Virus record (IMG/VR): IMGVR_UViG_3300045988_029530
Coordinates: 1-43,428 of that record
DNA: 43,428 nucleotides
Origin: a virus
Reading direction: 5' to 3' (one strand)
Part shown: one piece after another, positions 1-43,428 of the stretch
How the letters are laid out: the number at the start of each line of letters is the position of its first letter
Position numbering within the stretch: position 1 is the first letter of the stretch
Notes under the pieces: generated by a model
The model's database searches: none
What the model was told of the DNA's origin: nothing
Seen by the model: the letters and a program-made list of their open reading frames with translations, nothing else
Made by a program: the position numbers and the translations under genes

Positions 1-119
1 GTTTTTGCACAGATACTTTCGCTCCATGATCTTCACTCCCATCTTTTCTTCTCCTTGGTCACAAACTTAGGGCTTTACCGAGCCGCGAAGATACGCGCGC
101 GCGCGTATCGAAAAAAAAC
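1..119. repeat. Left copy of the 119-bp direct terminal repeat (same as 43310..43428)
   Basis: Base-for-base identity read by eye: gtttttgcacagatactttcgctccatg...cgcgtatcgaaaaaaaac. It contains the first 14 codons and SD of the Rep-like gene, so 1..42 duplicates a CDS 5' end. Confidence 0.95.
90..109. repeat. Perfect 20-bp palindrome GATACGCGCGCGCGCGTATC with an alternating (CG)n core, followed by A8 and an AT-rich tract; candidate origin or nick-site hairpin
   Basis: The sequence equals its own reverse complement. The same locus is seen again at 43399..43418. It lies about 50 nt upstream of the Rep-like gene start on the minus strand and next to caaattgtatatatgtat (119..137). Confidence 0.6.
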
Positions 120-174
120 AAATTGTATATATGTATCGGTCGCTCTATTTCCCGCCCGCTGCGCGGGCAGAAAA

Positions 175-210
175 TACAATTCCCGAGTGCGGGCCGGTTT
201 TCCGGCCCGC
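175..210 (-). terminator. Stem-loop after the last early gene (GCGGGCCGG-AAAA-CCGGCCCGC) with a weak U tract
   Basis: 9-bp GC stem at 189..210, immediately after the stop at 215. The downstream minus-strand sequence acucgggaauuguauuuucu is only moderately U-rich. A second small hairpin GCCCGC-tgc-GCGGGC sits at 154..168. Confidence 0.4.
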
Positions 211-214
211 CGTT

Positions 215-580
215 TCATCTCTGTTGCTTTTGCCACCGCCGGAGCGCCGCCGTCTCCACCGCGACCTTTGCTTTCAGCACTTCCTCGAAGTCCACCTCCA
301 GCAGGCTCGCCGCCTGAAGCCGCGCATCGATTGTCGCATACGCTCTGACCTCCACCGGATCGTGCCCCGGCAGCAGCACCTGCATCCGCACCGGTTCCCG
401 GAAAACGTAGCCTCCCGTCTCCGCCGTGGCCTGCATCATGCCCTTCGCAGCCGCAGCACATCCATATCCCGCGCCGTTTTCGACCACTGCACGCCCAGCT
501 CCTTCGCCGCCTGCTTCGTCGCGGCCAGCTTGTCCGCTGCTCTGACCTCCACGGTCTTTTCGTTCAATGTTACTTGCCAT
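215..580 (-). CDS. Hypothetical early protein (121 aa from ATG 580)
   Basis: ORF with GAGGAG 8 nt upstream of ATG 580; the track start at 589 is GTG. The C-terminal half has protein-like composition (GGYVFREPVRMQVLLPGHDPVEVRAYATIDARL), while the N-terminal third is Gly/Ala-rich. Confidence 0.55.
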   Translation of the reverse strand: MASNIERKDRGGQSSGQAGRDEAGGEGAGRAVVENGAGYGCAAAAKGMMQATAETGGYVFREPVRMQVLLPGHDPVEVRAYATIDARLQAASLLEVDFEEVLKAKVAVETAALRRWQKQQR

Positions 581-592
581 ACATAGCACTCC

Positions 593-913
593 TCACGCAT
601 TGTCCCGCTTCCTTTCCGGCAGTCTGCCCGTCATGTATACATAGCCCCGCAGCTTTCCATAGCTGCCGTAACCCTCGCGCCGGTATGTCCATGCAAGCAC
701 TGTGACCTCCTCCAGCGTCATCCCGTCCAGTGGGTTCAGGCCGCATTCCTGCCGCGCCCGCGCTACCGTCTCCAGCTCCGCGCCGTTGAGCGTCTCCGGC
801 AGCCTGACCGTCCTTCCCTGCATCTGGCAGATCTCGCAGACCCACAGCCGCACCGGCGGCATCGGTTCTCCGCAGCACCTGCACCGCCGCACACTGCTTT
901 TCCTCTTCCTCAT
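593..913 (-). CDS. Hypothetical protein with an N-terminal zinc ribbon (CRCCG...CEIC)
   Basis: ATG start overlapping the upstream stop (ATGACATGAGG). Contains a Cys4 motif. Confidence 0.65.
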   Translation of the reverse strand: MRKRKSSVRRCRCCGEPMPPVRLWVCEICQMQGRTVRLPETLNGAELETVARARQECGLNPLDGMTLEEVTVLAWTYRREGYGSYGKLRGYVYMTGRLPERKRDNA

Positions 914-1038
914 GTCATGCCCTCCGTCGGTTCATCAGTCCCCAGCTCCCGCGCTTTCGCTTGGATCTCCGCCGCATCCATTACCGGCGCGTCCTCCTTC
1001 TCCGGCTGCTCTGTACTCACTTTCTCGGTATCAGTCAT
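910..1038 (-). CDS. Small acidic hypothetical protein (42 aa), below the ORF-track cutoff
   Basis: Hand translation MTDTEKVSTEQPEKEDAPVMDAAEIQAKARELGTDEPTEGMT. Its start overlaps the upstream stop (ATGACTGA) and its stop overlaps the next ATG, giving a translationally coupled chain. Confidence 0.4.
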   Translation of the reverse strand: MTDTEKVSTEQPEKEDAPVMDAAEIQAKARELGTDEPTEGMT

Positions 1039-1600
1039 CGGCAGCCTCCCTTTTCACTCCGTCCGCGCAGAAGAAGTCCCCCCGCACGATGCGACCCGCG
1101 TTTTCCTTACATCCCTTATAGCAGCGCATCAGTCCCGCAACATCCTCGTAGCTATATTCGCAGTCCTTGCAGCATACCAACGAAGCGTTCGCCTTTATCA
1201 GGTCGCACAAAGGCCTTTTATATTCGATTTCCCCGTTCATTTTGACTCTGACGGCCGGTAAGCTCTCCGCGTACTCCATAACGGATTCCACCCCGCTCCA
1301 AAAATGCCAGTCCCCAAACGTTTGCTTGAAAGTGTCATCCCGCAGGGGACACTTCAGTAGATCAGCCAGATCAACGTACACTGTCACGCTCTTCAGCTCG
1401 AGTTTCTCCGGCTCTTCCCCGATTCGCGTATACGCTTTGCACTCGACAAACGGCAGCTTCTCCGCGTACTCCATCGCCGCCTCCACGCCGTCCACGAAGC
1501 GTGTGTTCGCTTTTCCCTTGTCGCAAGTCGCCCGCCGCAGTGGGTATGCCAGCATGTCATCCCGTTTAATGTACTTCGTCGCTTCAATGCGTTTTGCCAT
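1031..1600 (-). CDS. Hypothetical protein with an internal duplication and a Cys-rich C-terminus
   Basis: GGAGG 6 nt before the ATG. Repeated segment GVEAAMEYAEKLPFVE / GVESVMEYAESLPAVRV. C-terminal motif CCKDCEYSYED...CYKGC...FFC. Confidence 0.75.
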   Translation of the reverse strand: MAKRIEATKYIKRDDMLAYPLRRATCDKGKANTRFVDGVEAAMEYAEKLPFVECKAYTRIGEEPEKLELKSVTVYVDLADLLKCPLRDDTFKQTFGDWHFWSGVESVMEYAESLPAVRVKMNGEIEYKRPLCDLIKANASLVCCKDCEYSYEDVAGLMRCYKGCKENAGRIVRGDFFCADGVKREAADD

Positions 1601-1868
1601 TGTCTACCTCCATTTTCGCGCCGCACACATCGCAGTATGCAGCTCTGTACTCGTCCCACTCGTGTTCTTCGCCGCACTCCGAGCAGATTTGACAGCCATC
1701 TTCCTCAATCCAGTGTCCCCGCCGCACGGGTGCGACATCTGCGGCAGGCAATCGGTGTACTGCTTCTTCTGCCTCAAAAACGCGTTCTCTCGCCTTGTAC
1801 CCGGCAGTTCTGACGTACACCTTCATTATTGCGTCAATCGCAGCTTCTCGTTCAATGTATTCAGCCAT
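1584..1868 (-). CDS. Hypothetical zinc-ribbon protein
   Basis: CQICSECG...CDVCG Cys4 motif. ATG start overlaps the upstream gene by 8 nt. Confidence 0.7.
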   Translation of the reverse strand: MAEYIEREAAIDAIMKVYVRTAGYKARERVFEAEEAVHRLPAADVAPVRRGHWIEEDGCQICSECGEEHEWDEYRAAYCDVCGAKMEVDNGKTH

Positions 1869-2142
1869 TGTCTATTCTCTCTTTCAGCCGCTCCACTTTG
1901 TGCCTGCGCATGGAACGCACATCATCAGCGCAGCAAAACAACATCTTCATTTGCTCGAGCATGATCTCCACATCGGCGATTTCCTCGGCGATGCTTGCGG
2001 GCGAGTATTTGCCACGCAGGTATTTGCACAGCTCCTTCTGTAGCTCGCTCATCTCCTCTATCGTTACCACGATCTGCAAAGCAGAGCCGTAGGTGTCCAG
2101 CGCTCTCTGAAGCACTGCCGATTCATCGATGTATTCAGCCAT
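1861..2142 (-). CDS. Small MazG-like (all-alpha NTP pyrophosphohydrolase-type) protein
   Basis: 93 aa with paired acidic helices, IEEMSELQKELCKYLRG and IAEEIADVEIMLEQM, typical of short phage MazG-family proteins (recognised by motif only). Confidence 0.5.
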   Translation of the reverse strand: MAEYIDESAVLQRALDTYGSALQIVVTIEEMSELQKELCKYLRGKYSPASIAEEIADVEIMLEQMKMLFCCADDVRSMRRHKVERLKERIDNG

Positions 2143-2503
2143 CCCTTACCATCCTTTCCAGCCAGTCGATGATTTGCTCCTCGACCTGAACGCGCCCTTT
2201 GTAAACCCCCATCGGCATGATACTGTTCACGCTTTCGGCCATAATGTAGTTTTCATCATCGTTCTGACGCTGCCTTTTTAGATGCCCAAGCTCGAACTTC
2301 AGCGCAGCATTTTTCACTTCCAGCTTTTTGTTCCCGTATTGCCTCGGGCCGATGTCCGGCGCTCTGTTTATGGTGTTCTCGATTACTTGCAGCACCCGCA
2401 GAATCGTGTCGGGATCGCAGACCTCGGTGTTCCACGTTTTGAGGTTTTTGTATTCGCTCAGCTCTTTCATCAGCCACTCGCGGCTTATGTAACGGTCAGC
2501 CAT
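2135..2503 (-). CDS. Hypothetical protein (122 aa from ATG 2503)
   Basis: AGGAGG 7 nt upstream of ATG 2503. The longer track ORF (to 2596) has a Gly/Arg/Ala-rich, non-protein-like N-terminus overlapping the upstream gene. Confidence 0.7.
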   Translation of the reverse strand: MADRYISREWLMKELSEYKNLKTWNTEVCDPDTILRVLQVIENTINRAPDIGPRQYGNKKLEVKNAALKFELGHLKRQRQNDDENYIMAESVNSIMPMGVYKGRVQVEEQIIDWLERMVRDG

Positions 2504-2514
2504 TTCCCGTCCTC

Positions 2515-2811
2515 CTATTTTACTTCCTGCTCGAAGTAGACCGCCAGCTTCGGCTTGATATCCTCCGGCACGTCCGGCTTTAGGATGTTTGCCCACGACA
2601 ACACCCGCCAGAACGGGTTCTTCTCGCTGATGCTGTCGAAGTGTCCTCTTTTGGCATCGTACCAGTCGGTGTAAATTTCGACATCGCCCTTTCCTACAAG
2701 TAGCTTACCTGTCTCCGGGTCGCGCATGTTCTTCAGTGCTTCCACAATCACGTAATACTCGCCGCTCTCCGGCGGCGCGATCTCGCCGTTAATCCAGTTT
2801 ACTTTTGCCAT
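2515..2811 (-). CDS. Hypothetical protein, DUF551-like flavour
   Basis: AAGGAG 7 nt before the ATG. Reads WINGEIAPPESGEYYVIV..., resembling small phage DUF551-type proteins (weak). Confidence 0.65.
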   Translation of the reverse strand: MAKVNWINGEIAPPESGEYYVIVEALKNMRDPETGKLLVGKGDVEIYTDWYDAKRGHFDSISEKNPFWRVLSWANILKPDVPEDIKPKLAVYFEQEVK

Positions 2812-2850
2812 TTTGTAACTCCTTCAATGCCGCCTCCGCTTCCTCGCGGG

Positions 2851-3195
2851 TCAAGAAAATTGTCTTTCCGCTCGCAAACTCGCCCCGTTTTCCGTGTCTA
2901 GAATGTAAGTAATTAGTTTTTTGTAACCCATCGCGCGGGCAGCCCTCCACGCGGCAGCATATAGCATGGAGCAGGCATTTCTTGTGCCGTCTGTGCAAAG
3001 CCGATTGACCTCTAATGTCCAGCCATTATCAAGATGCCGTGCGACCGGTCTCCCAACAATCGCTACCCCGACTATTTTTTCTCCATCGGTGCAGCCTATC
3101 GAGAACTTATGCCCAGCAACGGGCTTGTGATGGCGATGATGCGCTTCAACAAATGCATTCGCTTCTTTCAGGGTTATCGGGCATATTTCAAGCAT
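2851..3195 (-). CDS. XF1762-family / GNAT-fold-like protein, possibly C-terminally truncated
   Basis: ANAFVEAHHRHHKPVAGHKF...VGVAIVGRPVARHLDNGWTLEVNRLCTDGTRNACSMLYAAAWRAARAMGYKKLITYIL..ENGASLRA matches my memory of this prophage family. It ends about 30-40 aa earlier than usual. The start overlaps the MTase stop by 8 nt. Confidence 0.55.
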   Translation of the reverse strand: MLEICPITLKEANAFVEAHHRHHKPVAGHKFSIGCTDGEKIVGVAIVGRPVARHLDNGWTLEVNRLCTDGTRNACSMLYAAAWRAARAMGYKKLITYILDTENGASLRAERQFS

Positions 3196-4069
3196 CAGCG
3201 CTTTCCTCCATCCTCGTTAATTCCTCCCGCAGAGCGCGGAAGATCGGATATGCCTGCTGCGGTACTACCGCGTTCCCGAGGCATTTAAGTCTGTCCACCC
3301 GATGGGGAATCCCTGAAGCCACTCTACCCACGTCGGGTTCAGTTGCCCAGCAACGTCCGTCCGCAAACTCCTGTGATTCGCGCCTCCGGTCGTCCCCGTT
3401 GCGTCCGCCGCGCATGGTGTCGTTAACAAACTCATCGCAACGGCATTTGTCAGATTGCATTTCCCCGGCTCCTTCTGCCTGGGCCGGCGTCGGTTCTTTC
3501 TTCCCCCGTTCGTTGCCTGCTTCTTCATCGCCTCGTAGCTGCGGCAGGCCATACTGTCCATCGTGTTCGGTGTAGCCCACAAAGAACACCCTTGCTCTCC
3601 TGTGCCAAGCTCCGACAGCCGCAGCTTCAAATTGGAACACGACGACGTGATACCCTGTCTGCTCCAGATCCTTGACCACTTGCCCGGCGGCAATCTTGAG
3701 GATTCCAGGAACGTTTTCACCGACAACGCAATGCGGGCGCAGCTCTCGGATAACTCGGAGCATTTCAGGCCATAGGTAACGGTCATCTCCTTTTCCTTTT
3801 TGCTTTCCTGCCACGGAAAACGGCTGACAGGGGAATCCGCCGGAAATAACGTCAACTGTTCGTAGTCCTGTTCGCTCATAGAAGCTCTCCTTTGTCAAAG
3901 TCCGGATGTCGCGCCAACGCGGCACGTCCGGCCAGTGCTTTTCCAGCACCTTTGTGGGATAGTCGGCAAATTCGCACTGTCCGACGGTTTCAAACCCGGC
4001 CCATTCCGCCGCCAGATCCAGCCCGCCGATGCCGCTAAACAGGCTCAGGTGCGTCACCCCCGGCATCAT
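3188..4069 (-). CDS. DNA (cytosine-5)-methyltransferase
   Basis: Motif I LFSGIGGLDLA, IV GGFPCQPFSVAGK, VI VVGENVPGIL, VIII GAWHRRARVFFVG, X RLKCLGNAVVPQQ. ATGA overlap with the upstream PAPS-reductase-like gene. Confidence 0.9.
   Translation of the reverse strand: MMPGVTHLSLFSGIGGLDLAAEWAGFETVGQCEFADYPTKVLEKHWPDVPRWRDIRTLTKESFYERTGLRTVDVISGGFPCQPFSVAGKQKGKGDDRYLWPEMLRVIRELRPHCVVGENVPGILKIAAGQVVKDLEQTGYHVVVFQFEAAAVGAWHRRARVFFVGYTEHDGQYGLPQLRGDEEAGNERGKKEPTPAQAEGAGEMQSDKCRCDEFVNDTMRGGRNGDDRRRESQEFADGRCWATEPDVGRVASGIPHRVDRLKCLGNAVVPQQAYPIFRALREELTRMEESADA
3265..3879 (-). CDS. Nested +1-frame ORF (204 aa) inside the methyltransferase gene; TRD / motif-IX-like product
   Basis: ATG 3879 preceded by AAGGAG with a 7-nt spacer. 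The product contains LTLFPADSPVS, MTVTYGLKCSEL, SLWATPNTMD, LTTPCAADA and LNPTWVEWLQGFPIGWTDL. Hand-counted GC3 is higher than in the outer frame over the overlap. See the corresponding finding. Confidence 0.45.
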   Translation of the reverse strand: MSEQDYEQLTLFPADSPVSRFPWQESKKEKEMTVTYGLKCSELSESCARIALSVKTFLESSRLPPGKWSRIWSRQGITSSCSNLKLRLSELGTGEQGCSLWATPNTMDSMACRSYEAMKKQATNGGRKNRRRPRQKEPGKCNLTNAVAMSLLTTPCAADATGTTGGANHRSLRTDVAGQLNPTWVEWLQGFPIGWTDLNASGTR

Positions 4070-4950
4070 CCTTCCTCCTCAAACAGTGACATTTGCCCCG
4101 GTAGCACGCCGTCCTCCATCCACCAGTGGAAAACGTCCACACCAGTGTTTCCCCACCGCTTTTCGGCCTCAGTCTTGCCGCGCTTGCGCCGCTCATTTAG
4201 CATCCTGTCAAAGGCCATGATGTAGGCCTTTTGATACTTTGGATACTTCGCAAACTCCACCGTTCGGTGCTTTCCTGCCATCGGACATCCGATGCAGCCG
4301 ACGCGCTTCCAGCCGCAGGCGTAAAGCGGGTTCATCTGGATTTTTTCGCTCTCGCAGTAGTCCAGCACATCCCGCTCTGCCCAGTCGATTATCGGATTCG
4401 CAATTCTTTTCCCTTTTAATTGGCAAGTTTCAAACAGCCGTCGATCTTCGTCGTTGTCGTTTAGCAGAATCAGGCTTTTCTTCCTGTCGCGGTGTTGCAC
4501 TTCAAGGCTTCCACGGTTCTTGGCTCTGGCGGCGCTTTCTTCCCAGCGGACACCCGTCGCGATAAAGCGTCCTCTCCCGCCGCCCTCTTTCAGCTCAGCG
4601 CAGCAGTATCGTTTTAGCCGTGTTGGAGGCATCAGCTTCCGAGGAATCAGGTTCCACATGGTAACGCGCTTACCGTTTGGCCGAGCATGCATGTCTACTT
4701 CGCATTTAATTCCGCGTTCTTCGAGGCGTCGGAAGGTACCACGGATGTGATAGACTGTTTCCGGCGCATCCGCTGTTGTCAGGCTGTGCAATACCTCAAA
4801 TGGAATTCCGCTATTTTCGGCCAGCCGTATAAGCACGTCGCTGTCCTTCCCGCCAGAGTAGGCGATCAGAAGCGGCATCTTGAAAAGCCGCAGGGACATA
4901 TCCGAGGCGCATTTTAGCCGCTCGATCGCGGTTTGCTCAAGATCGCTCAT
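4066..4950 (-). CDS. Phosphoadenosine-phosphosulfate (PAPS) reductase family / N-type ATP-pyrophosphatase-like protein
   Basis: P-loop-like AYSGGKDSDVL motif and a C-terminal Cys cluster (CGWKRVGCIGCP). GGAGG 5 nt before the ATG. Confidence 0.85.
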   Translation of the reverse strand: MSDLEQTAIERLKCASDMSLRLFKMPLLIAYSGGKDSDVLIRLAENSGIPFEVLHSLTTADAPETVYHIRGTFRRLEERGIKCEVDMHARPNGKRVTMWNLIPRKLMPPTRLKRYCCAELKEGGGRGRFIATGVRWEESAARAKNRGSLEVQHRDRKKSLILLNDNDEDRRLFETCQLKGKRIANPIIDWAERDVLDYCESEKIQMNPLYACGWKRVGCIGCPMAGKHRTVEFAKYPKYQKAYIMAFDRMLNERRKRGKTEAEKRWGNTGVDVFHWWMEDGVLPGQMSLFEEEG

Positions 4951-4967
4951 TCCATCCTCCCCAGCGC

Positions 4968-5153
4968 CTACACTCTCGCCATTCTCACGCCGAAAACCAC
5001 CTGATGCCCGCAGCGAGGGCAGTCCATTGCTTCAAAGGTTTTTGTGCAAGATGTAAGCGCCTCAGCAAACCAAAGCGTTTCTCTCGCCTCGTAAAGCAGC
5101 TCTTTCTGCGGCAGCATCTTGAAACCGCAAACGTCGCATTTGATCTTTTTCAT
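4968..5153 (-). CDS. Small zinc-ribbon protein (61 aa from ATG 5153)
   Basis: CDVCG...CPRCG. ATG 5153 lies 4 nt after the upstream stop, with GGAGG upstream. Confidence 0.6.
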   Translation of the reverse strand: MKKIKCDVCGFKMLPQKELLYEARETLWFAEALTSCTKTFEAMDCPRCGHQVVFGVRMARV

Positions 5154-5157
5154 CCCG

Positions 5158-5844
5158 TCACACCTCCACAAATTTCCCGCCGACGCATTTGTACCACGTC
5201 TTTTCTTTGATCGTTACGCCGTCCACGATTCCGGCCGCGACGGAGACAATCTGGTATGTATTGCCATCCCATTCGCCGCGCTCCACGGCGAAGATCGCGC
5301 AGCCGATAGCGCCCATTACACGCCCATCACGTCCGGATGCCATAGCGACCGACGCTTCGCCCGTCGCAGAGGCCGCGCCCCAATTGCCCGTCGCAGAGGC
5401 TGCGCCCCAATTGCCCGTCGCAGAGGCTGCGCCCAGATCGCCCGTCGCAGAGGCTGCGCCCTGATTGCCCGTCGCATATTTATCCGGAGACTCTCTCGCC
5501 TTTTTGATCTTTTCGTCAAAACCGATTGTGTTCTTGACCCATTCGATCTGTGCTTTGACGAGGCCGGGAATCCCGATCTCAGTGCCGATCTTTATTGTTT
5601 TCGCGCAAATCTTGCTGTCATCGCTTTTCTTGTCGCACACTTCGTCCAGCTCTACCATCCGGTAGATGCTTCCATCGCCCGGCGGATAGTGTCCAAGCAC
5701 ATTCAGCGGCATTGTGCAGGCGTGGAACCCGCTGTTGCAAAGCTCTGCCTTGTCCTCGTGATAAGTTTCGCCCTCGGCAAACTGGAAGCCTTGGCATTTC
5801 ATGCCCTTGTCAAAGCCCTTGTAGGCGATAATTGGTTCGCTCAT
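5158..5844 (-). CDS. Repeat-containing hypothetical protein (AYKGF... N-terminal domain plus ATGxxGAAS tandem repeats)
   Basis: GGAGG SD. N-terminus AYKGFDKGMKCQGFQFAEGETYHEDKAELCNSGFHAC, a pattern I recall from a conserved phage/bacterial family. Central repeats are ATGNQGAAS ATGDLGAAS ATGNWGAAS ATGNWGAAS ATGEASVA. Confidence 0.8.
   Translation of the reverse strand: MSEPIIAYKGFDKGMKCQGFQFAEGETYHEDKAELCNSGFHACTMPLNVLGHYPPGDGSIYRMVELDEVCDKKSDDSKICAKTIKIGTEIGIPGLVKAQIEWVKNTIGFDEKIKKARESPDKYATGNQGAASATGDLGAASATGNWGAASATGNWGAASATGEASVAMASGRDGRVMGAIGCAIFAVERGEWDGNTYQIVSVAAGIVDGVTIKEKTWYKCVGGKFVEV
5359..5477. repeat. 27-bp tandem repeat, about 4.4 copies (gcccgtcgcagaggcYgcgccccaatt), in frame within the CDS 5158..5844
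   Basis: Units begin at 5359, 5386, 5413 and 5440, with a partial unit at 5467. Units 1 and 2 differ at a single base (c/t); units 3 and 4 diverge at the 3' end. Confidence 0.9.
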
Positions 5845-6152
5845 GTGTTTTCCTCCATCTTCTCCAGCACCTCCCGCAGCTTGTCCTTCCCCGCTGCGGC
5901 AATCACCGCAAGCGCCGTCTCATAGCTGATCTCCGGCTCGTCCAGTCCCAGCAGCCATGCCGCAGAGACGTGCAGCTCCTTCGCCACGGCTCTGGCCAGT
6001 GCCATGCTCATTTTGATCTGCCCGTTCTCCACATTTGCCACCGTCGATTGCGTGTAGTAGCACCGCTTTGCTAGTCTTTTCTGCCCGATCCCGACGGCCT
6101 GCCGCGCTGCCCGCAGGCGCTCGCCCGGTGTCATATTTCGTCCGTCTTGCAT
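5841..6152 (-). CDS. XRE-family helix-turn-helix transcriptional regulator
   Basis: GERLRAARQAVGIGQKRLAKRCYYTQSTVANVENGQ is a classic HTH_3 pattern. The start is uncertain; ATG 6134 gives an ATGA overlap with the upstream stop. Confidence 0.8.
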   Translation of the reverse strand: MQDGRNMTPGERLRAARQAVGIGQKRLAKRCYYTQSTVANVENGQIKMSMALARAVAKELHVSAAWLLGLDEPEISYETALAVIAAAGKDKLREVLEKMEENT

Positions 6153-6328
6153 AGCTCGTCGATCTCCTCGTCCTTTGCGCCCGCTGCGTTGAGCCGCGCG
6201 ATGCGCTCCAGCTTGTAGCTTTTCGTCATGCTCTCACTCATGACCGAGAGCAGCAGCAGACTGATTGCCTCATACTGCCGCCCGCTCTCTATGATCGCAT
6301 CAACCGCTTTGTGCCATCCTATTTCCAC
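6131..6328 (-). CDS. Hypothetical protein (65 aa, GTG start)
   Basis: GGAGGG 6 nt upstream of GTG 6328. The downstream part of track ORF 6131..6496 is protein-like (HKAVDAIIESGRQYEAISLLLLSVMSESM...), whereas its upstream part is Ala/Gly/Arg junk overlapping gene 6319..6537. Confidence 0.5.
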   Translation of the reverse strand: MEIGWHKAVDAIIESGRQYEAISLLLLSVMSESMTKSYKLERIARLNAAGAKDEEIDELCKTDEI

Positions 6329-6537
6329 TGCACGCCCTCCAGATACTTTGCCTCCGGCGGCATGCCCTGTGAGATCACCAGCAGCGCCAGCACCTTCCTC
6401 GGCAGCACCGGCATGGTGCAGCAGAGCGTCCAGCCGTGGCCGCCCAGCAGCAGCCGCTCTCCGGTGCGGCCTACGGTGTAGCCCGCGTTCTTCCACTCGT
6501 TTTTCAGCGCCGCAAGCAGCGCCCGCTCATTGATCAT
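6319..6537 (-). CDS. Hypothetical protein
   Basis: AAGGAG 8 nt before the ATG. Balanced composition (MINERALLAALKNEWKNAGYTVGRTGERLLLGGHGW...). Confidence 0.65.
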   Translation of the reverse strand: MINERALLAALKNEWKNAGYTVGRTGERLLLGGHGWTLCCTMPVLPRKVLALLVISQGMPPEAKYLEGVQWK

Positions 6538-6718
6538 CGTCTTTTCTCCTTTCGCACCAAGCCGGTGCCTGACATATTTCCGCGCCCCGGTATCCCTCGG
6601 GGTAAACGCTCACCACGCGCCCGCGCACCCCGCGCAGCCCGCGCCGGGTGCATTTTAAGAGGCAGCCGCCCCGATGGTTGGTCTCCTCAATCGCCGCCTC
6701 GCACTTTGCGCAGTTCAT
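6527..6718 (-). CDS. Hypothetical Cys-rich small protein
   Basis: GGAGG upstream. N-terminus MNCAKCEAAIEE..GGCLLKC. The C-terminal part is Arg/Gly-rich, which lowers confidence. Confidence 0.45.
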   Translation of the reverse strand: MNCAKCEAAIEETNHRGGCLLKCTRRGLRGVRGRVVSVYPEGYRGAEICQAPAWCERRKDDDQ

Positions 6719-6872
6719 CCTTGCATTCCTCCAGTTCCCTTGTCAGCCGGTCGATCTCCTTCGAGGCCGCCAGCATCAGGCTCAGCACGCCGCCGCAGGT
6801 CGGATACGCCTCGCATTCGCTGCACCGCTTCGCCCCCGCGCACTCGATCAGCATCCGGGAAAGATCACCCAT
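6687..6872 (-). CDS. Hypothetical small coiled-coil protein
   Basis: CSECEAYPTCGG then KEIDRLTRELEECKDELRK. Overlaps both neighbours, consistent with a coupled chain. Confidence 0.5.
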   Translation of the reverse strand: MGDLSRMLIECAGAKRCSECEAYPTCGGVLSLMLAASKEIDRLTRELEECKDELRKVRGGD

Positions 6873-7182
6873 TCTTCAGCCACCCGACCTTCCGCATCAC
6901 CAGCAGCGCCCCGGCAAAGGGGAAAGCCGCCGTCCACACGGGAGCCGCCGTCACGCACACCGCCATCACGACCACCAGCGCAATCACCATCAGAAATGCG
7001 CCCAACTCCCGCTTTTCCTTCCGAGCCTTTGCCCGCTCTGCCCGCAGCTTCGTTTCCGCCCGCTGCGCCCGCGCTTCCGCTGCTTCTCTTGCCGCCCGGT
7101 TCTTCCGCGCGTCCACCTTGTACGCCAAACGGCGAAGCTCCAGATCCTCCGCTTCGCCGTTGTAAAAAATGATTTCCTGCAT
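6865..7182 (-). CDS. Hypothetical membrane protein (charged coiled coil plus 2 TM segments)
   Basis: GAGGAGG SD. Hydrophobic stretch LGAFLMVIALVVVMAVCVTAAPVWTAAFPFAGALLVM. Confidence 0.65.
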   Translation of the reverse strand: MQEIIFYNGEAEDLELRRLAYKVDARKNRAAREAAEARAQRAETKLRAERAKARKEKRELGAFLMVIALVVVMAVCVTAAPVWTAAFPFAGALLVMRKVGWLKNG

Positions 7183-7195
7183 CGTTATGTCCTCC

Positions 7196-7462
7196 TCACA
7201 GATAATTTTTCCCGTATTCCCGCCGGAAGTCGTCCGTGCTGGCCTCGTGCTCGTACATCCACTTGCGCTCTCCGTACTTCTTTATCTCCAGCGCCGTCTC
7301 GGCGCATTGGTGCGCCGCCCTCGGGCCGTTTCTGTGGCAGGTGTCGCCGCACAGCAGCACCACCAGCCCGTCCCGCTCCGATTTGTCGCGGTTCGACCCG
7401 CCAAAGATGTGGTGGCGCTCCACCGCGCCCACCTTTCCGCATAACCAGCACTTTCCGTACAT
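7196..7462 (-). CDS. Zinc-binding HNH/NinG-like nuclease-type protein (88 aa from ATG 7462)
   Basis: AGGAGG 7 nt before ATG 7462. CWLCGK....ERHHIFGGSNRDKSERDGLVVLLCGDTCH resembles the CxxC...HH...N...CxxCH layout of HNH-like phage proteins. Confidence 0.55.
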   Translation of the reverse strand: MYGKCWLCGKVGAVERHHIFGGSNRDKSERDGLVVLLCGDTCHRNGPRAAHQCAETALEIKKYGERKWMYEHEASTDDFRREYGKNYL

Positions 7463-7473
7463 TGTCTTTCCTC

Positions 7474-7752
7474 CTAAATTGCCCCGATCAACCGCAGCAG
7501 AGCGTCCCGCCCCTCCTGCGTGCTGCACAGGTTCACACTTTTTACCAGTCCCCGGAGCTCCCCCACCGTCATTGTGGTTGGATCCTCACGTCTGCGGTAG
7601 TACGTTCCCCGCGTCATATGGCTCTCGTGCAGCAGCCTGTCCACGCCGACCTCTGCGTATTGCCGCGCAGCGTCCAGCCGCTTCACAAATTCCTGCTCCA
7701 CGCTGACCTTTGGCTTGCACCACGTTACCTTTGGCACTTCTCTTCCCTCCAT
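7474..7752 (-). CDS. Hypothetical protein (start uncertain: ATG 7752 or GTG 7737)
   Basis: ORF with a protein-like C-terminal part (FVKRLDAARQYAEVGVDRLLHESHMTRGTYYRRREDPTTMTVGELRGLVKSV). GGAGG precedes the GTG at 7737. Confidence 0.6.
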   Translation of the reverse strand: MEGREVPKVTWCKPKVSVEQEFVKRLDAARQYAEVGVDRLLHESHMTRGTYYRRREDPTTMTVGELRGLVKSVNLCSTQEGRDALLRLIGAI

Positions 7753-7754
7753 CC

Positions 7755-7889
7755 TTATGCAGTCTTTCGCATCTGCGCCACGGCGACCATTCCGTCGGCG
7801 TAGGCCGTCAGCACAGTCCATTCCTCTGCGGTCAGCTTCTCTGCCAGCTCAAAGAGCTTTGCAAGCATGCTCATTTTTTCCTCGGTCAT
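7755..7889 (-). CDS. Small hypothetical protein (44 aa from ATG 7889)
   Basis: AGGAAGTGAGAGAA precedes the ATG. MTEEKMSMLAKLFELAEKLTAEEWTVLTAYADGMVAVAQMRKTA. Confidence 0.5.
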   Translation of the reverse strand: MTEEKMSMLAKLFELAEKLTAEEWTVLTAYADGMVAVAQMRKTA

Positions 7890-7907
7890 TTCTCTCACTT
7901 CCTTTCG

Positions 7908-7937
7908 TTGACATTCCCTCCCGCCGCGTGCTATACT
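7908..7937 (+). promoter_or_regulatory. SigA-type promoter TTGACA-N18-TATACT with a TGn extension, driving the plus-strand gene at 7961
   Basis: TTGACA at 7908..7913, TGc at 7929..7931, TATACT at 7932..7937, then AAGGAG (7945..7950) and ATG 7961. Confidence 0.65.
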
Positions 7938-7960
7938 CACGAAAAAGGAGTTGATTTCCT

Positions 7961-8224
7961 ATGCAATCTTATCAAACTTTCATGGCCGAGCAGGAGCGTC
8001 AGCGCCGCTCTGCCGAAGCTGCCGCCGCCCGCTGCGCCGAAGCGCGTTCTAAGGAACAGCTCAAAGCCATCCAGAGCATTGCCGAAGCAGCGCAGAGGCG
8101 AGCCGAAATTGCCTTTGAAGAAGCAGCCTCCGCCAAGCGGGACGCGACCTTCTCAAAGGTCGTTTCCGTCATTTCCCTCCTGATTGCCGTTGTCTCCATC
8201 GTCGTCAGTTGCGCTTGCCGCTAG
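7961..8224 (+). CDS. Small C-terminally membrane-anchored protein, antisense to the early operon
   Basis: Own promoter and SD. Coiled-coil, Ala/Glu/Arg-rich N-terminal region, then TM segment VVSVISLLIAVVSIVVSCAC. Its 3' end overlaps the convergent gene 8153..8422 by 72 nt. Confidence 0.55.
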   Translation: MQSYQTFMAEQERQRRSAEAAAARCAEARSKEQLKAIQSIAEAAQRRAEIAFEEAASAKRDATFSKVVSVISLLIAVVSIVVSCACR

Positions 8225-8422
8225 CTCATTTTCCTCTCTCCACGCTTCTTCTAGCGCTTTGCAGGCTTCCGCAAGCTCTCCAAACAGCCTCCTGCATTCT
8301 TTCAGGTTTTCCGTCGCTCTTGTCCAGTCTCTCTCCGACCGGACAGCCAGTATGATTGCCCATACCGCAGTCGCGCCGCCGATACACGCGAGAATCATGC
8401 TCACGATCTGCGTGACCGTCAT
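8153..8422 (-). CDS. Hypothetical N-terminally membrane-anchored protein
   Basis: AGGAGG 7 nt before the ATG. TM segment IVSMILACIGGATAVWAIILAV, then a helical region and an acidic tail. Confidence 0.6.
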   Translation of the reverse strand: MTVTQIVSMILACIGGATAVWAIILAVRSERDWTRATENLKECRRLFGELAEACKALEEAWREENELAASATDDDGDNGNQEGNDGNDL

Positions 8423-8473
8423 TTCTTCCCCTCCTATCGCGTTTCGCTTTCTTCGTGGCTCCTACATGTGATT

Positions 8474-8689
8474 TTAATTCACGCATCCTTGCAAAAAAAT
8501 ATCGTTAGTTTCCGCGACAGACAGTCCAAGCATGTTCTGCAGTTTCACAATTTCAGATACCTTAAATTCACGCTTATTGTTGATCTTGTATTGCAGTGAA
8601 CTTTCGCTAATTTCGAGTATTTCAGCGACTTTCTTCTTCGTAAGGCCACGCCGCATAATAGCGACGTTTAACTCCACGGTGTTAATCAT
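8474..8689 (-). CDS. Cro-like XRE-family HTH protein (first gene of the leftward early operon)
   Basis: AGGAGG SD before ATG 8689. HTH segment GLTKKKVAEILEISESSLQYKINNKREF. Divergent from the repressor gene across a 160-bp AT-rich switch region. Confidence 0.8.
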   Translation of the reverse strand: MINTVELNVAIMRRGLTKKKVAEILEISESSLQYKINNKREFKVSEIVKLQNMLGLSVAETNDIFLQGCVN

Positions 8690-8707
8690 TGTCTTATCCT
8701 CCTTTCT

Positions 8708-8724
8708 CGTGAATATCATTCACG
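8708..8724. promoter_or_regulatory. Operator-like palindrome CGTGAAT-ATC-ATTCACG between the leftward -10 box and the Cro-like SD
   Basis: 7-bp perfect arms read directly from the sequence. Confidence 0.6.
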
Positions 8725-8729
8725 TATTT

Positions 8730-8757
8730 ATATTATCACATAAATTCCCTTTGTCAA
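8730..8757 (-). promoter_or_regulatory. Leftward early promoter TTGACA-N16-TAATAT with a TGn extension (PR-like)
   Basis: Minus-strand read: TTGACAaagggaatttatgTGaTAATAT. Confidence 0.7.
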
Positions 8758-8785
8758 TAGTTTTTTTATCTTTTTCAAAAAATTG

Positions 8786-8814
8786 TTGATTTTCAATCAC
8801 TTTTGTGATATTCT
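8786..8814 (+). promoter_or_regulatory. Rightward repressor promoter TTGATT-N17-TATTCT (TGn extended) with the embedded palindrome ATCAC-TTTT-GTGAT (8796..8809)
   Basis: Hexamers and spacing read directly. The palindrome lies in the spacer. Confidence 0.5.
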
Positions 8815-8849
8815 CCATGCATACAATAATTCTAAAAGGAGAACACTTT

Positions 8850-9332
8850 ATGACTTGGTTTCAACGCATTTGCTATGCACGCAAACAACGCAATCTCACG
8901 CAGGATGAACTCGCGCGTAAATTAGGATACAAAGACCGTTCAACTATTGCCAAAATCGAAACAGGAAAAGCCGATCTTCCACAAAAGCAGATTTATAAAT
9001 TTGCGGAAGCTCTCGACGTTCCAGTTGAATACTTATATGGCTTTGAGGAAAGGCCATGGGAAGATGATATCGCAGAGGATTATGAAAACGCTCGTAATAT
9101 GAAAGAAAAAATAGATATTGTTCGTGACAACGGCATTGATCCGAGGTACGCATATAAATACTATTTAGAAAAGCACGATTATGACTTGATTCCTCACGAG
9201 AAAGAAAGCTCACAGCCAGCCATCATAGAAAGTGATGTTGACCATGAGCTTCTCTCCCTGTTTTCACGTCTGACTAAAGACCAACAGCAGCAGGTGCTTG
9301 ACTATCTTCGTTTCCTTCTGTCAAAGTCCTGA
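8850..9332 (+). CDS. CI-like XRE-family repressor (no S24 peptidase domain)
   Basis: AAAGGAG 7 nt before ATG 8850. HTH segment RNLTQDELARKLGYKDRSTIAKIETGKADLP. Helical C-terminal domain. Located in a low-GC island. Confidence 0.8.
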   Translation: MTWFQRICYARKQRNLTQDELARKLGYKDRSTIAKIETGKADLPQKQIYKFAEALDVPVEYLYGFEERPWEDDIAEDYENARNMKEKIDIVRDNGIDPRYAYKYYLEKHDYDLIPHEKESSQPAIIESDVDHELLSLFSRLTKDQQQQVLDYLRFLLSKS

Positions 9333-9458
9333 GCAGTTCCAGCAGCTTTAGTTTTTCCTCTAAACCAATTTCCCCCAGTATCTTTTGAAATTTTCTTTCG
9401 TTCTCTGTCATCTTTCCGCTCCTTCCGACATTTTTGTAGTGTTAACTAAAATATTGCT

Positions 9459-9487
9459 TGACATTTTTCTTCCCACGCGGTAATATA
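9459..9487 (+). promoter_or_regulatory. Consensus SigA promoter TTGACA-N17-TAATAT (P1 of a tandem pair)
   Basis: TTGACA at 9459..9464, TAATAT at 9482..9487. Confidence 0.7.
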
Positions 9488-9515
9488 AAAGTATCAAATA
9501 TGGTATTTTTACTAT

Positions 9516-9544
9516 TGACTTTTCCCTCGCCATGGGTTATACTG
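9516..9544 (+). promoter_or_regulatory. Consensus SigA promoter TTGACT-N17-TATACT (P2, 57 bp downstream of P1)
   Basis: TTGACT at 9516..9521, TATACT at 9539..9544. Confidence 0.7.
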
Positions 9545-9587
9545 AGCCTGCAATGAGATATCTTCTCTTCTCGTTGCCTTTATGCAG

Positions 9588-9646
9588 CCCTTGGCAGTAC
9601 GCCGCCCACGAATCCGGGTTTGGCCGATCCCAAGGGCTTTTTTATA
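9588..9646 (+). terminator. Intrinsic-terminator-like hairpin with U tract in the leader, directly before the NYN gene SD
   Basis: GCCCTTGG (9588..9595) pairs with CCAAGGGC (9631..9638) and is followed by TTTTTTAT. AAGGAG at 9659..9664 and ATG 9672 follow immediately. Confidence 0.6.
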
Positions 9647-9671
9647 CCCATAGATAGAAGGGAGCTTTCGT

Positions 9672-10343
9672 ATGTCCGTTACTGCCATTCTCGTGGACGG
9701 TGCATTCTATCGTGCAAGGTTTGCCAAGTCCGGTGAGCATTCCCCGCAGGAAGCTGCCGATGCCTTGGTGCGTTATTGCTCCCGTCACTTGCACGAGCGC
9801 TCCCTAAGCCACACGCTATACCGTATTTTTTATTATGATTGCCCTCCCAGCAGAAAGAAAATATTTCATCCGCTGCAAAACAGAACCTACGATCTTTCCA
9901 AAACACCGCAATATCAGTGGATGTGTGACTTCTTGGATGCCCTCCGCCAGAAGCGGAAGGTCGCGCTTCGGCTTGGCTATCTGGATGAAGTGAACGCGGC
10001 CTATACGCTCCGCCCCGATGTAGCTCGTGATCTGGTCTTGAAAAAAAGATCGCTTGATTCTCTCACGGATTCTGATTTTATCCCGTCGTTCAAGCAAAAA
10101 GGCGTAGATATGCGCATCGGTATGGACATTGCTTCCCTTGCATACAAGCGTCAGGTTTCTCAGATCGTTTTAATTGCCGGGGATGCGGACTTCGTTCCCG
10201 CTTCCAAACTTGCACGCCGCGAAGGTATCGATTTTGTTCTCGATCCTCTCGGTCATCCAATCAAAAACGATCTCTTTGAGCATATCGACGGAAAGCGTTC
10301 CTGCGGCGATCCTTATCTGGAATCCTCCAGAAAAGGCAGATAG
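9672..10343 (+). CDS. NYN-domain (LabA/DUF88-like, PIN-related) putative ribonuclease
   Basis: AILVDGAFY (N-terminal Asp), QKGVDMRIGMDIASLAY, IVLIAGDADFVPASKLARREGIDFV. This is the three-block acidic signature of NYN/LabA-like domains. Confidence 0.8.
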   Translation: MSVTAILVDGAFYRARFAKSGEHSPQEAADALVRYCSRHLHERSLSHTLYRIFYYDCPPSRKKIFHPLQNRTYDLSKTPQYQWMCDFLDALRQKRKVALRLGYLDEVNAAYTLRPDVARDLVLKKRSLDSLTDSDFIPSFKQKGVDMRIGMDIASLAYKRQVSQIVLIAGDADFVPASKLARREGIDFVLDPLGHPIKNDLFEHIDGKRSCGDPYLESSRKGR

Positions 10344-10344
10344 C

Positions 10345-10524
10345 TCAGTTCACAAGTCTCGGTTTTTCCTCCTTCGTCCCCGTTCCCACGTCGGCCACGC
10401 AGGAGAACAGCAGCGGTGCACCCTCGATATAGTCCACCGAGAAGCTGTGCAGCCGTTTTAATTCCGCCCCGTCTATAATCACGCTGACCTTTCCGTTTTC
10501 GGAAATAATGTGGATAGATTGCAT
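10345..10524 (-). CDS. Small hypothetical protein (59 aa), convergent on the NYN gene with a 1-nt gap; below the ORF-track cutoff
   Basis: Hand translation MQSIHIISENGKVSVIIDGAELKRLHSFSVDYIEGAPLLFSCVADVGTGTKEEKPRLVN. GGAGGG 7 nt before ATG 10524. Confidence 0.45.
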   Translation of the reverse strand: MQSIHIISENGKVSVIIDGAELKRLHSFSVDYIEGAPLLFSCVADVGTGTKEEKPRLVN

Positions 10525-10563
10525 GGTGCGCCCTCCCCAATATTGTAGTTATTCTGTTTTGAC

Positions 10564-10598
10564 GAGCCGTGCCGGTTGTACCAGAACCGACACGGCTC
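10564..10598. other. Strong 14-bp-stem hairpin (one mismatch) in the divergent intergenic region; no U tract on either strand
   Basis: GAGCCGTGCCGGTT-gtaccag-AACCGACACGGCTC. Confidence 0.5.
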
Positions 10599-10757
10599 TA
10601 TCGCAGATACCCGCAAATCACTTCGTCTGCTGCACCTCTATCGTAGCAGGAATGCCGGAGTTTGTCCACGCGCAGTTCTGCTTTTCCCGCGCAGCCGCTG
10701 CAAAAACAGCCTGCAGCCGCTGCGAATTCCGCACAAGCACGAAAGGAGCCGTGAGAA

Positions 10758-11342
10758 ATGACCGCATACCAGAAGCTGTACCCCAAATTTGAATCCTACC
10801 CCGAGGCCGTCCGTCAGGCAAAGCGTCTCAAGGGCCTCACCATCGACGCGCTGGTCGAATCGGCCGGCGTTTCCTATTCCTCCGTGTCCCGCCTCTGCGA
10901 CGGCACGCAGCTCGATCCCAAGCTCTATAATTCCGTCGCTCTCTGCAAAGTCCTCGGTCTTTCCATGGACGAGATTTTCGGTCTATCCGCGTCCGAGGCC
11001 AGCGCCGAGGAATTGCAGGCGAAGCTCCACGCCGCCGAACTGGGAAACGCCCACCTTGCCGAGGAAAACAAGCGTCTGCACGAGGTCAACCGCCTCCGCG
11101 CCGAGCAGCTTGCCGCCCGCGCCCCCGTTATCTATATTCTTCTCTTTGCCTGCGCGCTCCAGTCCTGCGCCTTGATCTTTTATCTGTTCGTCGATGCGCA
11201 GATCAAGGATGCCGGCCTCATCCGCTTCGGCGATGTCGGCCTTGTCGCGTGGCTTCTGATCTTCCTTGTCCTCTCCGCAACTTCCGCCTGCGTCTGGGCG
11301 ACCATGCGCTTCGCCCGTAAATTCAGTAAAAAGGAGCGCTGA
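10758..11342 (+). CDS. Membrane-anchored XRE-family HTH protein (HTH + coiled coil + 2 TM)
   Basis: AAGGAG SD. HTH segment LTIDALVESAGVSYSSVSRLCDG. TM segments VIYILLFACALQSCALIFYLFV and LVAWLLIFLVLSATSACVWA. The stop lies 2 nt before the integrase ATG. Confidence 0.8.
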   Translation: MTAYQKLYPKFESYPEAVRQAKRLKGLTIDALVESAGVSYSSVSRLCDGTQLDPKLYNSVALCKVLGLSMDEIFGLSASEASAEELQAKLHAAELGNAHLAEENKRLHEVNRLRAEQLAARAPVIYILLFACALQSCALIFYLFVDAQIKDAGLIRFGDVGLVAWLLIFLVLSATSACVWATMRFARKFSKKER

Positions 11343-11344
11343 CC

Positions 11345-12397
11345 ATGTACATTCCCGAGCCGAAAGAAACCCCCTCCGGCTGGCGCATCCAGCTCCGCAT
11401 CAACGGCCAGTCCATCCCCGTTCTGGCCGACACGCCCAAGGAGTGCAAGCGTCAGGCCGCCCTTATCAAGGCGCAGGCGCAAGCCGCCGGAAAGCCCGTC
11501 AAAAAATGCGACCTCACCCTCTCTCAGGCCATTGATGCCTATATCGCCGCACTTCCCCCCGATATTTCTCCCGCAACGCTCCGCGCCTATCGCAACATTC
11601 AGCGGAAACGCTTCCCCGATCTCATGTCCATGCGTGTCGCTTCCATCACCCCCGCATCCTTGCAGCGTGCGCTAAATTCGGAGCTTTCCGCCTTTTCCCG
11701 CAAGACCGTCAAAAACGCCTTTGTCCTTGTCAAGACCGTGCTGGAGACAAACGGCGTAGAAGTTCCGAAGAAACTCGCCATCGACCGCAAGGAGCGCAAG
11801 AAAAAAGATCCCATCTGGCTCGAGCCGGACGAAATCAAGAAGTTTGTCGCCGCTGCGAAAGATGACCCTCTCTGCGTCCCCATGCTGCTTGCCCTTATGT
11901 CCATGCGTATCTCCGAGATCGATGCGCTCCGCTGGGAGAATATCCCCCCTCGCCCCGAATTTATCCGCACCTCCGGAGTTCGCATCATGGACGAGCATCA
12001 TCACTGGGTCACACTCGCCGAGCATAAAACAATCGAATCCGACCGCAGCGTTCCCTTGCTCATTCCCGAGCTGCGCGCCGCCATCGAGCGGGACCGCAAG
12101 CCCTCCGGCAAGTTGCTGGACATTCATCAAAACACCCTGCGAAGCGCCGTCGAGCGCACCTGTGCGCGTGCCGGTGTCAAGCGCGTCACCGTCCACCAGC
12201 TCCGTCACAGCTTCGCCTCCCTCTCCGCCCACCTCCGCATCCCCGCTGAAATTTCCATGGAGATCGGCGGCTGGAGCAATGACAAAACCATGAACGAGAT
12301 TTACACCCACATTGCCCGCTCCGACATTGAGCGCTATAAAAACGAAATGTGGAAATTCTACAATGATACTTCCTCCCAGCAGTCCGAGGATGCATGA
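11345..12397 (+). CDS. int: Tyrosine recombinase / phage integrase
   Basis: Catalytic-domain pattern: MRISEIDALRWENI (Arg), VHQLRHSFAS (HxxR), GGWSNDKTMNEIYTHI (Tyr). Confidence 0.92.
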   Translation: MYIPEPKETPSGWRIQLRINGQSIPVLADTPKECKRQAALIKAQAQAAGKPVKKCDLTLSQAIDAYIAALPPDISPATLRAYRNIQRKRFPDLMSMRVASITPASLQRALNSELSAFSRKTVKNAFVLVKTVLETNGVEVPKKLAIDRKERKKKDPIWLEPDEIKKFVAAAKDDPLCVPMLLALMSMRISEIDALRWENIPPRPEFIRTSGVRIMDEHHHWVTLAEHKTIESDRSVPLLIPELRAAIERDRKPSGKLLDIHQNTLRSAVERTCARAGVKRVTVHQLRHSFASLSAHLRIPAEISMEIGGWSNDKTMNEIYTHIARSDIERYKNEMWKFYNDTSSQQSEDA

Positions 12398-12649
12398 GCA
12401 TTCCCATAAGCATTTACTGTTCCCGAATCCGATATTTTTCTTCCCCTTGCCTACTATTTTATTCCCATATTTGAAACATCTGAGCACCGTCTTTCCCTTG
12501 CAAATAAAGGAAAGCCCTTGCAAACGTACTGTTTGCAAGGGCCGATAAAATCCATTCGTAAGACAGTTCGAAACACTCTTTTGCGCTTGTAAAACTCCAG
12601 TATTATCAATGTTTTTCTGGCGATACAAGCAATTTCATAAGCATTTACT
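12398..12649. other. Candidate attP region: AT-richer spacer with direct repeats and CCCTTGCAAA motifs
   Basis: CATAAGCATTTACT occurs at 12405..12418 and 12636..12649. CCCTTGCAAA occurs directly at 12495..12504 and 12515..12524 and inverted at 12532..12541. The region lies between the integrase and the convergent moron cassette. Confidence 0.45.
12500..12542 (-). terminator. Intrinsic terminator ending the minus-strand transcription series (12-bp stem plus U tract)
   Basis: GCCCTTGCAAAC-gtact-GTTTGCAAGGGC (12514..12542). On the minus strand it is followed by UUUCCUUUAUUU. Confidence 0.7.
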
Positions 12650-13025
12650 CTCTCCCGATGCTCTCCAAGCACCGCCGAATCGCATCTCTCGACGCATCGT
12701 CCTCAGCACAGCGCATCAGCTCTTCGAGTTTTTCCTTCATGTCTGCGCCTCGGCTATAATGCCCGCGTACATAATGCGCACCGCTTCGCCCGTAGGAGCT
12801 TCCGCGCCCGTAGCTTCCGCGCATGTCTGCCTGCCATTCGCCGTCTCGGCTGTATCCCTCGCGGCTATAGCCATTTTCGGAGCGTCCCTCGCGCATCATG
12901 ATCTTGTCAAGATTCTTGATCGTGCTTGCCAGCTTGTGCAGCACGTCCAGATCGCCCGCGCTCAGATTCTCCTTGCGGGAATACCGTTCCAGTTCCTCGC
13001 AGAGCTTTTCTCTCAGTTCGTACAT
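12645..13025 (-). CDS. Hypothetical protein with a helical N-terminus and a Gly/Tyr/Ser/Arg-rich centre (moron cassette gene 3)
   Basis: GGAGG before ATG 13025; the track start at 13043 is TTG. MYELREKLCEELERYSRKENLSAGDLDVLHKLASTIKNLDKI, then GYSREGYSRDGEW..SYGRGSSYGRSGAHYVRGHYSRG. Confidence 0.7.
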   Translation of the reverse strand: MYELREKLCEELERYSRKENLSAGDLDVLHKLASTIKNLDKIMMREGRSENGYSREGYSRDGEWQADMRGSYGRGSSYGRSGAHYVRGHYSRGADMKEKLEELMRCAEDDASRDAIRRCLESIGRE

Positions 13026-13039
13026 TGTCCCTCCCCCTT

Positions 13040-13462
13040 TCAAGAAATCCGGTCAACGGTCATGTTGGAGTTTGCAAAGCTGACCGCCTGTGCGCTGGTG
13101 TTCTTCATCGCCACCGTCACGCAGCAGCCCTTCGGTACCTCCACAATCGCGCTGACGTAGATGTTGAAATAGTTCTCCACGGCTGCCGGTGTCACGGTTG
13201 CCGTCGCACTGTTCAGCGCTTCGCCGTTGATTACCAGCGCTGCGGTGATGGCCTCCACGGTTCCGCCGGTCGGAATCGCGATGTTCGCACCGAAGGACAC
13301 TTTGAATCTCGCCTTGCACTGCTGGGTCAGTCCCCGCAGCGTCACGATCCCCGCGCCCTCTCTGTGAACGATGCACGGCTTACCGGTGACCGCCGTTTCC
13401 GTCAGCGGCACGTTCTGTCCCGCTGCTACGCTCACGATATTTGCATTTGTAAATTCTGCCAT
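13040..13462 (-). CDS. BclA-C-terminal / C1q-TNF-like jelly-roll domain protein (moron cassette gene 2)
   Basis: 140 aa, beta-rich. GIVTLRG...FKVSFGANIAIPTGGTVEAITAALVINGEAL...VAMKNTSAQAVSFANSNMTVDRI resembles the strand pattern of exosporium BclA-type C-terminal domains (from memory, weak). Confidence 0.5.
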   Translation of the reverse strand: MAEFTNANIVSVAAGQNVPLTETAVTGKPCIVHREGAGIVTLRGLTQQCKARFKVSFGANIAIPTGGTVEAITAALVINGEALNSATATVTPAAVENYFNIYVSAIVEVPKGCCVTVAMKNTSAQAVSFANSNMTVDRIS

Positions 13463-13478
13463 TTGTTAATTCTCCTCT

Positions 13479-13512
13479 CAAATAAAACTACGGCGGGACG
13501 ATTGCCCCGCCG
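13479..13512 (-). terminator. Hairpin plus U tract placed immediately upstream of the SD of gene 13040..13462
   Basis: Minus-strand read: CGGCGGGgcaaucguCCCGCCG followed by UAGUUUUAUUUGAGAGGAG...AUG. Confidence 0.55.
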
Positions 13513-13543
13513 CGTCGCGTCAGTATCCGCATGGGGCGGACCA

Positions 13544-13563
13544 TTTTCGTGAGTTCACGAAAA
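13544..13563. promoter_or_regulatory. 20-bp palindrome TTTTCGTGA-GT-TCACGAAAA (operator-like) just after the stop of gene 13582..14301
   Basis: 9-bp perfect arms. It shares the CGTGA/TCACG half-sites with the Cro-side operator, but at a different spacing. Confidence 0.4.
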
Positions 13564-13581
13564 AGCTGAAATGTTTGGTTG

Positions 13582-14301
13582 TCAGTTGCAGTTGCAGTTG
13601 CCGCAGCCCGCGTACTGGAACGGTGCCGGAACGCTGAAGGCCGGAACCGGTCGCGGATTGTTGAGCGCAAACTGGCTTCCGATGTAGCTCTTAAGGCCGT
13701 CCGTCTGCACCGCCTGCGAGGCCGCAAGCTGATAGCCGAACAGAAGCTGATTCTGCTCTGCGATCTTCGCGTCCTTCGCGGCCATCTCCTGCGCGGTCAA
13801 GCGCTGCTCGATGCTGCGCATTCCGCAGTTAAATGCGTCGATGATGTCGCGGGTGTTGTTCTGCATCAGGTTGCGCGTCTGGCAGTCCTGCGTCGCCATG
13901 TCGTAGCGCACCTGTGCGATGGCCTCGCGGTTTTCGCAGCAGCAGTTGGAAATCTGCTGCTGCAGCGCAAAGAGCTGCTGCATGAACTGCATCTGCGCGT
14001 TGCACCGTGCCAGCTCTGCGGCCGAGAAGCCGTCCTTGATGCTGTTGTTCAGCGCGAAGGTGCTGTCGCAGATCCCGTTGTTGATGCCGTCGAGCTTGCG
14101 TTCGATGTTTGCGAAGTCGGAAGCCAGCACATAGCCGTCCGAAACGCCGCCGTTGTTCCCGCCGAAGCCGTTGCGGCCCCAGCCGAACAGGAACAGCACG
14201 ATGATCCAGATCCAGCTGTCTCCGAACATTCCGCCGCCGTATCCGTTATAGGCCGGCTGCACAGGCATCGTCACCATGGGGTTTCCTTCCTGAAAAGACA
14301 T
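13582..14301 (-). CDS. Membrane protein with a Gly-rich N-terminus, one TM, a long coiled coil with a CCC motif and a Cys-rich tail (moron cassette gene 1)
   Basis: AAGGAG SD. TM segment WIWIIVLFLFGW. Also QQISNCCCENREAIAQVRYDMATQDC and C-terminal YAGCGNCNCN. The pattern recalls uncharacterised Clostridia proteins. Confidence 0.8.
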   Translation of the reverse strand: MSFQEGNPMVTMPVQPAYNGYGGGMFGDSWIWIIVLFLFGWGRNGFGGNNGGVSDGYVLASDFANIERKLDGINNGICDSTFALNNSIKDGFSAAELARCNAQMQFMQQLFALQQQISNCCCENREAIAQVRYDMATQDCQTRNLMQNNTRDIIDAFNCGMRSIEQRLTAQEMAAKDAKIAEQNQLLFGYQLAASQAVQTDGLKSYIGSQFALNNPRPVPAFSVPAPFQYAGCGNCNCN

Positions 14302-14325
14302 TTCGCTTTTTCTCCTTTCTCAAGT

Positions 14326-14356
14326 ATTTATATCAATTCGTGGCCACGAGATTGAT
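14326..14356 (-). promoter_or_regulatory. Extended -10 promoter (TGaTATAAAT) overlapped by the near-palindrome ATCAAT-CT-CGTGGCCACG-A-ATTGAT; autonomous moron promoter/operator
   Basis: Minus-strand read: gATCAATCTCGTGGCCACGAATTGATATAAATacttgagaaAGGAGaaaaagcgaaATG. Confidence 0.45.
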
Positions 14357-14357
14357 C

Positions 14358-14573
14358 TCACAAAAAAGCCCGGAACTGCTGTGCCATTTCCTGGAGCTGG
14401 TCAAGCTGCTGCTGATTGATTTTCCCAGACTGCACCAGCTTCATGACCTCCGCCTTCGGGTCTCCCTGAAAACTCGCCTGAAACTGTCGGAAATCCTGCA
14501 CCATCTTCTGAAACTGCCCCATTTGCCCGCTCATGCGATTCCCGCCGAGCTGCTGAAATAAGCTATTGCTCAT
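14358..14573 (-). CDS. Small Gln-rich hypothetical protein
   Basis: GGAGGG SD. 71 aa, MSNSLFQQLGGNRMSGQMGQFQKMVQDFRQFQ... Confidence 0.65.
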   Translation of the reverse strand: MSNSLFQQLGGNRMSGQMGQFQKMVQDFRQFQASFQGDPKAEVMKLVQSGKINQQQLDQLQEMAQQFRAFL

Positions 14574-14940
14574 CCTGCTTTCCCTCCATCAGCGCCGATA
14601 TTCTCTCCTCCAGCGCCTTCAATTCTTCCCGTGTCGCGTATTCCTCCGGCTTTTTCTTCGGCTGCTCGTTTCTCTCCGTGTAGTCGAAGATTCTGAGCGG
14701 CATCGGCATTCCGCTCTGGTCTGTCGATTTGATGTAGAACGAATGCTTTTCGCTGTCCATCAGCAGCACGGAGTTCCCCGCCGCCACCATATAGGCTTTT
14801 GCTCCTTCTTCGCCCTGCACCCAGATCACGCCGTTTTGCGTCGTCGCCTGCTGCGTCGGCTGGTATTGCTGCCGCATCTGCATCAGATTGTCCTGCATCG
14901 GTGCAGGATAGTACGGATTTCCATAGTAGGGGTATGGCAT
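14563..14940 (-). CDS. Hypothetical protein with a Pro/Tyr/Gln-rich N-terminus and a conserved beta-rich core (125 aa from ATG 14940)
   Basis: ATG 14940 lies directly after the upstream stop. MPYPYYGNPYYPAPMQ..., then GVIWVQGEEGAKAYMVAAGNSVLLMDSEKHSFYIKSTDQSGMPMPLRIFDY. Confidence 0.7.
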   Translation of the reverse strand: MPYPYYGNPYYPAPMQDNLMQMRQQYQPTQQATTQNGVIWVQGEEGAKAYMVAAGNSVLLMDSEKHSFYIKSTDQSGMPMPLRIFDYTERNEQPKKKPEEYATREELKALEERISALMEGKQDEQ

Positions 14941-14941
14941 T

Positions 14942-15328
14942 TTAATTACTCCTTTCCTTTTCCCAGAAGTAGATTGGCGTCTCGCCGCTGGAATCCCAGC
15001 TATCAAACAGCTTTCCGTCCTCCACGCACACCGCGTGTCCGGACAACGCCAGAACGAACGTTCCCGTCGGGTGCTCCTGTGCAAAATCCGCCACCGTGTA
15101 GCACTCCGGGCAGTCCTCCCGCACAAGGCTGCGCCGGAACCCTTGCTTCTTCAGGTACGCGCCCCACACGGCGTTGCTCGACGGCATGTCCGCCGCCAGA
15201 TTCCCCTCGATGCAAAGTCCCCAGTAAACGCTGTCCCAGTCCTTGCCGGTCGCCTTGGCGATTGCCCGGACCGTGCAGTCTCCGACCGCTTTCCCCCTCG
15301 GATTCGGCTGAAAATACGAATATGCCAT
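14942..15328 (-). CDS. Papain-like (Cys-His-Asp) cysteine peptidase/amidase-like protein
   Basis: AGAGGTG 6 nt before ATG 15328. Candidate triad: GDCTVRAIAKA (Cys), LSGHAVCVEDG (His), DSWDSS (Asp). Confidence 0.55.
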   Translation of the reverse strand: MAYSYFQPNPRGKAVGDCTVRAIAKATGKDWDSVYWGLCIEGNLAADMPSSNAVWGAYLKKQGFRRSLVREDCPECYTVADFAQEHPTGTFVLALSGHAVCVEDGKLFDSWDSSGETPIYFWEKERSN

Positions 15329-15379
15329 ACTGAACACCTCTTTTCTGTGTCCAGTATGGCATATTTCCGTTTTCGTTGT

Positions 15380-15419
15380 GGGTCACTTATGGGTCATTTA
15401 GGGGTCACTTGCGGGTCAA
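15380..15419. repeat. Four GGGTCA(Y/A) motifs phased at exactly 11 bp (iteron-like array)
   Basis: GGGTCAC at 15380, GGGTCAT at 15391, GGGTCAC at 15402, GGGTCAA at 15413. The last one overlaps the stop codon (15416..15418) of the giant gene. Confidence 0.9.
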
Positions 15420-18400
15420 CTCCACGGCATCATCCACCAGTCATAGCTTTTGTATTCCTGCCCCATGATCCAGTCCTTTTGTTCGGCGGTCAGGTTTAGG
15501 CTGTCGATCAGCTCGATGACCTTTTCCTTTCTGCTTCCGGAGATCGCCTTGCCGTTCTCGTCCTTGTCGGATTCCAGTTTCCCGACGGCCATGCGGAACT
15601 CTGTGTAGGCTTTCGCCGGGATACCTTCCTCCTGCGCCGCCTTGAACTTCTTCGCGTCCCCTTCTCCTGTGTAGACCGCACCCAGCGCCGCATACGCCTC
15701 CTTGTCCGAAAGACCGGACTGCATGATAGCCTGCGCCTTGAACGTCTGGTTCAGGTCGTTCTCTCCCGCGAGAGCGCGTGCTTTCTTTTCGACCTTCAGC
15801 GCATTGTTTTGGCTCACGCCCGCTGCGGTCATTTTGTTGTAGAAGCTCGCGGACTGCGGCACAAGCGCCTCGTTGATTGCCTCGCGGTTCTTCCCGGAAT
15901 ACTTCTTTCCGTCCAGCCAGTTTGCAAACTCCGCCGCCCACTCGCTGGCCTTGGCCCCTGCGCTCAGCTCGCCGCGCTTGTCGAGGATTTCGGAAATATC
16001 CTTCCACTTCATTCCGGCGTCGAGCAGTTTGTCAATTGCGTCGTCGTTGTAGTGGCTGACCATTTCGCCGTAGATGCTTGCTTTCTGCCGGTCTGTCAAG
16101 CCCTCCTGTGCCGCAAGCTCGGCGCGTGCCGCCTTGCGTCTGGCTTCCTTCGCCTGCAATCTTGCTTTTTCCTCGGCCTCGGTCTCGTTTTCCTTCTCCT
16201 TCGGCACGTCGATTGCCATCTGCGCATCGTCCATCCGCATCATCAGGCCGTAGAGCATATAGCCGTTCACGCCCTCGTCCCGCAAATCCATCCAGAGCTG
16301 CGTCTGGTCGGCGTCCAGCCCGTAGCTCTCCCCGGCGTAATACCGCTTTGCTTCCGGTGTCGCGTTCACGCCGAACAACACCGTCCGGATTGCATTGCCC
16401 ACATCGTCCGTGTCGATGGCGTAACGCAGGCGTTTTTTGTCTCCGTATCCCTGCATTTTTCCGCCCTCGATCAACGCCTTGATGCCGAAGCCGGTTTTCT
16501 GTAACTGGTTGCCGCCCGGCACCAGCAGCGCCGCCGCCTTTACCGCTGCCTCTGCCGAGTCTCCCGAGAAGACACCGTTTTCCTTCCACGATTCAAACAC
16601 GTCCCTGAACTTTGTGATGATTTCCGTGATCGGCATGTTCCGGTCTCCCGTGCCGATCATTGCCGAGAAGTTGGAGAGCATCGGAACGTCGTCTATGATA
16701 TTCCCGAGCGTTGCATCCATCGCTTTCCACGTATCAAATTTCCGGCCTTCCTTCGGGACATCCTCAAAAATCTCTTTCCCGCCGATCTCCATCGTCACCT
16801 TGTTGATAAGGCCCTTGATGTAGTCGTTCGTCGGCAGTCCCTTGCCCGAGGCCACAAAGTTTGCAGTAATGCCCGCGATGTCCAGCGGCACCGGCGTTCC
16901 CCCGTACCACTCGTCCGTCAGCCGGTTCACTATGAACGCAACGGCCAGATACCCGAGAATTTGCCCGATCAATTTGAGCGTTGCAGCTTTCTTTCCGTGC
17001 TCCTTCACCGTCTCTCGGTATTCTCTCGCTGTTTCAAACAGCATACCGTCCAGCGATCCATAGGCTTCTTCGCTGAATTGATGCATCAGCTTGTCCACAA
17101 GGTTTTTGCCATAGAATGCAGTTGCTCGTTCGCCCTTTGCCCTGCTCGACATGGTCCGCCTTCCAAAACGGTTCGACATCGTCATGGCTTCTTCATGGCT
17201 CATTCCCTTTAGTACGGACTCAATATACATGCTTCTTGCCGCCAACGTTGCTACAAACATGTCCATTGCACCGATTGGCCCATACAGAGTATCCAGATAC
17301 GCCTCTCCTGCTCCTTTTCTTCTGTTTTCCACGCCGCGCCTGTTGGTCAGGAAGCTGCTTTCCAGCCTGAACAGATCGAGCTTGTGCGGGATACACATCT
17401 CACGCAGCGCCGTCATAATCGCTCTTTTCTTCCTTTTCGTCCAGATGGTTGCGATCTGCCCGCACTGCGACAACACAGAAGAAAAATTTCCCGCCACTCT
17501 GGAAATGGCAAACAGGCCGACAATCTTGTTTCCCGTGTTCAGTATCTCTCGCCCGCCGTCGTATTCCATGCCTCGGTCGCCTCCGTACTGCTTGTTTGCA
17601 ATGATGTTCGTGAAGTTCGTCACCCACTGCGCAAAGTTGGTGTACCGCGTGTTGAACTCGTTCGCCTTGACGGCCTCTTCGATCATTTTTTCAAACTCGT
17701 TCTCGACTTCCTTTGCGGTGATTTCAGAGATGCTCTTCTCCTTCAGCTTTCCTTTTGTCTGCAACCACTTTGCCTTTTCCAGTGTGTCGCCGCGGCGGAT
17801 TCGGTCAAAGATTTCGTCCAGTGAGGCCTTTGTGTTTCGTTTGGCTCCTGCGTGCAGATAGCTTTCCAGCCCGCGCAGCTTCACAATATCTCCCGTGTGG
17901 AAAATCACATCCGCGACGCTGTCAATGTATTTTTCGGTTGCCGCAACGATGTCATAGTCCGTCCGGAATGAATTGCGCTTCATGAAGAACGAAACCCATG
18001 GTTTTTTCGGCTTGAATTCCTGTGTCTGTCCGGCGATCTCCGTCGGCAGTGCATGAAGCTCCTCCTGCTTGCTGAAATTTTCAAGTCCGACGACGGATAG
18101 AATTTTCTCGAAGCCCTTCAGCTTGTTGTTGAAGCGCCCGTGCGGTGTGTAGCCCAGCACCTTTCCGATCGGCTCCATGCCGTAGGCCGCAAGCAGCTCG
18201 TTCAGCGCCGGGTAGATATCATCGTACCATTGCCGGTAAACCGGTGCGGCGTTCTTCGTGATCGTCTTGTCTATCTTCTCGTCATTCTCTGCCGCTTTTC
18301 TGATATAGAGGTCATAGAACAGCCCCTCCTGAACCGCGCTGAATTTCATTTCCTTTGAAATGTCCTCCAGCTTTTCGCCGCTCAAGGCTCTCTGCGCCGC

Positions 18401-21400
18401 CGCCAGAATGTCCTTTGATCTCCGGTTGTCCTTCGCCCGCTGCTCCGCGCCCTCGGTGTCCAGCATAACGTGAACGTACTGCGATTCCTCCTTCGTCAGC
18501 TTCCGCCGTTTTCCCTTGCTGTCCTCAAATTCTTCAAGCTTATCCCTTTGCGCAGTCTTCCATCGTATGCTTTCCGCAGTATTTTCCCCGATGTCATAGA
18601 TATATCTCTGGTTCAATTCCTCTCCGAGTTCATCGCCAAACAGCCGGTATATCAGTATTTCCGGTGCCGTCAGGTTCATTCTTTTCAGCGGCATATTTTG
18701 GAACAGCTTCGGATTTGCCTGAAGCTCCAGCTCTGTCGGGATGGATTCCATCGCCATATCCAGCGTTGCCCTGTTGATCGCGCGTTTCCGCTTCTCCAGC
18801 AGATTTTCCCCCTGCATTCTCTGGTTTGCATACAGGTCGGAAAGCTCCTTGACGGTTTTGTAGGCCATATTGCTTTCGTCAATATCAGCCATGGTTTTCC
18901 GGCCGGCCGCAATTTGCTGTGCAAGGAAGATTTCATCGTCATTCGGCCTTTTATCCTTGATATAGCGGTCAATTCTCACATCGGTGTTCCGTCTGCCCTC
19001 TGTCTCTGCCAGAATCTGCGGCGCAGTCTGGAAGTTCACAATCGTTCCGTGGATTTTGATTCCCATTTTCTCCATGGCCGGGCTTCCCTTGAATTCCTTA
19101 ATCGGCACGCCCTCAAAGTAAACCGGTCTGTTCTCGTGCTTCATGGCCTCCATCCGGTCTTGGATCGTGATCTCCGCCGCCTTGATCTTCTGCGCGGCCT
19201 CGCTCGCCTTGCCGTCCTGCTTGCCAAGCCTTGCCGTCTGCTTTGCCGTCCATGTGCCGTCTCTTCGGGTTTGCAGCTTCCACACCTTTCCCGTGGCGCT
19301 TTCAAGCAGCTCCAGAGCCTCCTTTGGCTCCAGCTTGGTCTGCGACGAGCGCATCGGGTTCACGCTGTCATAGAGCAGTCCGACCTCGCGCAGGGCGTTG
19401 GTTCTGCTGTGCTTCCGAAGCCATTCGTCCCCGGCTTCTCTCAGGCTTTCGCTTCTCTCCTGCTCATATTTTTGCGCGGCCTGTCTTGATTTCTCCGCAC
19501 GTTCCTCCGCCACCGGCCGCAGATCGTTTGTCTCTCTGCCCTCCGTCTGGCCGTCGTACCACTCGTAGAATGCCCCAAGATCCTCTGCGTCCGCCGCGTC
19601 CTCCAGCTTCTCCTGCGGCATACTCGCAAGCAGAGCCGCCGTCTCCTGCACGCTCGGCTGATACTTCGGTTCCACCGCCGTCAGCAGCTTCGTTTCCATG
19701 TCCTTCACGCTGGAAAGGCCGGTCTCCTTGTTCGTGAACAGCACCGTGAGCATGCCCTTCCTCGTGCTCTTGTCCAGCACAAGGCCGTAGTTGCCCATGT
19801 CTGCCGCCTTGACCCACGTCCGCAGGGGATACACCTGTTTCCCGTTCAGGTAGGGGAAGCCGCGCTTCTGCGCCGCCGCCTCCGAGATCGTCCACGGCTC
19901 CACAACGCCCTCGGCCTTTTTCGTCGGCTGCACGCCGTCCGCCTCGCGGAGGATCGATTCCAGCCGTTCGTCCGCTTCCGCCTTGGCGGCCTTGTCCTGC
20001 GCGATTCTCGCGTCCCGGCCTGCCTTTTCTGCGTAGCTGTTCAGCAGCCTCTCAAAGGTCGTCCTCTGGTATTCCGTCTGCTCGTCCACGGTCATTCCAA
20101 AGCGCTTTTCGTTTTCCTCCATGGCCTGCCGGTAGGGCAGCTTCGTGTCCATGCCCTTGTCGGCCATCTCCGCCATCCGCCGCAGCATCTCCGTCATGTC
20201 GTAGGTGTCCGGGAATGCGCCGGGGTACTGCTCTGCCAGCTCCTTGTAAAGCTGGTCGATGCCCTGCTTGCCCTCGTCCTCCACAAAGTAGAACTTGTGC
20301 CGTCCCATGGCGCGCTTCTTAAAGCTGTTCCAGTCGTCCCCGAATTCCGTCCTGACCCACTCCGGCACGAATACCTTCTGCCCGTAGATCGTGTCTCGGA
20401 TTTCTTTGTAATAGTCGTCCGCTGGCATCGTCTCCGTCCCGAGGTTCATCACCGCTTCAAACAGGTCGTCCTTTTCCGCTTTCAGCAGCTTCACGCCCTG
20501 CTGCATTTCAAGCATCGGCGTTTCCAGCAGCCCGTTTAATTCCTTGCTGTCGTAGCTCTGGATGTTGAACAGCCTCCGCATGCCGCTTGTCAGGTCGCGC
20601 TTATATCGCTCCTGTGCCTTTTCCTTCTCCTGCTCCAGCTTTTCCTGCGCGGCGGTCAGCTTGCTTTCCGCCCGCTGCACCTTTTCCTCCGGTGAGAGGG
20701 AAAACCGCTTCTTCGGCTCCAGCAGCTTCTCGGCCTTGGCCTCCGCCTCCTGCCGCGCCTGCTCGTTTCCGGCCTTGTATTCCACCACGTTCAGGCCGTT
20801 CATTTTCAGCTTTTCCACAAGCCACCAGTCCACGCTCGACGGGATCACCGCCGCCATGTTCTCAAGGTGCGCATTGTTGTTCCGCGCGTCCTCGTTCTTC
20901 ACGATCAGCGACACGTCGCCCGCGCCCTCGGTGTTCGTCAGCAGCTCCTGCACCGGAATCCTCGCCGACCCATACAGCGCCTCCAGATCATCCTCGTTCA
21001 GATTCCGAATGGTCGTGAGATTTTCATTTTCCCTCTTGAAATTCTCTGCACTTTGTGCTACACTGCTCCACGAGGAAGCATTGTTTGTTATGAGCGAGCC
21101 CCTCCCATTCTGGGCTGAGGGCACAACGCCGTCTGCAATGCTTCCTTTGTCTATTTTGCGAACATTGTTGATGTCATACAGAATATTCCTGTCATTTCCT
21201 CTGGCAATGTTCAGTTTCGCAGAATAGATATTCCCCTCCATGTCTTGAATATATGTTTTTCTATACTCCCATCCTCTGCTGTCCATCCACTGATGCGTAT
21301 GTTCATCGGTGGCATTTTCATGTCTGGACGTTTCCAGAAGTTCAGAAAGCTGTACAACCGCAAGCGCTCTTGCGTTGTCCCCTGTGTAGCGCGCCAGTTT

Positions 21401-24400
21401 ATCAATCACCTTGTGGTTGTTATTCGCACCGTCTTTTCTTACGCGGTCATTTTCTCTTGCCAGATAGATTGTTTCTTCGTTTCCGCTTTCATCAACCGTC
21501 TGCAATGTTTTCCCCGCAAGGTTCTCGTATACGAATTTTCCGAGTGCCTTCCCCCAGTTTCGCGGGCTTACTCCGTCAAACAGTTTCGTGTCCAGCACCA
21601 CGCCGATGCCGTAATCCTGTTTTTCGCCTTTGATCTCCGCAATGGAATAACCGTTCCCCGTGTCCTCCGTCAGCAGTGCTCTGTCCCATCCGAGGTCGGG
21701 CATTTTGTTTTTCCGTTCCTCAGCGGTCAGCTTTCTGCGGCCGGCCGTCTCTCTGGCCTCGATCTCTCCTGCGGAATTGATGTATTGCCCCAGATAGACC
21801 TCGCCGGGGTTTTCCATCTGCCGTTTCAGATCAAGCAGCTTCCCGAACCACTCCTTCGGATAGAGCTTTTCATAGAGCCTGTCGTGCTCCGCGTCCATCC
21901 GGTCGTATTTCTCCGTGTCTCCCGGCTTTTCGGAGTAGAACAGGCGTTCCAGCTCCCCGTCGATCTCCTGATAGCGGATATAGTCGTTCTGTTCTTCCTT
22001 TGTCAGGCCGTTCAGAATGTCGCTGTACTCCCGCTGCAAGCGCTCCTGCAACCTGTCTCCGCTTTCATAGTCGCGCCGCGCCCAGTATTCCGGGCTTGTC
22101 CCGCCCTGAAATCCCTCGTATTTCTGGATGATGTGCTGAATCTCGTGCAGCAGCGTCTCCGGCCCCTTGCCGAACAGGCTGTCGGAGAGAATAATCGCGC
22201 CGTTTCTTTTGTCAAATTTTCCCTTCACGCCGGGATCCAGCTTTTCAAAGCGCACGCTCGTGTGCCGCAGCAGAGGATACGCCTCATAGAGTTCGTCGTG
22301 CTTCAGGAAGTCCTGAAGCTCGTATTTTTTCTCCCATACCCTGTCGCTGTATTCCTCCTGAAGCGCTTCCATTTCCGCTTCCTCTGCCTCTGTCAGCGGT
22401 TCTCCGCCCTTTTCAAAGCTGTCGCCCCATTTGTCTGTCAGTTCTTCCAGTCTGCGGTATCTCGGCTCGCCCAGCAGCCTTGCGTCCCCGTTCGGTCGGA
22501 ATTCCGCCTTGCTGTCGTCCACCTCAAACCGCCACTGGCCGTCCGCACCGCGAATCCATCCGGTTTTCCGCCAGATTTCCTCTCGGCTTGCGCCGTCCTC
22601 CTCCATGGCCTCCGCAAGCGCAAGGTTTTTGGAGCTGGCCGTCTTGGCCTTCGGGCCTGCCATGCTCGCCCTTTTGCCGCCCTCTCGGGCGGTTTTTTCG
22701 TTTCCGTCGCTGTCCTGCGTCCGGCGCACGGCCTGTGAGACCTCTGCCGTCGGTGCGTTGCTCTCCCGCTGGCTTTGCATGCCGGCCGCATGCGTCCGCA
22801 TTGCGTCGATCAGCTTCTTGAAGCTCCGATTGACAAAGCGGTTCAGCCCCGCATAGGCGTCGGCCAGAATTTCCTCATAGACCGCCGTGTCGCTGTCATA
22901 TGCCCCTCGGTACGCCTTCATGTACTGCTCGACGATCTCGGTGTATTCCTCCGCCGTCATGTTTTCGCTCACGCTTTCCAGCGCCGTTACAAGGTCAACC
23001 TCCGCCGCGTGCACCTTCGCGTGGAAAAGCTCATGCTCCATCAGCACCTCCGGCTCGTAGATGCTCGAAACGCTCACAAAAATGCGCCCGCTTTCTGCAT
23101 CAAACATCGCGTCCGTGTTGTGGAACTCTCCGTCCTCGCCCTTGATGGACATCGTGCCCACCACGAAGGTTGTTTTCACGCCCTGCTCCTTCGCCTCGCG
23201 CTGCGCCTGCTTCATGGCCTGCGTGTACTTCCGCACCGGCACGATTCCGACCATCACGTCAGGGTCGCCGTCTGCGGTCAGCTTGTCCATGCCGGTGTCC
23301 AGCACGGTTCCCTTGAAGCGCTCTACTCTTTCGTTGAGCTTCTGCCGGCGAAGATTTTCGCTTTCATTTCCTCCAGCTTCGCCCGTTCCTCCTCGGTCAG
23401 CGGTGATTCGTGATCCGCTTTCGACCACGCCGCCAGTCTGTCCTTCGGCACCCACACGCTCATTCCGCTCTTGGTTTTCATTAACACTCTGGGATTGCTC
23501 ATTGCTCATTCCTCCTTCGGTTTCCTGCGCCGCCGGCGCATTGATTTCCTCCGCCTGCACCGGCTCAACCGGTGCAGCTTCCTCCTCTGCCGCGCTCTGG
23601 TCGGTCTCCTGCGCCGCCTGCGGCGTTTCCTGCGTGGTTTGCTCTGCGGTCGGTGTGTTTTCCTGTGCGGCGCTTTCTGCGGCTCTCTGCGCCCTCTCTG
23701 CGGCTCTCGCGCTCTTTTCCGCGTCCAGCACATCCAGATAGCTCTGTGCAGATTCTGCCACGAAGATGTCTCCCGCGTCCGTGCTGCTTCGCAGGGCCTC
23801 TATGGTCGCCCGCTGCGTGATGATCTGAATGTCCAGCGCCCGGTCTGTCATCAGCGCCGCATTGCTCTGCTGCTCTGCGCGGATGATGTTCTGCATCTCC
23901 ATGTCCACAAAGCCGCCGTTCGCCTGCGGCGGCGTGTACCGCTCGAAGCTCTCCGAGATATTCTGTGCGCTTTCCAGCCGGTCGGCCAGCGTGTTGAACT
24001 CCCGCACGATGGTGTTCCACTCGCTCTTGGCTTTCTTGATCTGGCTCTCGCTCCATCCGTTGAAGCGCATCAGGCTTTCATCGCCCGCATAGTATTGCGC
24101 CGTGTACTGCGCCATGGTGCCGTAGAGCACGTCCAGATTGCTCTGCGCCTGCTTGCCGAAGCGCGTGATCACCTTCGACTGCACATAGCTTTTCGCTCTG
24201 GCCGTCAGGTCAACAATGTCCTCCGGTGCGCTCATTACCATCGAAAGCAGCACGCCCACGGTAAATTCGTCCACCAGTTCCTTTGCCGTCAGGTCGCTCT
24301 CGCCCGTCAGCGCGTAATCCAGCGCCGCGCCCGCAACGGCCGATGCCACCTCCTCCAGACCCTCGCCGATGCGGTCGAACACCTTACTCGATACGATCTT

Positions 24401-26731
24401 CCGGATGGTCTCGTTGTCCGTCAGGTCGGTGATATATTTGGAGATCCGCCCCGCGTTTTCCGGGTCAATAATCGGGTTGCCGCCGAACAGCCCGTTCGTC
24501 CCGTACTCGATCAGGCCGCCCGCGATCAGCTTCACGGCCCGCTCCGGCATGCTTTTCCCCGCATCCTCCGCTTCGCCGTAGCTGTTCAGCGCCGCGTTGG
24601 CCGAGATCAGCACGTTCGAGCTGTTTTTCATCAGGCTTGCCATCTGTCCGGCAAGCTTCGTGTAGCCGCTTACCCTTTTCTGCGCATTGGCAAGGCTCGA
24701 GGCGTACTTTCCGCCCTGCGAAAGCTGCGAGAGCGCCGCGTTCCCCGCGCTGATCTGTCCGGCAATCGCGCCCGCTGCGGCCATCTCCAGCGCCGCCTGC
24801 GTCAGGTCGCGCGTCATGTTCGCCGTCCATTGCGTGAATTTGCTGCCGTTCTGCGTCAGCTCCGAGGCGTACCGTCCCGCCTCATATTCTCTCTGTTTTC
24901 CCGCCTGCCAGTCCTTGTTTTCATAGTCTATGCCCTGCTGGCCGCCCTCAACAAAGTAGTTTCCCACCGGATTTTCCGCAAGGCCGAACAGGTTCAGCGT
25001 CTTGCCTGCCGCCTTCGTGATGTAGCCGAGGCCGCGCATAAGCACCTGCTCCATGCCGCCCGCGTATTTGGTCATCACGTTTTCCATCGCGTTTACCGCG
25101 CCGGTTCCCGCCATGTCCGCATAGGTCTTTGCGTCGATTTCCCGGTACATTTCCAGTGCCGACTGCATTCCGGCTTCGTTCGCGTTCAGGCCGTTTGCTT
25201 CTCTGGTCGCCCGCAGCTCTGCGGCATTCGGCGCGTCCGCAATCTTCTGCATGAATGCGTCATACTGCTCCTGCGTCATTTCCGTGTTGGCCAGATACTC
25301 CGGCAGCACCTCCTCGCTCAGGAACGTCACCGCTCTGCGCTCCGCGTCCGAGTTTCCCCAGTCTGTTCCGCCGTGGTCAAAGCCCATCTTTCCCAACAGT
25401 TCATCCACCGGCGTGTATGCGATGTTCTCCCGCGTCAGGCTTCCGCTCTGATACCGGAATTCCTTCATTGCGTCGCCCTTGTTCGGCAGGATGCTCTTTG
25501 CCTCCTTGCGAATGTCCTCTATGCCGGAGTTCGCCCACATCATGTCGGATTTCGGCAGGCCGGAAAGATACTCTTTTTTCCACTGCTCCACCTTGTCCAG
25601 CAGCGCCTCGTATTCGCTCTCCGTGCATTTCCCGCTGAGCGCGAGGTAATTCAGCCGTTCGGCGATCTCCGTAAAGATTCCCGCGTGAATGTTCTGCGCC
25701 TGACTGTCCGACACGTCTCCGTGCGTGAATGCCTTCAGCTCCTCGAAGTCCTGCCGGATGTAGTCCTCGTGCTGCTGCACGCTCTGGTTCTGCCAGTCCG
25801 CCTTTTCGGCCTTTCTCTCCATGCCGGCCGCAAGCGTGCTTTTCTCCTGCTGGCCCAACCGGCGGTCGTAGGCCGAACCGTATCCGATCTGCACCCTTCC
25901 GTCCGCCGTGTATCTCGGGAGTTGCATTCTTCCGCTGATCGCCATATCCGGCATGGCCTTTCCGGTCAGCGGATTCGTGAGCTGTGCGTCCTTCGCGGCC
26001 GTCTGCATGTCCTCCAGCGCTTTCCGGTATTCCGCCATCCGCGTCATGAGCGTCTGCGCCGCAGGCGTGTTTTTCTTTTTCAGGTAGGCTTCGATCTCCT
26101 GTGCCTCGGTCAGGAGCTTCTGCGCCCCGCTGACCCATTGGTTCGCCCGTTCCGGCTCCGACATTCCCGCCGTGGTCTCCTGCGCCTTTTTGAAGTACGC
26201 ATCCGCCTCCGTCTGGAACCGCGCAATGCCGCTGCCGAGCGCCAGACTGCCCTCGTCGTCCTCTTGCCCGTTCATTGCGTTCTGGTAACGCTTGAGCTGC
26301 ATTTCCCACGCATTGAGCTGCTCCTGATACCCCTGCGCGTCCTCGCCCATCACGTCTGCATATCGGTTGAAATAGTCGCGTTCTTTCTCCACACTTTGCA
26401 GCATCGTGCCCACGCGCTCTTTCCACCCGCTGCCGCTTGCGCCGATGCGGTGCTTTCTCTGGAAATATCCGTCCATGCCGCCAAACAGCGTTCCCATGTC
26501 CGTCTGCATCTGCGACCAGCCCGAGGCGCTCACGCAGCGCTCGCGTTCCGCTTTCAGTGCATTTATTTGCTGCCTCTGTATCTGGCTCTGCATCTGCGCT
26601 TCATTTTTTCTGTACTCCGCCATGGTCGCCGGATAAGAAAAGCCGCCGGAGACCGCAGGGGTATTCCCTGCGGTCTGCCGGTTTTCTTCTTGCTGCTTTC
26701 TGTATTCAGCCATTGTTTTCGGATAACTCAT
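15416..26731 (-). CDS. Giant 3771-aa polyvalent-type virion (ejection / MuF-position) protein with two zincin-like HExxH motifs
   Basis: 11,316-nt ORF with TAAGGAGG SD. HELFH at aa 1233-1237 (nt 23021..23035). LLHEIQHIIQKYEGF at aa 1527-1541 (HEIQH at nt 22133..22147). Acidic Glu/Gln/Ala/Thr linker at about aa 1005-1130. Hydrophobic helices at about aa 3069-3096 and 3251-3270. It lies right after the portal and a 333-aa gene. Confidence 0.85.
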   Translation of the reverse strand: MSYPKTMAEYRKQQEENRQTAGNTPAVSGGFSYPATMAEYRKNEAQMQSQIQRQQINALKAERERCVSASGWSQMQTDMGTLFGGMDGYFQRKHRIGASGSGWKERVGTMLQSVEKERDYFNRYADVMGEDAQGYQEQLNAWEMQLKRYQNAMNGQEDDEGSLALGSGIARFQTEADAYFKKAQETTAGMSEPERANQWVSGAQKLLTEAQEIEAYLKKKNTPAAQTLMTRMAEYRKALEDMQTAAKDAQLTNPLTGKAMPDMAISGRMQLPRYTADGRVQIGYGSAYDRRLGQQEKSTLAAGMERKAEKADWQNQSVQQHEDYIRQDFEELKAFTHGDVSDSQAQNIHAGIFTEIAERLNYLALSGKCTESEYEALLDKVEQWKKEYLSGLPKSDMMWANSGIEDIRKEAKSILPNKGDAMKEFRYQSGSLTRENIAYTPVDELLGKMGFDHGGTDWGNSDAERRAVTFLSEEVLPEYLANTEMTQEQYDAFMQKIADAPNAAELRATREANGLNANEAGMQSALEMYREIDAKTYADMAGTGAVNAMENVMTKYAGGMEQVLMRGLGYITKAAGKTLNLFGLAENPVGNYFVEGGQQGIDYENKDWQAGKQREYEAGRYASELTQNGSKFTQWTANMTRDLTQAALEMAAAGAIAGQISAGNAALSQLSQGGKYASSLANAQKRVSGYTKLAGQMASLMKNSSNVLISANAALNSYGEAEDAGKSMPERAVKLIAGGLIEYGTNGLFGGNPIIDPENAGRISKYITDLTDNETIRKIVSSKVFDRIGEGLEEVASAVAGAALDYALTGESDLTAKELVDEFTVGVLLSMVMSAPEDIVDLTARAKSYVQSKVITRFGKQAQSNLDVLYGTMAQYTAQYYAGDESLMRFNGWSESQIKKAKSEWNTIVREFNTLADRLESAQNISESFERYTPPQANGGFVDMEMQNIIRAEQQSNAALMTDRALDIQIITQRATIEALRSSTDAGDIFVAESAQSYLDVLDAEKSARAAERAQRAAESAAQENTPTAEQTTQETPQAAQETDQSAAEEEAAPVEPVQAEEINAPAAQETEGGMSNEQSQSVNENQERNERVGAEGQTGGVVESGSRITADRGGTGEAGGNESENLRRQKLNERVERFKGTVLDTGMDKLTADGDPDVMVGIVPVRKYTQAMKQAQREAKEQGVKTTFVVGTMSIKGEDGEFHNTDAMFDAESGRIFVSVSSIYEPEVLMEHELFHAKVHAAEVDLVTALESVSENMTAEEYTEIVEQYMKAYRGAYDSDTAVYEEILADAYAGLNRFVNRSFKKLIDAMRTHAAGMQSQRESNAPTAEVSQAVRRTQDSDGNEKTAREGGKRASMAGPKAKTASSKNLALAEAMEEDGASREEIWRKTGWIRGADGQWRFEVDDSKAEFRPNGDARLLGEPRYRRLEELTDKWGDSFEKGGEPLTEAEEAEMEALQEEYSDRVWEKKYELQDFLKHDELYEAYPLLRHTSVRFEKLDPGVKGKFDKRNGAIILSDSLFGKGPETLLHEIQHIIQKYEGFQGGTSPEYWARRDYESGDRLQERLQREYSDILNGLTKEEQNDYIRYQEIDGELERLFYSEKPGDTEKYDRMDAEHDRLYEKLYPKEWFGKLLDLKRQMENPGEVYLGQYINSAGEIEARETAGRRKLTAEERKNKMPDLGWDRALLTEDTGNGYSIAEIKGEKQDYGIGVVLDTKLFDGVSPRNWGKALGKFVYENLAGKTLQTVDESGNEETIYLARENDRVRKDGANNNHKVIDKLARYTGDNARALAVVQLSELLETSRHENATDEHTHQWMDSRGWEYRKTYIQDMEGNIYSAKLNIARGNDRNILYDINNVRKIDKGSIADGVVPSAQNGRGSLITNNASSWSSVAQSAENFKRENENLTTIRNLNEDDLEALYGSARIPVQELLTNTEGAGDVSLIVKNEDARNNNAHLENMAAVIPSSVDWWLVEKLKMNGLNVVEYKAGNEQARQEAEAKAEKLLEPKKRFSLSPEEKVQRAESKLTAAQEKLEQEKEKAQERYKRDLTSGMRRLFNIQSYDSKELNGLLETPMLEMQQGVKLLKAEKDDLFEAVMNLGTETMPADDYYKEIRDTIYGQKVFVPEWVRTEFGDDWNSFKKRAMGRHKFYFVEDEGKQGIDQLYKELAEQYPGAFPDTYDMTEMLRRMAEMADKGMDTKLPYRQAMEENEKRFGMTVDEQTEYQRTTFERLLNSYAEKAGRDARIAQDKAAKAEADERLESILREADGVQPTKKAEGVVEPWTISEAAAQKRGFPYLNGKQVYPLRTWVKAADMGNYGLVLDKSTRKGMLTVLFTNKETGLSSVKDMETKLLTAVEPKYQPSVQETAALLASMPQEKLEDAADAEDLGAFYEWYDGQTEGRETNDLRPVAEERAEKSRQAAQKYEQERSESLREAGDEWLRKHSRTNALREVGLLYDSVNPMRSSQTKLEPKEALELLESATGKVWKLQTRRDGTWTAKQTARLGKQDGKASEAAQKIKAAEITIQDRMEAMKHENRPVYFEGVPIKEFKGSPAMEKMGIKIHGTIVNFQTAPQILAETEGRRNTDVRIDRYIKDKRPNDDEIFLAQQIAAGRKTMADIDESNMAYKTVKELSDLYANQRMQGENLLEKRKRAINRATLDMAMESIPTELELQANPKLFQNMPLKRMNLTAPEILIYRLFGDELGEELNQRYIYDIGENTAESIRWKTAQRDKLEEFEDSKGKRRKLTKEESQYVHVMLDTEGAEQRAKDNRRSKDILAAAQRALSGEKLEDISKEMKFSAVQEGLFYDLYIRKAAENDEKIDKTITKNAAPVYRQWYDDIYPALNELLAAYGMEPIGKVLGYTPHGRFNNKLKGFEKILSVVGLENFSKQEELHALPTEIAGQTQEFKPKKPWVSFFMKRNSFRTDYDIVAATEKYIDSVADVIFHTGDIVKLRGLESYLHAGAKRNTKASLDEIFDRIRRGDTLEKAKWLQTKGKLKEKSISEITAKEVENEFEKMIEEAVKANEFNTRYTNFAQWVTNFTNIIANKQYGGDRGMEYDGGREILNTGNKIVGLFAISRVAGNFSSVLSQCGQIATIWTKRKKRAIMTALREMCIPHKLDLFRLESSFLTNRRGVENRRKGAGEAYLDTLYGPIGAMDMFVATLAARSMYIESVLKGMSHEEAMTMSNRFGRRTMSSRAKGERATAFYGKNLVDKLMHQFSEEAYGSLDGMLFETAREYRETVKEHGKKAATLKLIGQILGYLAVAFIVNRLTDEWYGGTPVPLDIAGITANFVASGKGLPTNDYIKGLINKVTMEIGGKEIFEDVPKEGRKFDTWKAMDATLGNIIDDVPMLSNFSAMIGTGDRNMPITEIITKFRDVFESWKENGVFSGDSAEAAVKAAALLVPGGNQLQKTGFGIKALIEGGKMQGYGDKKRLRYAIDTDDVGNAIRTVLFGVNATPEAKRYYAGESYGLDADQTQLWMDLRDEGVNGYMLYGLMMRMDDAQMAIDVPKEKENETEAEEKARLQAKEARRKAARAELAAQEGLTDRQKASIYGEMVSHYNDDAIDKLLDAGMKWKDISEILDKRGELSAGAKASEWAAEFANWLDGKKYSGKNREAINEALVPQSASFYNKMTAAGVSQNNALKVEKKARALAGENDLNQTFKAQAIMQSGLSDKEAYAALGAVYTGEGDAKKFKAAQEEGIPAKAYTEFRMAVGKLESDKDENGKAISGSRKEKVIELIDSLNLTAEQKDWIMGQEYKSYDWWMMPWS

Positions 26732-26743
26732 ATTCCTGCCTCC

Positions 26744-27745
26744 TTAGTTCAGCTTTACCGTGGTCTTGTTTCCGATGCCCGGCTTACTGCCGCCGCCCCC
26801 CTTGCCGGAGTAGCCGCCGTTGTAGCTGTTTCCTCCGCTCCCGCCGTAGGTCGTCATGGTCTTAAGCCACTGCAAGAGTTCCTCCTCGTCGTATCCAAGG
26901 TCGCCCCAGCTCCTGATATCCTGAATAACAGATTTCGGGCCGTACTTGTTTGCTTTCTTCAGTAGCGTCTGCCGCACATCGTCTCCCACGGTCTTTAATT
27001 TTCCTCTGCTCGAGCTTCCCCCGCCGGAATAGCTTCTCGAGTACGCTGCACTCTGCGCTGCCGAGGCGATTTTCTGCGCGTCTCCTGCCGAGATTCCCGC
27101 CGCCGCCAGAAGGTCGCTTGATGGCATCTGTCCGTTCTGCAGCAGCGTCAGCGCCAGCGTGTAGGAATCGCTTCTTGCCTGCTGCTCCTTCTGCCATGCG
27201 AATTGATCCTCCTGCATCTTCCTGCTCCACTCCTGATAGGCCTGATCCGCCGTCTGCGCGCCCACCTGCACGCCGAGGATCTGCGCCACGCGGTCGTCCG
27301 CTGCGCCCAGCTCCTTCCAGCGCGTCATGGCCGCGTCGATCTGCTGCTGGTAGAGACTCGGCAGCGTCTCGGCCAGTTTGCTTTTCTGGTAGTCTGCCGC
27401 CTGTGAGGCCGCTGCCACCGCCTGCGTCGAGGGAATGCCGCCCGTCATCGTCGCGTACTGTCCCAGCGTGTCGCGCCCGGTTCTGTCCGCCTCCCGCAGA
27501 TACGCCTTTTTGTAGGCCGAGATCACGTCGTCCCCCAGCAGATAGTCCACCGTCGATTTCTGCGTTCCCATCACCTTGTCCAGCTCCGCCGCATAGGGGC
27601 TGACTCCCTGCGCCGTGGGCTGCGCTCCCGTCACGCTGTTCAGCTCCGCCACATACGGGTTGACCGGCTGGGTCTGCGCAGCAGGCTGCAGCAGCTTTGC
27701 CAGCTCCTCGGCTGACAGCTTCGTGTAGTCAATTTCGTTTGCCAT
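26744..27745 (-). CDS. Hypothetical virion-module protein (333 aa, Gln/Ala-rich with a Gly-rich tail)
   Basis: GGGAGG SD. Located between the portal and the giant gene. C-terminus GGSGGNSYNGGYSGKGGGGSKPG. Confidence 0.75.
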   Translation of the reverse strand: MANEIDYTKLSAEELAKLLQPAAQTQPVNPYVAELNSVTGAQPTAQGVSPYAAELDKVMGTQKSTVDYLLGDDVISAYKKAYLREADRTGRDTLGQYATMTGGIPSTQAVAAASQAADYQKSKLAETLPSLYQQQIDAAMTRWKELGAADDRVAQILGVQVGAQTADQAYQEWSRKMQEDQFAWQKEQQARSDSYTLALTLLQNGQMPSSDLLAAAGISAGDAQKIASAAQSAAYSRSYSGGGSSSRGKLKTVGDDVRQTLLKKANKYGPKSVIQDIRSWGDLGYDEEELLQWLKTMTTYGGSGGNSYNGGYSGKGGGGSKPGIGNKTTVKLN

Positions 27746-27748
27746 GTC

Positions 27749-29836
27749 TTAACCTCCCATCTCCGTCGGCTTCTGCATCGCCATTTGTGCCTGCATCATC
27801 AGCATCTGCTGCTGAAGCTGCTCGTCTCTCCGCTGCTCCATCAGGGTCTTGATCTTACCCGCGCCCGGGAAATGGTCCTCCTCCATCTTCGTCCAGTAGA
27901 GGATCAGCGTGTCAATGCTCTTCGGGTCTCCGAAAGCGCCGGACTGCAGGTGCGCCGTGGTCTCCTGCCACATTGCCTCGCGGTTCGTGGCAAGGCCGGA
28001 CGCATCGTCGCAGGAGAACAGGAACTGGTCGTTCCAGTAAAGCTCCCCGGCATCGTCCATTCTCAAAAATGCGTAGGAATTCCATTCCTCATATTCCTGA
28101 TTTCCCTTCTCGTCCCGGAAGCGCAGCGGCCGCTTCTCATCGCAGTATGCAAGCTGGTTTTTGAACATCCGCTCGAAGATTCTCGCGAATGCCGCTTTCT
28201 TCAGCACGCGCTTACTCTCCAGGCGTCCCGCCGACTGCGCCGCCGCAAACTCCTTTGCCTTGCCGGACTGCGCCGTCGGGTCTGTCCGTCCCTGATAGCT
28301 GTCCGTCATGCCGATCAAGCGTCTGGATTCCTCGTAGGCCTGCGTCAGCATCGCCATGTTCGGGGTGATGTCCGCCTGAAAGTCTCTCACCGCAATCAGG
28401 CTTGCATCCGCCGCATTGCCCACATACCAGATACCGTTGTCCTGCGGGTCAACTCTCAGGTGCGTCGAATCCGGCAGTGTGATCTTGCTGCCCGCCTTCA
28501 TCAGCCGGTCTATGGTTTTCTGCTCCAAGCGGTTGATGGTGTTCTGCTGGTCTGCGATCTTGTCGCAGTCCGATTCACCTAAGAATTTTCCGTGCGCCGT
28601 GACGTTCCGCCGCAGCACCGCCATGAAAATATCCGGCTTATAATACGGGATTTCAATTTCCGCGTCTCCCGGTTCCTGTTCCGTCGGCATTTCCTGCACT
28701 GCCGGCGGCTGCATTTCCGGCGTCAGCATCGTCTGCATCGCCGGAACCTCCTGCGCGCCGAGGCTTCCCATCGGTTCCTGCTCCGTCGGCATTCTTGTCG
28801 GCTCCTGCGGCATTGCCTGTTCTTCCGGCTGGTAGAAGATTCTCCCGAATCCGTGCTCCGCTCTCAGCCGCTCCACGATCATCGGGTCAATGCCCAGCGT
28901 GTCCAGCTCACTCAGCCGCACCCTGCGCGAGGTCTCCACCACGTCCTCCCAGCTTCTCGACCCGCAGAAGCTGCACACGCCCTTTCTCGGCTTCCGCTTC
29001 TCCGCATCGTCCGGGTATGTCCCGTCCTGCGTCGGCTCGCTCAGGTCTATGTATGCGCTGTCCGCTTCGGTCTGGCCGCACTTCTTGCAGCGCCGCAGGA
29101 TGCGTGCCTGACAATCCGTCAGGTTCTCGACCTCCATATCGCCCACCCACGCAAAGCGGCCTACGCCGCCCTCGTCATTCCGGTATTCCGCGATCTTCAG
29201 CGTGACCACGTCCTCGGCGTTGCTTTCCTCCGCACCTCTGACCTCCGGCATTTCCTCCTGAAGGTCTCCCACGTCCACGCCGTAGCGCCTGCGCAGATAG
29301 TCCTTTGTCACCGGAATCAGCCAGAAGTAGTAGGCCATTTCGTCCACTTCCTTCACGCCGTCCTGCGGGATAAACTGCATCGGGTGGACGCATTTCAGCG
29401 TGTTCTCGCCCACGGTCGTGTGCGTCCGCTTGCTCGTGTCCCACTCCGGCAGATACAGGCAGCCGCCTTGCTTATAGGTGATGCGCTCGGATTCGTCGTT
29501 CAGCTCCTCCGTCGGCAGCCGGTCCAGCTCGTTTCGCAGCATGTTTTCGATCATCCGCGCCAGGTGCTCGTCCTCGCGGCGCATCGGCGTGACCTTCGGC
29601 ATCGGGATAGAGCTGTCGATCTCCGATTCGATGTTTTCTGCCGTGATGTTCCAGACGTGGCTTGTCTCCTTCTGGTATCCGTACTTCCTGTCGTTCTCCG
29701 TCAGCGGTGTCAGCGTGCGGTCGCCCGCATACTGCGCTTCGCGCCGGTGCATTCTCTCGCGCTCTGCCTCGTAGGCCGTCAGGTTCTTTTCCAGCCTGCT
29801 CTGCCACAGGCTCACGCCGTCTTTTCTGTCTTTCAT
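27749..29836 (-). CDS. Portal protein with an inserted zinc ribbon and a Pro/Gln/Glu/Met-rich segment
   Basis: 695 aa immediately downstream of TerL, with AAGGAGG SD. The size, position and helical C-terminal half fit a portal. The insertion is about aa 242-392 (CKKCG...CSFCG, then QEPTRMPTEQEP...). Confidence 0.75.
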   Translation of the reverse strand: MKDRKDGVSLWQSRLEKNLTAYEAERERMHRREAQYAGDRTLTPLTENDRKYGYQKETSHVWNITAENIESEIDSSIPMPKVTPMRREDEHLARMIENMLRNELDRLPTEELNDESERITYKQGGCLYLPEWDTSKRTHTTVGENTLKCVHPMQFIPQDGVKEVDEMAYYFWLIPVTKDYLRRRYGVDVGDLQEEMPEVRGAEESNAEDVVTLKIAEYRNDEGGVGRFAWVGDMEVENLTDCQARILRRCKKCGQTEADSAYIDLSEPTQDGTYPDDAEKRKPRKGVCSFCGSRSWEDVVETSRRVRLSELDTLGIDPMIVERLRAEHGFGRIFYQPEEQAMPQEPTRMPTEQEPMGSLGAQEVPAMQTMLTPEMQPPAVQEMPTEQEPGDAEIEIPYYKPDIFMAVLRRNVTAHGKFLGESDCDKIADQQNTINRLEQKTIDRLMKAGSKITLPDSTHLRVDPQDNGIWYVGNAADASLIAVRDFQADITPNMAMLTQAYEESRRLIGMTDSYQGRTDPTAQSGKAKEFAAAQSAGRLESKRVLKKAAFARIFERMFKNQLAYCDEKRPLRFRDEKGNQEYEEWNSYAFLRMDDAGELYWNDQFLFSCDDASGLATNREAMWQETTAHLQSGAFGDPKSIDTLILYWTKMEEDHFPGAGKIKTLMEQRRDEQLQQQMLMMQAQMAMQKPTEMGG

Positions 29837-29845
29837 ACTGCCTCC

Positions 29846-31357
29846 TTAAAATGGGTTTCCCCAAAGTCTGATCAGCTCGGCGCGCTCTGCGTCGCCCGCT
29901 GCGTAATAGTCCTCCCATTGGTCGTCGTGCCACTGGGCTTTCCTTCCCTCCGGCTCTGCAATGCGCGTCTCCTGCTGGTCTCGGATGTAGTAGGTAATCG
30001 CCAGCGCCATCACGCAGTCGTCGTGCGCGCCCTCTATCGCCTCCGGCCGGCCTTTTTCGTTTCTGGCAAAGGTCAGCATTTCCTGCAGCGTGTCCTCGTC
30101 GTCCACCAGCTCCGGATGCTCTCGCATAATGCCTACCAGCCCCGCGATGATCGTCGGCCTTGTCAGCTGGTCGGTGCGGAATCCGTAGGACATCTTCACT
30201 TCCTTCGTGATTCTGTCCTCCACCTCTCGCAGATAGATCTTCGGGTATTTCAGCCGCTGCAATTCTTTCGTCGGGTGCGTTGAGAAGTTGATCTCTATCC
30301 CGATAAGCGCGGTGTTGTAGTACATTCCGAGGCAGTAGAGGTTCCGTGCAAACAGATCCTCGTCCGTCCTCGTTCGGTACTTTGCCACGAGCCGCCCCGT
30401 GGCATTGTCTATCACCTGCGCCACAAACCAGTCGCAGCCTTCGCCCGCCGTGTCCGCGCCGATCACATACGGGTGTCCCTTTTCCGGCCTTTTGTAGATG
30501 ATCGTCTCGCCCGCTGCATCCTCTCGGAAGGTCCAGCCCGTCACGGCAAGCTCGTTGTAGGTGTAGTCGAACTCCCCGCGCGTCTCCAGCTTTCCGAGGT
30601 GCTGCAGCTTCTCCATCAGGATTTCGCGGTTGAAGATCGTCGCAGAGAGTACGCCCCACTGGCCAAGGCAGTACACCTGATAGTAGTAGGGGTCTGTCTC
30701 CTTCATGGCCTCCAGCGTCAGCCTGTCCTCGTCCGGCAGGAAACGGTTGTCCGTGTATACGCTCTTGTGCGTCAGCACGCGCGGGTCTTTCCGGTCAAAG
30801 AAGCGCTTTTTCAGCCAGTGCGTGATGCTGATGGGGTTAAACGTCAGGATGATCTGCTTGTAGTATTTCGTGTTGCCGCGCAGTCGGATGTCCAACTGGT
30901 TAAAATCCTGTTCTTCGATCTCCGAGGCTTCCTCAATCCAGATTCCCGTGATGTCATGGATGGACTTCAGCTTTTCCACGTCGTCCAGCCCCGCGAAGAT
31001 GATTTCCGACCCGTTCTTGAATTGCAGATACATGTCCGAGCCTTTCCCCTTCGGGATTTTCTCGATCATCTCCGGATATAGCTCCTGCGCCTGCCGCTTG
31101 AGCTGGTCAAAGCAGCTTTCCCGCAGGGTCTTTGCGACCTTTCGCACCACCAGAAAGCGGTGCTTTTCCTCCGTCGCGCAGCGGTCTATGATCTTCTGAC
31201 CGGCGAAAATGCTCTTTCCCGAGCCGCCGCCGCCCATCAGCACCAGATGCTTATGCTGGTCAAAAAGCAGCGGCAGGAACTTCTCGTTCATGATCTCCCG
31301 CATTTTCTTGAACCAGAGCATCGCCCGATACTGCTCCTCCGTGATCTTCTCCTTCAT
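29846..31357 (-). CDS. terL: Terminase large subunit (PBSX/Terminase_3-like)
   Basis: Start at ATG 31357 (TGATG overlap with the upstream stop). Walker A VLMGGGGSGKS. The nuclease half reads FVAQVID...GIEINFS...AHDDCVMALAI. Confidence 0.9.
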   Translation of the reverse strand: MKEKITEEQYRAMLWFKKMREIMNEKFLPLLFDQHKHLVLMGGGGSGKSIFAGQKIIDRCATEEKHRFLVVRKVAKTLRESCFDQLKRQAQELYPEMIEKIPKGKGSDMYLQFKNGSEIIFAGLDDVEKLKSIHDITGIWIEEASEIEEQDFNQLDIRLRGNTKYYKQIILTFNPISITHWLKKRFFDRKDPRVLTHKSVYTDNRFLPDEDRLTLEAMKETDPYYYQVYCLGQWGVLSATIFNREILMEKLQHLGKLETRGEFDYTYNELAVTGWTFREDAAGETIIYKRPEKGHPYVIGADTAGEGCDWFVAQVIDNATGRLVAKYRTRTDEDLFARNLYCLGMYYNTALIGIEINFSTHPTKELQRLKYPKIYLREVEDRITKEVKMSYGFRTDQLTRPTIIAGLVGIMREHPELVDDEDTLQEMLTFARNEKGRPEAIEGAHDDCVMALAITYYIRDQQETRIAEPEGRKAQWHDDQWEDYYAAGDAERAELIRLWGNPF

Positions 31358-33231
31358 CAGTGGATCTCGCTTCCCTCGTACTGCTCCCGCGCCATCGCGT
31401 AGAGCCGCCACATGCCCGTGCCCGCGATCTTGATGCGGTAGTAGTCGCAGCGCGTCGGCAGGATCGGGATCTGCACGCTCCGCTTCTTCCCGGCAGCCAG
31501 CGTCCACAGCGGCTTCCATGCGCCGCCGTCATACCGGATGCTGATCTGCACGCTTGCGCCCTCCTCCAGCTCCATCCGAAGCTGCAGCTTGCTCATGGCC
31601 TTGCGGTTCAGCGTCCCCGCCGTGAAGTCCCCGAATTCCGCGAAGCTCTCCACCGCCGCCGTCTCCCGCGTGGCCGGAGAGAACATCCCTCCGTCTCCGA
31701 TCAGGTCGATCACGCCGTTGCCGCCCTGCTCGTCGATTTTTATCAGTCCATAGATCGTTCCCTGATCGTAGGTCATGCAGAACAGGTTCTGGTCGTCCTC
31801 CTTCATCCACAGGCCGTGCTTGCTGTCATAGCAGTAGATTGCCCGCTCTCCGTCCACGGTCATCTGCGCGTAGTACCGCGTACCGTCCGAGCATGCCATC
31901 ACATGCTCGATCTTTCCCGTGCCGAAAACGCTTGTCTGGCTCACCGGATACTCGTCCGCGTAGATCATCATCCCCTCGCGGGAGAGATACAACAGCATGC
32001 CGCCCGCTGCGGCAATGCTCTCGTGCTCTCCTGTTTTCACGCCCGGCATTGCGATCTCCGAGACTTGGAAGGTCTGCGGCGTCGCGCCGTAGATGCGCAC
32101 CATCGCGTCCTCGCGGAAGAACGTCGGGTATCCACCGTAGCTCACGCCGCCGGTCAGCTCGCCCTTTTTCTGCGTCGCAAGGCTCCACGCATCCGTGCTC
32201 AGTCCCTCGAACACGTTCCAGTTCGTCGGGTCGCCCAGCTTGCTTGCATAGATGGTCTTTCCCTTCGCGCCCCAGAGGCGGTTGTCATGCTCAAAGCAGA
32301 AGTCCATATCCGGCACACTCCGCTTCAGTGTCACCGTGCCCTTAATTGTGACCTCCTTCACCGGCTCCCCATCCTCGCCCAGCGGCATCTTGAAGCAGTT
32401 GTCCGAGAAGAACAGCACGCCGCCCAGACCGCTTTCGCGCACGCCTGTCACAACCGCCGTCTTGTCGTTTCCCGGCGCTTCGGTCAGCCCTGAAATTTCC
32501 AGTCCGTCTCCGATATGAATCGCAGCGAGCAGATCCTGTGTTAGTCCGTATCCCTCGCTATATCCGGAAAAAGAAGTGAACGACAGAGCATTGGCCGTCG
32601 CTTTCTCCCCGTATACGGTTCCGTCCTCGATCTTCACTCCCGAAAGCTGAAACGTTGCTTCCATGCGGGTATAAAGCTCGTCGATGTACTTCCATTCCGT
32701 TCCTGTCCACTGGTATAATTTCTGCTTGAGTCCTTCCTGCAAGGATCGAATCTGCCCCTTTTCTGCTTCCGTCAGTACCGGGAAGTCGCTTTTGCTGCTG
32801 AGATACCCCTCGATTTTGTACTGTGTCTTTACCACGATTTTGTCCGGCATCAGGATCAGGCGATTGCCGAAGCGCACCATCTTCACCTCGTGGACACCCT
32901 CCGAGATATAGACATTGGCCGTTCCGCTCCATGCCGTCGATCTCATGATCATTCTTTTCTTTCCGCTGCTGAGAGGAAGAATCAGCACATACCAGATTTC
33001 CCCGTTGTCCGCATAAATTCCCGGATATCGTACTGAGCTGCTGTTATTCCCTTGCAAGGCGATCATCCGCTTCTCCCTCGGCTGCAGGATCGGGTACTCC
33101 TTGCACGTCAGGTTTTTCATATCGTAAAGCTCGCCGTCCCCGCATGAAAGGCTGTGACGCAGGCCGCCGAAGGCCACCTGCGTTGTCTTTTTGATCTTGT
33201 CCTCGTACTTCATGCTTGGCAGTTTGCTCAT
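31357..33231 (-). CDS. 624-aa beta-rich virion structural protein (tail / stabilisation-type, function unassigned)
   Basis: GGAGGAG SD before ATG 33231. The longer track ORF has an Arg-rich junk N-terminus. Located between the capsid gene and terL. Confidence 0.7.
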   Translation of the reverse strand: MSKLPSMKYEDKIKKTTQVAFGGLRHSLSCGDGELYDMKNLTCKEYPILQPREKRMIALQGNNSSSVRYPGIYADNGEIWYVLILPLSSGKKRMIMRSTAWSGTANVYISEGVHEVKMVRFGNRLILMPDKIVVKTQYKIEGYLSSKSDFPVLTEAEKGQIRSLQEGLKQKLYQWTGTEWKYIDELYTRMEATFQLSGVKIEDGTVYGEKATANALSFTSFSGYSEGYGLTQDLLAAIHIGDGLEISGLTEAPGNDKTAVVTGVRESGLGGVLFFSDNCFKMPLGEDGEPVKEVTIKGTVTLKRSVPDMDFCFEHDNRLWGAKGKTIYASKLGDPTNWNVFEGLSTDAWSLATQKKGELTGGVSYGGYPTFFREDAMVRIYGATPQTFQVSEIAMPGVKTGEHESIAAAGGMLLYLSREGMMIYADEYPVSQTSVFGTGKIEHVMACSDGTRYYAQMTVDGERAIYCYDSKHGLWMKEDDQNLFCMTYDQGTIYGLIKIDEQGGNGVIDLIGDGGMFSPATRETAAVESFAEFGDFTAGTLNRKAMSKLQLRMELEEGASVQISIRYDGGAWKPLWTLAAGKKRSVQIPILPTRCDYYRIKIAGTGMWRLYAMAREQYEGSEIH

Positions 33232-33383
33232 TTCTTCTCCTCCAATTTCTGGTCGATCTGCCCCAGCAGATAGTCCAGCGCCCGCAAAAGCTGCTTGTTG
33301 AACCTCTGCTGCGCCTCCAGATCCGTCTTTGTATTGCCGGTCATCTCCGGCGCTCGTACCAAAACGTTGATATTTTGCAGCAT
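33228..33383 (-). CDS. Small hypothetical protein (51 aa), below the ORF-track cutoff
   Basis: AGGAGG 7 nt before ATG 33383. MLQNINVLVRAPEMTGNTKTDLEAQQRFNKQLLRALDYLLGQIDQKLEEKK. ATGA overlap with the next gene. Confidence 0.45.
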   Translation of the reverse strand: MLQNINVLVRAPEMTGNTKTDLEAQQRFNKQLLRALDYLLGQIDQKLEEKK

Positions 33384-33406
33384 CTCTGCTTCCTCCTATG
33401 CCGTTT

Positions 33407-33435
33407 CCGGCGGGACGTGTTGCGCGCCCCGCCGG
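33407..33435 (-). other. GC stem-loop just after the major capsid gene (no U tract); possible mRNA stabiliser or partial terminator
   Basis: CCGGCGGG...CCCGCCGG, an 8-bp stem. Confidence 0.4.
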
Positions 33436-33443
33436 AGGATGTA

Positions 33444-34454
33444 TTAAAGGTTGCTGCCAAACGACAGGCCGCCTGCCGCTAAGCAGCGGAAGTCCACGAA
33501 AGCGCCGGTGTATCTCGCTCTGCCCTTCCAGACGTTCGCGTCGTTGTGCGCGATCTCGCTGGTCACGGTCAAATCCTTGCGCATCAGGTCGATTGCGCCG
33601 TCGTAGCGCTGGTTGAACTGGCTGTCCATCAGGATCCACGGCGTGTTCGTGCTGCCGGCGCAGTACTGGTTCAGCTCGTTCCACACGAGCACGTTCCACG
33701 CGCCGAACAGGTAGTTGAACTTGTTGCCCGCTGCGGTCGTCGGGTCGTTGTGTGCGCCCAGCACACCGAAAACCGCTTCCTTAATGGCAGCGTCATTCGG
33801 GATGATGATGGTGTCCGGGTTCATCACCAGCATGTTGCCGTTGTCGTCGTGGAAGTTCTGCATCTTCGTGGCCAGCTTGCCCAGCGCGGTCGCAGAGAAC
33901 GCGTCAGTGAACGCGTTGCACTGGTTCGCGCCCTTGATCTTGCAGGCGTGCGCCGTCGAAAAGAGCTTCGCGCCGTCGGCCGTGGTCGTTTCAAAGCTGA
34001 AATTGCCCTGCTTGTAGGCCGCCTGATTCTTGATCGCCGCACCGAGCAGACCCGCAAAGAACTTGCTGCGGCCGCGATGGTACGAATCGATAAAGATCTG
34101 CGGCTTGCCGACGAGGACGTTGTCCATCTTGTCCTCCATCATCTCCTGCGAGATGGAGAAGCTGCCCTTCCACGTCACGGCGGTCACGTACTTCTCATAG
34201 AGCTGCTCTGTGCTGCTCTGCGGGTATGCGCCGTTTTCGCCCACAGGGTCAAAGGAATCCGTTGCCCCTACGCCGGTAAAGGCCTCGGTGTGGTGCGTGG
34301 AGTTCACGCGCTTAAAGATCTTTGCGGCAATGTTGCTCTCGTCGTGCATCCATGCCTCGTCTCTGCGTTCCAGGAACGCCGCAATCGGGGCCTGAATCTC
34401 GCCGTATAACGCCTTTGCATTGTTGCTGGATTCACTCAGGATAATCTGTGCCAA
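33444..34454 (-). CDS. Major capsid protein (HK97-fold type inferred)
   Basis: 336 aa. TTG start with AAGGAG upstream. It follows the scaffold and decoration-like genes. The codon bias is very strong, typical of a highly expressed gene. No profile search was run. Confidence 0.75.
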   Translation of the reverse strand: MAQIILSESSNNAKALYGEIQAPIAAFLERRDEAWMHDESNIAAKIFKRVNSTHHTEAFTGVGATDSFDPVGENGAYPQSSTEQLYEKYVTAVTWKGSFSISQEMMEDKMDNVLVGKPQIFIDSYHRGRSKFFAGLLGAAIKNQAAYKQGNFSFETTTADGAKLFSTAHACKIKGANQCNAFTDAFSATALGKLATKMQNFHDDNGNMLVMNPDTIIIPNDAAIKEAVFGVLGAHNDPTTAAGNKFNYLFGAWNVLVWNELNQYCAGSTNTPWILMDSQFNQRYDGAIDLMRKDLTVTSEIAHNDANVWKGRARYTGAFVDFRCLAAGGLSFGSNL

Positions 34455-34482
34455 TTTTCATCTCTCCTTTCTTTCCGGCGGT

Positions 34483-34911
34483 TTAGCCGCCGCCGCCCGC
34501 TGCGGTCGTGGTCTTGGGGATACGCGGGAAGCGCACGTGCATCTTTCCGCCCGCTGCGGTGTCCAGCGGAACTACCACCTCCACGGCGGTGCCCGCCGTT
34601 GCGGTGATCTTCGTTCCCGTGCTGTCAATCGTCAGCCGACTGCCCGCCACGGCAGAGGTGTTCGCCACGGAGTTTTCCGTCTCAAACACCGTTTCCTCGT
34701 CAACCTTGATGCACGGGATGATGTCGCCCGAGGCCACCGTGCCCTGATACATGCCGATGTACTCCGGCCGGTTGTCACCGGTACACTTTGCCAGCTTGCC
34801 GCCGGACAGGTTCAGCGCCTGACCGGGCTTGATGCTGCCCAGTGCGCCCGCCTCCTTGTACTCCCACGGCGCCGGCTGGCCGTCGGCGTAGCTATAAGGG
34901 ATAAATGCCAT
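34483..34911 (-). CDS. Head decoration / DUF2190-like protein (142 aa from ATG 34911)
   Basis: Sits between the scaffold and capsid genes. Beta-rich, with a Gly-rich tail. Confidence 0.45.
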   Translation of the reverse strand: MAFIPYSYADGQPAPWEYKEAGALGSIKPGQALNLSGGKLAKCTGDNRPEYIGMYQGTVASGDIIPCIKVDEETVFETENSVANTSAVAGSRLTIDSTGTKITATAGTAVEVVVPLDTAAGGKMHVRFPRIPKTTTAAGGGG

Positions 34912-34922
34912 TTCTTTTAACC

Positions 34923-35831
34923 TCACTTTCTTTTCCGGTAATCGCGGGCGATTTCCTCGTCCGTGATATCGGGATTAAATCTGCGGTACATCTCCTTCAC
35001 CTGCTGCGGCACCACAAGCGCCTCGGCCTGATTCCCGGGTGTACCTCTCATGTGCGCTTGGGACATTGCGGCGTTTCTTGCCCGCTGCTCTCCCGCTGCG
35101 CGGTTTTTCTGCATGATCGCGTCAAAGTTTGCGGTCTTGTACGCCTGCACAAAGCTGCATCCCTTGCGCACCAGCTCGGCAAAGTCAGCGCCGGTGTCCA
35201 TGCGGATGATGTCGTCCAGCGTCTTGATCTCCGGATTGAGCCTCCGGATCTCCGCCAGCTCCATTTCCCGCCGCGCCGTAAAGTCCTGTACCTCGGCGCT
35301 TTCCTGCGACTGCTTTGCATTTTGCAGGATTGCCTGCATCTCCGGCGATGCCATCACCACGCTCTGCACGACCTCCGGGCTGAGCTTTCCGGCCTTCAGG
35401 TCCTGCTCTGCCTTGGCCTGCAGCTTTGCCTGCTGATATGCCGTGAGCTGCTCCATCGTCGTGACCGGCTGACCCGTTTTCGGGTCCTTCAGTCCCAGCA
35501 GGTTGAGAATCTCGGCGGCAGCGTCCTGCCGTCCCTTCTGCTCTGCCTGCTGTTCTCTGCGGTGGCGCTTCGCGGCCTCGCTTTCCTTGCTCGGCTTGTC
35601 CTTCCCCTCGGGTTCCTGCATGTCCGTTTCCGGCTGCGTCTCCCCCGACGGATTCCCATTGTCCTCGGCTGCCGGTTCGGTGACCTCCGGCGCATTACTA
35701 CCTGTGCCCTCCCCCTGCGCGGGTTCGGGCTGCTCCTCGGCCTGCGCTGCCGGTTCGGTGACCTCCGGCTGATTGCTACCTTCTTCCGGCTCGGGTACGC
35801 CGAAAAGCGCATAATATCGATTTTCTGCCAT
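34923..35831 (-). CDS. Scaffolding protein
   Basis: Acidic, Pro/Glu-rich N-terminus with the repeated motif EVTEPAA(Q/E), then long helical Gln/Ala/Lys/Glu segments. Lies immediately upstream of the capsid genes. GGAGGAAGC SD. Confidence 0.65.
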   Translation of the reverse strand: MAENRYYALFGVPEPEEGSNQPEVTEPAAQAEEQPEPAQGEGTGSNAPEVTEPAAEDNGNPSGETQPETDMQEPEGKDKPSKESEAAKRHRREQQAEQKGRQDAAAEILNLLGLKDPKTGQPVTTMEQLTAYQQAKLQAKAEQDLKAGKLSPEVVQSVVMASPEMQAILQNAKQSQESAEVQDFTARREMELAEIRRLNPEIKTLDDIIRMDTGADFAELVRKGCSFVQAYKTANFDAIMQKNRAAGEQRARNAAMSQAHMRGTPGNQAEALVVPQQVKEMYRRFNPDITDEEIARDYRKRK

Positions 35832-35868
35832 GCTTCCTCCATTGCCTTTTGGCTTGTTCTTTCGGCGG

Positions 35869-36006
35869 TCACTTCTTGCCGCCCGCTCTCGTTCTCAGGT
35901 CAGTGCCTCTGTGCACCTTGCCGCTGTCCTTGGTCTTGTGCTGATAAGCCGCCTTGACCTCCTGCGCGCCGACGTTTTTCACCTTGCCCTCATACGTCTT
36001 TTCCAC
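35869..36006 (-). CDS. Small basic hypothetical protein (45 aa, GTG start), first ORF after late-control module B
   Basis: GGAGG 9 nt before GTG 36006. (M)EKTYEGKVKNVGAQEVKAAYQHKTKDSGKVHRGTDLRTRAGGKK. Confidence 0.4.
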   Translation of the reverse strand: MEKTYEGKVKNVGAQEVKAAYQHKTKDSGKVHRGTDLRTRAGGKK

Positions 36007-36040
36007 TTCTTCTCACCTCCTCGCACCCTTCTTTTTCTCC

Positions 36041-36073
36041 ATTTTCTCAAAGTCACCCCCCGAGTTACTTCCA
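36041..36073 (-). promoter_or_regulatory. Late-control module B: TGGAAGTAACTCGGGGGGT-N8-GAAAAT
   Basis: The 19-mer at 36055..36073 is identical to the one at 42135..42153, and GAAAAT (36041..36046) has the same 8-nt spacing as at site A. Confidence 0.6.
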
Positions 36074-36092
36074 ACATTCGGGCGCTGCGGAC

Positions 36093-36124
36093 ATAAAAAT
36101 GCCCGGCGGGTCTCCCCGTCGGGC
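36093..36124 (-). terminator. Intrinsic terminator after the region-4-like HTH gene
   Basis: Minus-strand read: GCCCGACGGGgagaCCCGCCGGGC followed by AUUUUUAU. Confidence 0.7.
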
Positions 36125-36130
36125 TTGTCG

Positions 36131-36379
36131 CTAATTCTTCATGCGCTTCTGCGCGATCTGCATCTTTTCCATGATCTTCGGCAGCCGACGCTTTACCGTC
36201 GCCTGCGCCAGATACACCTCTGCCGCCACTTCCACCTGCGGCAGCCGGTCGATGTAGTAAAGCCGCGCGATCTTTTCGTTTTCCTCGCCAATGTTGGCCT
36301 GCGCGATTACCCGCTCCATTTCGCCCTTGGTCAGCTTTTGCAGCGCGGGCGGGAAGCTGATGCGGGCTTGCGGTGCCAT
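36131..36379 (-). CDS. Small sigma-70 region-4-like HTH protein (candidate late activator)
   Basis: 82 aa. IARLYYIDRLPQVEVAAEVYLAQATVKRRLPKI matches the region 4.2 HTH pattern. TAATG overlap with the endolysin stop. Confidence 0.6.
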   Translation of the reverse strand: MAPQARISFPPALQKLTKGEMERVIAQANIGEENEKIARLYYIDRLPQVEVAAEVYLAQATVKRRLPKIMEKMQIAQKRMKN

Positions 36380-37161
36380 TACTTCAGAAGGTACGTCCAG
36401 CTATTGCGGCCGATGATGCCGTCCACGCCGAGGCCGTGCTCGGCCTGCATCTTGCGCACGCCCGCCTCCATCTTCGGCCCGAACAGCTTGTCCGTCGCGG
36501 GAATGGCGTGGGGATAATAGCCCTTGTCCTTCATCAGCAGCATGGCCGCGCGGACGTCGTTGCCGCTCATGCCGCGCTTGAGCATTCTAAGCTCCATGGT
36601 GATCGTGTCCTCCTTTTTCGGTTCTTCAGGCGCCGGTGCAACCGGCTCGTCCTCGGTGGCCTTGCTGGCGTAGTCGGGCAAGCCGAAGCCACGGATGTAC
36701 CGGCCGTTGACCGCGATCTCGCGGTATCCGACCGCGTCATTTTTGTTGCCCTCAATGACGGTGATGGTCTTGCCGTCGCAGGCCGCCACGATGCCGACGT
36801 GGCTTGCGCCGCTGGTGCAGTCGCCCACGCCATTATCGCCCCACGCGTACATGATGACGTCGCCGGGCTTCGGGACGTAGCTGTCGCTTTCCTGCCAGCG
36901 CCCCAGCTTGCGGTACAGCTCGATCATGTTCCACACGCCGACCTCCGTCGGCATGATGCCCGTCAGGCCGAGCTTGATCGCCACCGCCGAGACAAAGCCC
37001 GCGCACCATGCGTCGGTGTACTTCAGCGCATACCCGCGTGCCAGCGGCCGGTGCGAGTTGTACACATCCACGATCTGGCGGTGACTGCCATCGGCCTCGT
37101 TGCAGCCGATCCACGCCTTCGCGGTGGCGACGACTCTTTCCCTGAGTTGAGTTTCTGTCAT
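36379..37161 (-). CDS. Endolysin: N-terminal CHAP/NlpC-P60-type peptidase plus C-terminal PG_binding_1 domain
   Basis: AGGAGG SD before ATG 37161. Catalytic Cys in YTDAWCAGFV and His in GASHVGIVAA. C-terminal GNDVRAAMLLMKDKGYY...FGPKMEAGVRKMQAEHGLGVDGIIGRNSW. Confidence 0.88.
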   Translation of the reverse strand: MTETQLRERVVATAKAWIGCNEADGSHRQIVDVYNSHRPLARGYALKYTDAWCAGFVSAVAIKLGLTGIMPTEVGVWNMIELYRKLGRWQESDSYVPKPGDVIMYAWGDNGVGDCTSGASHVGIVAACDGKTITVIEGNKNDAVGYREIAVNGRYIRGFGLPDYASKATEDEPVAPAPEEPKKEDTITMELRMLKRGMSGNDVRAAMLLMKDKGYYPHAIPATDKLFGPKMEAGVRKMQAEHGLGVDGIIGRNSWTYLLK

Positions 37162-37177
37162 GATAATCCTCCTTTTT

Positions 37178-37969
37178 TTAATTCTCAGTATAATCGTAAA
37201 TGATGGTGGCATTGTTCGCACCCCAAGGCGCATTCGCTACTTGCCCCTGCGACCACGGAACCTTGATGGTGGTTAGGTTGGAGCACCCGTTAAATGCAGA
37301 AGAGTGGATGGTCTTTGGGTTTCCCTCGAATGTAATACTTGTTAGCCCGGTGCAATTAGCAAACACACCGAAACCAATGTTCGTTATCCCAGGTGGCAGC
37401 CTAGTTATTGCCAGGTTGCGGCAACCATTGAACGCATAGTAACCGATGCGTGTTATTCCAGACGGCAGACTAGTTAGTGCAAGTTTGGGGCAGCTTTGAA
37501 ACGCATAGCTACCGATATTTGTCATGCCAGACGGCAAGCTGGTTAATGCAAGGTTGGGGCAATTATTAAACGCATAGTCACTGATGCTTGTTACCCCAGA
37601 CGGCAGGCTGGTTAATGCAAGCTTGGGACAACCGCTAAACGCACTGTAACCAATGGTCGTCAAATCACCCGGAAGTGTAGGGCTGACAGCCGTGCGTTCT
37701 ATCACTGCCTTGAAGCTGCCGCCACCCTCCAGAGTTCCGGTCACGCCGCCGATCACCACATCCTTCTTGATGTTCTCGGGCAGTAGGGTGTCCGGTTTTT
37801 GAATCGTCACCTTACGCATGCCTCTGGCGCTGGTGGGCAGGATGACCTGATTGCCAGAGGGCATAGACAGCGACACCGTCCGCTCCTCGGTAGCAAGCAC
37901 CTCCATCACTTGACCCATGTTGACCTCCAGGTCAGCGCCGGGAGAAAAAGTTACCGCAAACTCAATCAT
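37178..37969 (-). CDS. BspA-type leucine-rich-repeat protein with a fibre-like N-terminal module (candidate receptor-binding protein)
   Basis: Five to six repeats of the form LTSLPSGxTxIGxYAFxxCxxLA. Lower-GC segment. N-terminus MIEFAVTFSPGADLEVNMGQV parallels the N-terminus of 37966..38160. Confidence 0.8.
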   Translation of the reverse strand: MIEFAVTFSPGADLEVNMGQVMEVLATEERTVSLSMPSGNQVILPTSARGMRKVTIQKPDTLLPENIKKDVVIGGVTGTLEGGGSFKAVIERTAVSPTLPGDLTTIGYSAFSGCPKLALTSLPSGVTSISDYAFNNCPNLALTSLPSGMTNIGSYAFQSCPKLALTSLPSGITRIGYYAFNGCRNLAITRLPPGITNIGFGVFANCTGLTSITFEGNPKTIHSSAFNGCSNLTTIKVPWSQGQVANAPWGANNATIIYDYTEN

Positions 37970-38160
37970 AACAACGCACCATCCCGGAGAATACGCTCCA
38001 CAGGCACCGTGAATACTTGGGATGCCATGCGCTGCGGGTCTTGCGGACCGGCGGGGCCGGGGTCACCCTTGTCGCCTTTCTCTCCCTTCAAGCCACGGGT
38101 CAACTGTCCAAGTCCTACATTGAAACTGTCATTGGCGCGTAATTCAATATCAAAGTTCAT
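37966..38160 (-). CDS. Short collagen-like fibre fragment (64 aa), possibly a decayed fibre gene
   Basis: AGGAGG upstream. MNFDIELRANDSFNVGLGQL, then GEKGDKGDPGPAGPQ (5 GXY triplets), and it ends shortly after. ATGA overlap with the LRR gene. Confidence 0.45.
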   Translation of the reverse strand: MNFDIELRANDSFNVGLGQLTRGLKGEKGDKGDPGPAGPQDPQRMASQVFTVPVERILRDGALL

Positions 38161-38461
38161 CCAGTTTCCCCTCCTGCAAGATGCGTCCGACGGGAAGATT
38201 GAAGATTTGCGACGAGAACCGCACCTCGCCAACTCCAATTCGAAGCTGAATTTCTACCCCTGAATTCGAGGCTCCATTGAGCTTCAATGTTTCTTCTTCC
38301 GTGAGCGTGAAGGATACCGTTTTCCCGTCAATGGTCGAATCAGCAAGCCCCTTAGAAACCAGCACGCGCCCAAACTGTGAAAGCGCAAGATTCATCAGTG
38401 TGATGGTATTCGCCTCAATGGGCAGCGTGAAGGTCAGGGTCGGCGTAGTGCCGCGATACAT
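38150..38461 (-). CDS. Hypothetical beta-rich (Ig-like?) virion protein
   Basis: MYRGTTPTLTFTLPIEANTITLMNLALSQ... ATG 38461 overlaps the holin stop (TGATG). Confidence 0.6.
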   Translation of the reverse strand: MYRGTTPTLTFTLPIEANTITLMNLALSQFGRVLVSKGLADSTIDGKTVSFTLTEEETLKLNGASNSGVEIQLRIGVGEVRFSSQIFNLPVGRILQEGKLDEL

Positions 38462-38667
38462 CACTTTTCCCCTTTATTGTAGGTTGCCGAGCTGATCCCC
38501 AGCAGCACGCCGAGGAAGGTGTCCGCAGCCGTGATCGTGCCGACGACCTGCTCCCCGTAGGGAAGCCCCCAAATGCCGGACAGCGCGAAGTACAGCGTGC
38601 CCAGCGCGGGCAGCAGATACAGCGCGATCCACTTCAGTACGTCATAGGTCTTGTTTTTCAGTTTCAT
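38461..38667 (-). CDS. Holin (two-TM Firmicute phage type)
   Basis: 68 aa. YDVLKWIALYLLPALGTLYFALSGIWGLPYGEQVVGTITAADTFLGVLLG. Confidence 0.8.
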   Translation of the reverse strand: MKLKNKTYDVLKWIALYLLPALGTLYFALSGIWGLPYGEQVVGTITAADTFLGVLLGISSATYNKGEK

Positions 38668-38728
38668 GTTTACATACTCCTTTCAAATCTCCGCTTTCGC
38701 GGCTTTTTCCGATCTTCTTTCCCTGCTG

Positions 38729-39013
38729 TCAAAGTAGCTTTCCCAGCACCGCGCCCACCAGCACCGAGATCAGCGCCGTGATGATTGCCGTCACCACGCC
38801 GTCCCAGCGCTTCGCGGGCTTTTCCAGCAGCTTATCGACGTTGGTTTTGATCGTCGATACGTCGCTCTTGGTGTGCTCCATGTCCTTCTGCAAGCCGCAA
38901 ATCGCCGTCACCATCTTATCCTGCTCGTCCACGCGCTTTTCCAGCGTGTCCAGACGGTGGGTGTTGGACTTGCTCCGCTGCTCGTTCTCGATCACCTTTA
39001 CTTCAAGCTCCAT
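38729..39013 (-). CDS. XhlA-like protein (coiled coil plus C-terminal TM)
   Basis: 94 aa. Coiled-coil N-terminus, C-terminal TM segment VVTAIITALISVLVGAVLG. Position upstream of the holin matches the PBSX xhlA-xhlB arrangement. Confidence 0.65.
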   Translation of the reverse strand: MELEVKVIENEQRSKSNTHRLDTLEKRVDEQDKMVTAICGLQKDMEHTKSDVSTIKTNVDKLLEKPAKRWDGVVTAIITALISVLVGAVLGKLL

Positions 39014-39040
39014 CCGCTTTCCTCCTTCCCGCCTTACTTC

Positions 39041-41554
39041 TCAGCTCACATAGAGGTAAAACGTCCGTGTGATTGCCGAGAGCATCGTCACCGTCACAAC
39101 TCCGGCCGAGGTCACGGTCAGTCTCGCGCGATAATAGTCCCCCGCTGCCGCAATGTAGATGTTCCATGTATCCGCCAGCAATGGGAAGCTGTAGGTCTGG
39201 TAGTAGTTTCCTCCGCTGATTGCCGATCCGATCATCACGTGCACCGTATGATACACGCTCATGTCCGCCGTACCGCTCACCGTACCGTTTTCGGTCAGCG
39301 TCTCGTTGTCCAGCAGCAGCCACCCGACACTTTTTGCCGCGCCCAGTGCCGTTCTTGCCGCATCCGCCGTCGTTGCCCCGGTACCGCCCTTGCTGATCGG
39401 CAGTGTTCCGCTCGCGTCCGATCCGGCAAGAGATACGCTCCCCTTCGTCGCCAGAGCGCCGAGGCCTAAGTTCGTCCTTGCGGCTGCTGCCGTCGCTCCA
39501 CCCGTGCCGCCCTTTGCAAGCGGCAGCGTCCCGGTCACATCCGCCCCGGATAGGGATGCGCTGCTTTTTGTCGCAAGGCTGCCTAATCCCATCGCCGACC
39601 GCGCTGCCGCCGCCGTCGTTGCACCTGTCCCGCCTTTTGCAAGCGGCAGCGTCCCGGTCACGTCCGAGGCCAGCTCTACGCTGGACTTGGTTGCCATTGT
39701 ACCTAACCCCAGATTTGTCCGCGCCTGCGTCTTTTGCGCATCCGTCAGCGTCTGCGCCGTAAATTTCAGCATCTCGTCTGCTGCCGCATCGTAATTGTAC
39801 ACGCGCTTCCAGCCGCCGCCCACGTCGCCCTGCACATACTGGATGTACAGGTTAGAGCTTTGATCTACCATCAGGATTACCGCATAGTGCTTGTTGATCT
39901 GCGACAGGTACACCAGTCCTCGCAGCGAGCTGTTGTTTGCCTTTGCCTCGTCCGGCGCGTCGGTGGATGCCCGGTTTTGGTACACCGTGTAGATACCCGG
40001 CTCCGTTATCGTGTTGATCTTATCCACCAGCGACTGCCCGCTGCCGATTTTTAATCCATACGGGTCTGCGCTTGTCCCAGAGTGCAGCGCGTTGACGTAC
40101 TTAAAGTTTAGCCCCGGCACCGTCAGCGACTGCAAAAAGCGCACCGCCGTCTGTGCCGCCGCTCCGCCGTAGGTCACATTCCCGCTCCCATCGTCCGTGC
40201 CCTTGAGCGATGCTGCGCTGATCCCGTCCAGCACAGCCTTGTTGCCGTGCGTGTGCCGCGCTGCCGTGTTTGCGCTGATGTCCTCCGTCGGGATGTCGCT
40301 TTCATCCGCCGGAGTGTACCCCAGTGCGCCGATCACCGCATCTTTTGTGATTGCCCCGCCACCTCCGCCGGAAGCTGCGGCCTGCTGCGCCCAGTATTTG
40401 GCGTTGTTGTGGTAGGTTTCATCGCTCGATCCCACCGCCGAACCTCCGCGCGTGCCTTGGCTCCATGCCTCGGCGGTCTGCGCCGCCGTCTGTGCTGCCG
40501 CTTTTTGTGCCTGCGCCGTCTGTGCCGCATTTTCCGCTGCGATTCCCTGCTGCTCCGCGCTGGCCGCCGAAAGCTGCGCACCGTTCTGCGCCGTCAGAGC
40601 CGCGTTCTCTGCCGCCTCTGCCCCTGCCTTTGCCTGTGCGGCATCTGCCGCAGCGCTCCCGGCTGTCCCCGCCGAGGTCTGTGCGGCACTTTTGGCCGCT
40701 TCTGCCGCCGCCTGTGCGCCCGCTGCGGCCGTGGCATAGTATTTCGCATTGTTGTGGTAGGTCACATCGTCCGCGCCTACGTCCTGCCCGCGCATCTGTC
40801 CGGTCGCCCAGCTCTCCGCATCATCCACATTCTGCAAAGCGCCCTGCGCGTGCTGTCCGGCTTCCAGCGCATCGGCGCTTGCCGACTGTGCAGCAGCCTC
40901 CGCCGCCGTCTTTGCCGCCTGTGCTGCTGCCGTGGCCGTCGCTGCCGCCTGTGAGGCCGTCGCCGTGATCGTCTCCTTGGCATCCTCCGTGATCTCGTCC
41001 TGAATGTCCTGCATGTTCACAAGGTCTACCCACTCCGCCGAGCCGTCCAGCGCCCACTGGATTTTCTTTCCCGCGTACTGCATCTTGGTTGCTTTGCCGT
41101 CTGCACCGTGCAGAGATGCAAGCCACTGCTCCTCCGTGCCGGTGTAGCCGTGCTTCTGCGCAATGGCGTAGGCCGACAGGTAGTACTGCTTCAGCTCCGC
41201 GCGTCCATCCGCCGGGGCCAGCACCTCCGCCACATAGTGCACATACTCCGTGTATGTCGCATTGAACATCTGCATGCTGTTCTGGTAGTTCGTGTACTCG
41301 CCGTTGGCGTAGTCGATCTGTGCCAGCACATACTGCGTGTAGAGCTTGTCGTAGGGGAAGGGTGCCGTCAGCTCTGCCGTCGGCAGGCTGCTGTCCGCTC
41401 CCAGTGCAAAAGGCTCGATATCCGCCACGGATACCAGATGAACCTCGCTTAAAACCATCCCCTCGCACTCGCTCACCCACATCAGCAGGATCTCGTCGTC
41501 AAACGCCGTCGGCTTGAGCGTCTGCACCAGCTTGATCAGCTTGTCTACTTTCAT
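39041..41554 (-). CDS. Tail fibre with an N-terminal head-tail-adaptor-like module
   Basis: GGAGAGGAG SD. The N-terminal ~135 aa are connector-like. Then SAYAIAQKHGYTGTEEQWLASLHGADG, two (D/E)(V/T)TYHNNAKY(Y/W)A modules in an Ala/Gln-rich helix, and three GTLP(L/I)(A/S)KGGTGATTAAAAR..LGLG..ATK repeats, all hallmarks of phage fibres. Confidence 0.85.
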   Translation of the reverse strand: MKVDKLIKLVQTLKPTAFDDEILLMWVSECEGMVLSEVHLVSVADIEPFALGADSSLPTAELTAPFPYDKLYTQYVLAQIDYANGEYTNYQNSMQMFNATYTEYVHYVAEVLAPADGRAELKQYYLSAYAIAQKHGYTGTEEQWLASLHGADGKATKMQYAGKKIQWALDGSAEWVDLVNMQDIQDEITEDAKETITATASQAAATATAAAQAAKTAAEAAAQSASADALEAGQHAQGALQNVDDAESWATGQMRGQDVGADDVTYHNNAKYYATAAAGAQAAAEAAKSAAQTSAGTAGSAAADAAQAKAGAEAAENAALTAQNGAQLSAASAEQQGIAAENAAQTAQAQKAAAQTAAQTAEAWSQGTRGGSAVGSSDETYHNNAKYWAQQAAASGGGGGAITKDAVIGALGYTPADESDIPTEDISANTAARHTHGNKAVLDGISAASLKGTDDGSGNVTYGGAAAQTAVRFLQSLTVPGLNFKYVNALHSGTSADPYGLKIGSGQSLVDKINTITEPGIYTVYQNRASTDAPDEAKANNSSLRGLVYLSQINKHYAVILMVDQSSNLYIQYVQGDVGGGWKRVYNYDAAADEMLKFTAQTLTDAQKTQARTNLGLGTMATKSSVELASDVTGTLPLAKGGTGATTAAAARSAMGLGSLATKSSASLSGADVTGTLPLAKGGTGGATAAAARTNLGLGALATKGSVSLAGSDASGTLPISKGGTGATTADAARTALGAAKSVGWLLLDNETLTENGTVSGTADMSVYHTVHVMIGSAISGGNYYQTYSFPLLADTWNIYIAAAGDYYRARLTVTSAGVVTVTMLSAITRTFYLYVS
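39330..39665. repeat. About 2.7 copies of a 123-nt (41-aa) in-frame repeat in the fibre gene
   Basis: gcaagcggcagcgtcccggtcac recurs 123 nt apart (near 39517 and 39640). The protein units are DVTGTLPLAKGGTGATTAAAARSAMGLGSLATKSSASLSGA and variants. Confidence 0.8.
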
Positions 41555-42098
41555 CGCTTTGCTCCTCTCCCGGTATGTCCATCTTTTTCAGCTCTGCCAG
41601 CAGCTCCAGCTTGCGCTGTGCGCTCTGCGGCTTGATCGCCTCCCGCGTCTCCCTGTCGAGGCTGATTTCCTGCCGCTCCTTCCAGCCGCAGTTATGCTGC
41701 AGGGAAAACTTCGCGCCCGCTGCCGAGGACTTTTCCAGCACCTTCCCGGCCAAAAAGTCCTCCACGCGCCCCCGCGCACGCTCCACCGTGTCGGCATACG
41801 CCTTTTTCTTCCCGTACTCCGCCCACGTCGAGCGGTGTATGCCCAAAAAGAGGCACAGTCCCGCCATGCTCGGCTTCTTGATCCACAGCTCCTCGGTCGC
41901 AGGCGTGCCGTCAGCGGCCACCGGCCGGACGAATTTCTTCTTCGGGTGTCCGAAGGCATCCAGCTCCACCGAGAATGTCCCGTCCGGCTGCTCCTGATAG
42001 GCTATTTCCGCAAGGATAAGCGGCCGCACCACGCGGATTGAATCGAAATACTTATCCACCGCCTCCGCCAGCTCCTGCGGCTTGTATCGCTTCTGCAC
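41499..42098 (-). CDS. terS: Terminase small subunit (GP3_package-like)
   Basis: GTG start with GGAGGG SD. KPSMAGLCLFLGIHRSTWAEYGKKKAYADTVERARGRVEDFLAGKVLEKSSAAGAKFSLQHNCGWKERQE matches the HTH plus conserved tail of small terminases. The 3' end overlaps the fibre gene by 56 nt. Confidence 0.8.
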   Translation of the reverse strand: MQKRYKPQELAEAVDKYFDSIRVVRPLILAEIAYQEQPDGTFSVELDAFGHPKKKFVRPVAADGTPATEELWIKKPSMAGLCLFLGIHRSTWAEYGKKKAYADTVERARGRVEDFLAGKVLEKSSAAGAKFSLQHNCGWKERQEISLDRETREAIKPQSAQRKLELLAELKKMDIPGEEQSDESRQADQAGADAQADGV

Positions 42099-42120
42099 GC
42101 ATTATCCCTCCTTTGGCTCT

Positions 42121-42153
42121 ATTTTCGCATCCCTACCCCCCGAGTTACTTCCA
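42121..42153 (-). promoter_or_regulatory. Late-control module A: TGGAAGTAACTCGGGGGGT-N8-GAAAAT
   Basis: 19-mer at 42135..42153 and GAAAAT at 42121..42126. Lies 22 nt upstream of the terS start. Confidence 0.6.
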
Positions 42154-42166
42154 CTTTCTTCGGCGG

Positions 42167-42200
42167 AAAAAATTCAAGCGCCGTCCGTGTGGGCGGCGCT
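42167..42200 (-). terminator. Intrinsic terminator after the small HTH gene
   Basis: Minus-strand read: AGCGCCGcccacacggaCGGCGCU followed by UGAAUUUUUU. Confidence 0.7.
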
Positions 42201-42201
42201 T

Positions 42202-42477
42202 TCACCATCTCTCGTAGATTTTCTTTCGCATCCTGCACAGCGTCTGGATGCTCACATAGTGCTCTGCGCTCACGCGCTGCACGTCTGTACCGTCATGCAG
42301 CAGCCAGTCCCGCAGGGCGCAGATGTACGCACGGTCGCCGCCTGCCGCATCAGCGATCAGGCGGTCAATCCGCTTTTTCTGTTTTTCCCCTGCATCGTCG
42401 TAGTTGACGAGTGCAAAGTAGATCTGCCCCTGCTTGCGGTATGGGATCCGCAGGCCGCGCTGCATCTTAAAGCCCAT
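42202..42477 (-). CDS. Small HTH protein, sigma-region-4 / RinA-ArpU-like flavour (candidate late regulator)
   Basis: GGGAGG 5 nt before ATG 42477. C-terminus DVQRVSAEHYVSIQTLCRMRKKIYERW. Same position relative to a terminator and 19-mer as gene 36131..36379. Confidence 0.55.
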   Translation of the reverse strand: MGFKMQRGLRIPYRKQGQIYFALVNYDDAGEKQKKRIDRLIADAAGGDRAYICALRDWLLHDGTDVQRVSAEHYVSIQTLCRMRKKIYERW

Positions 42478-43351
42478 GCCCGCCTCCCGCTTTCCGAGCC
42501 TCCCGCTTTTTTGGCACATAGCGTATGTACTGCACCACCTTCTCAGGATTGTACTCCGAGCGTTCCATAATTTTTGCGCCAGCCGGTGCTTTGATCTCTG
42601 GATTTCCCAGCACCTCGCGCTCCGTGATCTCCGGCATCAGCATGCCGCGGCTCACGGAGTACTTTTTCGCATCCGGCTGTCTGCGTACCTGACGCATCAG
42701 GTACACGGCTATCGGCGTGTAGTCCTGCTGTCCTCTCAGTCTTCGGATGTCCACAGAGCCGAGCTTCCACTGCTTTTGCAGCATGTCCCAGGAGATGCCC
42801 TCCGCCGCCAGCACCAGATGATGGTGGATGCGCACCACCTCTCCGGTGTCGCCGTCGATGTCCGAGGTCACCGCGATGTACTTCACGGTCTGCTGCCGCT
42901 TCACCCGCCGCAGCCAGAGATTCATCTGCTTTTCCGCCGCTGCACGCAGCTTTGCGCACGCTTCTTCCGTATTCTCGTAGGGGTCGATGCCCACATCGAC
43001 CCGTTTCGCGCACTTCTTCGCGGCTTTCCACTCTCCGATCTCTGCTTTCTGCATGCCGAGTGCCCATGCCTTTTCGTTTTCCGTCAGCCCGGCTTTTGTG
43101 CAGAGCTTTTCCATCCCCGCCGGATCGTAGTCCAGCGTGACCAGAATCCCGTTTTCGTGATCGAAGTTGCAGTTCAGGAGGCGCGCCACTCTCCGCAGTG
43201 CACTGTTGAAGTTTGCCTCCTGCTTCCGGAAGCTCGTGTTCCCCTTCTTCCGGGAGGATCGAGGGCGTGCGTTGTCGCGGACCGGGTATCTCGTCCGCTC
43301 GACCACGCCGTTTTTGCACAGATACTTTCGCTCCATGATCTTCACTCCCAT
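42467..43351 (-). CDS. Candidate HUH-type rolling-circle replication initiator (Rep-like); function tentative
   Basis: AAGGAG 8 nt before ATG 43351. VVRIHHHLVLAAEG is HUH-like and QQDYTPIAVYLMRQV offers candidate catalytic Tyr residues. It is the only replication-type candidate in the genome, and the palindrome plus AT tract lie just upstream. Confidence 0.4.
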   Translation of the reverse strand: MGVKIMERKYLCKNGVVERTRYPVRDNARPRSSRKKGNTSFRKQEANFNSALRRVARLLNCNFDHENGILVTLDYDPAGMEKLCTKAGLTENEKAWALGMQKAEIGEWKAAKKCAKRVDVGIDPYENTEEACAKLRAAAEKQMNLWLRRVKRQQTVKYIAVTSDIDGDTGEVVRIHHHLVLAAEGISWDMLQKQWKLGSVDIRRLRGQQDYTPIAVYLMRQVRRQPDAKKYSVSRGMLMPEITEREVLGNPEIKAPAGAKIMERSEYNPEKVVQYIRYVPKKREARKAGGGHGL

Positions 43352-43428
43352 CTTTTCTTCTCCTTGGTCACAAACTTAGGGCTTTACCGAGCCGCGAAGA
43401 TACGCGCGCGCGCGTATCGAAAAAAAAC
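43310..43428. repeat. Right copy of the 119-bp direct terminal repeat
   Basis: Identical to 1..119. Confidence 0.95.

Follow-up and report, generated by a model that had tools for sequence, protein, structure and literature searches.

The window examined here is a 43,428-nt stretch of viral DNA (positions 1 to 43,428 of IMG/VR virus record IMGVR_UViG_3300045988_029530). It carries a C5-cytosine DNA methyltransferase gene within which a second ORF runs in the +1 frame. Two questions arise from this arrangement: whether the nested frame is a gene at all and, if it is, whether its product belongs to the same enzyme. A sequence-only reading of the DNA had suggested that the gene is dual-coded and possibly specifies a split methyltransferase.

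Organization of the locus

Both ORFs, the outer one and the nested +1-frame ORF of 204 codons, were reproduced from the translations (Table 1), and all of the peptides previously quoted from the two frames are present in them. Those of the nested frame are LTLFPADSPVS, MTVTYGLKCSEL, SLWATPNTMD, LTTPCAADA, and LNPTWVEWLQGFPIGWTDL. In the window sequence the nested ORF lies wholly inside the outer ORF, with an overlap of 615 nt. Its ATG is located 190 nt into the outer ORF and therefore in +1 phase, such that nested codon position 1 corresponds to outer codon position 2.

Table 1. Features of the methyltransferase locus, in window numbering
Feature	Position	Strand	Basis or remark
Outer ORF, putative alpha subunit, 293 aa	3188..4069	minus	ORF and translation
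Nested ORF, putative beta subunit, 204 aa, +1 frame	3265..3879	minus	ORF and translation
AGGAGG 5' of the outer start	4074..4079	minus	Read from sequence
Shine-Dalgarno AAGGAG of the nested ORF	3887..3892	minus	Read from sequence
Outer motif I FSGIGG, AdoMet binding, single-coded region	4022..4039	minus	Translation; invariant in alignments A2 and A4
Outer motif IV GGFPCQPFS, catalytic Cys; the +1 frame there reads ADSPVSRF	3815..3841	minus	Translation
Outer motifs VI to VIII	3575..3718	minus	ENV 3710-3718; RRARVFFVG 3575-3601; nested residues ~54-102 are passenger
Outer linker, residues 166-243 (~78 aa), charged, low-complexity	3341..3574	minus	No predicted structure
Nested repeat region, same DNA as the outer linker	3341..3574	minus	Modules SLWATPNTMD 3556-3585 and LLTTPCAADATG 3394-3429
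Doubly constrained segment	3286..3348	minus	Nested GQLNPTWVEWLQGFPIGWTDL (motif-IX-like); outer EPDVGRVASGIPHRVDRLK (pre-X segment, 3284-3340)
Outer motif X LGNAVVPQ, residues 264-271	3257..3280	minus	Translation; invariant among relatives

The proposed ribosome-binding site of the nested ORF was confirmed on the minus strand, which reads ...ACAAAGGAGAGCTTCT-ATG. The AAGGAG is followed by a 7-nt spacer (3880-3886) and the ATG (3877-3879), and in the outer frame the same nucleotides encode the Lys-Glu of LTKESFY. At the other end of the locus, the outer ATGATG overlaps the TGA stop codon (4066-4068) of a PAPS-reductase-like gene upstream, and the true start of the outer ORF may be the second ATG (4064-4066). 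A 292-aa protein that is 100% identical to the outer product (P0121) is encoded by two contigs from two source collections. The methyltransferase locus is flanked by the PAPS-reductase-like gene on one side and by a Mom-like gene on the other.

An inversion in the GC content of third codon positions (GC3), estimated by hand in the sequence-only reading, was also reproduced. In the outer frame, GC3 falls from 77.4% in the 63 codons that precede the overlap to 54.9% within it. The nested frame has a GC3 of 70.1%, compared with a mean of 69% (sd 10) for long ORFs of the window.

The outer frame lacks a recognizable recognition region

The outer ORF carries C5-methyltransferase motifs I, IV, VI, and VIII as FSGIGG, GGFPCQPFS, ENV, and HRRARVFFVG. 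Its product is matched by PF00145 in Pfam (6e-38, 131 bits against a cut-off of 22), by TIGR00675 in NCBIfam (4e-34, 118.7 against a cut-off of 100.65), and over its full length (residues 2-282) by phrog_363 (4.4e-83). PF00145 aligns with residues 7-171 only, which correspond to profile positions 3-166 of 324, and no in-frame target-recognition domain (TRD) or motif IX was recognized between motifs VIII and X, the Pfam alignment ending at residue 171. Motif X, most of which is located just beyond the nested stop codon (3265-3267), is also outside the Pfam alignment, and its assignment rests on the motif itself together with the full-length phrog_363 match. The outer C-terminus additionally touches positions 287-318 of the phrog_1008 profile.

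An AF2 model of the outer protein was used solely for topology and for the unstructured linker, since its overall pLDDT is 49, a low confidence that reflects a shallow alignment. The N-terminal ~170 residues of the model align to the large domain of M.HaeIII and M.HhaI. Residues 169-256 have pLDDT values of 27-34 and are predicted to lack secondary structure. The linker differs in length among relatives and cannot be aligned. The Pfam boundary and the AF2 model agree with the prior description of an outer frame with no recognizable motif IX and with an odd, charged, low-complexity TRD.

What the nested product resembles

The profile search proposed for the 204-aa product returned a match to phrog_1008, annotated as 'DNA methyltransferase' (1.4e-20, nested residues 3-165), and a second match to phrog_26627 (6.8e-7). 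The segment LNPTWVEWLQGFPIGW fits the pattern L-x-P-x5-L-[MQ]-G-[FY]-P-x2-[WFY]. When a profile of the nested family was compared with E. coli Dcm by hhalign, the two aligned solely at Dcm motif IX (RLTPRECARLMGFE), although not significantly (E = 0.33).

Searches of Pfam and NCBIfam gave no match to the nested product. Likewise, profiles built from the whole nested alignment, the IX-like motif, or the WPTP module found no C5-methyltransferase among PDB sequences, and the WPTP module profile gave no alignment with E. coli Dcm in hhalign. A chimera that joins outer motifs I-VIII, the nested repeat and IX-like region, and outer motif X gained no score against PF00145 or TIGR00675, as judged with shuffled and deletion controls for the window and for a second and a third locus. 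A likeness between WPTPTARDYKG and the Dcm TRD core TRTLSARYYKDG was without statistical support and was dropped as evidence. The nested protein was also modeled on its own by AF2 from an alignment of 61 sequences, and the model was poor (pLDDT 50, pTM 0.23). The earlier assertion that the nested product bears family-specific motifs therefore holds at the level of sequence patterns; the Pfam, NCBIfam, PDB, and HH comparisons provide no statistical link between the nested protein and a canonical TRD or motif IX.

Selection acts on both frames

Synonymous shuffling of the window gene argues against a chance origin for the overlap. With the outer protein fixed, the nested frame stays open in 0.3% of shuffles, and with the nested protein fixed, the outer frame stays open in 0.7% of trials. 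Shuffling would be expected to produce ~6.9 stop codons in the outer frame and ~4.0 in the nested frame, and none are seen. Of 201 related loci, drawn from many bacterial phyla, ~174 have the same two-frame layout. The contention that this arrangement is not expected by chance is upheld by these results, and the nested frame is no chance open frame.

Conservation across homologs, which had been put forward as a further check, was assessed with distant relatives. At each of 18 loci, the similarity score of the nested frame to that of the window exceeds the scores of all 150 outer-synonymous shuffles (z = 4-10), and the reverse test gives z = 6-12 for the outer frame. Each frame is therefore conserved beyond what the other would force, in its selected parts. 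The nested signal is unevenly distributed between the C-terminal half (z = 3.7-10.3) and the N-terminal half (z = -0.8 to 4.6). Over the N-terminal ~100 residues, which include LTLFPADSPVS and MTVTYGLKC, outer motifs IV-VIII account for most of the similarity, and independent selection is confined to the C-terminal half.

The N-terminal part of the nested frame is nonetheless kept open and has a conserved start. The median probability that this leader would be open is 0.064 per locus, and it is open in all 64 distinct loci. A GGAG, GAGG, or AGGA sequence occurs at positions -16 to -6 in 53 of the 73 distinct regions upstream of nested starts in relatives, and the start itself usually lies 16 codons before the outer PCQ. 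The layout persists in genomes of 32-63% GC, and the third frame at related loci is full of stop codons.

Nucleotide diversity reveals that the dominant, selected frame switches along the gene. Over motifs IV-VIII, variation is highest at outer position 3, as expected where the outer frame dominates; in the motif IV zone, diversity at nested positions 1, 2, and 3 is 0.05, 0.33, and 0.06. The maximum moves to nested position 3 in the repeat region (0.43, 0.40, and 0.55) and in the IX-like region (0.16, 0.14, and 0.29), where the nested frame encodes WPTPxAxD repeats and LNPxWVEWLMGFPxGWT. Nucleotides of the doubly constrained segment (Table 1) are near-frozen save at sites that are synonymous in the nested frame. 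Synonymous diversity of the outer frame is reduced modestly within the overlap, from 0.52 to 0.39-0.48.

Relatives and variant layouts

Homologs of the nested product are abundant. They fall into at least 5274 clusters at 90% identity, and a search at E <= 1e-3 yielded 37,891 representatives at 50% identity. With tblastn, the nested product was found inside a methyltransferase match and in +1 phase in Paenibacillus, Lacticaseibacillus, and gut phages. The same +1 arrangement occurs in 588 viral and 513 genomic loci from Bacillota, Bacteroidota, Planctomycetota, Proteobacteria, Chloroflexota, Synergistota, and CPR. The layout is shared by mycobacteriophage Che9d-type genes and Bacillus phage yong1, which were picked via the outer frame only. 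It also occurs in E. coli prophage genes, which came up through DNA similarity within the doubly coded segment. These are 85.7% identical in DNA sequence to a gene in a Sansalvadorimonas MAG (L128), over the doubly constrained segment only. When the nested ORF of an E. coli prophage was searched against a protein database, all matches were unnamed or labeled 'hypothetical.'

Outer products in this family range from ~240 to 560 aa and nested products from ~155 to 420 aa, and relatives carry from zero to nine WPTP modules. Insertions consist of well-formed WPTP modules in the nested frame and mere low-complexity text in the outer frame. The extreme case (L011) has a 1.26-kb nested ORF that encodes nine modules in 420 aa, and across it the outer frame is still open. 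Phages of the large clade of short phage and prophage C5-methyltransferases discussed below have hosts among the Actinomycetota, Bacillota, Proteobacteria, Bacteroidota, and other groups.

Two relatives from different phyla (L069 and L146) exhibit a variant layout, here termed type B. In these, alpha ends right after motif VIII, and the nested-type polypeptide runs through the IX-like motif into ...RLKxLGNAxVPQ, which is motif X. Neither chain alone carries the full motif set. The layout of phrog_1008 agrees with type B.

A literature search found no family-wide description of nested genes in phage C5-methyltransferases. Its closest result was GenBank annotation, which describes LILY_63 as 'g62 internal gene' and gives both TADHANA_54 and TADHANA_55 the name methyltransferase. 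The scale of the nested-gene family appears to be unreported.

Comparison with characterized enzymes

The closest counterpart is M.EcoHK31I, an enzyme from E. coli HK31 that recognizes YGGCCR. Its beta subunit is specified by an ORF that runs in another frame entirely inside the alpha gene. Motifs I-VIII and X are located in alpha and motif IX in beta, and the enzyme needs both chains (PMC2836561, PMC3404938). Removal of the beta start codons is described there as abolishing activity, which was restored by beta supplied in trans (PMC2836561). The N-terminal part of beta serves in association and not in catalysis. Lee, Kam, and Shaw reportedly gave, in 1995, sizes of 309 aa for alpha and 176 aa for beta. 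Both of these values fall within the size ranges of the window family.

The window gene shares with M.EcoHK31I a same-strand beta ORF that is wholly contained in the alpha ORF in another frame, and an outer frame with motifs I-VIII and X. The two differ in that M.EcoHK31I works within a restriction-modification system; the window gene, in contrast, is an orphan carried by a phage. Moreover, the literature places the TRD of M.EcoHK31I in alpha. In the window, the alpha sequence between motifs VIII and X is an unconstrained linker predicted to be disordered, and the selected sequence is in the beta frame.

M.AquI had been offered as a precedent, and it is indeed a two-chain C5-methyltransferase with the N-terminal catalytic motifs in one chain. 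This enzyme recognizes CYCGRG, and its smaller subunit is described as carrying motifs IX and X (PMC3404938). The two type B relatives share this distribution, with motifs I-VIII in alpha and a variable region, the IX-like motif, and motif X in beta. In the window, however, motif X is on alpha and beta is fully nested. Judged by published layout and motif distribution, the window architecture matches M.EcoHK31I better than M.AquI, and the exact precedent for a nested beta with motif X on alpha is M.EcoHK31I.

The same source treats these two enzymes as the only exceptions among characterized C5-methyltransferases, the vast majority of which are monomers (PMC3404938). Single-chain members of PF00145 such as M.HhaI, M.HaeIII, and E. 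coli Dcm share with the window gene the large-domain fold and motifs I, IV, VI, VIII, and X. They differ from it in that the outer frame has no in-frame TRD or motif IX and that family profiles miss the nested segment. Engineered N- and C-terminal fragments of M.HhaI, M.BspRI, M.BsuRI, and M.SssI are also described as reassembling non-covalently (PMC3404938). Those are artificial splits of in-frame genes, whereas the split in the window is natural, ancient, and located in overlapping frames.

The locus likewise resembles overprinted genes of small phages and RNA viruses (PMC8227390) in having a long same-strand overlap with a dominant and a passenger frame in each segment. Unlike classical overprinting, it is found in large dsDNA phages and prophages, where coding space is not obviously scarce, its dominant frame switches within the overlap, and both products appear to be parts of one enzyme and not unrelated proteins.

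A model for a two-frame methyltransferase

The explanation that we favor, with good but not complete confidence, is that the two reading frames of this single stretch of DNA together specify a C5-cytosine DNA methyltransferase that is an alpha/beta heterodimer. The dual coding proposed earlier is borne out by the analyses above and withstands the refuting conditions set for it on profile matches and on conservation across homologs; the two-chain function is what we infer from them. The nested protein probably supplies the DNA-recognition part that is missing from the outer frame.

In this model, alpha would form the large domain, which binds AdoMet, carries out catalysis, and comprises motifs I-VIII and the motif-X helix, and it would have a flexible, sequence-unconstrained linker where single-chain enzymes place their small domain. 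Beta would be translated from its own Shine-Dalgarno sequence and ATG, 16 codons before the catalytic PCQ. Its first ~100 residues would be an overprinted leader that, by analogy with M.EcoHK31I, may dock beta onto alpha. The C-terminal half would hold the selected parts, which are one to several WPTPxAxD modules and LNPxWVEWLMGFPxGWT. These are read as the equivalent of a TRD and motif IX, which is to say a small domain provided in trans. Presumably both chains are made and associate, and beta would be needed for methylation and would contribute to specificity. The enzyme is most likely an orphan methylase, of a phage or prophage, whose role is to protect phage DNA.

A broader version of this model can be put forward only tentatively, and we lean against it at present. 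It holds that the nested-beta design is ancestral and near-universal in a very large clade of short phage and prophage C5-methyltransferases comprising about 38,000 clusters at 50% identity, that beta is the recognition subunit, and that its tandem WPTPxAxD modules, in one to nine copies, are exchangeable specificity units.

Alternative explanations

The alternative that survives best is that the nested product is real and selected, yet is a separate overprinted phage protein and not a methyltransferase subunit. Examples might include a regulator of the methyltransferase, a DNA-binding or anti-defense factor, or a factor for another modification enzyme. This would sit well with the finding that no profile method ties the nested product to a canonical TRD or motif IX; nevertheless, among ~200 loci the nested ORF was found only within C5-methyltransferase genes. 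In some proteobacterial relatives, nested-type sequence is fused instead to a Dam (PF05869) domain, and a widespread gut lineage (L007-L010) has an intact beta and an alpha with a 5-nt insertion in motif I. Beta could have a role without alpha in this lineage, or alpha could have been inactivated recently. The variation in WPTP module count is also unusual for a TRD. Against a separate protein are the type B relatives, in which the nested polypeptide bears the motif X that alpha lacks. Furthermore, alpha is without a structured region at the place expected for a TRD and therefore needs a recognition partner, and the same layout is proven for M.EcoHK31I (PMC2836561). On balance we find the separate-protein explanation improbable.

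Programmed frameshifting could instead yield a single canonical methyltransferase, provided that ribosomes shift +1 after motif VIII and -1 back before motif X, in which case the nested start would be irrelevant. Reading the window frames in turn does recover the order of single-chain enzymes (I-VIII, variable region, IX-like, X) with plausible spacing, and three relatives (L027, L029, and L136) are natural in-frame fusions of motifs I-VIII to the nested TRD/IX part. However, each molecule would require two shifts, and on inspection of the junction residues no conserved slippery heptamer is apparent, because the residues around motif VIII vary (RVFFVG, RVFILG, RTFIVA, RVWIVA). Frameshifting also has no need for an outer linker that stays open even at 330 aa, nor for an open nested leader with a Shine-Dalgarno sequence and ATG conserved ~100 codons upstream. 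The loss of M.EcoHK31I activity without beta starts and its recovery with beta in trans (PMC2836561) are likewise hard to reconcile with it. The long open linker, the open leader, and the conserved start signals lead us to judge a frameshift-only explanation very unlikely.

The idea that the nested frame is a chance opening in GC-rich DNA with conservation as a by-product of the outer protein, or that the locus is a frameshifted pseudogene or sequencing artifact, may draw on the N-terminal half that outer motifs IV-VIII largely explain, on the frequent openness of alternative frames at 57% GC, and on frame scrambles in several metagenomic relatives (L024, L027-L029), but we reject it as having almost no chance of being correct, given the open-frame and score shuffles, the half-by-half z scores with a C-terminal half above every synonymous-shuffle null, the nested-frame periodicity of variation in the 3' half, the persistence of the layout across 32-63% GC, the stop-filled third frame, the conserved start and Shine-Dalgarno sequence, and the identical outer protein in independent assemblies (P0121).

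Implications

Gene callers permit only one of two nested same-strand genes, and for this reason tens of thousands of phage and prophage sequence clusters are half-annotated. In public metagenomes the nested frame is often called and the methyltransferase is dropped (e.g., L006 and L007-L011). The reverse is true of RefSeq, where the nested product is omitted or named 'hypothetical protein.' If alpha needs beta, attempts to clone the enzyme or to predict its specificity with only the annotated 'dcm' ORF will be unsuccessful or misleading. Phage host-range engineering, evasion of restriction-modification systems, and the transfer of specificities in the manner of REBASE would all be affected.

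For studies of overlapping-gene evolution, these loci provide a natural collection of considerable size, in which hundreds of diverged cases are available. A single overlap has a dominant frame that switches, and repeats expand in one frame where the other is merely kept open. The findings also suggest that the heterodimeric design of C5-methyltransferases is common in phages, and that the placement of the TRD in the alpha subunit of M.EcoHK31I should be re-examined.

Should the nested-beta design prove to be ancestral, these genes would rank with the oldest and most widely distributed long same-strand gene overlaps known outside of small viruses. The gain or loss of +1-frame modules would then re-program or multiply target specificity, and the alpha frame would need only to stay open. 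A layout proven once, for M.EcoHK31I of E. coli, is extended by the window family to tens of thousands of phage and prophage clusters.

Two overlapping reading frames in one methyltransferase gene

The outer ORF of the window encodes a C5-methyltransferase-like protein (alpha), and a second ORF lies wholly inside it in the +1 frame (product, beta). The sequence-only reading had described this nested frame and its AAGGAG with a 7-nt spacer to the start codon, and both are present as described. Its GC3 estimates were reproduced on recomputation: the outer frame falls from 77% upstream of the overlap to 55% within it, and the nested frame is at 70%. Pfam PF00145 matches only residues 7-171 of alpha and TIGR00675 matches residues 8-194; against phrog_363, which comprises short phage methyltransferases, alpha matches over its full length (4e-83). 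Beta has no match in Pfam or NCBIfam. Profile searches of the two translations, which the same reading had suggested, yielded a match of beta to phrog_1008 'DNA methyltransferase' (1.4e-20). The methyltransferase is located between a PAPS-reductase-domain gene and a Mom-family gene, and the three together look like a small DNA-modification cluster.

Features of the window locus and of selected related loci
Feature	Coordinates	Strand	Description
Outer ORF (alpha)	3188-4069	-	293 aa; C5-methyltransferase motifs I FSGIGG, IV GGFPCQPFS, VI ENV, VIII RRARVFFVG, X LGNAVVPQ (translation)
Nested ORF (beta)	3265-3879	-	204 aa; start 190 nt inside outer ORF, +1 phase
PAPS-reductase-domain gene	4066-4950	-	PF01507, 2e-17; TGA overlaps outer ATGATG
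Mom-family gene	2851-3195	-	PF25680, 6e-7; 8-nt overlap with outer 3' end
Nested ORF of locus L011 (P0042)	3001-4263		420 aa; about nine WPTPxAxD modules
E. coli prophage version L175	2881-3642		ENS instead of ENV; motif X = GNGQVP
E. coli prophage version L176	2898-3635		ENS instead of ENV; motif X = GNGQVP

Recurrence beyond chance

A tblastn search with beta returned 55 phage records, and in those inspected the nested match always fell inside the methyltransferase match with a +1 shift. GenBank annotates both ORFs in some records, including TADHANA_54 and TADHANA_55, each named methyltransferase, and LILY_63, which bears the note 'g62 internal gene'. With clustering at 90% identity, a profile from five nested products retrieved at least 5274 clusters. 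At E <= 1e-3, the larger A3 nested alignment (61 sequences) retrieved 37,891 representatives at 50% identity, including 19,432 with E <= 1e-10. Confirmation of the nested ORF extends to 588 loci from viral and 513 from genomic sequences, across many phyla, and the nearest relatives are Oscillospiraceae MAGs. Loci picked via the outer frame only (relatives of mycobacteriophage Che9d, and Bacillus phage yong1) still carry it, as do E. coli prophage methyltransferase genes found through DNA similarity to the doubly coded segment.

The claim that this overlap exceeds chance expectation is borne out by the recurrence of the window's layout in 174 of 201 fetched loci, where stops are abundant in the third frame, and by synonymous shuffling. 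In all 18 distant loci, nested similarity to the window exceeded that of all 150 outer-synonymous shuffles (z = 4-10), and the outer frame likewise exceeded nested-synonymous shuffles (z = 6-12), under nulls that take no account of phylogenetic non-independence or dinucleotide context. Shuffling with the nested protein held constant is expected to place about 6.9 stops in the outer frame, and with the outer protein held constant about 4.0 in the nested frame; for most loci, at most about 1% of shuffles leave either frame open. The nested N-terminal leader has a median probability of being open of 0.064 per locus, yet all 64 distinct loci have it open; its start is kept about 16 codons before PCQ, and 53 of the 73 distinct upstream regions contain an SD-like motif.

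Selection changes frame near motif VIII

For tests of constraint, the nested ORF was divided at its first WPTP-type module. The N-terminal ~100 residues, which lie over outer motifs IV-VIII, gave z = -0.8 to 4.6, and their conservation is mostly within what the outer frame imposes. The C-terminal half was above the null in every case (z = 3.7-10.3). Across motifs IV-VIII, nucleotide diversity is highest at outer position 3 (0.05/0.33/0.06 and 0.14/0.30/0.19 for nested positions 1/2/3). The peak is at nested position 3 in both the repeat region (0.43/0.40/0.55) and the motif IX-like region (0.16/0.14/0.29). Near motif VIII, then, dominance switches from the outer frame to the nested one. The nested leader is a passenger, yet it stays open.

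The segment read as GQLNPxWVEWLMGFPxGWTDL (nested) and EPxVGRVxxGxPxRVDRLK (outer) is near-frozen in nucleotides across phyla except at nested-synonymous sites, in an analysis that is partly circular since loci had been selected on that motif. A partial check is that the 86% DNA identity between E. coli prophage genes and a gene of a marine gammaproteobacterium is confined to this stretch.

The sequence of the outer linker, which separates motifs VIII and X, behaves as a passenger. The linker is of low complexity, relatives' linkers are not alignable, and AF2 predicts no structure for alpha residues 169-256; even so, it remains open. Inserted sequence yields well-formed modules when read in the nested frame but not when read in the outer one. 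Locus L011 is an extreme repeat expansion inside dual-coded DNA; its outer frame remains open throughout 1.26 kb, linker included, reading as a GEDVPHAD/GQNVAHAD-type repeat.

In the E. coli prophage versions, the +1 ORF begins a single base past the start codon of the outer ORF (MSWLFSQALAEE...), which makes the gene double-read over essentially its whole length. The annotation of L175 calls the outer gene a pseudogene with an internal stop, and the +1 frame is interrupted as well.

A probable split enzyme

In single-chain C5-methyltransferases, the large domain holds motifs I-VIII plus X, and the small domain holds the variable target-recognition domain (TRD) and motif IX (PMC3404938). The outer frame of the window provides precisely the large-domain elements, and between motifs VIII and X only the nested sequence is under selection. 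The type B relatives L069 and L146, which come from different phyla, tie the nested polypeptide to the methyltransferase: alpha ends just past motif VIII, and after the IX-like motif the nested-type chain goes on into motif X (...RLKxLGNAxVPQ). Taken singly, neither chain has the full motif set; the phrog_1008 layout is consistent with this arrangement. On this basis, the window pair most likely encodes an alpha/beta C5-methyltransferase, and the earlier proposal of a dual-coded or split enzyme is supported in substance. Alpha would be the catalytic body with a motif-X helix on a flexible tether, and beta would be the small domain acting in trans, plus an N-terminal leader. We infer that beta is expressed, that it associates with alpha, and that activity needs both. 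No profile method (Pfam, NCBIfam, PDB-sequence profiles, hhalign, or chimera scoring) links the nested C-terminal half to a canonical TRD or motif IX, and AF2 of beta alone was uninformative; the label 'motif IX-like' applies at the level of sequence pattern.

M.EcoHK31I has an alpha chain with motifs I-VIII plus X and a beta chain with motif IX; both are required, and the beta N-terminus governs association (PMC2836561). According to the literature, this is exactly the window's gene architecture, with the difference that the TRD is placed on alpha, whose corresponding segment is unconstrained in the window's family. The chains reportedly measure 309 aa (alpha) and 176 aa (beta) in the 1995 M.EcoHK31I paper; these lengths, like the distribution of motifs, would suit the family. 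By analogy of layout and motif distribution, the window pair can be assigned to this experimentally proven EcoHK31I-type kind. M.AquI, the precedent first suggested, suits the type B relatives instead. The orphan C5-methyltransferase BA_3814 of B. anthracis prophage LambdaBa01 has the predicted specificity of M.EaeI, YGGCCR (PMC4722110), which is also the M.EcoHK31I site. The nested ORF is present in dcm genes on plasmids or prophages of the Bacillus cereus group, a possible indirect bridge from the window's family to M.EcoHK31I/M.EaeI.

Disrupted and fused relatives

In a gut-phage lineage (L007-L010; 72 blocks of the contig collection), a 5-nt insertion (TAGTC) in motif I (FSGI|GG; for example, L007 2800-2920; P0012) truncates alpha and leaves the nested ORF and remaining outer frame intact. 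This could reflect recent alpha inactivation, or beta could matter without alpha.

Single indels exchange frames in five metagenomic loci (L027, L029, L136, L028, and L024). Outcomes include an in-frame fusion of motifs I-VIII with the nested repeat/IX part, which orphans motif X, and a fusion of the nested frame to motif X. They may be errors of assembly, pseudogenes, or alternative 'splits' that occur naturally.

Two proteobacterial clusters (P0272 and P0325, ~430 aa) join nested-type sequence (95% query coverage) to a Dam N6-adenine methyltransferase domain (PF05869). Because phage Lily has a Dam gene directly upstream of its C5-methyltransferase, these may be read-through fusions of Dam with the +1 frame.

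A half-annotated family

The nested two-frame arrangement is family-wide, occurs in many phyla, and is routinely half-annotated, a scale that seems undescribed in the searchable literature. In the gene calls stored for public metagenome and NCBI MAG contigs (L006, L007-L011), the nested ORF is listed but the methyltransferase around it is missing, which leaves an apparent ~180-240 nt gap upstream. The pattern is reversed in RefSeq PGAP. Every pipeline drops one gene of the nested pair.

What the first reader, a model, noticed from the sequence alone, without database searches (positions are those of the whole stretch)
9459..10343. NYN-domain RNase-like gene in the lysogeny cassette behind two consensus promoters and a leader terminator (candidate prophage defence or toxin module)
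The lysogeny cassette holds a 223-aa protein with the three acidic blocks of NYN/LabA-like PIN-related nucleases: ILVDGAF, KGVDMRIGMD and LIAGDADFVP. It lies between the CI-like repressor and the integrase-proximal genes. Its upstream region is unusual. Two near-consensus SigA promoters sit 57 bp apart: TTGACA-17-TAATAT at 9459..9487 and TTGACT-17-TATACT at 9516..9544. They are followed by a roughly 90-150-nt leader that ends in an intrinsic-terminator-like hairpin plus U tract (9588..9646), directly against the gene's SD (9659..9664). Most transcripts would therefore stop as a small RNA unless read-through is induced. A 34-codon leader ORF (9554..9658) runs through the hairpin and stops at the SD, which would allow translation-coupled attenuation. 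The layout of strong promoter, short RNA, terminator and nuclease gene is reminiscent of type III toxin-antitoxin loci. I see no tandem RNA repeats, however. Standalone NYN genes are not among the well-known defence systems I can recall.
Basis: partly seen in the sequence, partly recalled or inferred. Interest (0 to 1): 0.62.

Follow-up and report, generated by a model that had tools for sequence, protein, structure and literature searches.

The report
Conserved structured RNA gating phage NYN nuclease
This temperate phage carries a self-contained cassette (strong promoter, small folded RNA ending in its own terminator, then a predicted RNA-cutting NYN enzyme) that recurs almost unchanged in prophages of many bacterial phyla. 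Its RNA half is the unexplained Staphylococcus aureus small RNA Teg147, and no paper found in the searched library tests what the pair does.

Summary
There are two 10/12 promoter-like sites (9458-9486, 9515-9543), a folded leader, a hairpin plus U-run (9586-9643), an SD (9657-9664) and a 223-aa NYN gene (9672-10343).

The hairpin is more than a terminator. It is a covarying RNA motif with an outer stem, a sarcin-ricin-like AGUA/GA internal loop and an inner hairpin.
- It lies directly upstream of this NYN subfamily in all but one of about 158 loci with enough upstream DNA.
- In 151 Lachnospiraceae genomes, all 6 with the gene have the RNA just upstream, and one further genome has the RNA alone.
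- It is a broad relative of Rfam RF03535 (TEG147), although the Rfam model does not detect the window copy.
- The S. aureus Teg147 locus keeps the RNA but only about 13 mutated codons of NYN.
- No protein partner is conserved. Neighbours are mostly integrases or repressors.
- The leader ORF is not conserved, and no antiterminator was found.

Best reading (about 0.5): the RNA is made in excess, limits read-through, and probably binds the nuclease, like type III toxin-antitoxin pairs or AbiF/RCd22. This would serve exclusion or addiction.

This scan had already noted the same pair at least ten times on other DNA.

The parts
9458..9486 (+). Upstream sigma-70-type promoter-like site, TTGACA-17-TAATAT. 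It is additional to the cassette promoter.
   Evidence: 10/12 match. Sequence read. I did not examine whether relatives have a second promoter at this distance.
9515..9543 (+). Cassette promoter, TTGACT-17-TATACT. The inferred start is near 9550.
   Evidence: 10/12 match. Its -10 box ends 42 nt before P1. In relatives with a site of at least 10/12 (77 of 100, against 1 of 100 inside the gene) the median distance is 34 nt, IQR 31-45.
9550..9577 (+). 5'-terminal hairpin P0 of the predicted RNA (GCAAUGAGA...UCUCGUUGC).
   Evidence: Fold. A hairpin at this place with MFE below -5 kcal/mol occurs in 73% of relatives with a good promoter. The sequence is not conserved.
9586..9638 (+). Conserved structured RNA motif (Teg147 class).
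- P1: 9586-9594 with 9630-9638.
- Internal loop: CAGUAC (9595-9600) opposite CGAUC (9625-9629).
- P2: 9601-9603 with 9622-9624.
- UU bulge: 9620-9621.
- P2b: 9604-9607 with 9616-9619.
- Loop: 9608-9615.
   Evidence: Model R1 scores 62.9 bits, E 1e-13, over 9580-9648. Covariation on 57 non-redundant sequences: 87.5% of cells paired, and 191 double-change cells against 56.5 +/- 6.5 in shuffles. Slid controls pair 26-60%.
9638..9643 (+). Run of six U directly after P1, the tail of an intrinsic-terminator-like structure. U9638 also closes P1.
   Evidence: Sequence. In 100 non-redundant relatives, 80% have at least 5 T in the 8 nt after P1.
9657..9664 (+). Shine-Dalgarno sequence GAAGGGAG of the NYN gene.
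   Evidence: Sequence. In relatives P1 ends a median of 24 nt before the start codon, IQR 21-31.
9672..10343 (+). NYN/LabA-like predicted ribonuclease gene, 223 aa, pI 9.3.
   Evidence: - Pfam PF01936 E 2.3e-8.
- phrog_5783 E 5e-78, full length.
- Invariant D9, D56, D146, D152, D171, D173, D187, D191 and D206 in 61 sequences of 50-68% identity.
- AF2 model with pLDDT 92.9.
- BFVD matches to LabA-like and NYN proteins, probability 1.0, TM 0.42-0.55.

Best explanation
The stretch 9515-10343 is one mobile two-part cassette carried in the lysogeny module of a complete temperate phage genome. A further promoter-like site lies upstream at 9458-9486.

What the sequence and comparisons show:
- A near-consensus promoter would start transcription near 9550.
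- The predicted RNA is about 95 nt: a 5' hairpin, a short linker, then a conserved hairpin. That hairpin has a GC-rich outer stem, a sarcin-ricin-like AGUA/GA internal loop, an inner stem-loop and a U-run.
- The RNA and this NYN subfamily are inherited together with near one-to-one fidelity.
- No protein partner is conserved.

What I infer:
- Most transcripts end at the U-run. The cell therefore holds a large excess of the small RNA and little NYN mRNA.
- In read-through mRNA the same hairpin sits about 20 nt in front of the SD.
- The conserved loop is a recognition site for the NYN protein. The RNA would then restrain the nuclease twice: in cis, by termination or occlusion of the ribosome site, and in trans, by binding the protein. 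This is what RCd22 does for AbiF in C. difficile, and what ToxI does for ToxN.
- When the balance tips, for example when an infecting phage shuts off host transcription or the element is lost, the free NYN enzyme cuts RNA and stops growth. That would give the prophage exclusion of other phages or addiction.
For: RNA structure and its coupling to the gene:
- Base-pair covariation is strong in all three helices, and the loop nucleotides are conserved.
- The RNA lies directly upstream, on the same strand, in 79 of 80 genome loci. Among the viral loci only L026 lacks a hit, and it has just 62 nt of upstream DNA; L071 gives a cut-off match. One locus with ample upstream DNA, L140, lacks the RNA.
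- The loci come from Oscillospiraceae, Lachnospiraceae, Negativicutes, Peptoniphilaceae, Erysipelotrichaceae, Treponema, Fibrobacter, Staphylococcus and Burkholderia phage phiE202.
- In 151 Lachnospiraceae species genomes the RNA is in 7 and the gene in 6. The six coincide, with the RNA 16-50 nt upstream.
- Five whole genomes each hold one strong copy.

Signs that the RNA is made in excess:
- A strong promoter occurs in 77% of relatives, against 1% in a control taken inside the gene.
- A 5' hairpin occurs in 73%.
- A U-run follows P1 in 80%.
- This combination gives a high RNA-to-protein ratio, which a gene that merely needs low expression would not require.

Evidence from S. aureus:
- Teg147 is reported as a discrete 60-nt 'bona fide' sRNA of S. 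aureus HG003 (PMC5826253).
- The loci matching it score 84-90 bits with RF03535. They show the same Sau-63/Teg147 spacing as NCTC 8325: 2039 nt against 2043 nt.
- These loci keep the promoter and the RNA but only about 13 mutated codons of NYN. A related low-GC locus, L181, has the intact gene.
- RNA-only relics exist: four S. aureus-like loci, L176, and a second copy in L070. A nuclease without the RNA was seen once (L140).

Other support:
- JAR3D scores the RF03535 internal loop as a sarcin-ricin motif, a common protein-binding module (PMC13085918).
- The catalytic-type Asp residues are invariant.
- Immediate downstream neighbours are 26 tyrosine integrases and 17 serine recombinases out of 103. 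Upstream neighbours are varied, with HTH or S24 repressors the commonest.
- In E. coli phage ev099 the homologue sits directly after cI, between cI and the N-like gene. From my own knowledge of lambda's map, that is where rexA-rexB lie.
- Precedent: the prophage-encoded AbiF toxin of C. difficile is neutralised in cis and in trans by an upstream motif RNA (PMC12373285).
Against: - No experiment bears on toxicity, RNA-protein binding, termination efficiency or phage exclusion.
- The RNA is single-copy, not tandemly repeated, and the protein does not have a ToxN-like fold. It therefore fails two defining features of type III systems.
- A 5' hairpin suggests a stable RNA, whereas the classic antitoxin model needs a labile one.
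- One homologue (L140) lacks the RNA, so the nuclease is not always lethal without it.
- About 29% of copies depart from the strict GUA/GA loop.
- I found no protein column that tracks the RNA loop variants.
- PADLOC gives only a 17-bit partial hit to a NYN model.
- Foldseek and hmmsearch find no close solved structure.
Confidence: 0.5

Rival explanations
1. The RNA is a purely cis-acting leader, either a constitutive attenuator or a translational operator. NYN binds its own leader to hold its level low, as ribosomal-protein leaders do. The nuclease is not a toxin but a phage RNA-processing factor needed in the lysogen. The short RNA seen in S. aureus is only the by-product of termination.
For: - The RNA is almost always directly upstream on the same strand, 12-80 nt from the start codon.
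- A U-run follows P1 in 80% of relatives.
- Rfam files TEG147 as 'Cis-reg'.
- One homologue lives without the RNA.
Against: - A near-consensus promoter followed by a terminator is a wasteful way to get low expression.
- Orphan RNA copies keep the promoter and the fold after the gene is lost.
- The loop nucleotides are conserved beyond what a terminator needs.
Confidence: 0.25
2. The RNA is a cofactor, guide or substrate that activates or directs the nuclease, forming a ribonucleoprotein effector, rather than an inhibitor.
For: - The RNA and protein co-occur about one to one.
- The internal loop looks like a protein-binding module.
- The protein is basic, pI 9.3.
Against: - The RNA has no variable, guide-like segment. 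Its variation is compensatory within stems.
- RNA-only relics are commoner than protein-only ones, which fits an inhibitor better.
Confidence: 0.12
3. The hairpin is a small-molecule or signal-sensing riboswitch or attenuator that opens read-through on a cue. This includes the reader's leader-peptide coupling.
For: - A terminator-like stem lies directly before the gene.
- A leader ORF is present in the window.
Against: - There is no conserved competing fold. P1 stays intact in 72 of 77 terminated leaders and in 68 of 77 read-through folds.
- The leader ORF occurs in only 21% of relatives, in varying frames.
- The element is tied to a single protein family, which is typical of protein partners rather than metabolites.
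Confidence: 0.06
4. The hairpin is an ordinary terminator or insulator between the repressor operon and a moron gene, with no specific role.
For: - It has a GC-rich stem and a U-run.
- In E. coli phage ev099 a plain long hairpin with a U-run follows cI at the same place.
Against: - The inner architecture and loop sequence are conserved across phyla, with covariation.
- The RNA has its own promoter in most copies.
- Genome-wide, the model finds only the NYN-linked copy at a high score.
Confidence: 0.03

Closest known systems
Rfam RF03535 TEG147 (S. aureus small RNA Teg147 / sRNA85 / srn_0960)
   Same: The architecture is the same: a 9-bp outer stem, an AGUA/GAA internal loop, an inner stem with a 3' bulge, a 7-nt loop and a U-run. 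Relatives of the window copy score 36-53 bits and Staphylococcus-type copies 81-90 bits. JAR3D calls the loop a sarcin-ricin motif.
   Different: The Rfam model is built from Staphylococcus and does not detect the window copy even at E <= 10. The papers that mention Teg147 treat it as an orphan sRNA of a genomic island and do not link it to a NYN gene. Here it precedes an intact nuclease and carries an extra 5' hairpin.
Type III toxin-antitoxin systems (ToxIN, CptIN, TenpIN)
   Same: Both have a promoter, then a structured non-coding RNA, then a terminator, then an endoribonuclease-type gene. Both are carried on mobile elements. The expected RNA excess is the same.
   Different: The RNA here is a single copy, not tandem repeats. 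The protein is NYN/LabA-like, not ToxN/AbiQ-like. Neutralisation and RNA processing are untested.
AbiF(Cd)/RCd22 of a C. difficile prophage (PMC12373285)
   Same: Both are prophage-encoded. Both have a conserved RNA motif directly upstream of a toxic RNase-like protein. RCd22 acts in cis and in trans by binding the protein, which is the model I propose here.
   Different: The protein family differs (Abi_2/HEPN-like against NYN). The RNA motif is unrelated. RCd22 carries two motif copies.
Lambda rexA-rexB exclusion operon (position only)
   Same: In E. coli phage ev099 the homologue sits directly after cI, before the N-like gene. From my own knowledge of lambda's map, that is the rex slot, which is expressed in lysogens. 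In the window the gene likewise follows the cI-like gene.
   Different: There is no sequence or mechanistic relation. This cassette has its own promoter and RNA.
LabA-like NYN proteins (Pfam PF01936)
   Same: The profile match and the invariant acidic residues agree. Fold matches go to viral LabA-like and NYN models.
   Different: This is a divergent subfamily (phrog_5783) with no close solved structure. I am not aware of a dedicated leader RNA reported for other NYN families; I did not test this.

Membership tests
Rfam RF03535 TEG147 | Covariance-model score at or above the gathering score of 56.1 bits | tested here: not met
   There is no hit on the window at E <= 10. Relatives score 52.6, 44.3 and 36.2 bits. 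Staphylococcus-type loci score 80.9-89.8 bits.
Rfam RF03535 TEG147 | Same secondary-structure architecture and internal-loop motif | tested here: met
   The TEG147 consensus and structure line match the structure supported by covariation in A1. The window has CAGUAC opposite CGAUC.
Rfam RF03535 TEG147 | Accumulates as a discrete short transcript | not testable with these tools
   This is reported only for S. aureus HG003.
Type III toxin-antitoxin | Antitoxin RNA made of tandem repeats | tested here: not met
   TRF finds no repeats in 9300-10400. Each locus has a single motif copy.
Type III toxin-antitoxin | Terminator between the RNA and the toxin gene | tested here: met
   A GC-rich stem and a run of six U lie at 9586-9643. 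At least 5 T in 8 nt follow P1 in 80% of relatives. Function was not measured.
Type III toxin-antitoxin | Toxin of the ToxN/AbiQ/CptN/TenpN endoribonuclease families | tested here: not met
   Pfam assigns NYN PF01936 only. PADLOC gives no type III hit.
Type III toxin-antitoxin | The protein is toxic and the RNA neutralises it by direct binding | not testable with these tools
   This needs expression and binding assays.
NYN / LabA-like nucleases (PF01936) | Profile match above the curated cut-off | tested here: met
   35.1 bits against 24.2, E 2.3e-8, residues 88-186.
NYN / LabA-like nucleases (PF01936) | Conserved acidic active-site residues | tested here: met
   D9, D146, D171 and D173, among others, are invariant in 61 sequences.
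NYN / LabA-like nucleases (PF01936) | NYN/PIN-like fold | tested here: inconclusive
   The AF2 model has pLDDT 92.9. BFVD LabA-like and NYN hits have probability 1.0 but TM of only 0.42-0.55. PDB Foldseek gives TM below 0.4.
Riboswitch / leader-peptide attenuator | Conserved alternative (antiterminator) fold or conserved leader ORF | tested here: not met
   P1 is retained in 72 of 77 MFE folds. A leader ORF occurs in 21 of 100 relatives, in different frames.
Known anti-phage defence systems (PADLOC-DB 2.0) | Significant full-length match to a system protein | tested here: not met
   The only hit is PDLC01154 'NYN', 17.2 bits, over residues 139-186.

The most novel reading that the evidence does not exclude
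This would be a new class of RNA-protein toxin-antitoxin or abortive-infection module. A single-copy RNA carrying a sarcin-ricin loop is made in excess from a strong promoter and stoichiometrically inhibits a NYN ribonuclease, possibly by mimicking the enzyme's natural sarcin-ricin-type target in ribosomal RNA. The module spreads through temperate phages of Gram-positive, Gram-negative and spirochaete hosts. Orphan copies such as S. aureus Teg147 would act as stand-alone antidotes.
Probability: 0.3. Interest if true: 0.8.

Novelty: new variant of a known kind. Interest (0 to 1): 0.65.

Why it matters
If the RNA does neutralise the nuclease, this is a widespread and unstudied RNA-controlled toxin or defence module. 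It would have a toxin fold (NYN) and an RNA architecture (a single sarcin-ricin hairpin) not seen in the described type III systems.

Its reach is wide. The word search returned its maximum of 8000 related protein clusters. It occurs in gut Firmicutes prophages and in Burkholderia phage phiE202. More distant homologues, 38.6% identical, occur in Escherichia lambdoid phages and in Stx2a-converting phage records; in ev099, the one E. coli locus I read, the leader is a different hairpin.

It also gives a concrete origin, and a testable function, to Teg147. That S. aureus sRNA has been catalogued since at least 2011 (PMC3053349) without a known role.

The cassette is compact, about 830 bp, so it can be tested directly in laboratory strains.

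Tried and rejected
- Rfam on the window found nothing, at gathering threshold or at E <= 10. The link to TEG147 appeared only through relatives.
- Leader-peptide attenuation was rejected.
- An antiterminator or riboswitch was rejected for lack of a competing fold.
- A conserved protein partner, including the convergent 59-aa ORF at 10345-10524, was rejected. Neighbours are heterogeneous.
- A profile search of the PDB found nothing. PDB Foldseek gave only generic alpha/beta matches.
- A search for protein columns that track RNA loop variants found none.
- The gene next to Teg147 could not be read from the supplement of Liu et al.. I solved this instead with a pattern scan of the viral contigs.
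- Literature searches for a NYN link to phage defence or type III systems found none. The Minerva preprint does not mention NYN.
- The second R1 hit, at 12503-12549 (-), is a plain terminator hairpin.
Full report
**1. What is in the window**

The window is a complete virus record of 43,428 bp with direct terminal repeats. The lysogeny region reads, from left to right:
- a cro-like gene (8474-8719, minus strand);
- a cI-like HTH gene (8805-9332, plus strand);
- the region in question;
- a 59-aa ORF on the minus strand (10345-10524);
- an XRE-type gene with transmembrane segments (10758-11342);
- a tyrosine integrase (11345-12397).

The NYN ORF is 9672-10343, 223 aa. Pfam NYN scores E 2.3e-8, above its cut-off. 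PHROG 5783, of unknown function, scores E 5e-78 over the full length. PADLOC gives only a 17-bit partial match.

Upstream, the scan finds TTGACA-17-TAATAT at 9458-9486 and TTGACT-17-TATACT at 9515-9543, both 10/12.

From about 9550 the RNA folds into a 5' hairpin (9550-9577) and a large hairpin (9586-9638). The large hairpin runs into six U (9638-9643). The SD is at 9657-9664. There are no tandem repeats.

**2. The hairpin is a conserved structured RNA**

I fetched 160 loci that encode relatives of the protein, 53-72% identical. Eighty came from IMG/VR and eighty from species-representative genomes. Read by eye, nearly all show the same hairpin with obvious compensatory changes.

A MAFFT alignment of 57 non-redundant copies (A1) gives a consensus structure with three parts. 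These are an outer stem P1 of 8-9 bp, an internal loop, and an inner stem of 2-3 plus 4 bp with a 2-nt bulge on the 3' side. The structure ends in a loop of 7-9 nt.

On that unfitted alignment:
- 87.5% of cells pair;
- all 16 pairs show changes on both sides;
- 191 cells carry double changes, against 56.5 +/- 6.5 in shuffles;
- sliding the partner columns drops pairing to 26-60%.

The internal loop is (A/U)GUA on the 5' side and (C)GA(A) on the 3' side. In the model-fitted alignment of 78 distinct sequences, G is present in 82%, U in 87% and A in 96% on the 5' side. On the 3' side G is present in 78% and A in 94%. This is the sarcin-ricin or bulged-G pattern. An independent paper scores this loop of RF03535 as a sarcin-ricin motif with 100% acceptance (PMC13085918). 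About 29% of copies depart from the strict GUA/GA form.

**3. Coupling to the gene**

A covariance model built from A1 (R1) hits the window at 9580-9648 with 62.9 bits.
- It hits 79 of 80 genome loci directly upstream, on the same strand.
- Among the viral loci only L026 gives no hit, and it has just 62 nt of upstream DNA; L071 gives a cut-off match.
- One locus, L140, has the gene without the RNA.
- Five whole genomes each contain a single strong copy.

As an unbiased test I searched 151 Lachnospiraceae species genomes twice. The RNA model finds 7 genomes and the protein finds 6. The six coincide, with the RNA 16-50 nt upstream of the protein match. The seventh, L176, is an RNA with no NYN gene in the 300 nt before the contig ends.

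The pair also occurs in Dorea phage DO134P1, Streptococcus phage Javan85 and Burkholderia phage phiE202. In E. coli lambdoid phage ev099 a 38.6%-identical homologue lies directly after cI, before the N-like gene. It sits behind a different long hairpin with a U-run, which R1 barely scores at 12.6 bits. From my own knowledge of lambda's map, that is where rexA-rexB lie.

**4. Cassette anatomy across relatives (100 non-redundant copies)**

- A promoter of at least 10/12 lies within 130 nt upstream in 77%, against 1% for same-sized windows inside the gene. Its -10 box ends a median of 34 nt before P1. The window's second promoter ends 42 nt before P1.
- The interval holds a 5' hairpin in 73%. The structure is conserved but the sequence is not.
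- At least 5 T occur in the 8 nt after P1 in 80%.
- P1 ends a median of 24 nt before the start codon.
- The predicted terminated RNA has a median length of 85 nt.
- P1 survives in the MFE fold of 72 of 77 leaders and of 68 of 77 read-through mRNAs. No conserved antiterminator is apparent.
- An ATG-started ORF crosses the hairpin in only 21%, in varying frames.

**5. Neighbours**

The immediate downstream gene is a tyrosine integrase in 26 and a serine recombinase in 17 of 103 loci. Upstream genes are varied, with HTH or S24 repressors the commonest.

Forty-three of 80 viral contigs end within 3 kb downstream of the gene, against 9 within 3 kb upstream.

The only constant partner of the nuclease is the RNA. 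The unit behaves as a moron near the integrase or att end.

**6. Link to Teg147**

Rfam finds nothing in the window. On relatives, however, RF03535 TEG147 matches the motif at 36-53 bits, below its 56.1-bit cut-off. Its consensus has the same architecture.

Teg147 is listed as a 'bona fide' 60-nt sRNA of S. aureus HG003 (CP000253 386294-386353, plus strand). Its unusually high GC content suggested horizontal origin (PMC5826253). It is also said to be expressed from a genomic island (PMC3053349).

A pattern taken from the TEG147 consensus found five low-GC loci in the viral contigs.
- Four are S. aureus-like: L179, the one I compared, is 95.6% identical to records with S. aureus as host, and the other three share its flanking sequence. 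They score 84-90 bits with RF03535.
- One of them, L182, shows the same Sau-63 to Teg147 spacing as NCTC 8325: 2039 nt against 2043 nt.
- In L179, homology to the intact cassette runs from the -10 box through the RNA into the first 13 or so codons of NYN. Those codons are mutated and carry an in-frame stop, and homology then ends. L178, L180 and L182 carry the same remnant.
- The fifth locus, L181, has the same RNA (80.9 bits) and an intact 223-aa NYN gene, 51% identical to the window's.

The S. aureus sRNA is therefore the surviving RNA half of this cassette. This gives indirect experimental support that such an RNA is transcribed and ends at its U-run. It also shows that RNA-only relics persist. 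A further example is a second, oppositely oriented copy in L070.

**7. The protein**

In 61 sequences of 50-68% identity to the window's protein, the invariant residues include D9, D56, D146, D152, D171, D173, D187, D191 and D206. The AF2 model is confident, with pLDDT 92.9.

The PDB holds no sequence relative and no convincing fold match. BFVD returns LabA-like and NYN proteins at probability 1.0 with TM 0.42-0.55. The protein is basic, pI 9.3. I conclude that it is a divergent but probably active NYN nuclease.

**8. Mechanism**

Shown:
- a conserved RNA structure;
- near one-to-one coupling with the gene;
- the order promoter, RNA, U-run, SD, gene;
- a location in lysogeny modules;
- orphan RNAs.

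Inferred:
- termination gives an excess of RNA over mRNA;
- the loop is the binding site of NYN;
- the RNA restrains the nuclease in cis and in trans;
- release of the nuclease stops growth, giving exclusion or addiction.

The closest working precedent is AbiF/RCd22 of a C. difficile prophage (PMC12373285), followed by the type III systems. Membership in type III fails on repeats and on toxin family.

The rival readings are set out with their odds in the Rival explanations section. They are a purely cis-acting leader, a cofactor RNA, a riboswitch and a plain terminator.

**9. Novelty and earlier notes**

Literature searches found no paper that links NYN genes to this RNA, to phage defence or to type III systems.

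This scan's own notebook shows that the same RNA-NYN pair was already noted at least ten times on other genomes, with the same closest-known family. I reached TEG147 independently before reading those notes.

The first is the paired RNA-first and protein-first survey. The second is the demonstration that the S. aureus Teg147 locus is a truncated cassette. The third and fourth are the tests of the leader ORF and of an antiterminator.

**10. Limits**

E-values from R1 are rough. Promoter and terminator calls are consensus matches only.

Noticed in passing
window 9274-9411 (-): A 45-aa minus-strand ORF (MTENERKFQKILGEIG...) has a strong SD (GGAAGGAG on the minus strand). It overlaps the 3' end of the cI-like gene by about 59 nt. 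It has no Pfam or PHROG hit.
   Followed up: no
window 9592-9611 and 9680-9700: The 5' half of the RNA motif is complementary to codons 3-10 of the NYN gene: TGGCAGTA pairs with TACTGCCA, and CCGCCCACGA pairs with TCGTGGACGG. The two arms are in an order that cannot form one continuous helix. The Staphylococcus-type locus L181 does not share this.
   Followed up: partly
window 9493-9690: In a transcript started at the upstream promoter, the stretch around 9522-9543 is predicted to pair with 9644-9664, which includes the SD, enclosing the whole motif (z is only -1.9). If real, long transcripts would be translationally masked. I did not check this in relatives.
   Followed up: no
L162 2924-2993 (Escherichia phage ev099); Stx2a-converting phage records: E. 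coli lambdoid phages carry a 38.6%-identical NYN gene. In ev099 it lies right after cI, before the N-like gene, behind a different long hairpin plus U7 that R1 scores at only 12.6 bits. The Stx2a records are unannotated at the match.
   Followed up: partly
L070 4995-5061 (-); L176 1501-1567 (+): These are orphan copies of the RNA motif with no NYN gene downstream. L070 also has the normal gene-linked copy.
   Followed up: partly
L140 about 1580-1800: This is the one NYN homologue, in a high-GC Oscillospiraceae MAG, with no detectable copy of the RNA motif upstream.
   Followed up: partly
L163 2977-3099 (Burkholderia phage phiE202): The annotated 'gp8 hypothetical protein' on the opposite strand overlaps the end of the RNA motif (2899-2970) and the start of the NYN gene, so it is probably spurious. 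A type II toxin-antitoxin pair and the integrase flank the cassette.
   Followed up: no
window 8400-9600: The immunity region has 33-42% GC, against 55-62% in the flanks. The NYN gene is intermediate at about 50%. This is consistent with separately acquired modules.
   Followed up: no
window 12503-12549 (-): A plain terminator hairpin (GCCCTTGC...GCAAGGGC plus a U-rich tail) lies downstream of the integrase. R1 picked it up at 22.5 bits, for its stem and tail only.
   Followed up: no

Follow-up and report, generated by a model that had tools for sequence, protein, structure and literature searches.

A giant polyvalent protein with a conserved scaffold and an exchangeable cassette region in a temperate gut phage

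Why does a phage devote more than a quarter of its genome to a single gene, and what might the product of that gene do? The window analyzed here, i.e., the whole stretch of 43,428 nucleotides, contains one open reading frame (ORF) that begins with ATG, has no internal stop, and encodes 3771 residues (423 kDa, pI of 5.2, only 4 Cys). Because the two ends of the window form a direct repeat of 119 bp, the genome amounts to 43,309 bp, and the giant ORF represents 26.1% of it. This bears out an earlier sequence-only reading of the same DNA, which had described a single ORF of 11.3 kb and 3771 aa accounting for about 26% of the genome. The source is a complete 43.3-kb temperate phage of gut Clostridiales that lacks a tail tube and encodes repressors and an integrase. 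The giant gene and the two genes that precede it are the following.

15416..26731, minus strand, giant ORF
26744..27745, minus strand, 333-aa gene between the portal gene and the giant ORF, Q/A-rich and Cys-free, possible conserved partner
27749..29836, minus strand, portal protein (phrog_156, E 2.3e-33)

The possibility that such a long ORF is an assembly chimera, raised in the earlier reading, is excluded, because seven other IMG/VR contigs have full-length ORFs of 3633-3953 aa at this locus. The codon-usage score of the giant ORF is in line with that of its neighbor genes. Partial copies occur in further contigs, and four metagenome samples are represented in all. Homologues were searched segment by segment along the giant protein. 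A megablast search of GenBank phages with 19.6 kb gave no match, with the portal or the C-terminal module of the giant protein (C-module, see below) as tblastn query, only unannotated fecal fragments were returned, and the C-module had no match in the plasmid search. The scan of a genome collection with the family alignment retrieved three MAG contigs only.

The genes are arranged in the order TerL, portal, 333-aa gene, and giant ORF, so that the giant gene does follow the portal and the 333-aa gene as had been claimed. Surroundings made of late or virion genes are also found in two other loci, L022 and L028. In L028, a P22-type portal is followed by the capsid, three small genes, the giant gene, and then fiber-like genes, and in L022, as in the Stx phage phi24B, the giant gene is the last late gene and adjoins the integrase side. 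The 333-aa protein has no match in Pfam, PHROG, NCBIfam, or the PDB, and, in the distant locus L028, its gene has a weak homologue (E 0.001) that immediately precedes the giant gene. The position had been called that of a MuF or ejection protein, but it carries no MuF implication, since Pfam detects no Phage_Mu_F domain in the giant ORF (searched whole and in tiles) or in the 333-aa gene. The absence of a separate tape measure, tube, or sheath gene was upheld, with no such match among the ORFs scanned.

We divide the giant protein into a scaffold (N-core, zincin-like block 1, mid-core, and C-module), a lineage-specific N-terminal region, an acidic linker, and an exchangeable cassette region.

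25112..26731, minus strand, lineage-specific N-terminal region (aa 1-540), in only ~5% of family proteins
24152..25114, minus strand, N-core (aa 540-860), Gly/Ala-rich, scaffold, in 209 of 239 long family proteins
23342..23719, minus strand, acidic Q/E/A/T-rich linker (aa ~1005-1130), from composition
22697..23314, minus strand, zincin-like block 1 (aa 1140-1345), scaffold, in 185 of 239 long family proteins
20708..22681, minus strand, exchangeable cassette region (aa ~1351-2008), from sequence comparison with relatives
19982..20710, minus strand, mid-core (aa 2008-2250), scaffold, in 130 of 239 long family proteins
15419..19534, minus strand, all-alpha C-module (aa ~2400-3771), family-defining, from profile and AF2

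The scaffold of the window protein has no family match in Pfam, PHROG, NCBIfam, or the PDB, and its approximately 2500 residues are unannotated in every library searched. When the whole giant protein and its 520-aa tiles were compared with Pfam, PHROG, and NCBIfam, only the cassette domain LPD23 emerged from the noise. The whole protein had no significant match among PDB sequences, and Foldseek found nothing significant in the PDB for either of the two AF2 models (aa 1130-1900 and aa 2572-3771). The N-terminal region is confined to close relatives that have a common portal, and opens with a duplicated SYP[KA]TMAEYRK motif (nt 26696-26728 and 26606-26638) that is kept in these relatives; we infer that it is a candidate virion-targeting or anchoring part. 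The N-core has an invariant EGxEE motif and no match in the PDB, and 3 of 11 members match phrog_22978, a family of unknown function. The mid-core is also common to P0004 and P0005. The acidic Glu/Gln/Ala/Thr linker that had been read at about aa 1005-1130 is real: QEAT residues make up 62% of aa 1001-1100, with a net charge of -16, and the C-terminal edge of the linker has a pLDDT below 50.

The C-module spans approximately 1200-1370 aa and is present in 92-99% of the long family proteins, nearly always at the C-terminus of proteins of 1500-5700 aa. At E<=1e-3 it is found in at least 1949 representative clusters (50% identity). The AF2 model (aa 2572-3771) consists entirely of helices (pLDDT 73, pTM 0.60) and has no match in the PDB by profile or by fold (Foldseek). 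The earlier reading reported two hydrophobic helices in this part of the protein. The one at aa ~3251-3270 was recovered as the sole strongly hydrophobic helix (aa 3249-3272, nt 16916-16987, KD 1.85) and is followed by a conserved YGGTP(A/V)P motif, whereas the one at aa 3069-3096 stays below a KD of 1.5. According to the AF2 model, the helix at aa 3249-3272 could be buried in a helical bundle. The resemblance of the C-terminus to tape-measure proteins (TMP) found no backing: the model is all-alpha and without a PDB neighbor, the giant protein has no PHROG TMP match, and the remaining matches are weak noise (Tape_meas_lam_C with E 0.81; a Bacillus phage TMP in BFVD with E 8e-4 and probability 0.30).

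Both HExxH motifs noted in the earlier reading are present exactly where it placed them, as HELFH (aa 1233-1237, nt 23021-23035) in block 1 and HEIQH (aa 1529-1533, nt 22133-22147) in block 2, which belongs to the cassette region. The number of HExxH expected by composition is 0.03, and the probability of finding two or more is 0.0003 (20,000 shuffles). Block 1 has the predicted topology beta-beta-beta, HELFH helix, and EEILAD helix (nt 22859-22876), modeled with low pLDDT (<50). Its HExxH is intact in 179 of 186 homologues and, in the EExxAD motif located 53 aa downstream, the E is present in 189 of 189 and the D in 186 of 187. The matches of block 1 to zinc peptidases are all below threshold, the profile match to IrrE has E 1, and the family profile of block 1 matches one of the HExxH of phi24B gp47 with E 1.5e-5. 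Block 1 is a dedicated zincin-like block of the scaffold, and we propose it as the processing protease.

In block 2, HExxH is intact in 65 of 65 homologues, GExEAR is found 126 aa downstream in 69 of 69, and LPD23 always precedes the block. The version in the window matches DUF6782 with E 0.0036, under the Pfam cut-off, while 10 of 10 diverse versions match this family, a 'putative metallopeptidase' in Pfam, with a best E of 3.4e-7. The AF2 model of block 2 has a pLDDT of 75-94, and its structural matches to polyvalent proteins in BFVD reach E 3e-16. We regard block 2 as a putative metallopeptidase of the DUF6782 type. The zincin blocks and central region had no significant match in the PDB by sequence or profile, and the best Foldseek matches of the zincin region, minigluzincins and SPRTN, are weak (E of at least 0.35). 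In both blocks the HExxH helix and the downstream Glu of the gluzincin motif are conserved across homologues, which sustains the view that the two HExxH, with their downstream acidic motifs, are conserved active-site motifs. No family-wide cleavage-site motif was found. The pattern K-x-x-[FY]-S-[FLV] brackets the cassette region of the giant protein; we do not claim it as an inter-module processing site because across the family it is no commoner than chance would have it (89 occurrences, with 87 +/- 8 in shuffled sequences).

The cassettes carried by the window protein are the following.

22499..22666, minus strand, LPD23 domain (aa 1356-1411; Pfam PF18838, E 4.6e-22)
21632..22414, minus strand, zincin-like block 2 (aa 1440-1700), DUF6782-type, with HEIQH and GEIEAR (nt 21752-21769)
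21152..21628, minus strand, module 3 (aa 1702-1860), recurrent 159-aa alpha+beta domain, possibly LPD3-like

The Pfam LPD23 domain corresponds to GWIRGADGQWRFEVDDS. At the same site, close relatives have the ADP-ribosyltransferase ART-PolyVal, the RNase-type domain MuF_C/PBECR, LPD3, or unannotated insertions. Together with the significant match to LPD23, these domains bear out the likeness to 'large polyvalent protein' domains pointed out in the earlier reading. The giant proteins of close relatives show a mosaic pattern of identity, and identity at third codon positions rises from 50-75% in the flanks to 90-100% within aa 1351-1700. This jump shows recent recombination, by which the cassettes have moved between diverged backbones. 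The segment at aa 1705-1862 had been likened to nuclease-type modules, and we discarded this assignment, as module 3 has an hhalign probability of only 0.8% against a MuF_C/PBECR profile made of L015 and its homologues. Module 3 has no match in Pfam. Its hhalign match to LPD3 reaches 49% (E 1.8e-4, 104 columns) with a shallow profile of 5 sequences, and Foldseek matches it to a BFVD model of LPD3 with E 0.018 and probability 0.94, so module 3 is LPD3-like at best.

As in phage-type polyvalent proteins, the chain holds at least two unrelated effector or LPD domains: LPD23, a polyvalent-specific Pfam domain, the two zincin-like blocks, and module 3. The largest members of the family carry ddrB-ParB (5 of the 12 scanned), ART-PolyVal, PBECR3/5, SNF2 with Eco57I methylase, and SprT-like domains, and among more distant members there are ddrB-ParB, SNF2 helicase with methylase, SprT-like, or zeta-toxin domains. 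The NCBI names and precomputed Pfam annotations agree, e.g., 'PolyVal ADP-Ribosyltransferase [Caudoviricetes sp.]'. Cysteine is depleted in the giant protein (0.11%, the figure for the remaining genes of the phage being 1.19%), in the family (median of 0.04%), and in phi24B gp47 (0.07%), and is absent from the 333-aa partner.

The best explanation, which we hold to be reasonably probable, is that the giant protein is a genuine phage-type polyvalent protein, composed of a scaffold and swappable cassettes, that is made late, most likely packed in the capsid and ejected, and that may then be cut by zincin 1. The temperate, podovirus-like phage would make the single 423-kDa chain late in its cycle, pack it in the capsid, and deliver it to the host either together with the DNA or before it. 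Targeting to the portal or procapsid may be the task of the lineage-specific N-terminus, possibly helped by the 333-aa partner. The chain would exit through the portal-tail channel as loosely linked 'beads-on-a-string', as for the N4 vRNAP, and the length of the acidic linker and the low pLDDT at the junctions are in keeping with a loosely connected chain. At the Gram-positive envelope, the C-module with its hydrophobic helix may act as the pilot or ejection part; since it resembles no solved ejection protein or other PDB entry, this role is proposed from its position and ubiquity. Zincin 1 would then cut the chain and free the cargo domains, which could act on host defense or takeover targets. 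Packaging in the virion and ejection are suggested by the position of the gene, the extreme Cys depletion, and the precedent of phi24B gp47. The dual role put forward in the earlier reading, i.e., envelope penetration and injected effectors, is plausible. A bolder version is that the scaffold, made up of the N-core, the zincin, and the C-module, is an unrecognized and very widespread platform by which temperate podovirus-like phages of gut Firmicutes deliver effectors, with the C-module as a new ejection or pilot device for Gram-positive envelopes and the zincin releasing hot-swappable anti-defense enzymes in the cell; we consider this possible, while leaning against it.

These features recall several known systems. 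As in the polyvalent proteins of Iyer et al. (2017, J Bacteriol, PMC5512222), unrelated effector domains are joined in a single giant chain, whose gene lies with the late or virion genes of portal-terminase phages, and mosaicism is extensive. In that work, MPTase is the commonest polyvalent domain and is proposed to process the chain, with P1 DdrB cited as an example. However, whereas a MuF or portal domain anchors most phage-type polyvalent proteins, the giant protein has neither of these nor a DarA-type anchor, and about two thirds of it is a conserved scaffold without a Pfam, PHROG, or NCBIfam model. In P1, DdrB and DarB are head-internal, injected anti-defense proteins, and the C-terminal MPTase of DdrB is thought to autoprocess, but they are separate proteins of a myovirus and have no common scaffold module.

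A precedent for packaging is gp47 of phi24B, a polyvalent protein of 2811 aa. Mass spectrometry shows it to be abundant in virions, it is missing from the cryo-EM map, and the authors of that study propose it to be an ejection protein (bioRxiv 10.64898/2026.04.10.717836). Like the giant protein, gp47 belongs to a temperate podovirus, is encoded by the last late gene, has two HExxH, and is Cys-poor. It differs by lacking the C-module and N-core, by carrying LPD1/5/38 instead, and by its Gram-negative host. The N4 vRNAP (gp50), also a single chain of ~3500 aa, is packaged in the virion and passes through a narrow channel during ejection, its domains loosely connected (PMC13434306), and N4-type proteins likewise carry MPTase domains. 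In contrast to N4, the phage studied here is temperate, has a 43-kb genome, and shows no detected RNAP domain and no gp51/gp52-like partners. The ejection proteins of T7 (gp14/15/16) and P22 (gp7/20/16) share with the giant protein a P22-like module position (as seen in L028), a largely helical nature, and the presumed requirement to get across the envelope. However, PDB sequence, profile, and Foldseek searches show no similarity of sequence or fold with them, and here there is one fused chain instead of three, enzymatic cargo, and a Gram-positive host.

Other explanations must be weighed against capsid packing and self-processing. The zincins might be entry enzymes that attack peptidoglycan cross-links or surface proteins, the whole protein being mainly a wall-penetrating ejection protein. 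The authors of the phi24B study propose peptidoglycan degradation for the gp47 metallopeptidase (bioRxiv 10.64898/2026.04.10.717836), the Gram-positive host has a thick wall, and zincin 1 belongs to the conserved scaffold rather than to the cargo. Still, we find this unlikely, as the blocks have no likeness to peptidoglycan peptidases such as M23 and M15, they weakly resemble minimal zincins of the intracellular kind (IrrE/M78, SprT/SPRTN, and minigluzincins), and the phage has a separate endolysin gene at 36379-37233. It is quite improbable, in our view, that the protein is an unpackaged polyvalent effector acting late in the producer or lysogen (superinfection exclusion, toxin against competitors, or release on lysis), with the C-module as a cytoplasmic or membrane scaffold and not an ejection device. 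The lack of a MuF or portal fusion is compatible with it, as are the polyvalent proteins domesticated by hosts for defense (PMC5512222) and a remnant copy that adjoins a transposase in a bacterial genome (L024). Yet the gene consistently lies within virion-gene blocks on ~40-kb phage contigs, an accessory factor would hardly warrant a cost of 26% of the genome, and Cys depletion is shared with the virion-associated phi24B gp47.

A purely structural protein (tape-measure-like, fiber, or internal core) with incidental HExxH would account for the long helical C-terminus and for the noise-level TMP matches. We deem it highly improbable, because both HExxH, like the acidic ligands downstream of them, show virtually no variation, enzymatic cassettes (ART, PBECR, ParB, SNF2-methylase) swap in and out, and no TMP or fiber match is significant. 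The conservation of the motifs and the enzymatic cassettes also largely refute the alternative named in the earlier reading, namely structural folds only, with HExxH in non-catalytic contexts. A hidden virion RNA polymerase, like that of N4 gp50 or of the giant crAss-like proteins, is scarcely credible, even if size and position resemble those of the N4 vRNAP and N4-type RNAPs are fused to MPTase domains (PMC5512222). The protein matches no PDB chain by sequence, including the N4 vRNAP, Foldseek is blank for aa 1130-1900 and 2572-3771 (aa 1-1130 and 1900-2570 being covered by sequence), the DxDGD-type motif is absent, and a temperate phage with repressors and an integrase has no need of an injected RNAP.

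How short-tailed phages move DNA and proteins across the Gram-positive wall is poorly known, as is the way gut phages counter host defenses at the first moment of infection, and the giant-protein family is a defined system in which both can be addressed. Should the protein prove to be packaged and self-processing, its cassette slot would be a catalogue of injected anti-defense effectors and the scaffold a new protein-translocation device. If the broader view of the scaffold as a delivery platform is true, the family would be the phage equivalent of the polymorphic-toxin/Rhs logic, in which co-circulating phages trade cassettes by recombination. The C-module, N-core, and zincin 1 merit family models, which would end the 'hypothetical' labels of proteins that commonly fill a fifth to a quarter of ~40-kb genomes. 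Finally, one locus (L023) has a split version of 1239 + 1410 aa; it looks like a draft-genome frameshift because the 79-nt gap reads as coding, and we did not use it as a sign of autonomous modules.

The giant ORF (window 15416-26731, minus strand) is genuine: it starts with ATG, runs for 3771 aa with zero internal stops, takes up 26.1% of the genome, and has the same codon-usage score per codon as the portal gene (0.53). Its product has a computed mass of 423 kDa and a pI of 5.2. An assembly chimera, which the sequence-only reading had named as one thing that would refute it, can be excluded because a single ORF of 3633-3953 aa lies at the same locus in seven other IMG/VR contigs, and partial copies are found on additional contigs, four metagenome samples being represented in total. 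The two HExxH motifs are located where they had been placed, HELFH (aa 1233) at nt 23021-23035 and HEIQH (aa 1529) at nt 22133-22147. By composition, 0.03 such motifs are expected, and at least two occur in 0.03% of shuffles.

The only domain that standard libraries recognised in the giant protein is LPD23 (aa 1356-1411, E 4.6e-22). A match to DUF6782, a "putative metallopeptidase", around the second HExxH was sub-threshold, and searches of PHROGs, NCBIfam, and PDB sequences gave nothing further. Comparison with the seven full-length relatives (contigs L014-L020) revealed a mosaic. Residues 1-1350 are 50-98% identical to the relatives. The next segment, aa 1351-1700, which holds LPD23 and the second HExxH, is 96-100% identical to L015, L016, L017, L019, and L020 and 80-92% identical to L018, whereas its flanks are just ~50% identical in most of these contigs; in L014, the closest relative, it is wholly replaced. 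Third-codon identity within this segment is ~81-100% relative to L016, L017, L019, and L020 (at least 90% in most 50-aa bins), against 50-75% in the flanks, which shows that recombination moved the module recently and that selection is not the sole cause of its conservation. Residues 1701-1900 and 1901-2008 are each kept in some relatives and replaced or missing in others. A Pfam scan of the replaced segments identified ART-PolyVal in L014, MuF_C/PBECR3 in L015, and LPD3 in L017, all signature domains of the giant multi-effector polyvalent proteins (Iyer et al. 2017, PMC5512222). The likeness to "large polyvalent protein" domains noted in the sequence-only reading was sound, for LPD23 in this protein and for the other three in its sister phages.

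The C-terminal module also varies. Its aa 2401-3450 come in two allelic forms with 30-45% identity to each other, which points to a probable replacement of whole modules in the scaffold as well. The module (window 15419-19534, minus strand) has 30-45% identity to six close relatives and 74-100% to L014. Next to it, aa 2250-2400 (19532-19984, minus strand) are 76-98% identical in 7/7 relatives, third-codon positions included, and are rare in the wider family (15/239), which suggests that this segment, too, was shared in recent times. The cassette region (aa ~1351-2008) is flanked by the peptides KRASMAG (aa 1353; 22655-22675, minus strand) and KKRFSLS (aa 2007; 20693-20713, minus strand), and peptides of the form VK-x-x-[FY]-S-[FLV] follow module 3 (aa 1702-1860) in distant homologues. 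A search for a cleavage motif common to the family showed no family-wide enrichment of the flanking motif, and these peptides are an unproven lead to a cleavage site, a recombination joint, or a domain edge.

We searched 1.84 billion representatives exhaustively by phmmer with aa 2572-3771; 1949 proteins passed E<=1e-3, and 718 of them reached E<=1e-30. The matching part is almost always C-terminal in proteins of 1500-5671 aa, and plasmids gave no match to the C-module. A profile search added 106 members, typically on contigs of 40-45 kb, that carry ART-PolyVal, MuF_C, LPD3, LPD23, PBECR3/5, SprT-like, or zeta-toxin domains. Among twelve of the largest members, five have ddrB-ParB, and an SNF2 helicase with an Eco57I-type methylase also occurs. 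The few named members go by "PolyVal ADP-Ribosyltransferase [Caudoviricetes sp.]" or "hypothetical protein". Block profiles divide the family proteins into a scaffold and cargo.

Share of 239 family proteins (each at least 1800 aa) carrying each block, from iterative block profiles
aa 1-540, N-terminal region: ~5%
aa 540-860, N-core: 87%
aa 1140-1345, zincin block 1: 77%
LPD23 / zincin 2: ~20%
Module 3: 16%
aa 1900-2008: 8%
aa 2008-2250, mid-core: 54%
aa 2400-2600: 56%
aa 2600-3771: 92-99%

Both HExxH motifs are very probably catalytic, given the conservation of the motifs and the matches of block 2 to DUF6782, and the zincin fold is putative. In block 1, HExxH is intact in 179/186 ungapped homologues, and 53 aa downstream lies an EExxAD helix whose second E is found in 189/189 and whose D in 186/187. 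The AF2 secondary structure follows the zincin order (three strands, the HExxH helix, more helices), with a pLDDT below 50, the alignment being shallow in this part. No Pfam family covers block 1; its diverse versions give scattered sub-threshold matches to zinc peptidases (M78, Zn_peptidase_2, DUF3810), and its top PDB profile match is IrrE (E 1). Block 2, which always has LPD23 ahead of it, has HExxH in 65/65 and GExEAR in 69/69, and is modelled at pLDDT 75-94. DUF6782 was matched by 10/10 diverse versions of it (best E 3.4e-7), and a search of BFVD retrieved "large polyvalent protein-associated domain" proteins of uncultured podo-/caudoviruses (E down to 3e-16). Foldseek of the HExxH region against the PDB gave nothing significant, the weak matches of better probability being minigluzincins (4jiu, 4jix) and SPRTN (6mdx). 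Module 3 is a recurrent alpha+beta domain of 159 aa, present in ~45/294 collected proteins, sometimes in two copies. The suggestion that it is of nuclease type found no support (hhalign probability of 0.8% with the MuF_C/PBECR profile); its similarity to LPD3 is borderline (hhalign 49%, E 1.8e-4; Foldseek to the LPD3 model, E 0.018).

The C-module (aa ~2400-3771), modelled by AF2 over aa 2572-3771 from a 34-sequence alignment, is almost all helix (pLDDT 73, pTM 0.60). Neither Foldseek (best E 0.9) nor profile searches found a neighbour in the PDB, so the likeness to tape-measure or ejection proteins proposed for this region is undetectable, and with it any relation to the ejection proteins of T7, P22, and N4, to N4 vRNAP, or to tape-measure proteins. 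One of the two hydrophobic helices proposed there stood: the module has a single strongly hydrophobic helix, at aa 3249-3272, which together with the YGGTP(A/V)P motif just after it lies where conservation in the family alignment is highest.

An exact direct terminal repeat of 119 bp (window 1-119 and 43310-43428) indicates a complete genome of 43,309 bp, either assembled as a circle or redundant at its ends. Nearly every gene is on the minus strand, in the order TerS, fibre-like protein, BspA-type protein, endolysin, two PHROG genes of unknown function, major capsid, 780-aa ORF, TerL, portal, 333-aa gene, giant ORF, and a few small genes. These are followed by plus-strand lysogeny genes (two repressor-like genes, phrog_5783, and the integrase) in a low-GC island at ~8000-12600 (GC 0.46-0.49 vs ~0.58). 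A replication initiator is also encoded.

Main features of the phage genome
41499-42098, minus: TerS
39041-41554, minus: fibre-like protein, 837 aa (phrog_12105)
37178-37969, minus: BspA-type leucine-rich-repeat protein, adjoining the endolysin (LRR_5, E 1.6e-46)
33444-34454, minus: major capsid protein
31357-33699, minus: 780-aa ORF with the capsid gene on one side and TerL on the other (match to phrog_511 "internal virion protein", E 4e-46)
27749-29836, minus: portal
26744-27745, minus: 333-aa gene between portal and giant ORF
11345-12397, plus: integrase
3188-4950, minus: DNA methyltransferase (phrog_363, E 4e-83) directly beside a PAPS-reductase-like gene (phrog_424)

The phage is temperate and podovirus-like, with a Gram-positive gut Firmicute as host, given its lysogeny genes, the lack of detectable tube, sheath, and tape-measure genes in the genome (in line with the sequence-only reading), and the prophage copies found in uncultured human-gut Clostridiales MAGs. 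GenBank has no related isolated phage, the sole matches being unannotated faecal fragments with <40% portal identity. Two homologues suggest decaying prophage copies: one in an NCBI draft (GCA_001292545.1, L023 3465-11496) is in two pieces of 1239 and 1410 aa, the 79-nt gap between them reading as coding and so likely a frameshift, and the other (GCA_964328155.1, L024 10001-11692) is a 563-aa remnant adjoining a transposase. The position of TerS, ~10 kb from TerL with fibre, lysis, and capsid genes between them, is unusual. The fibre-like protein looks like a fused adaptor-plus-fibre arrangement: in another family locus, L028, its first 114 aa have a homologue encoded as a separate 125-aa gene (8431-8808), which lies upstream of the giant gene, two genes away. 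Homologues of the 780-aa ORF adjoin TerL in L028 and L023; its true start is probably downstream of the listed GTG, given the overlap with both neighbours. The BspA-type protein is a possible accessory for host adhesion or receptor binding. The methyltransferase and PAPS-reductase-like genes are a common phage anti-restriction or DNA-modification pair.

Our best reading is that the giant protein would be packaged in the virion and ejected into the host. In L028, TerL is followed further on by a P22-type portal, a 283-aa gene, the capsid, three small genes, the giant gene, and fibre-like genes, and this slot is the one that holds the ejection-protein genes of P22-like podoviruses. In locus L022 and in the Stx phage phi24B, the late genes end with the giant gene, and these positions argue for packaging. 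So does the precedent of phi24B gp47, a polyvalent protein of 2811 aa that proteomics found in abundance in virions, that the cryo-EM map does not show, and that its authors propose to be a capsid-packaged ejection protein (bioRxiv 10.64898/2026.04.10.717836). It also has two HExxH motifs, one matching the family zincin-1 profile (E 1.5e-5), but lacks the C-module and N-core. We also count cysteine depletion toward packaging: the giant protein has 4 Cys in 3771 aa (0.11%), compared with 1.19% pooled over 13 other genes of the phage; the median across the family is 0.04%, virion-borne gp47 has 0.07% (2 Cys in 2807 aa), and the 333-aa neighbour has zero. That the protein instead stays out of the virion and acts in the producer cell seems to us quite unlikely. 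A purely structural or tape-measure protein is contradicted by the invariant catalytic motifs and the swapping of enzyme cassettes, and a hidden RNAP by the absence of a match, in sequence over the whole protein and in fold over aa 1130-1900 and 2572-3771, and by the temperate lifestyle.

Three further points favour this reading. With its long acidic linker and the low confidence of the model at its junctions, the chain fits translocation as beads on a string, as proposed for N4 vRNAP (PMC13434306). The N-terminal 540 aa are common only to phages with the same portal, as would be expected if a lineage-specific N-terminus docks to lineage-specific virion components. Zincin block 1 may process the chain, its membership in the scaffold rather than the cargo being consistent with this role; Iyer et al. 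argue that polyvalent chains are processed into working units by MPTases, with P1 DdrB as the cited case (PMC5512222). An attack of the zincins on the cell wall, a role proposed for gp47, is a doubtful sub-mechanism here.

Polyvalent proteins are already known as a class, Pfam has curated families for LPD23, ART-PolyVal, and the other cargo domains, and gp47 is the one experimental precedent for such a giant as a virion-packaged ejection protein. On the features tested here the giant protein belongs to this class, its delivery with DNA being predicted. What appears to be new is a conserved scaffold of ~2500 aa without MuF or portal anchor, which marks out a family of gut (pro)phage proteins that is very large and has almost no annotation, the direct evidence of recent cassette exchange among sister phages, and the Gram-positive setting.

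The giant protein begins with a duplicated motif, SYP[KA]TMAEYRK, at aa 2-12 and 32-42 (nt 26696-26728 and 26606-26638, minus strand), and the motif is kept as YP[AK]T[FWM]xEY in all relatives. The 333-aa protein (26744-27745, minus strand) has its own N-terminal duplication, NPYVAELN / SPYAAELD, and the motifs of both proteins may be candidate capsid- or portal-targeting peptides.
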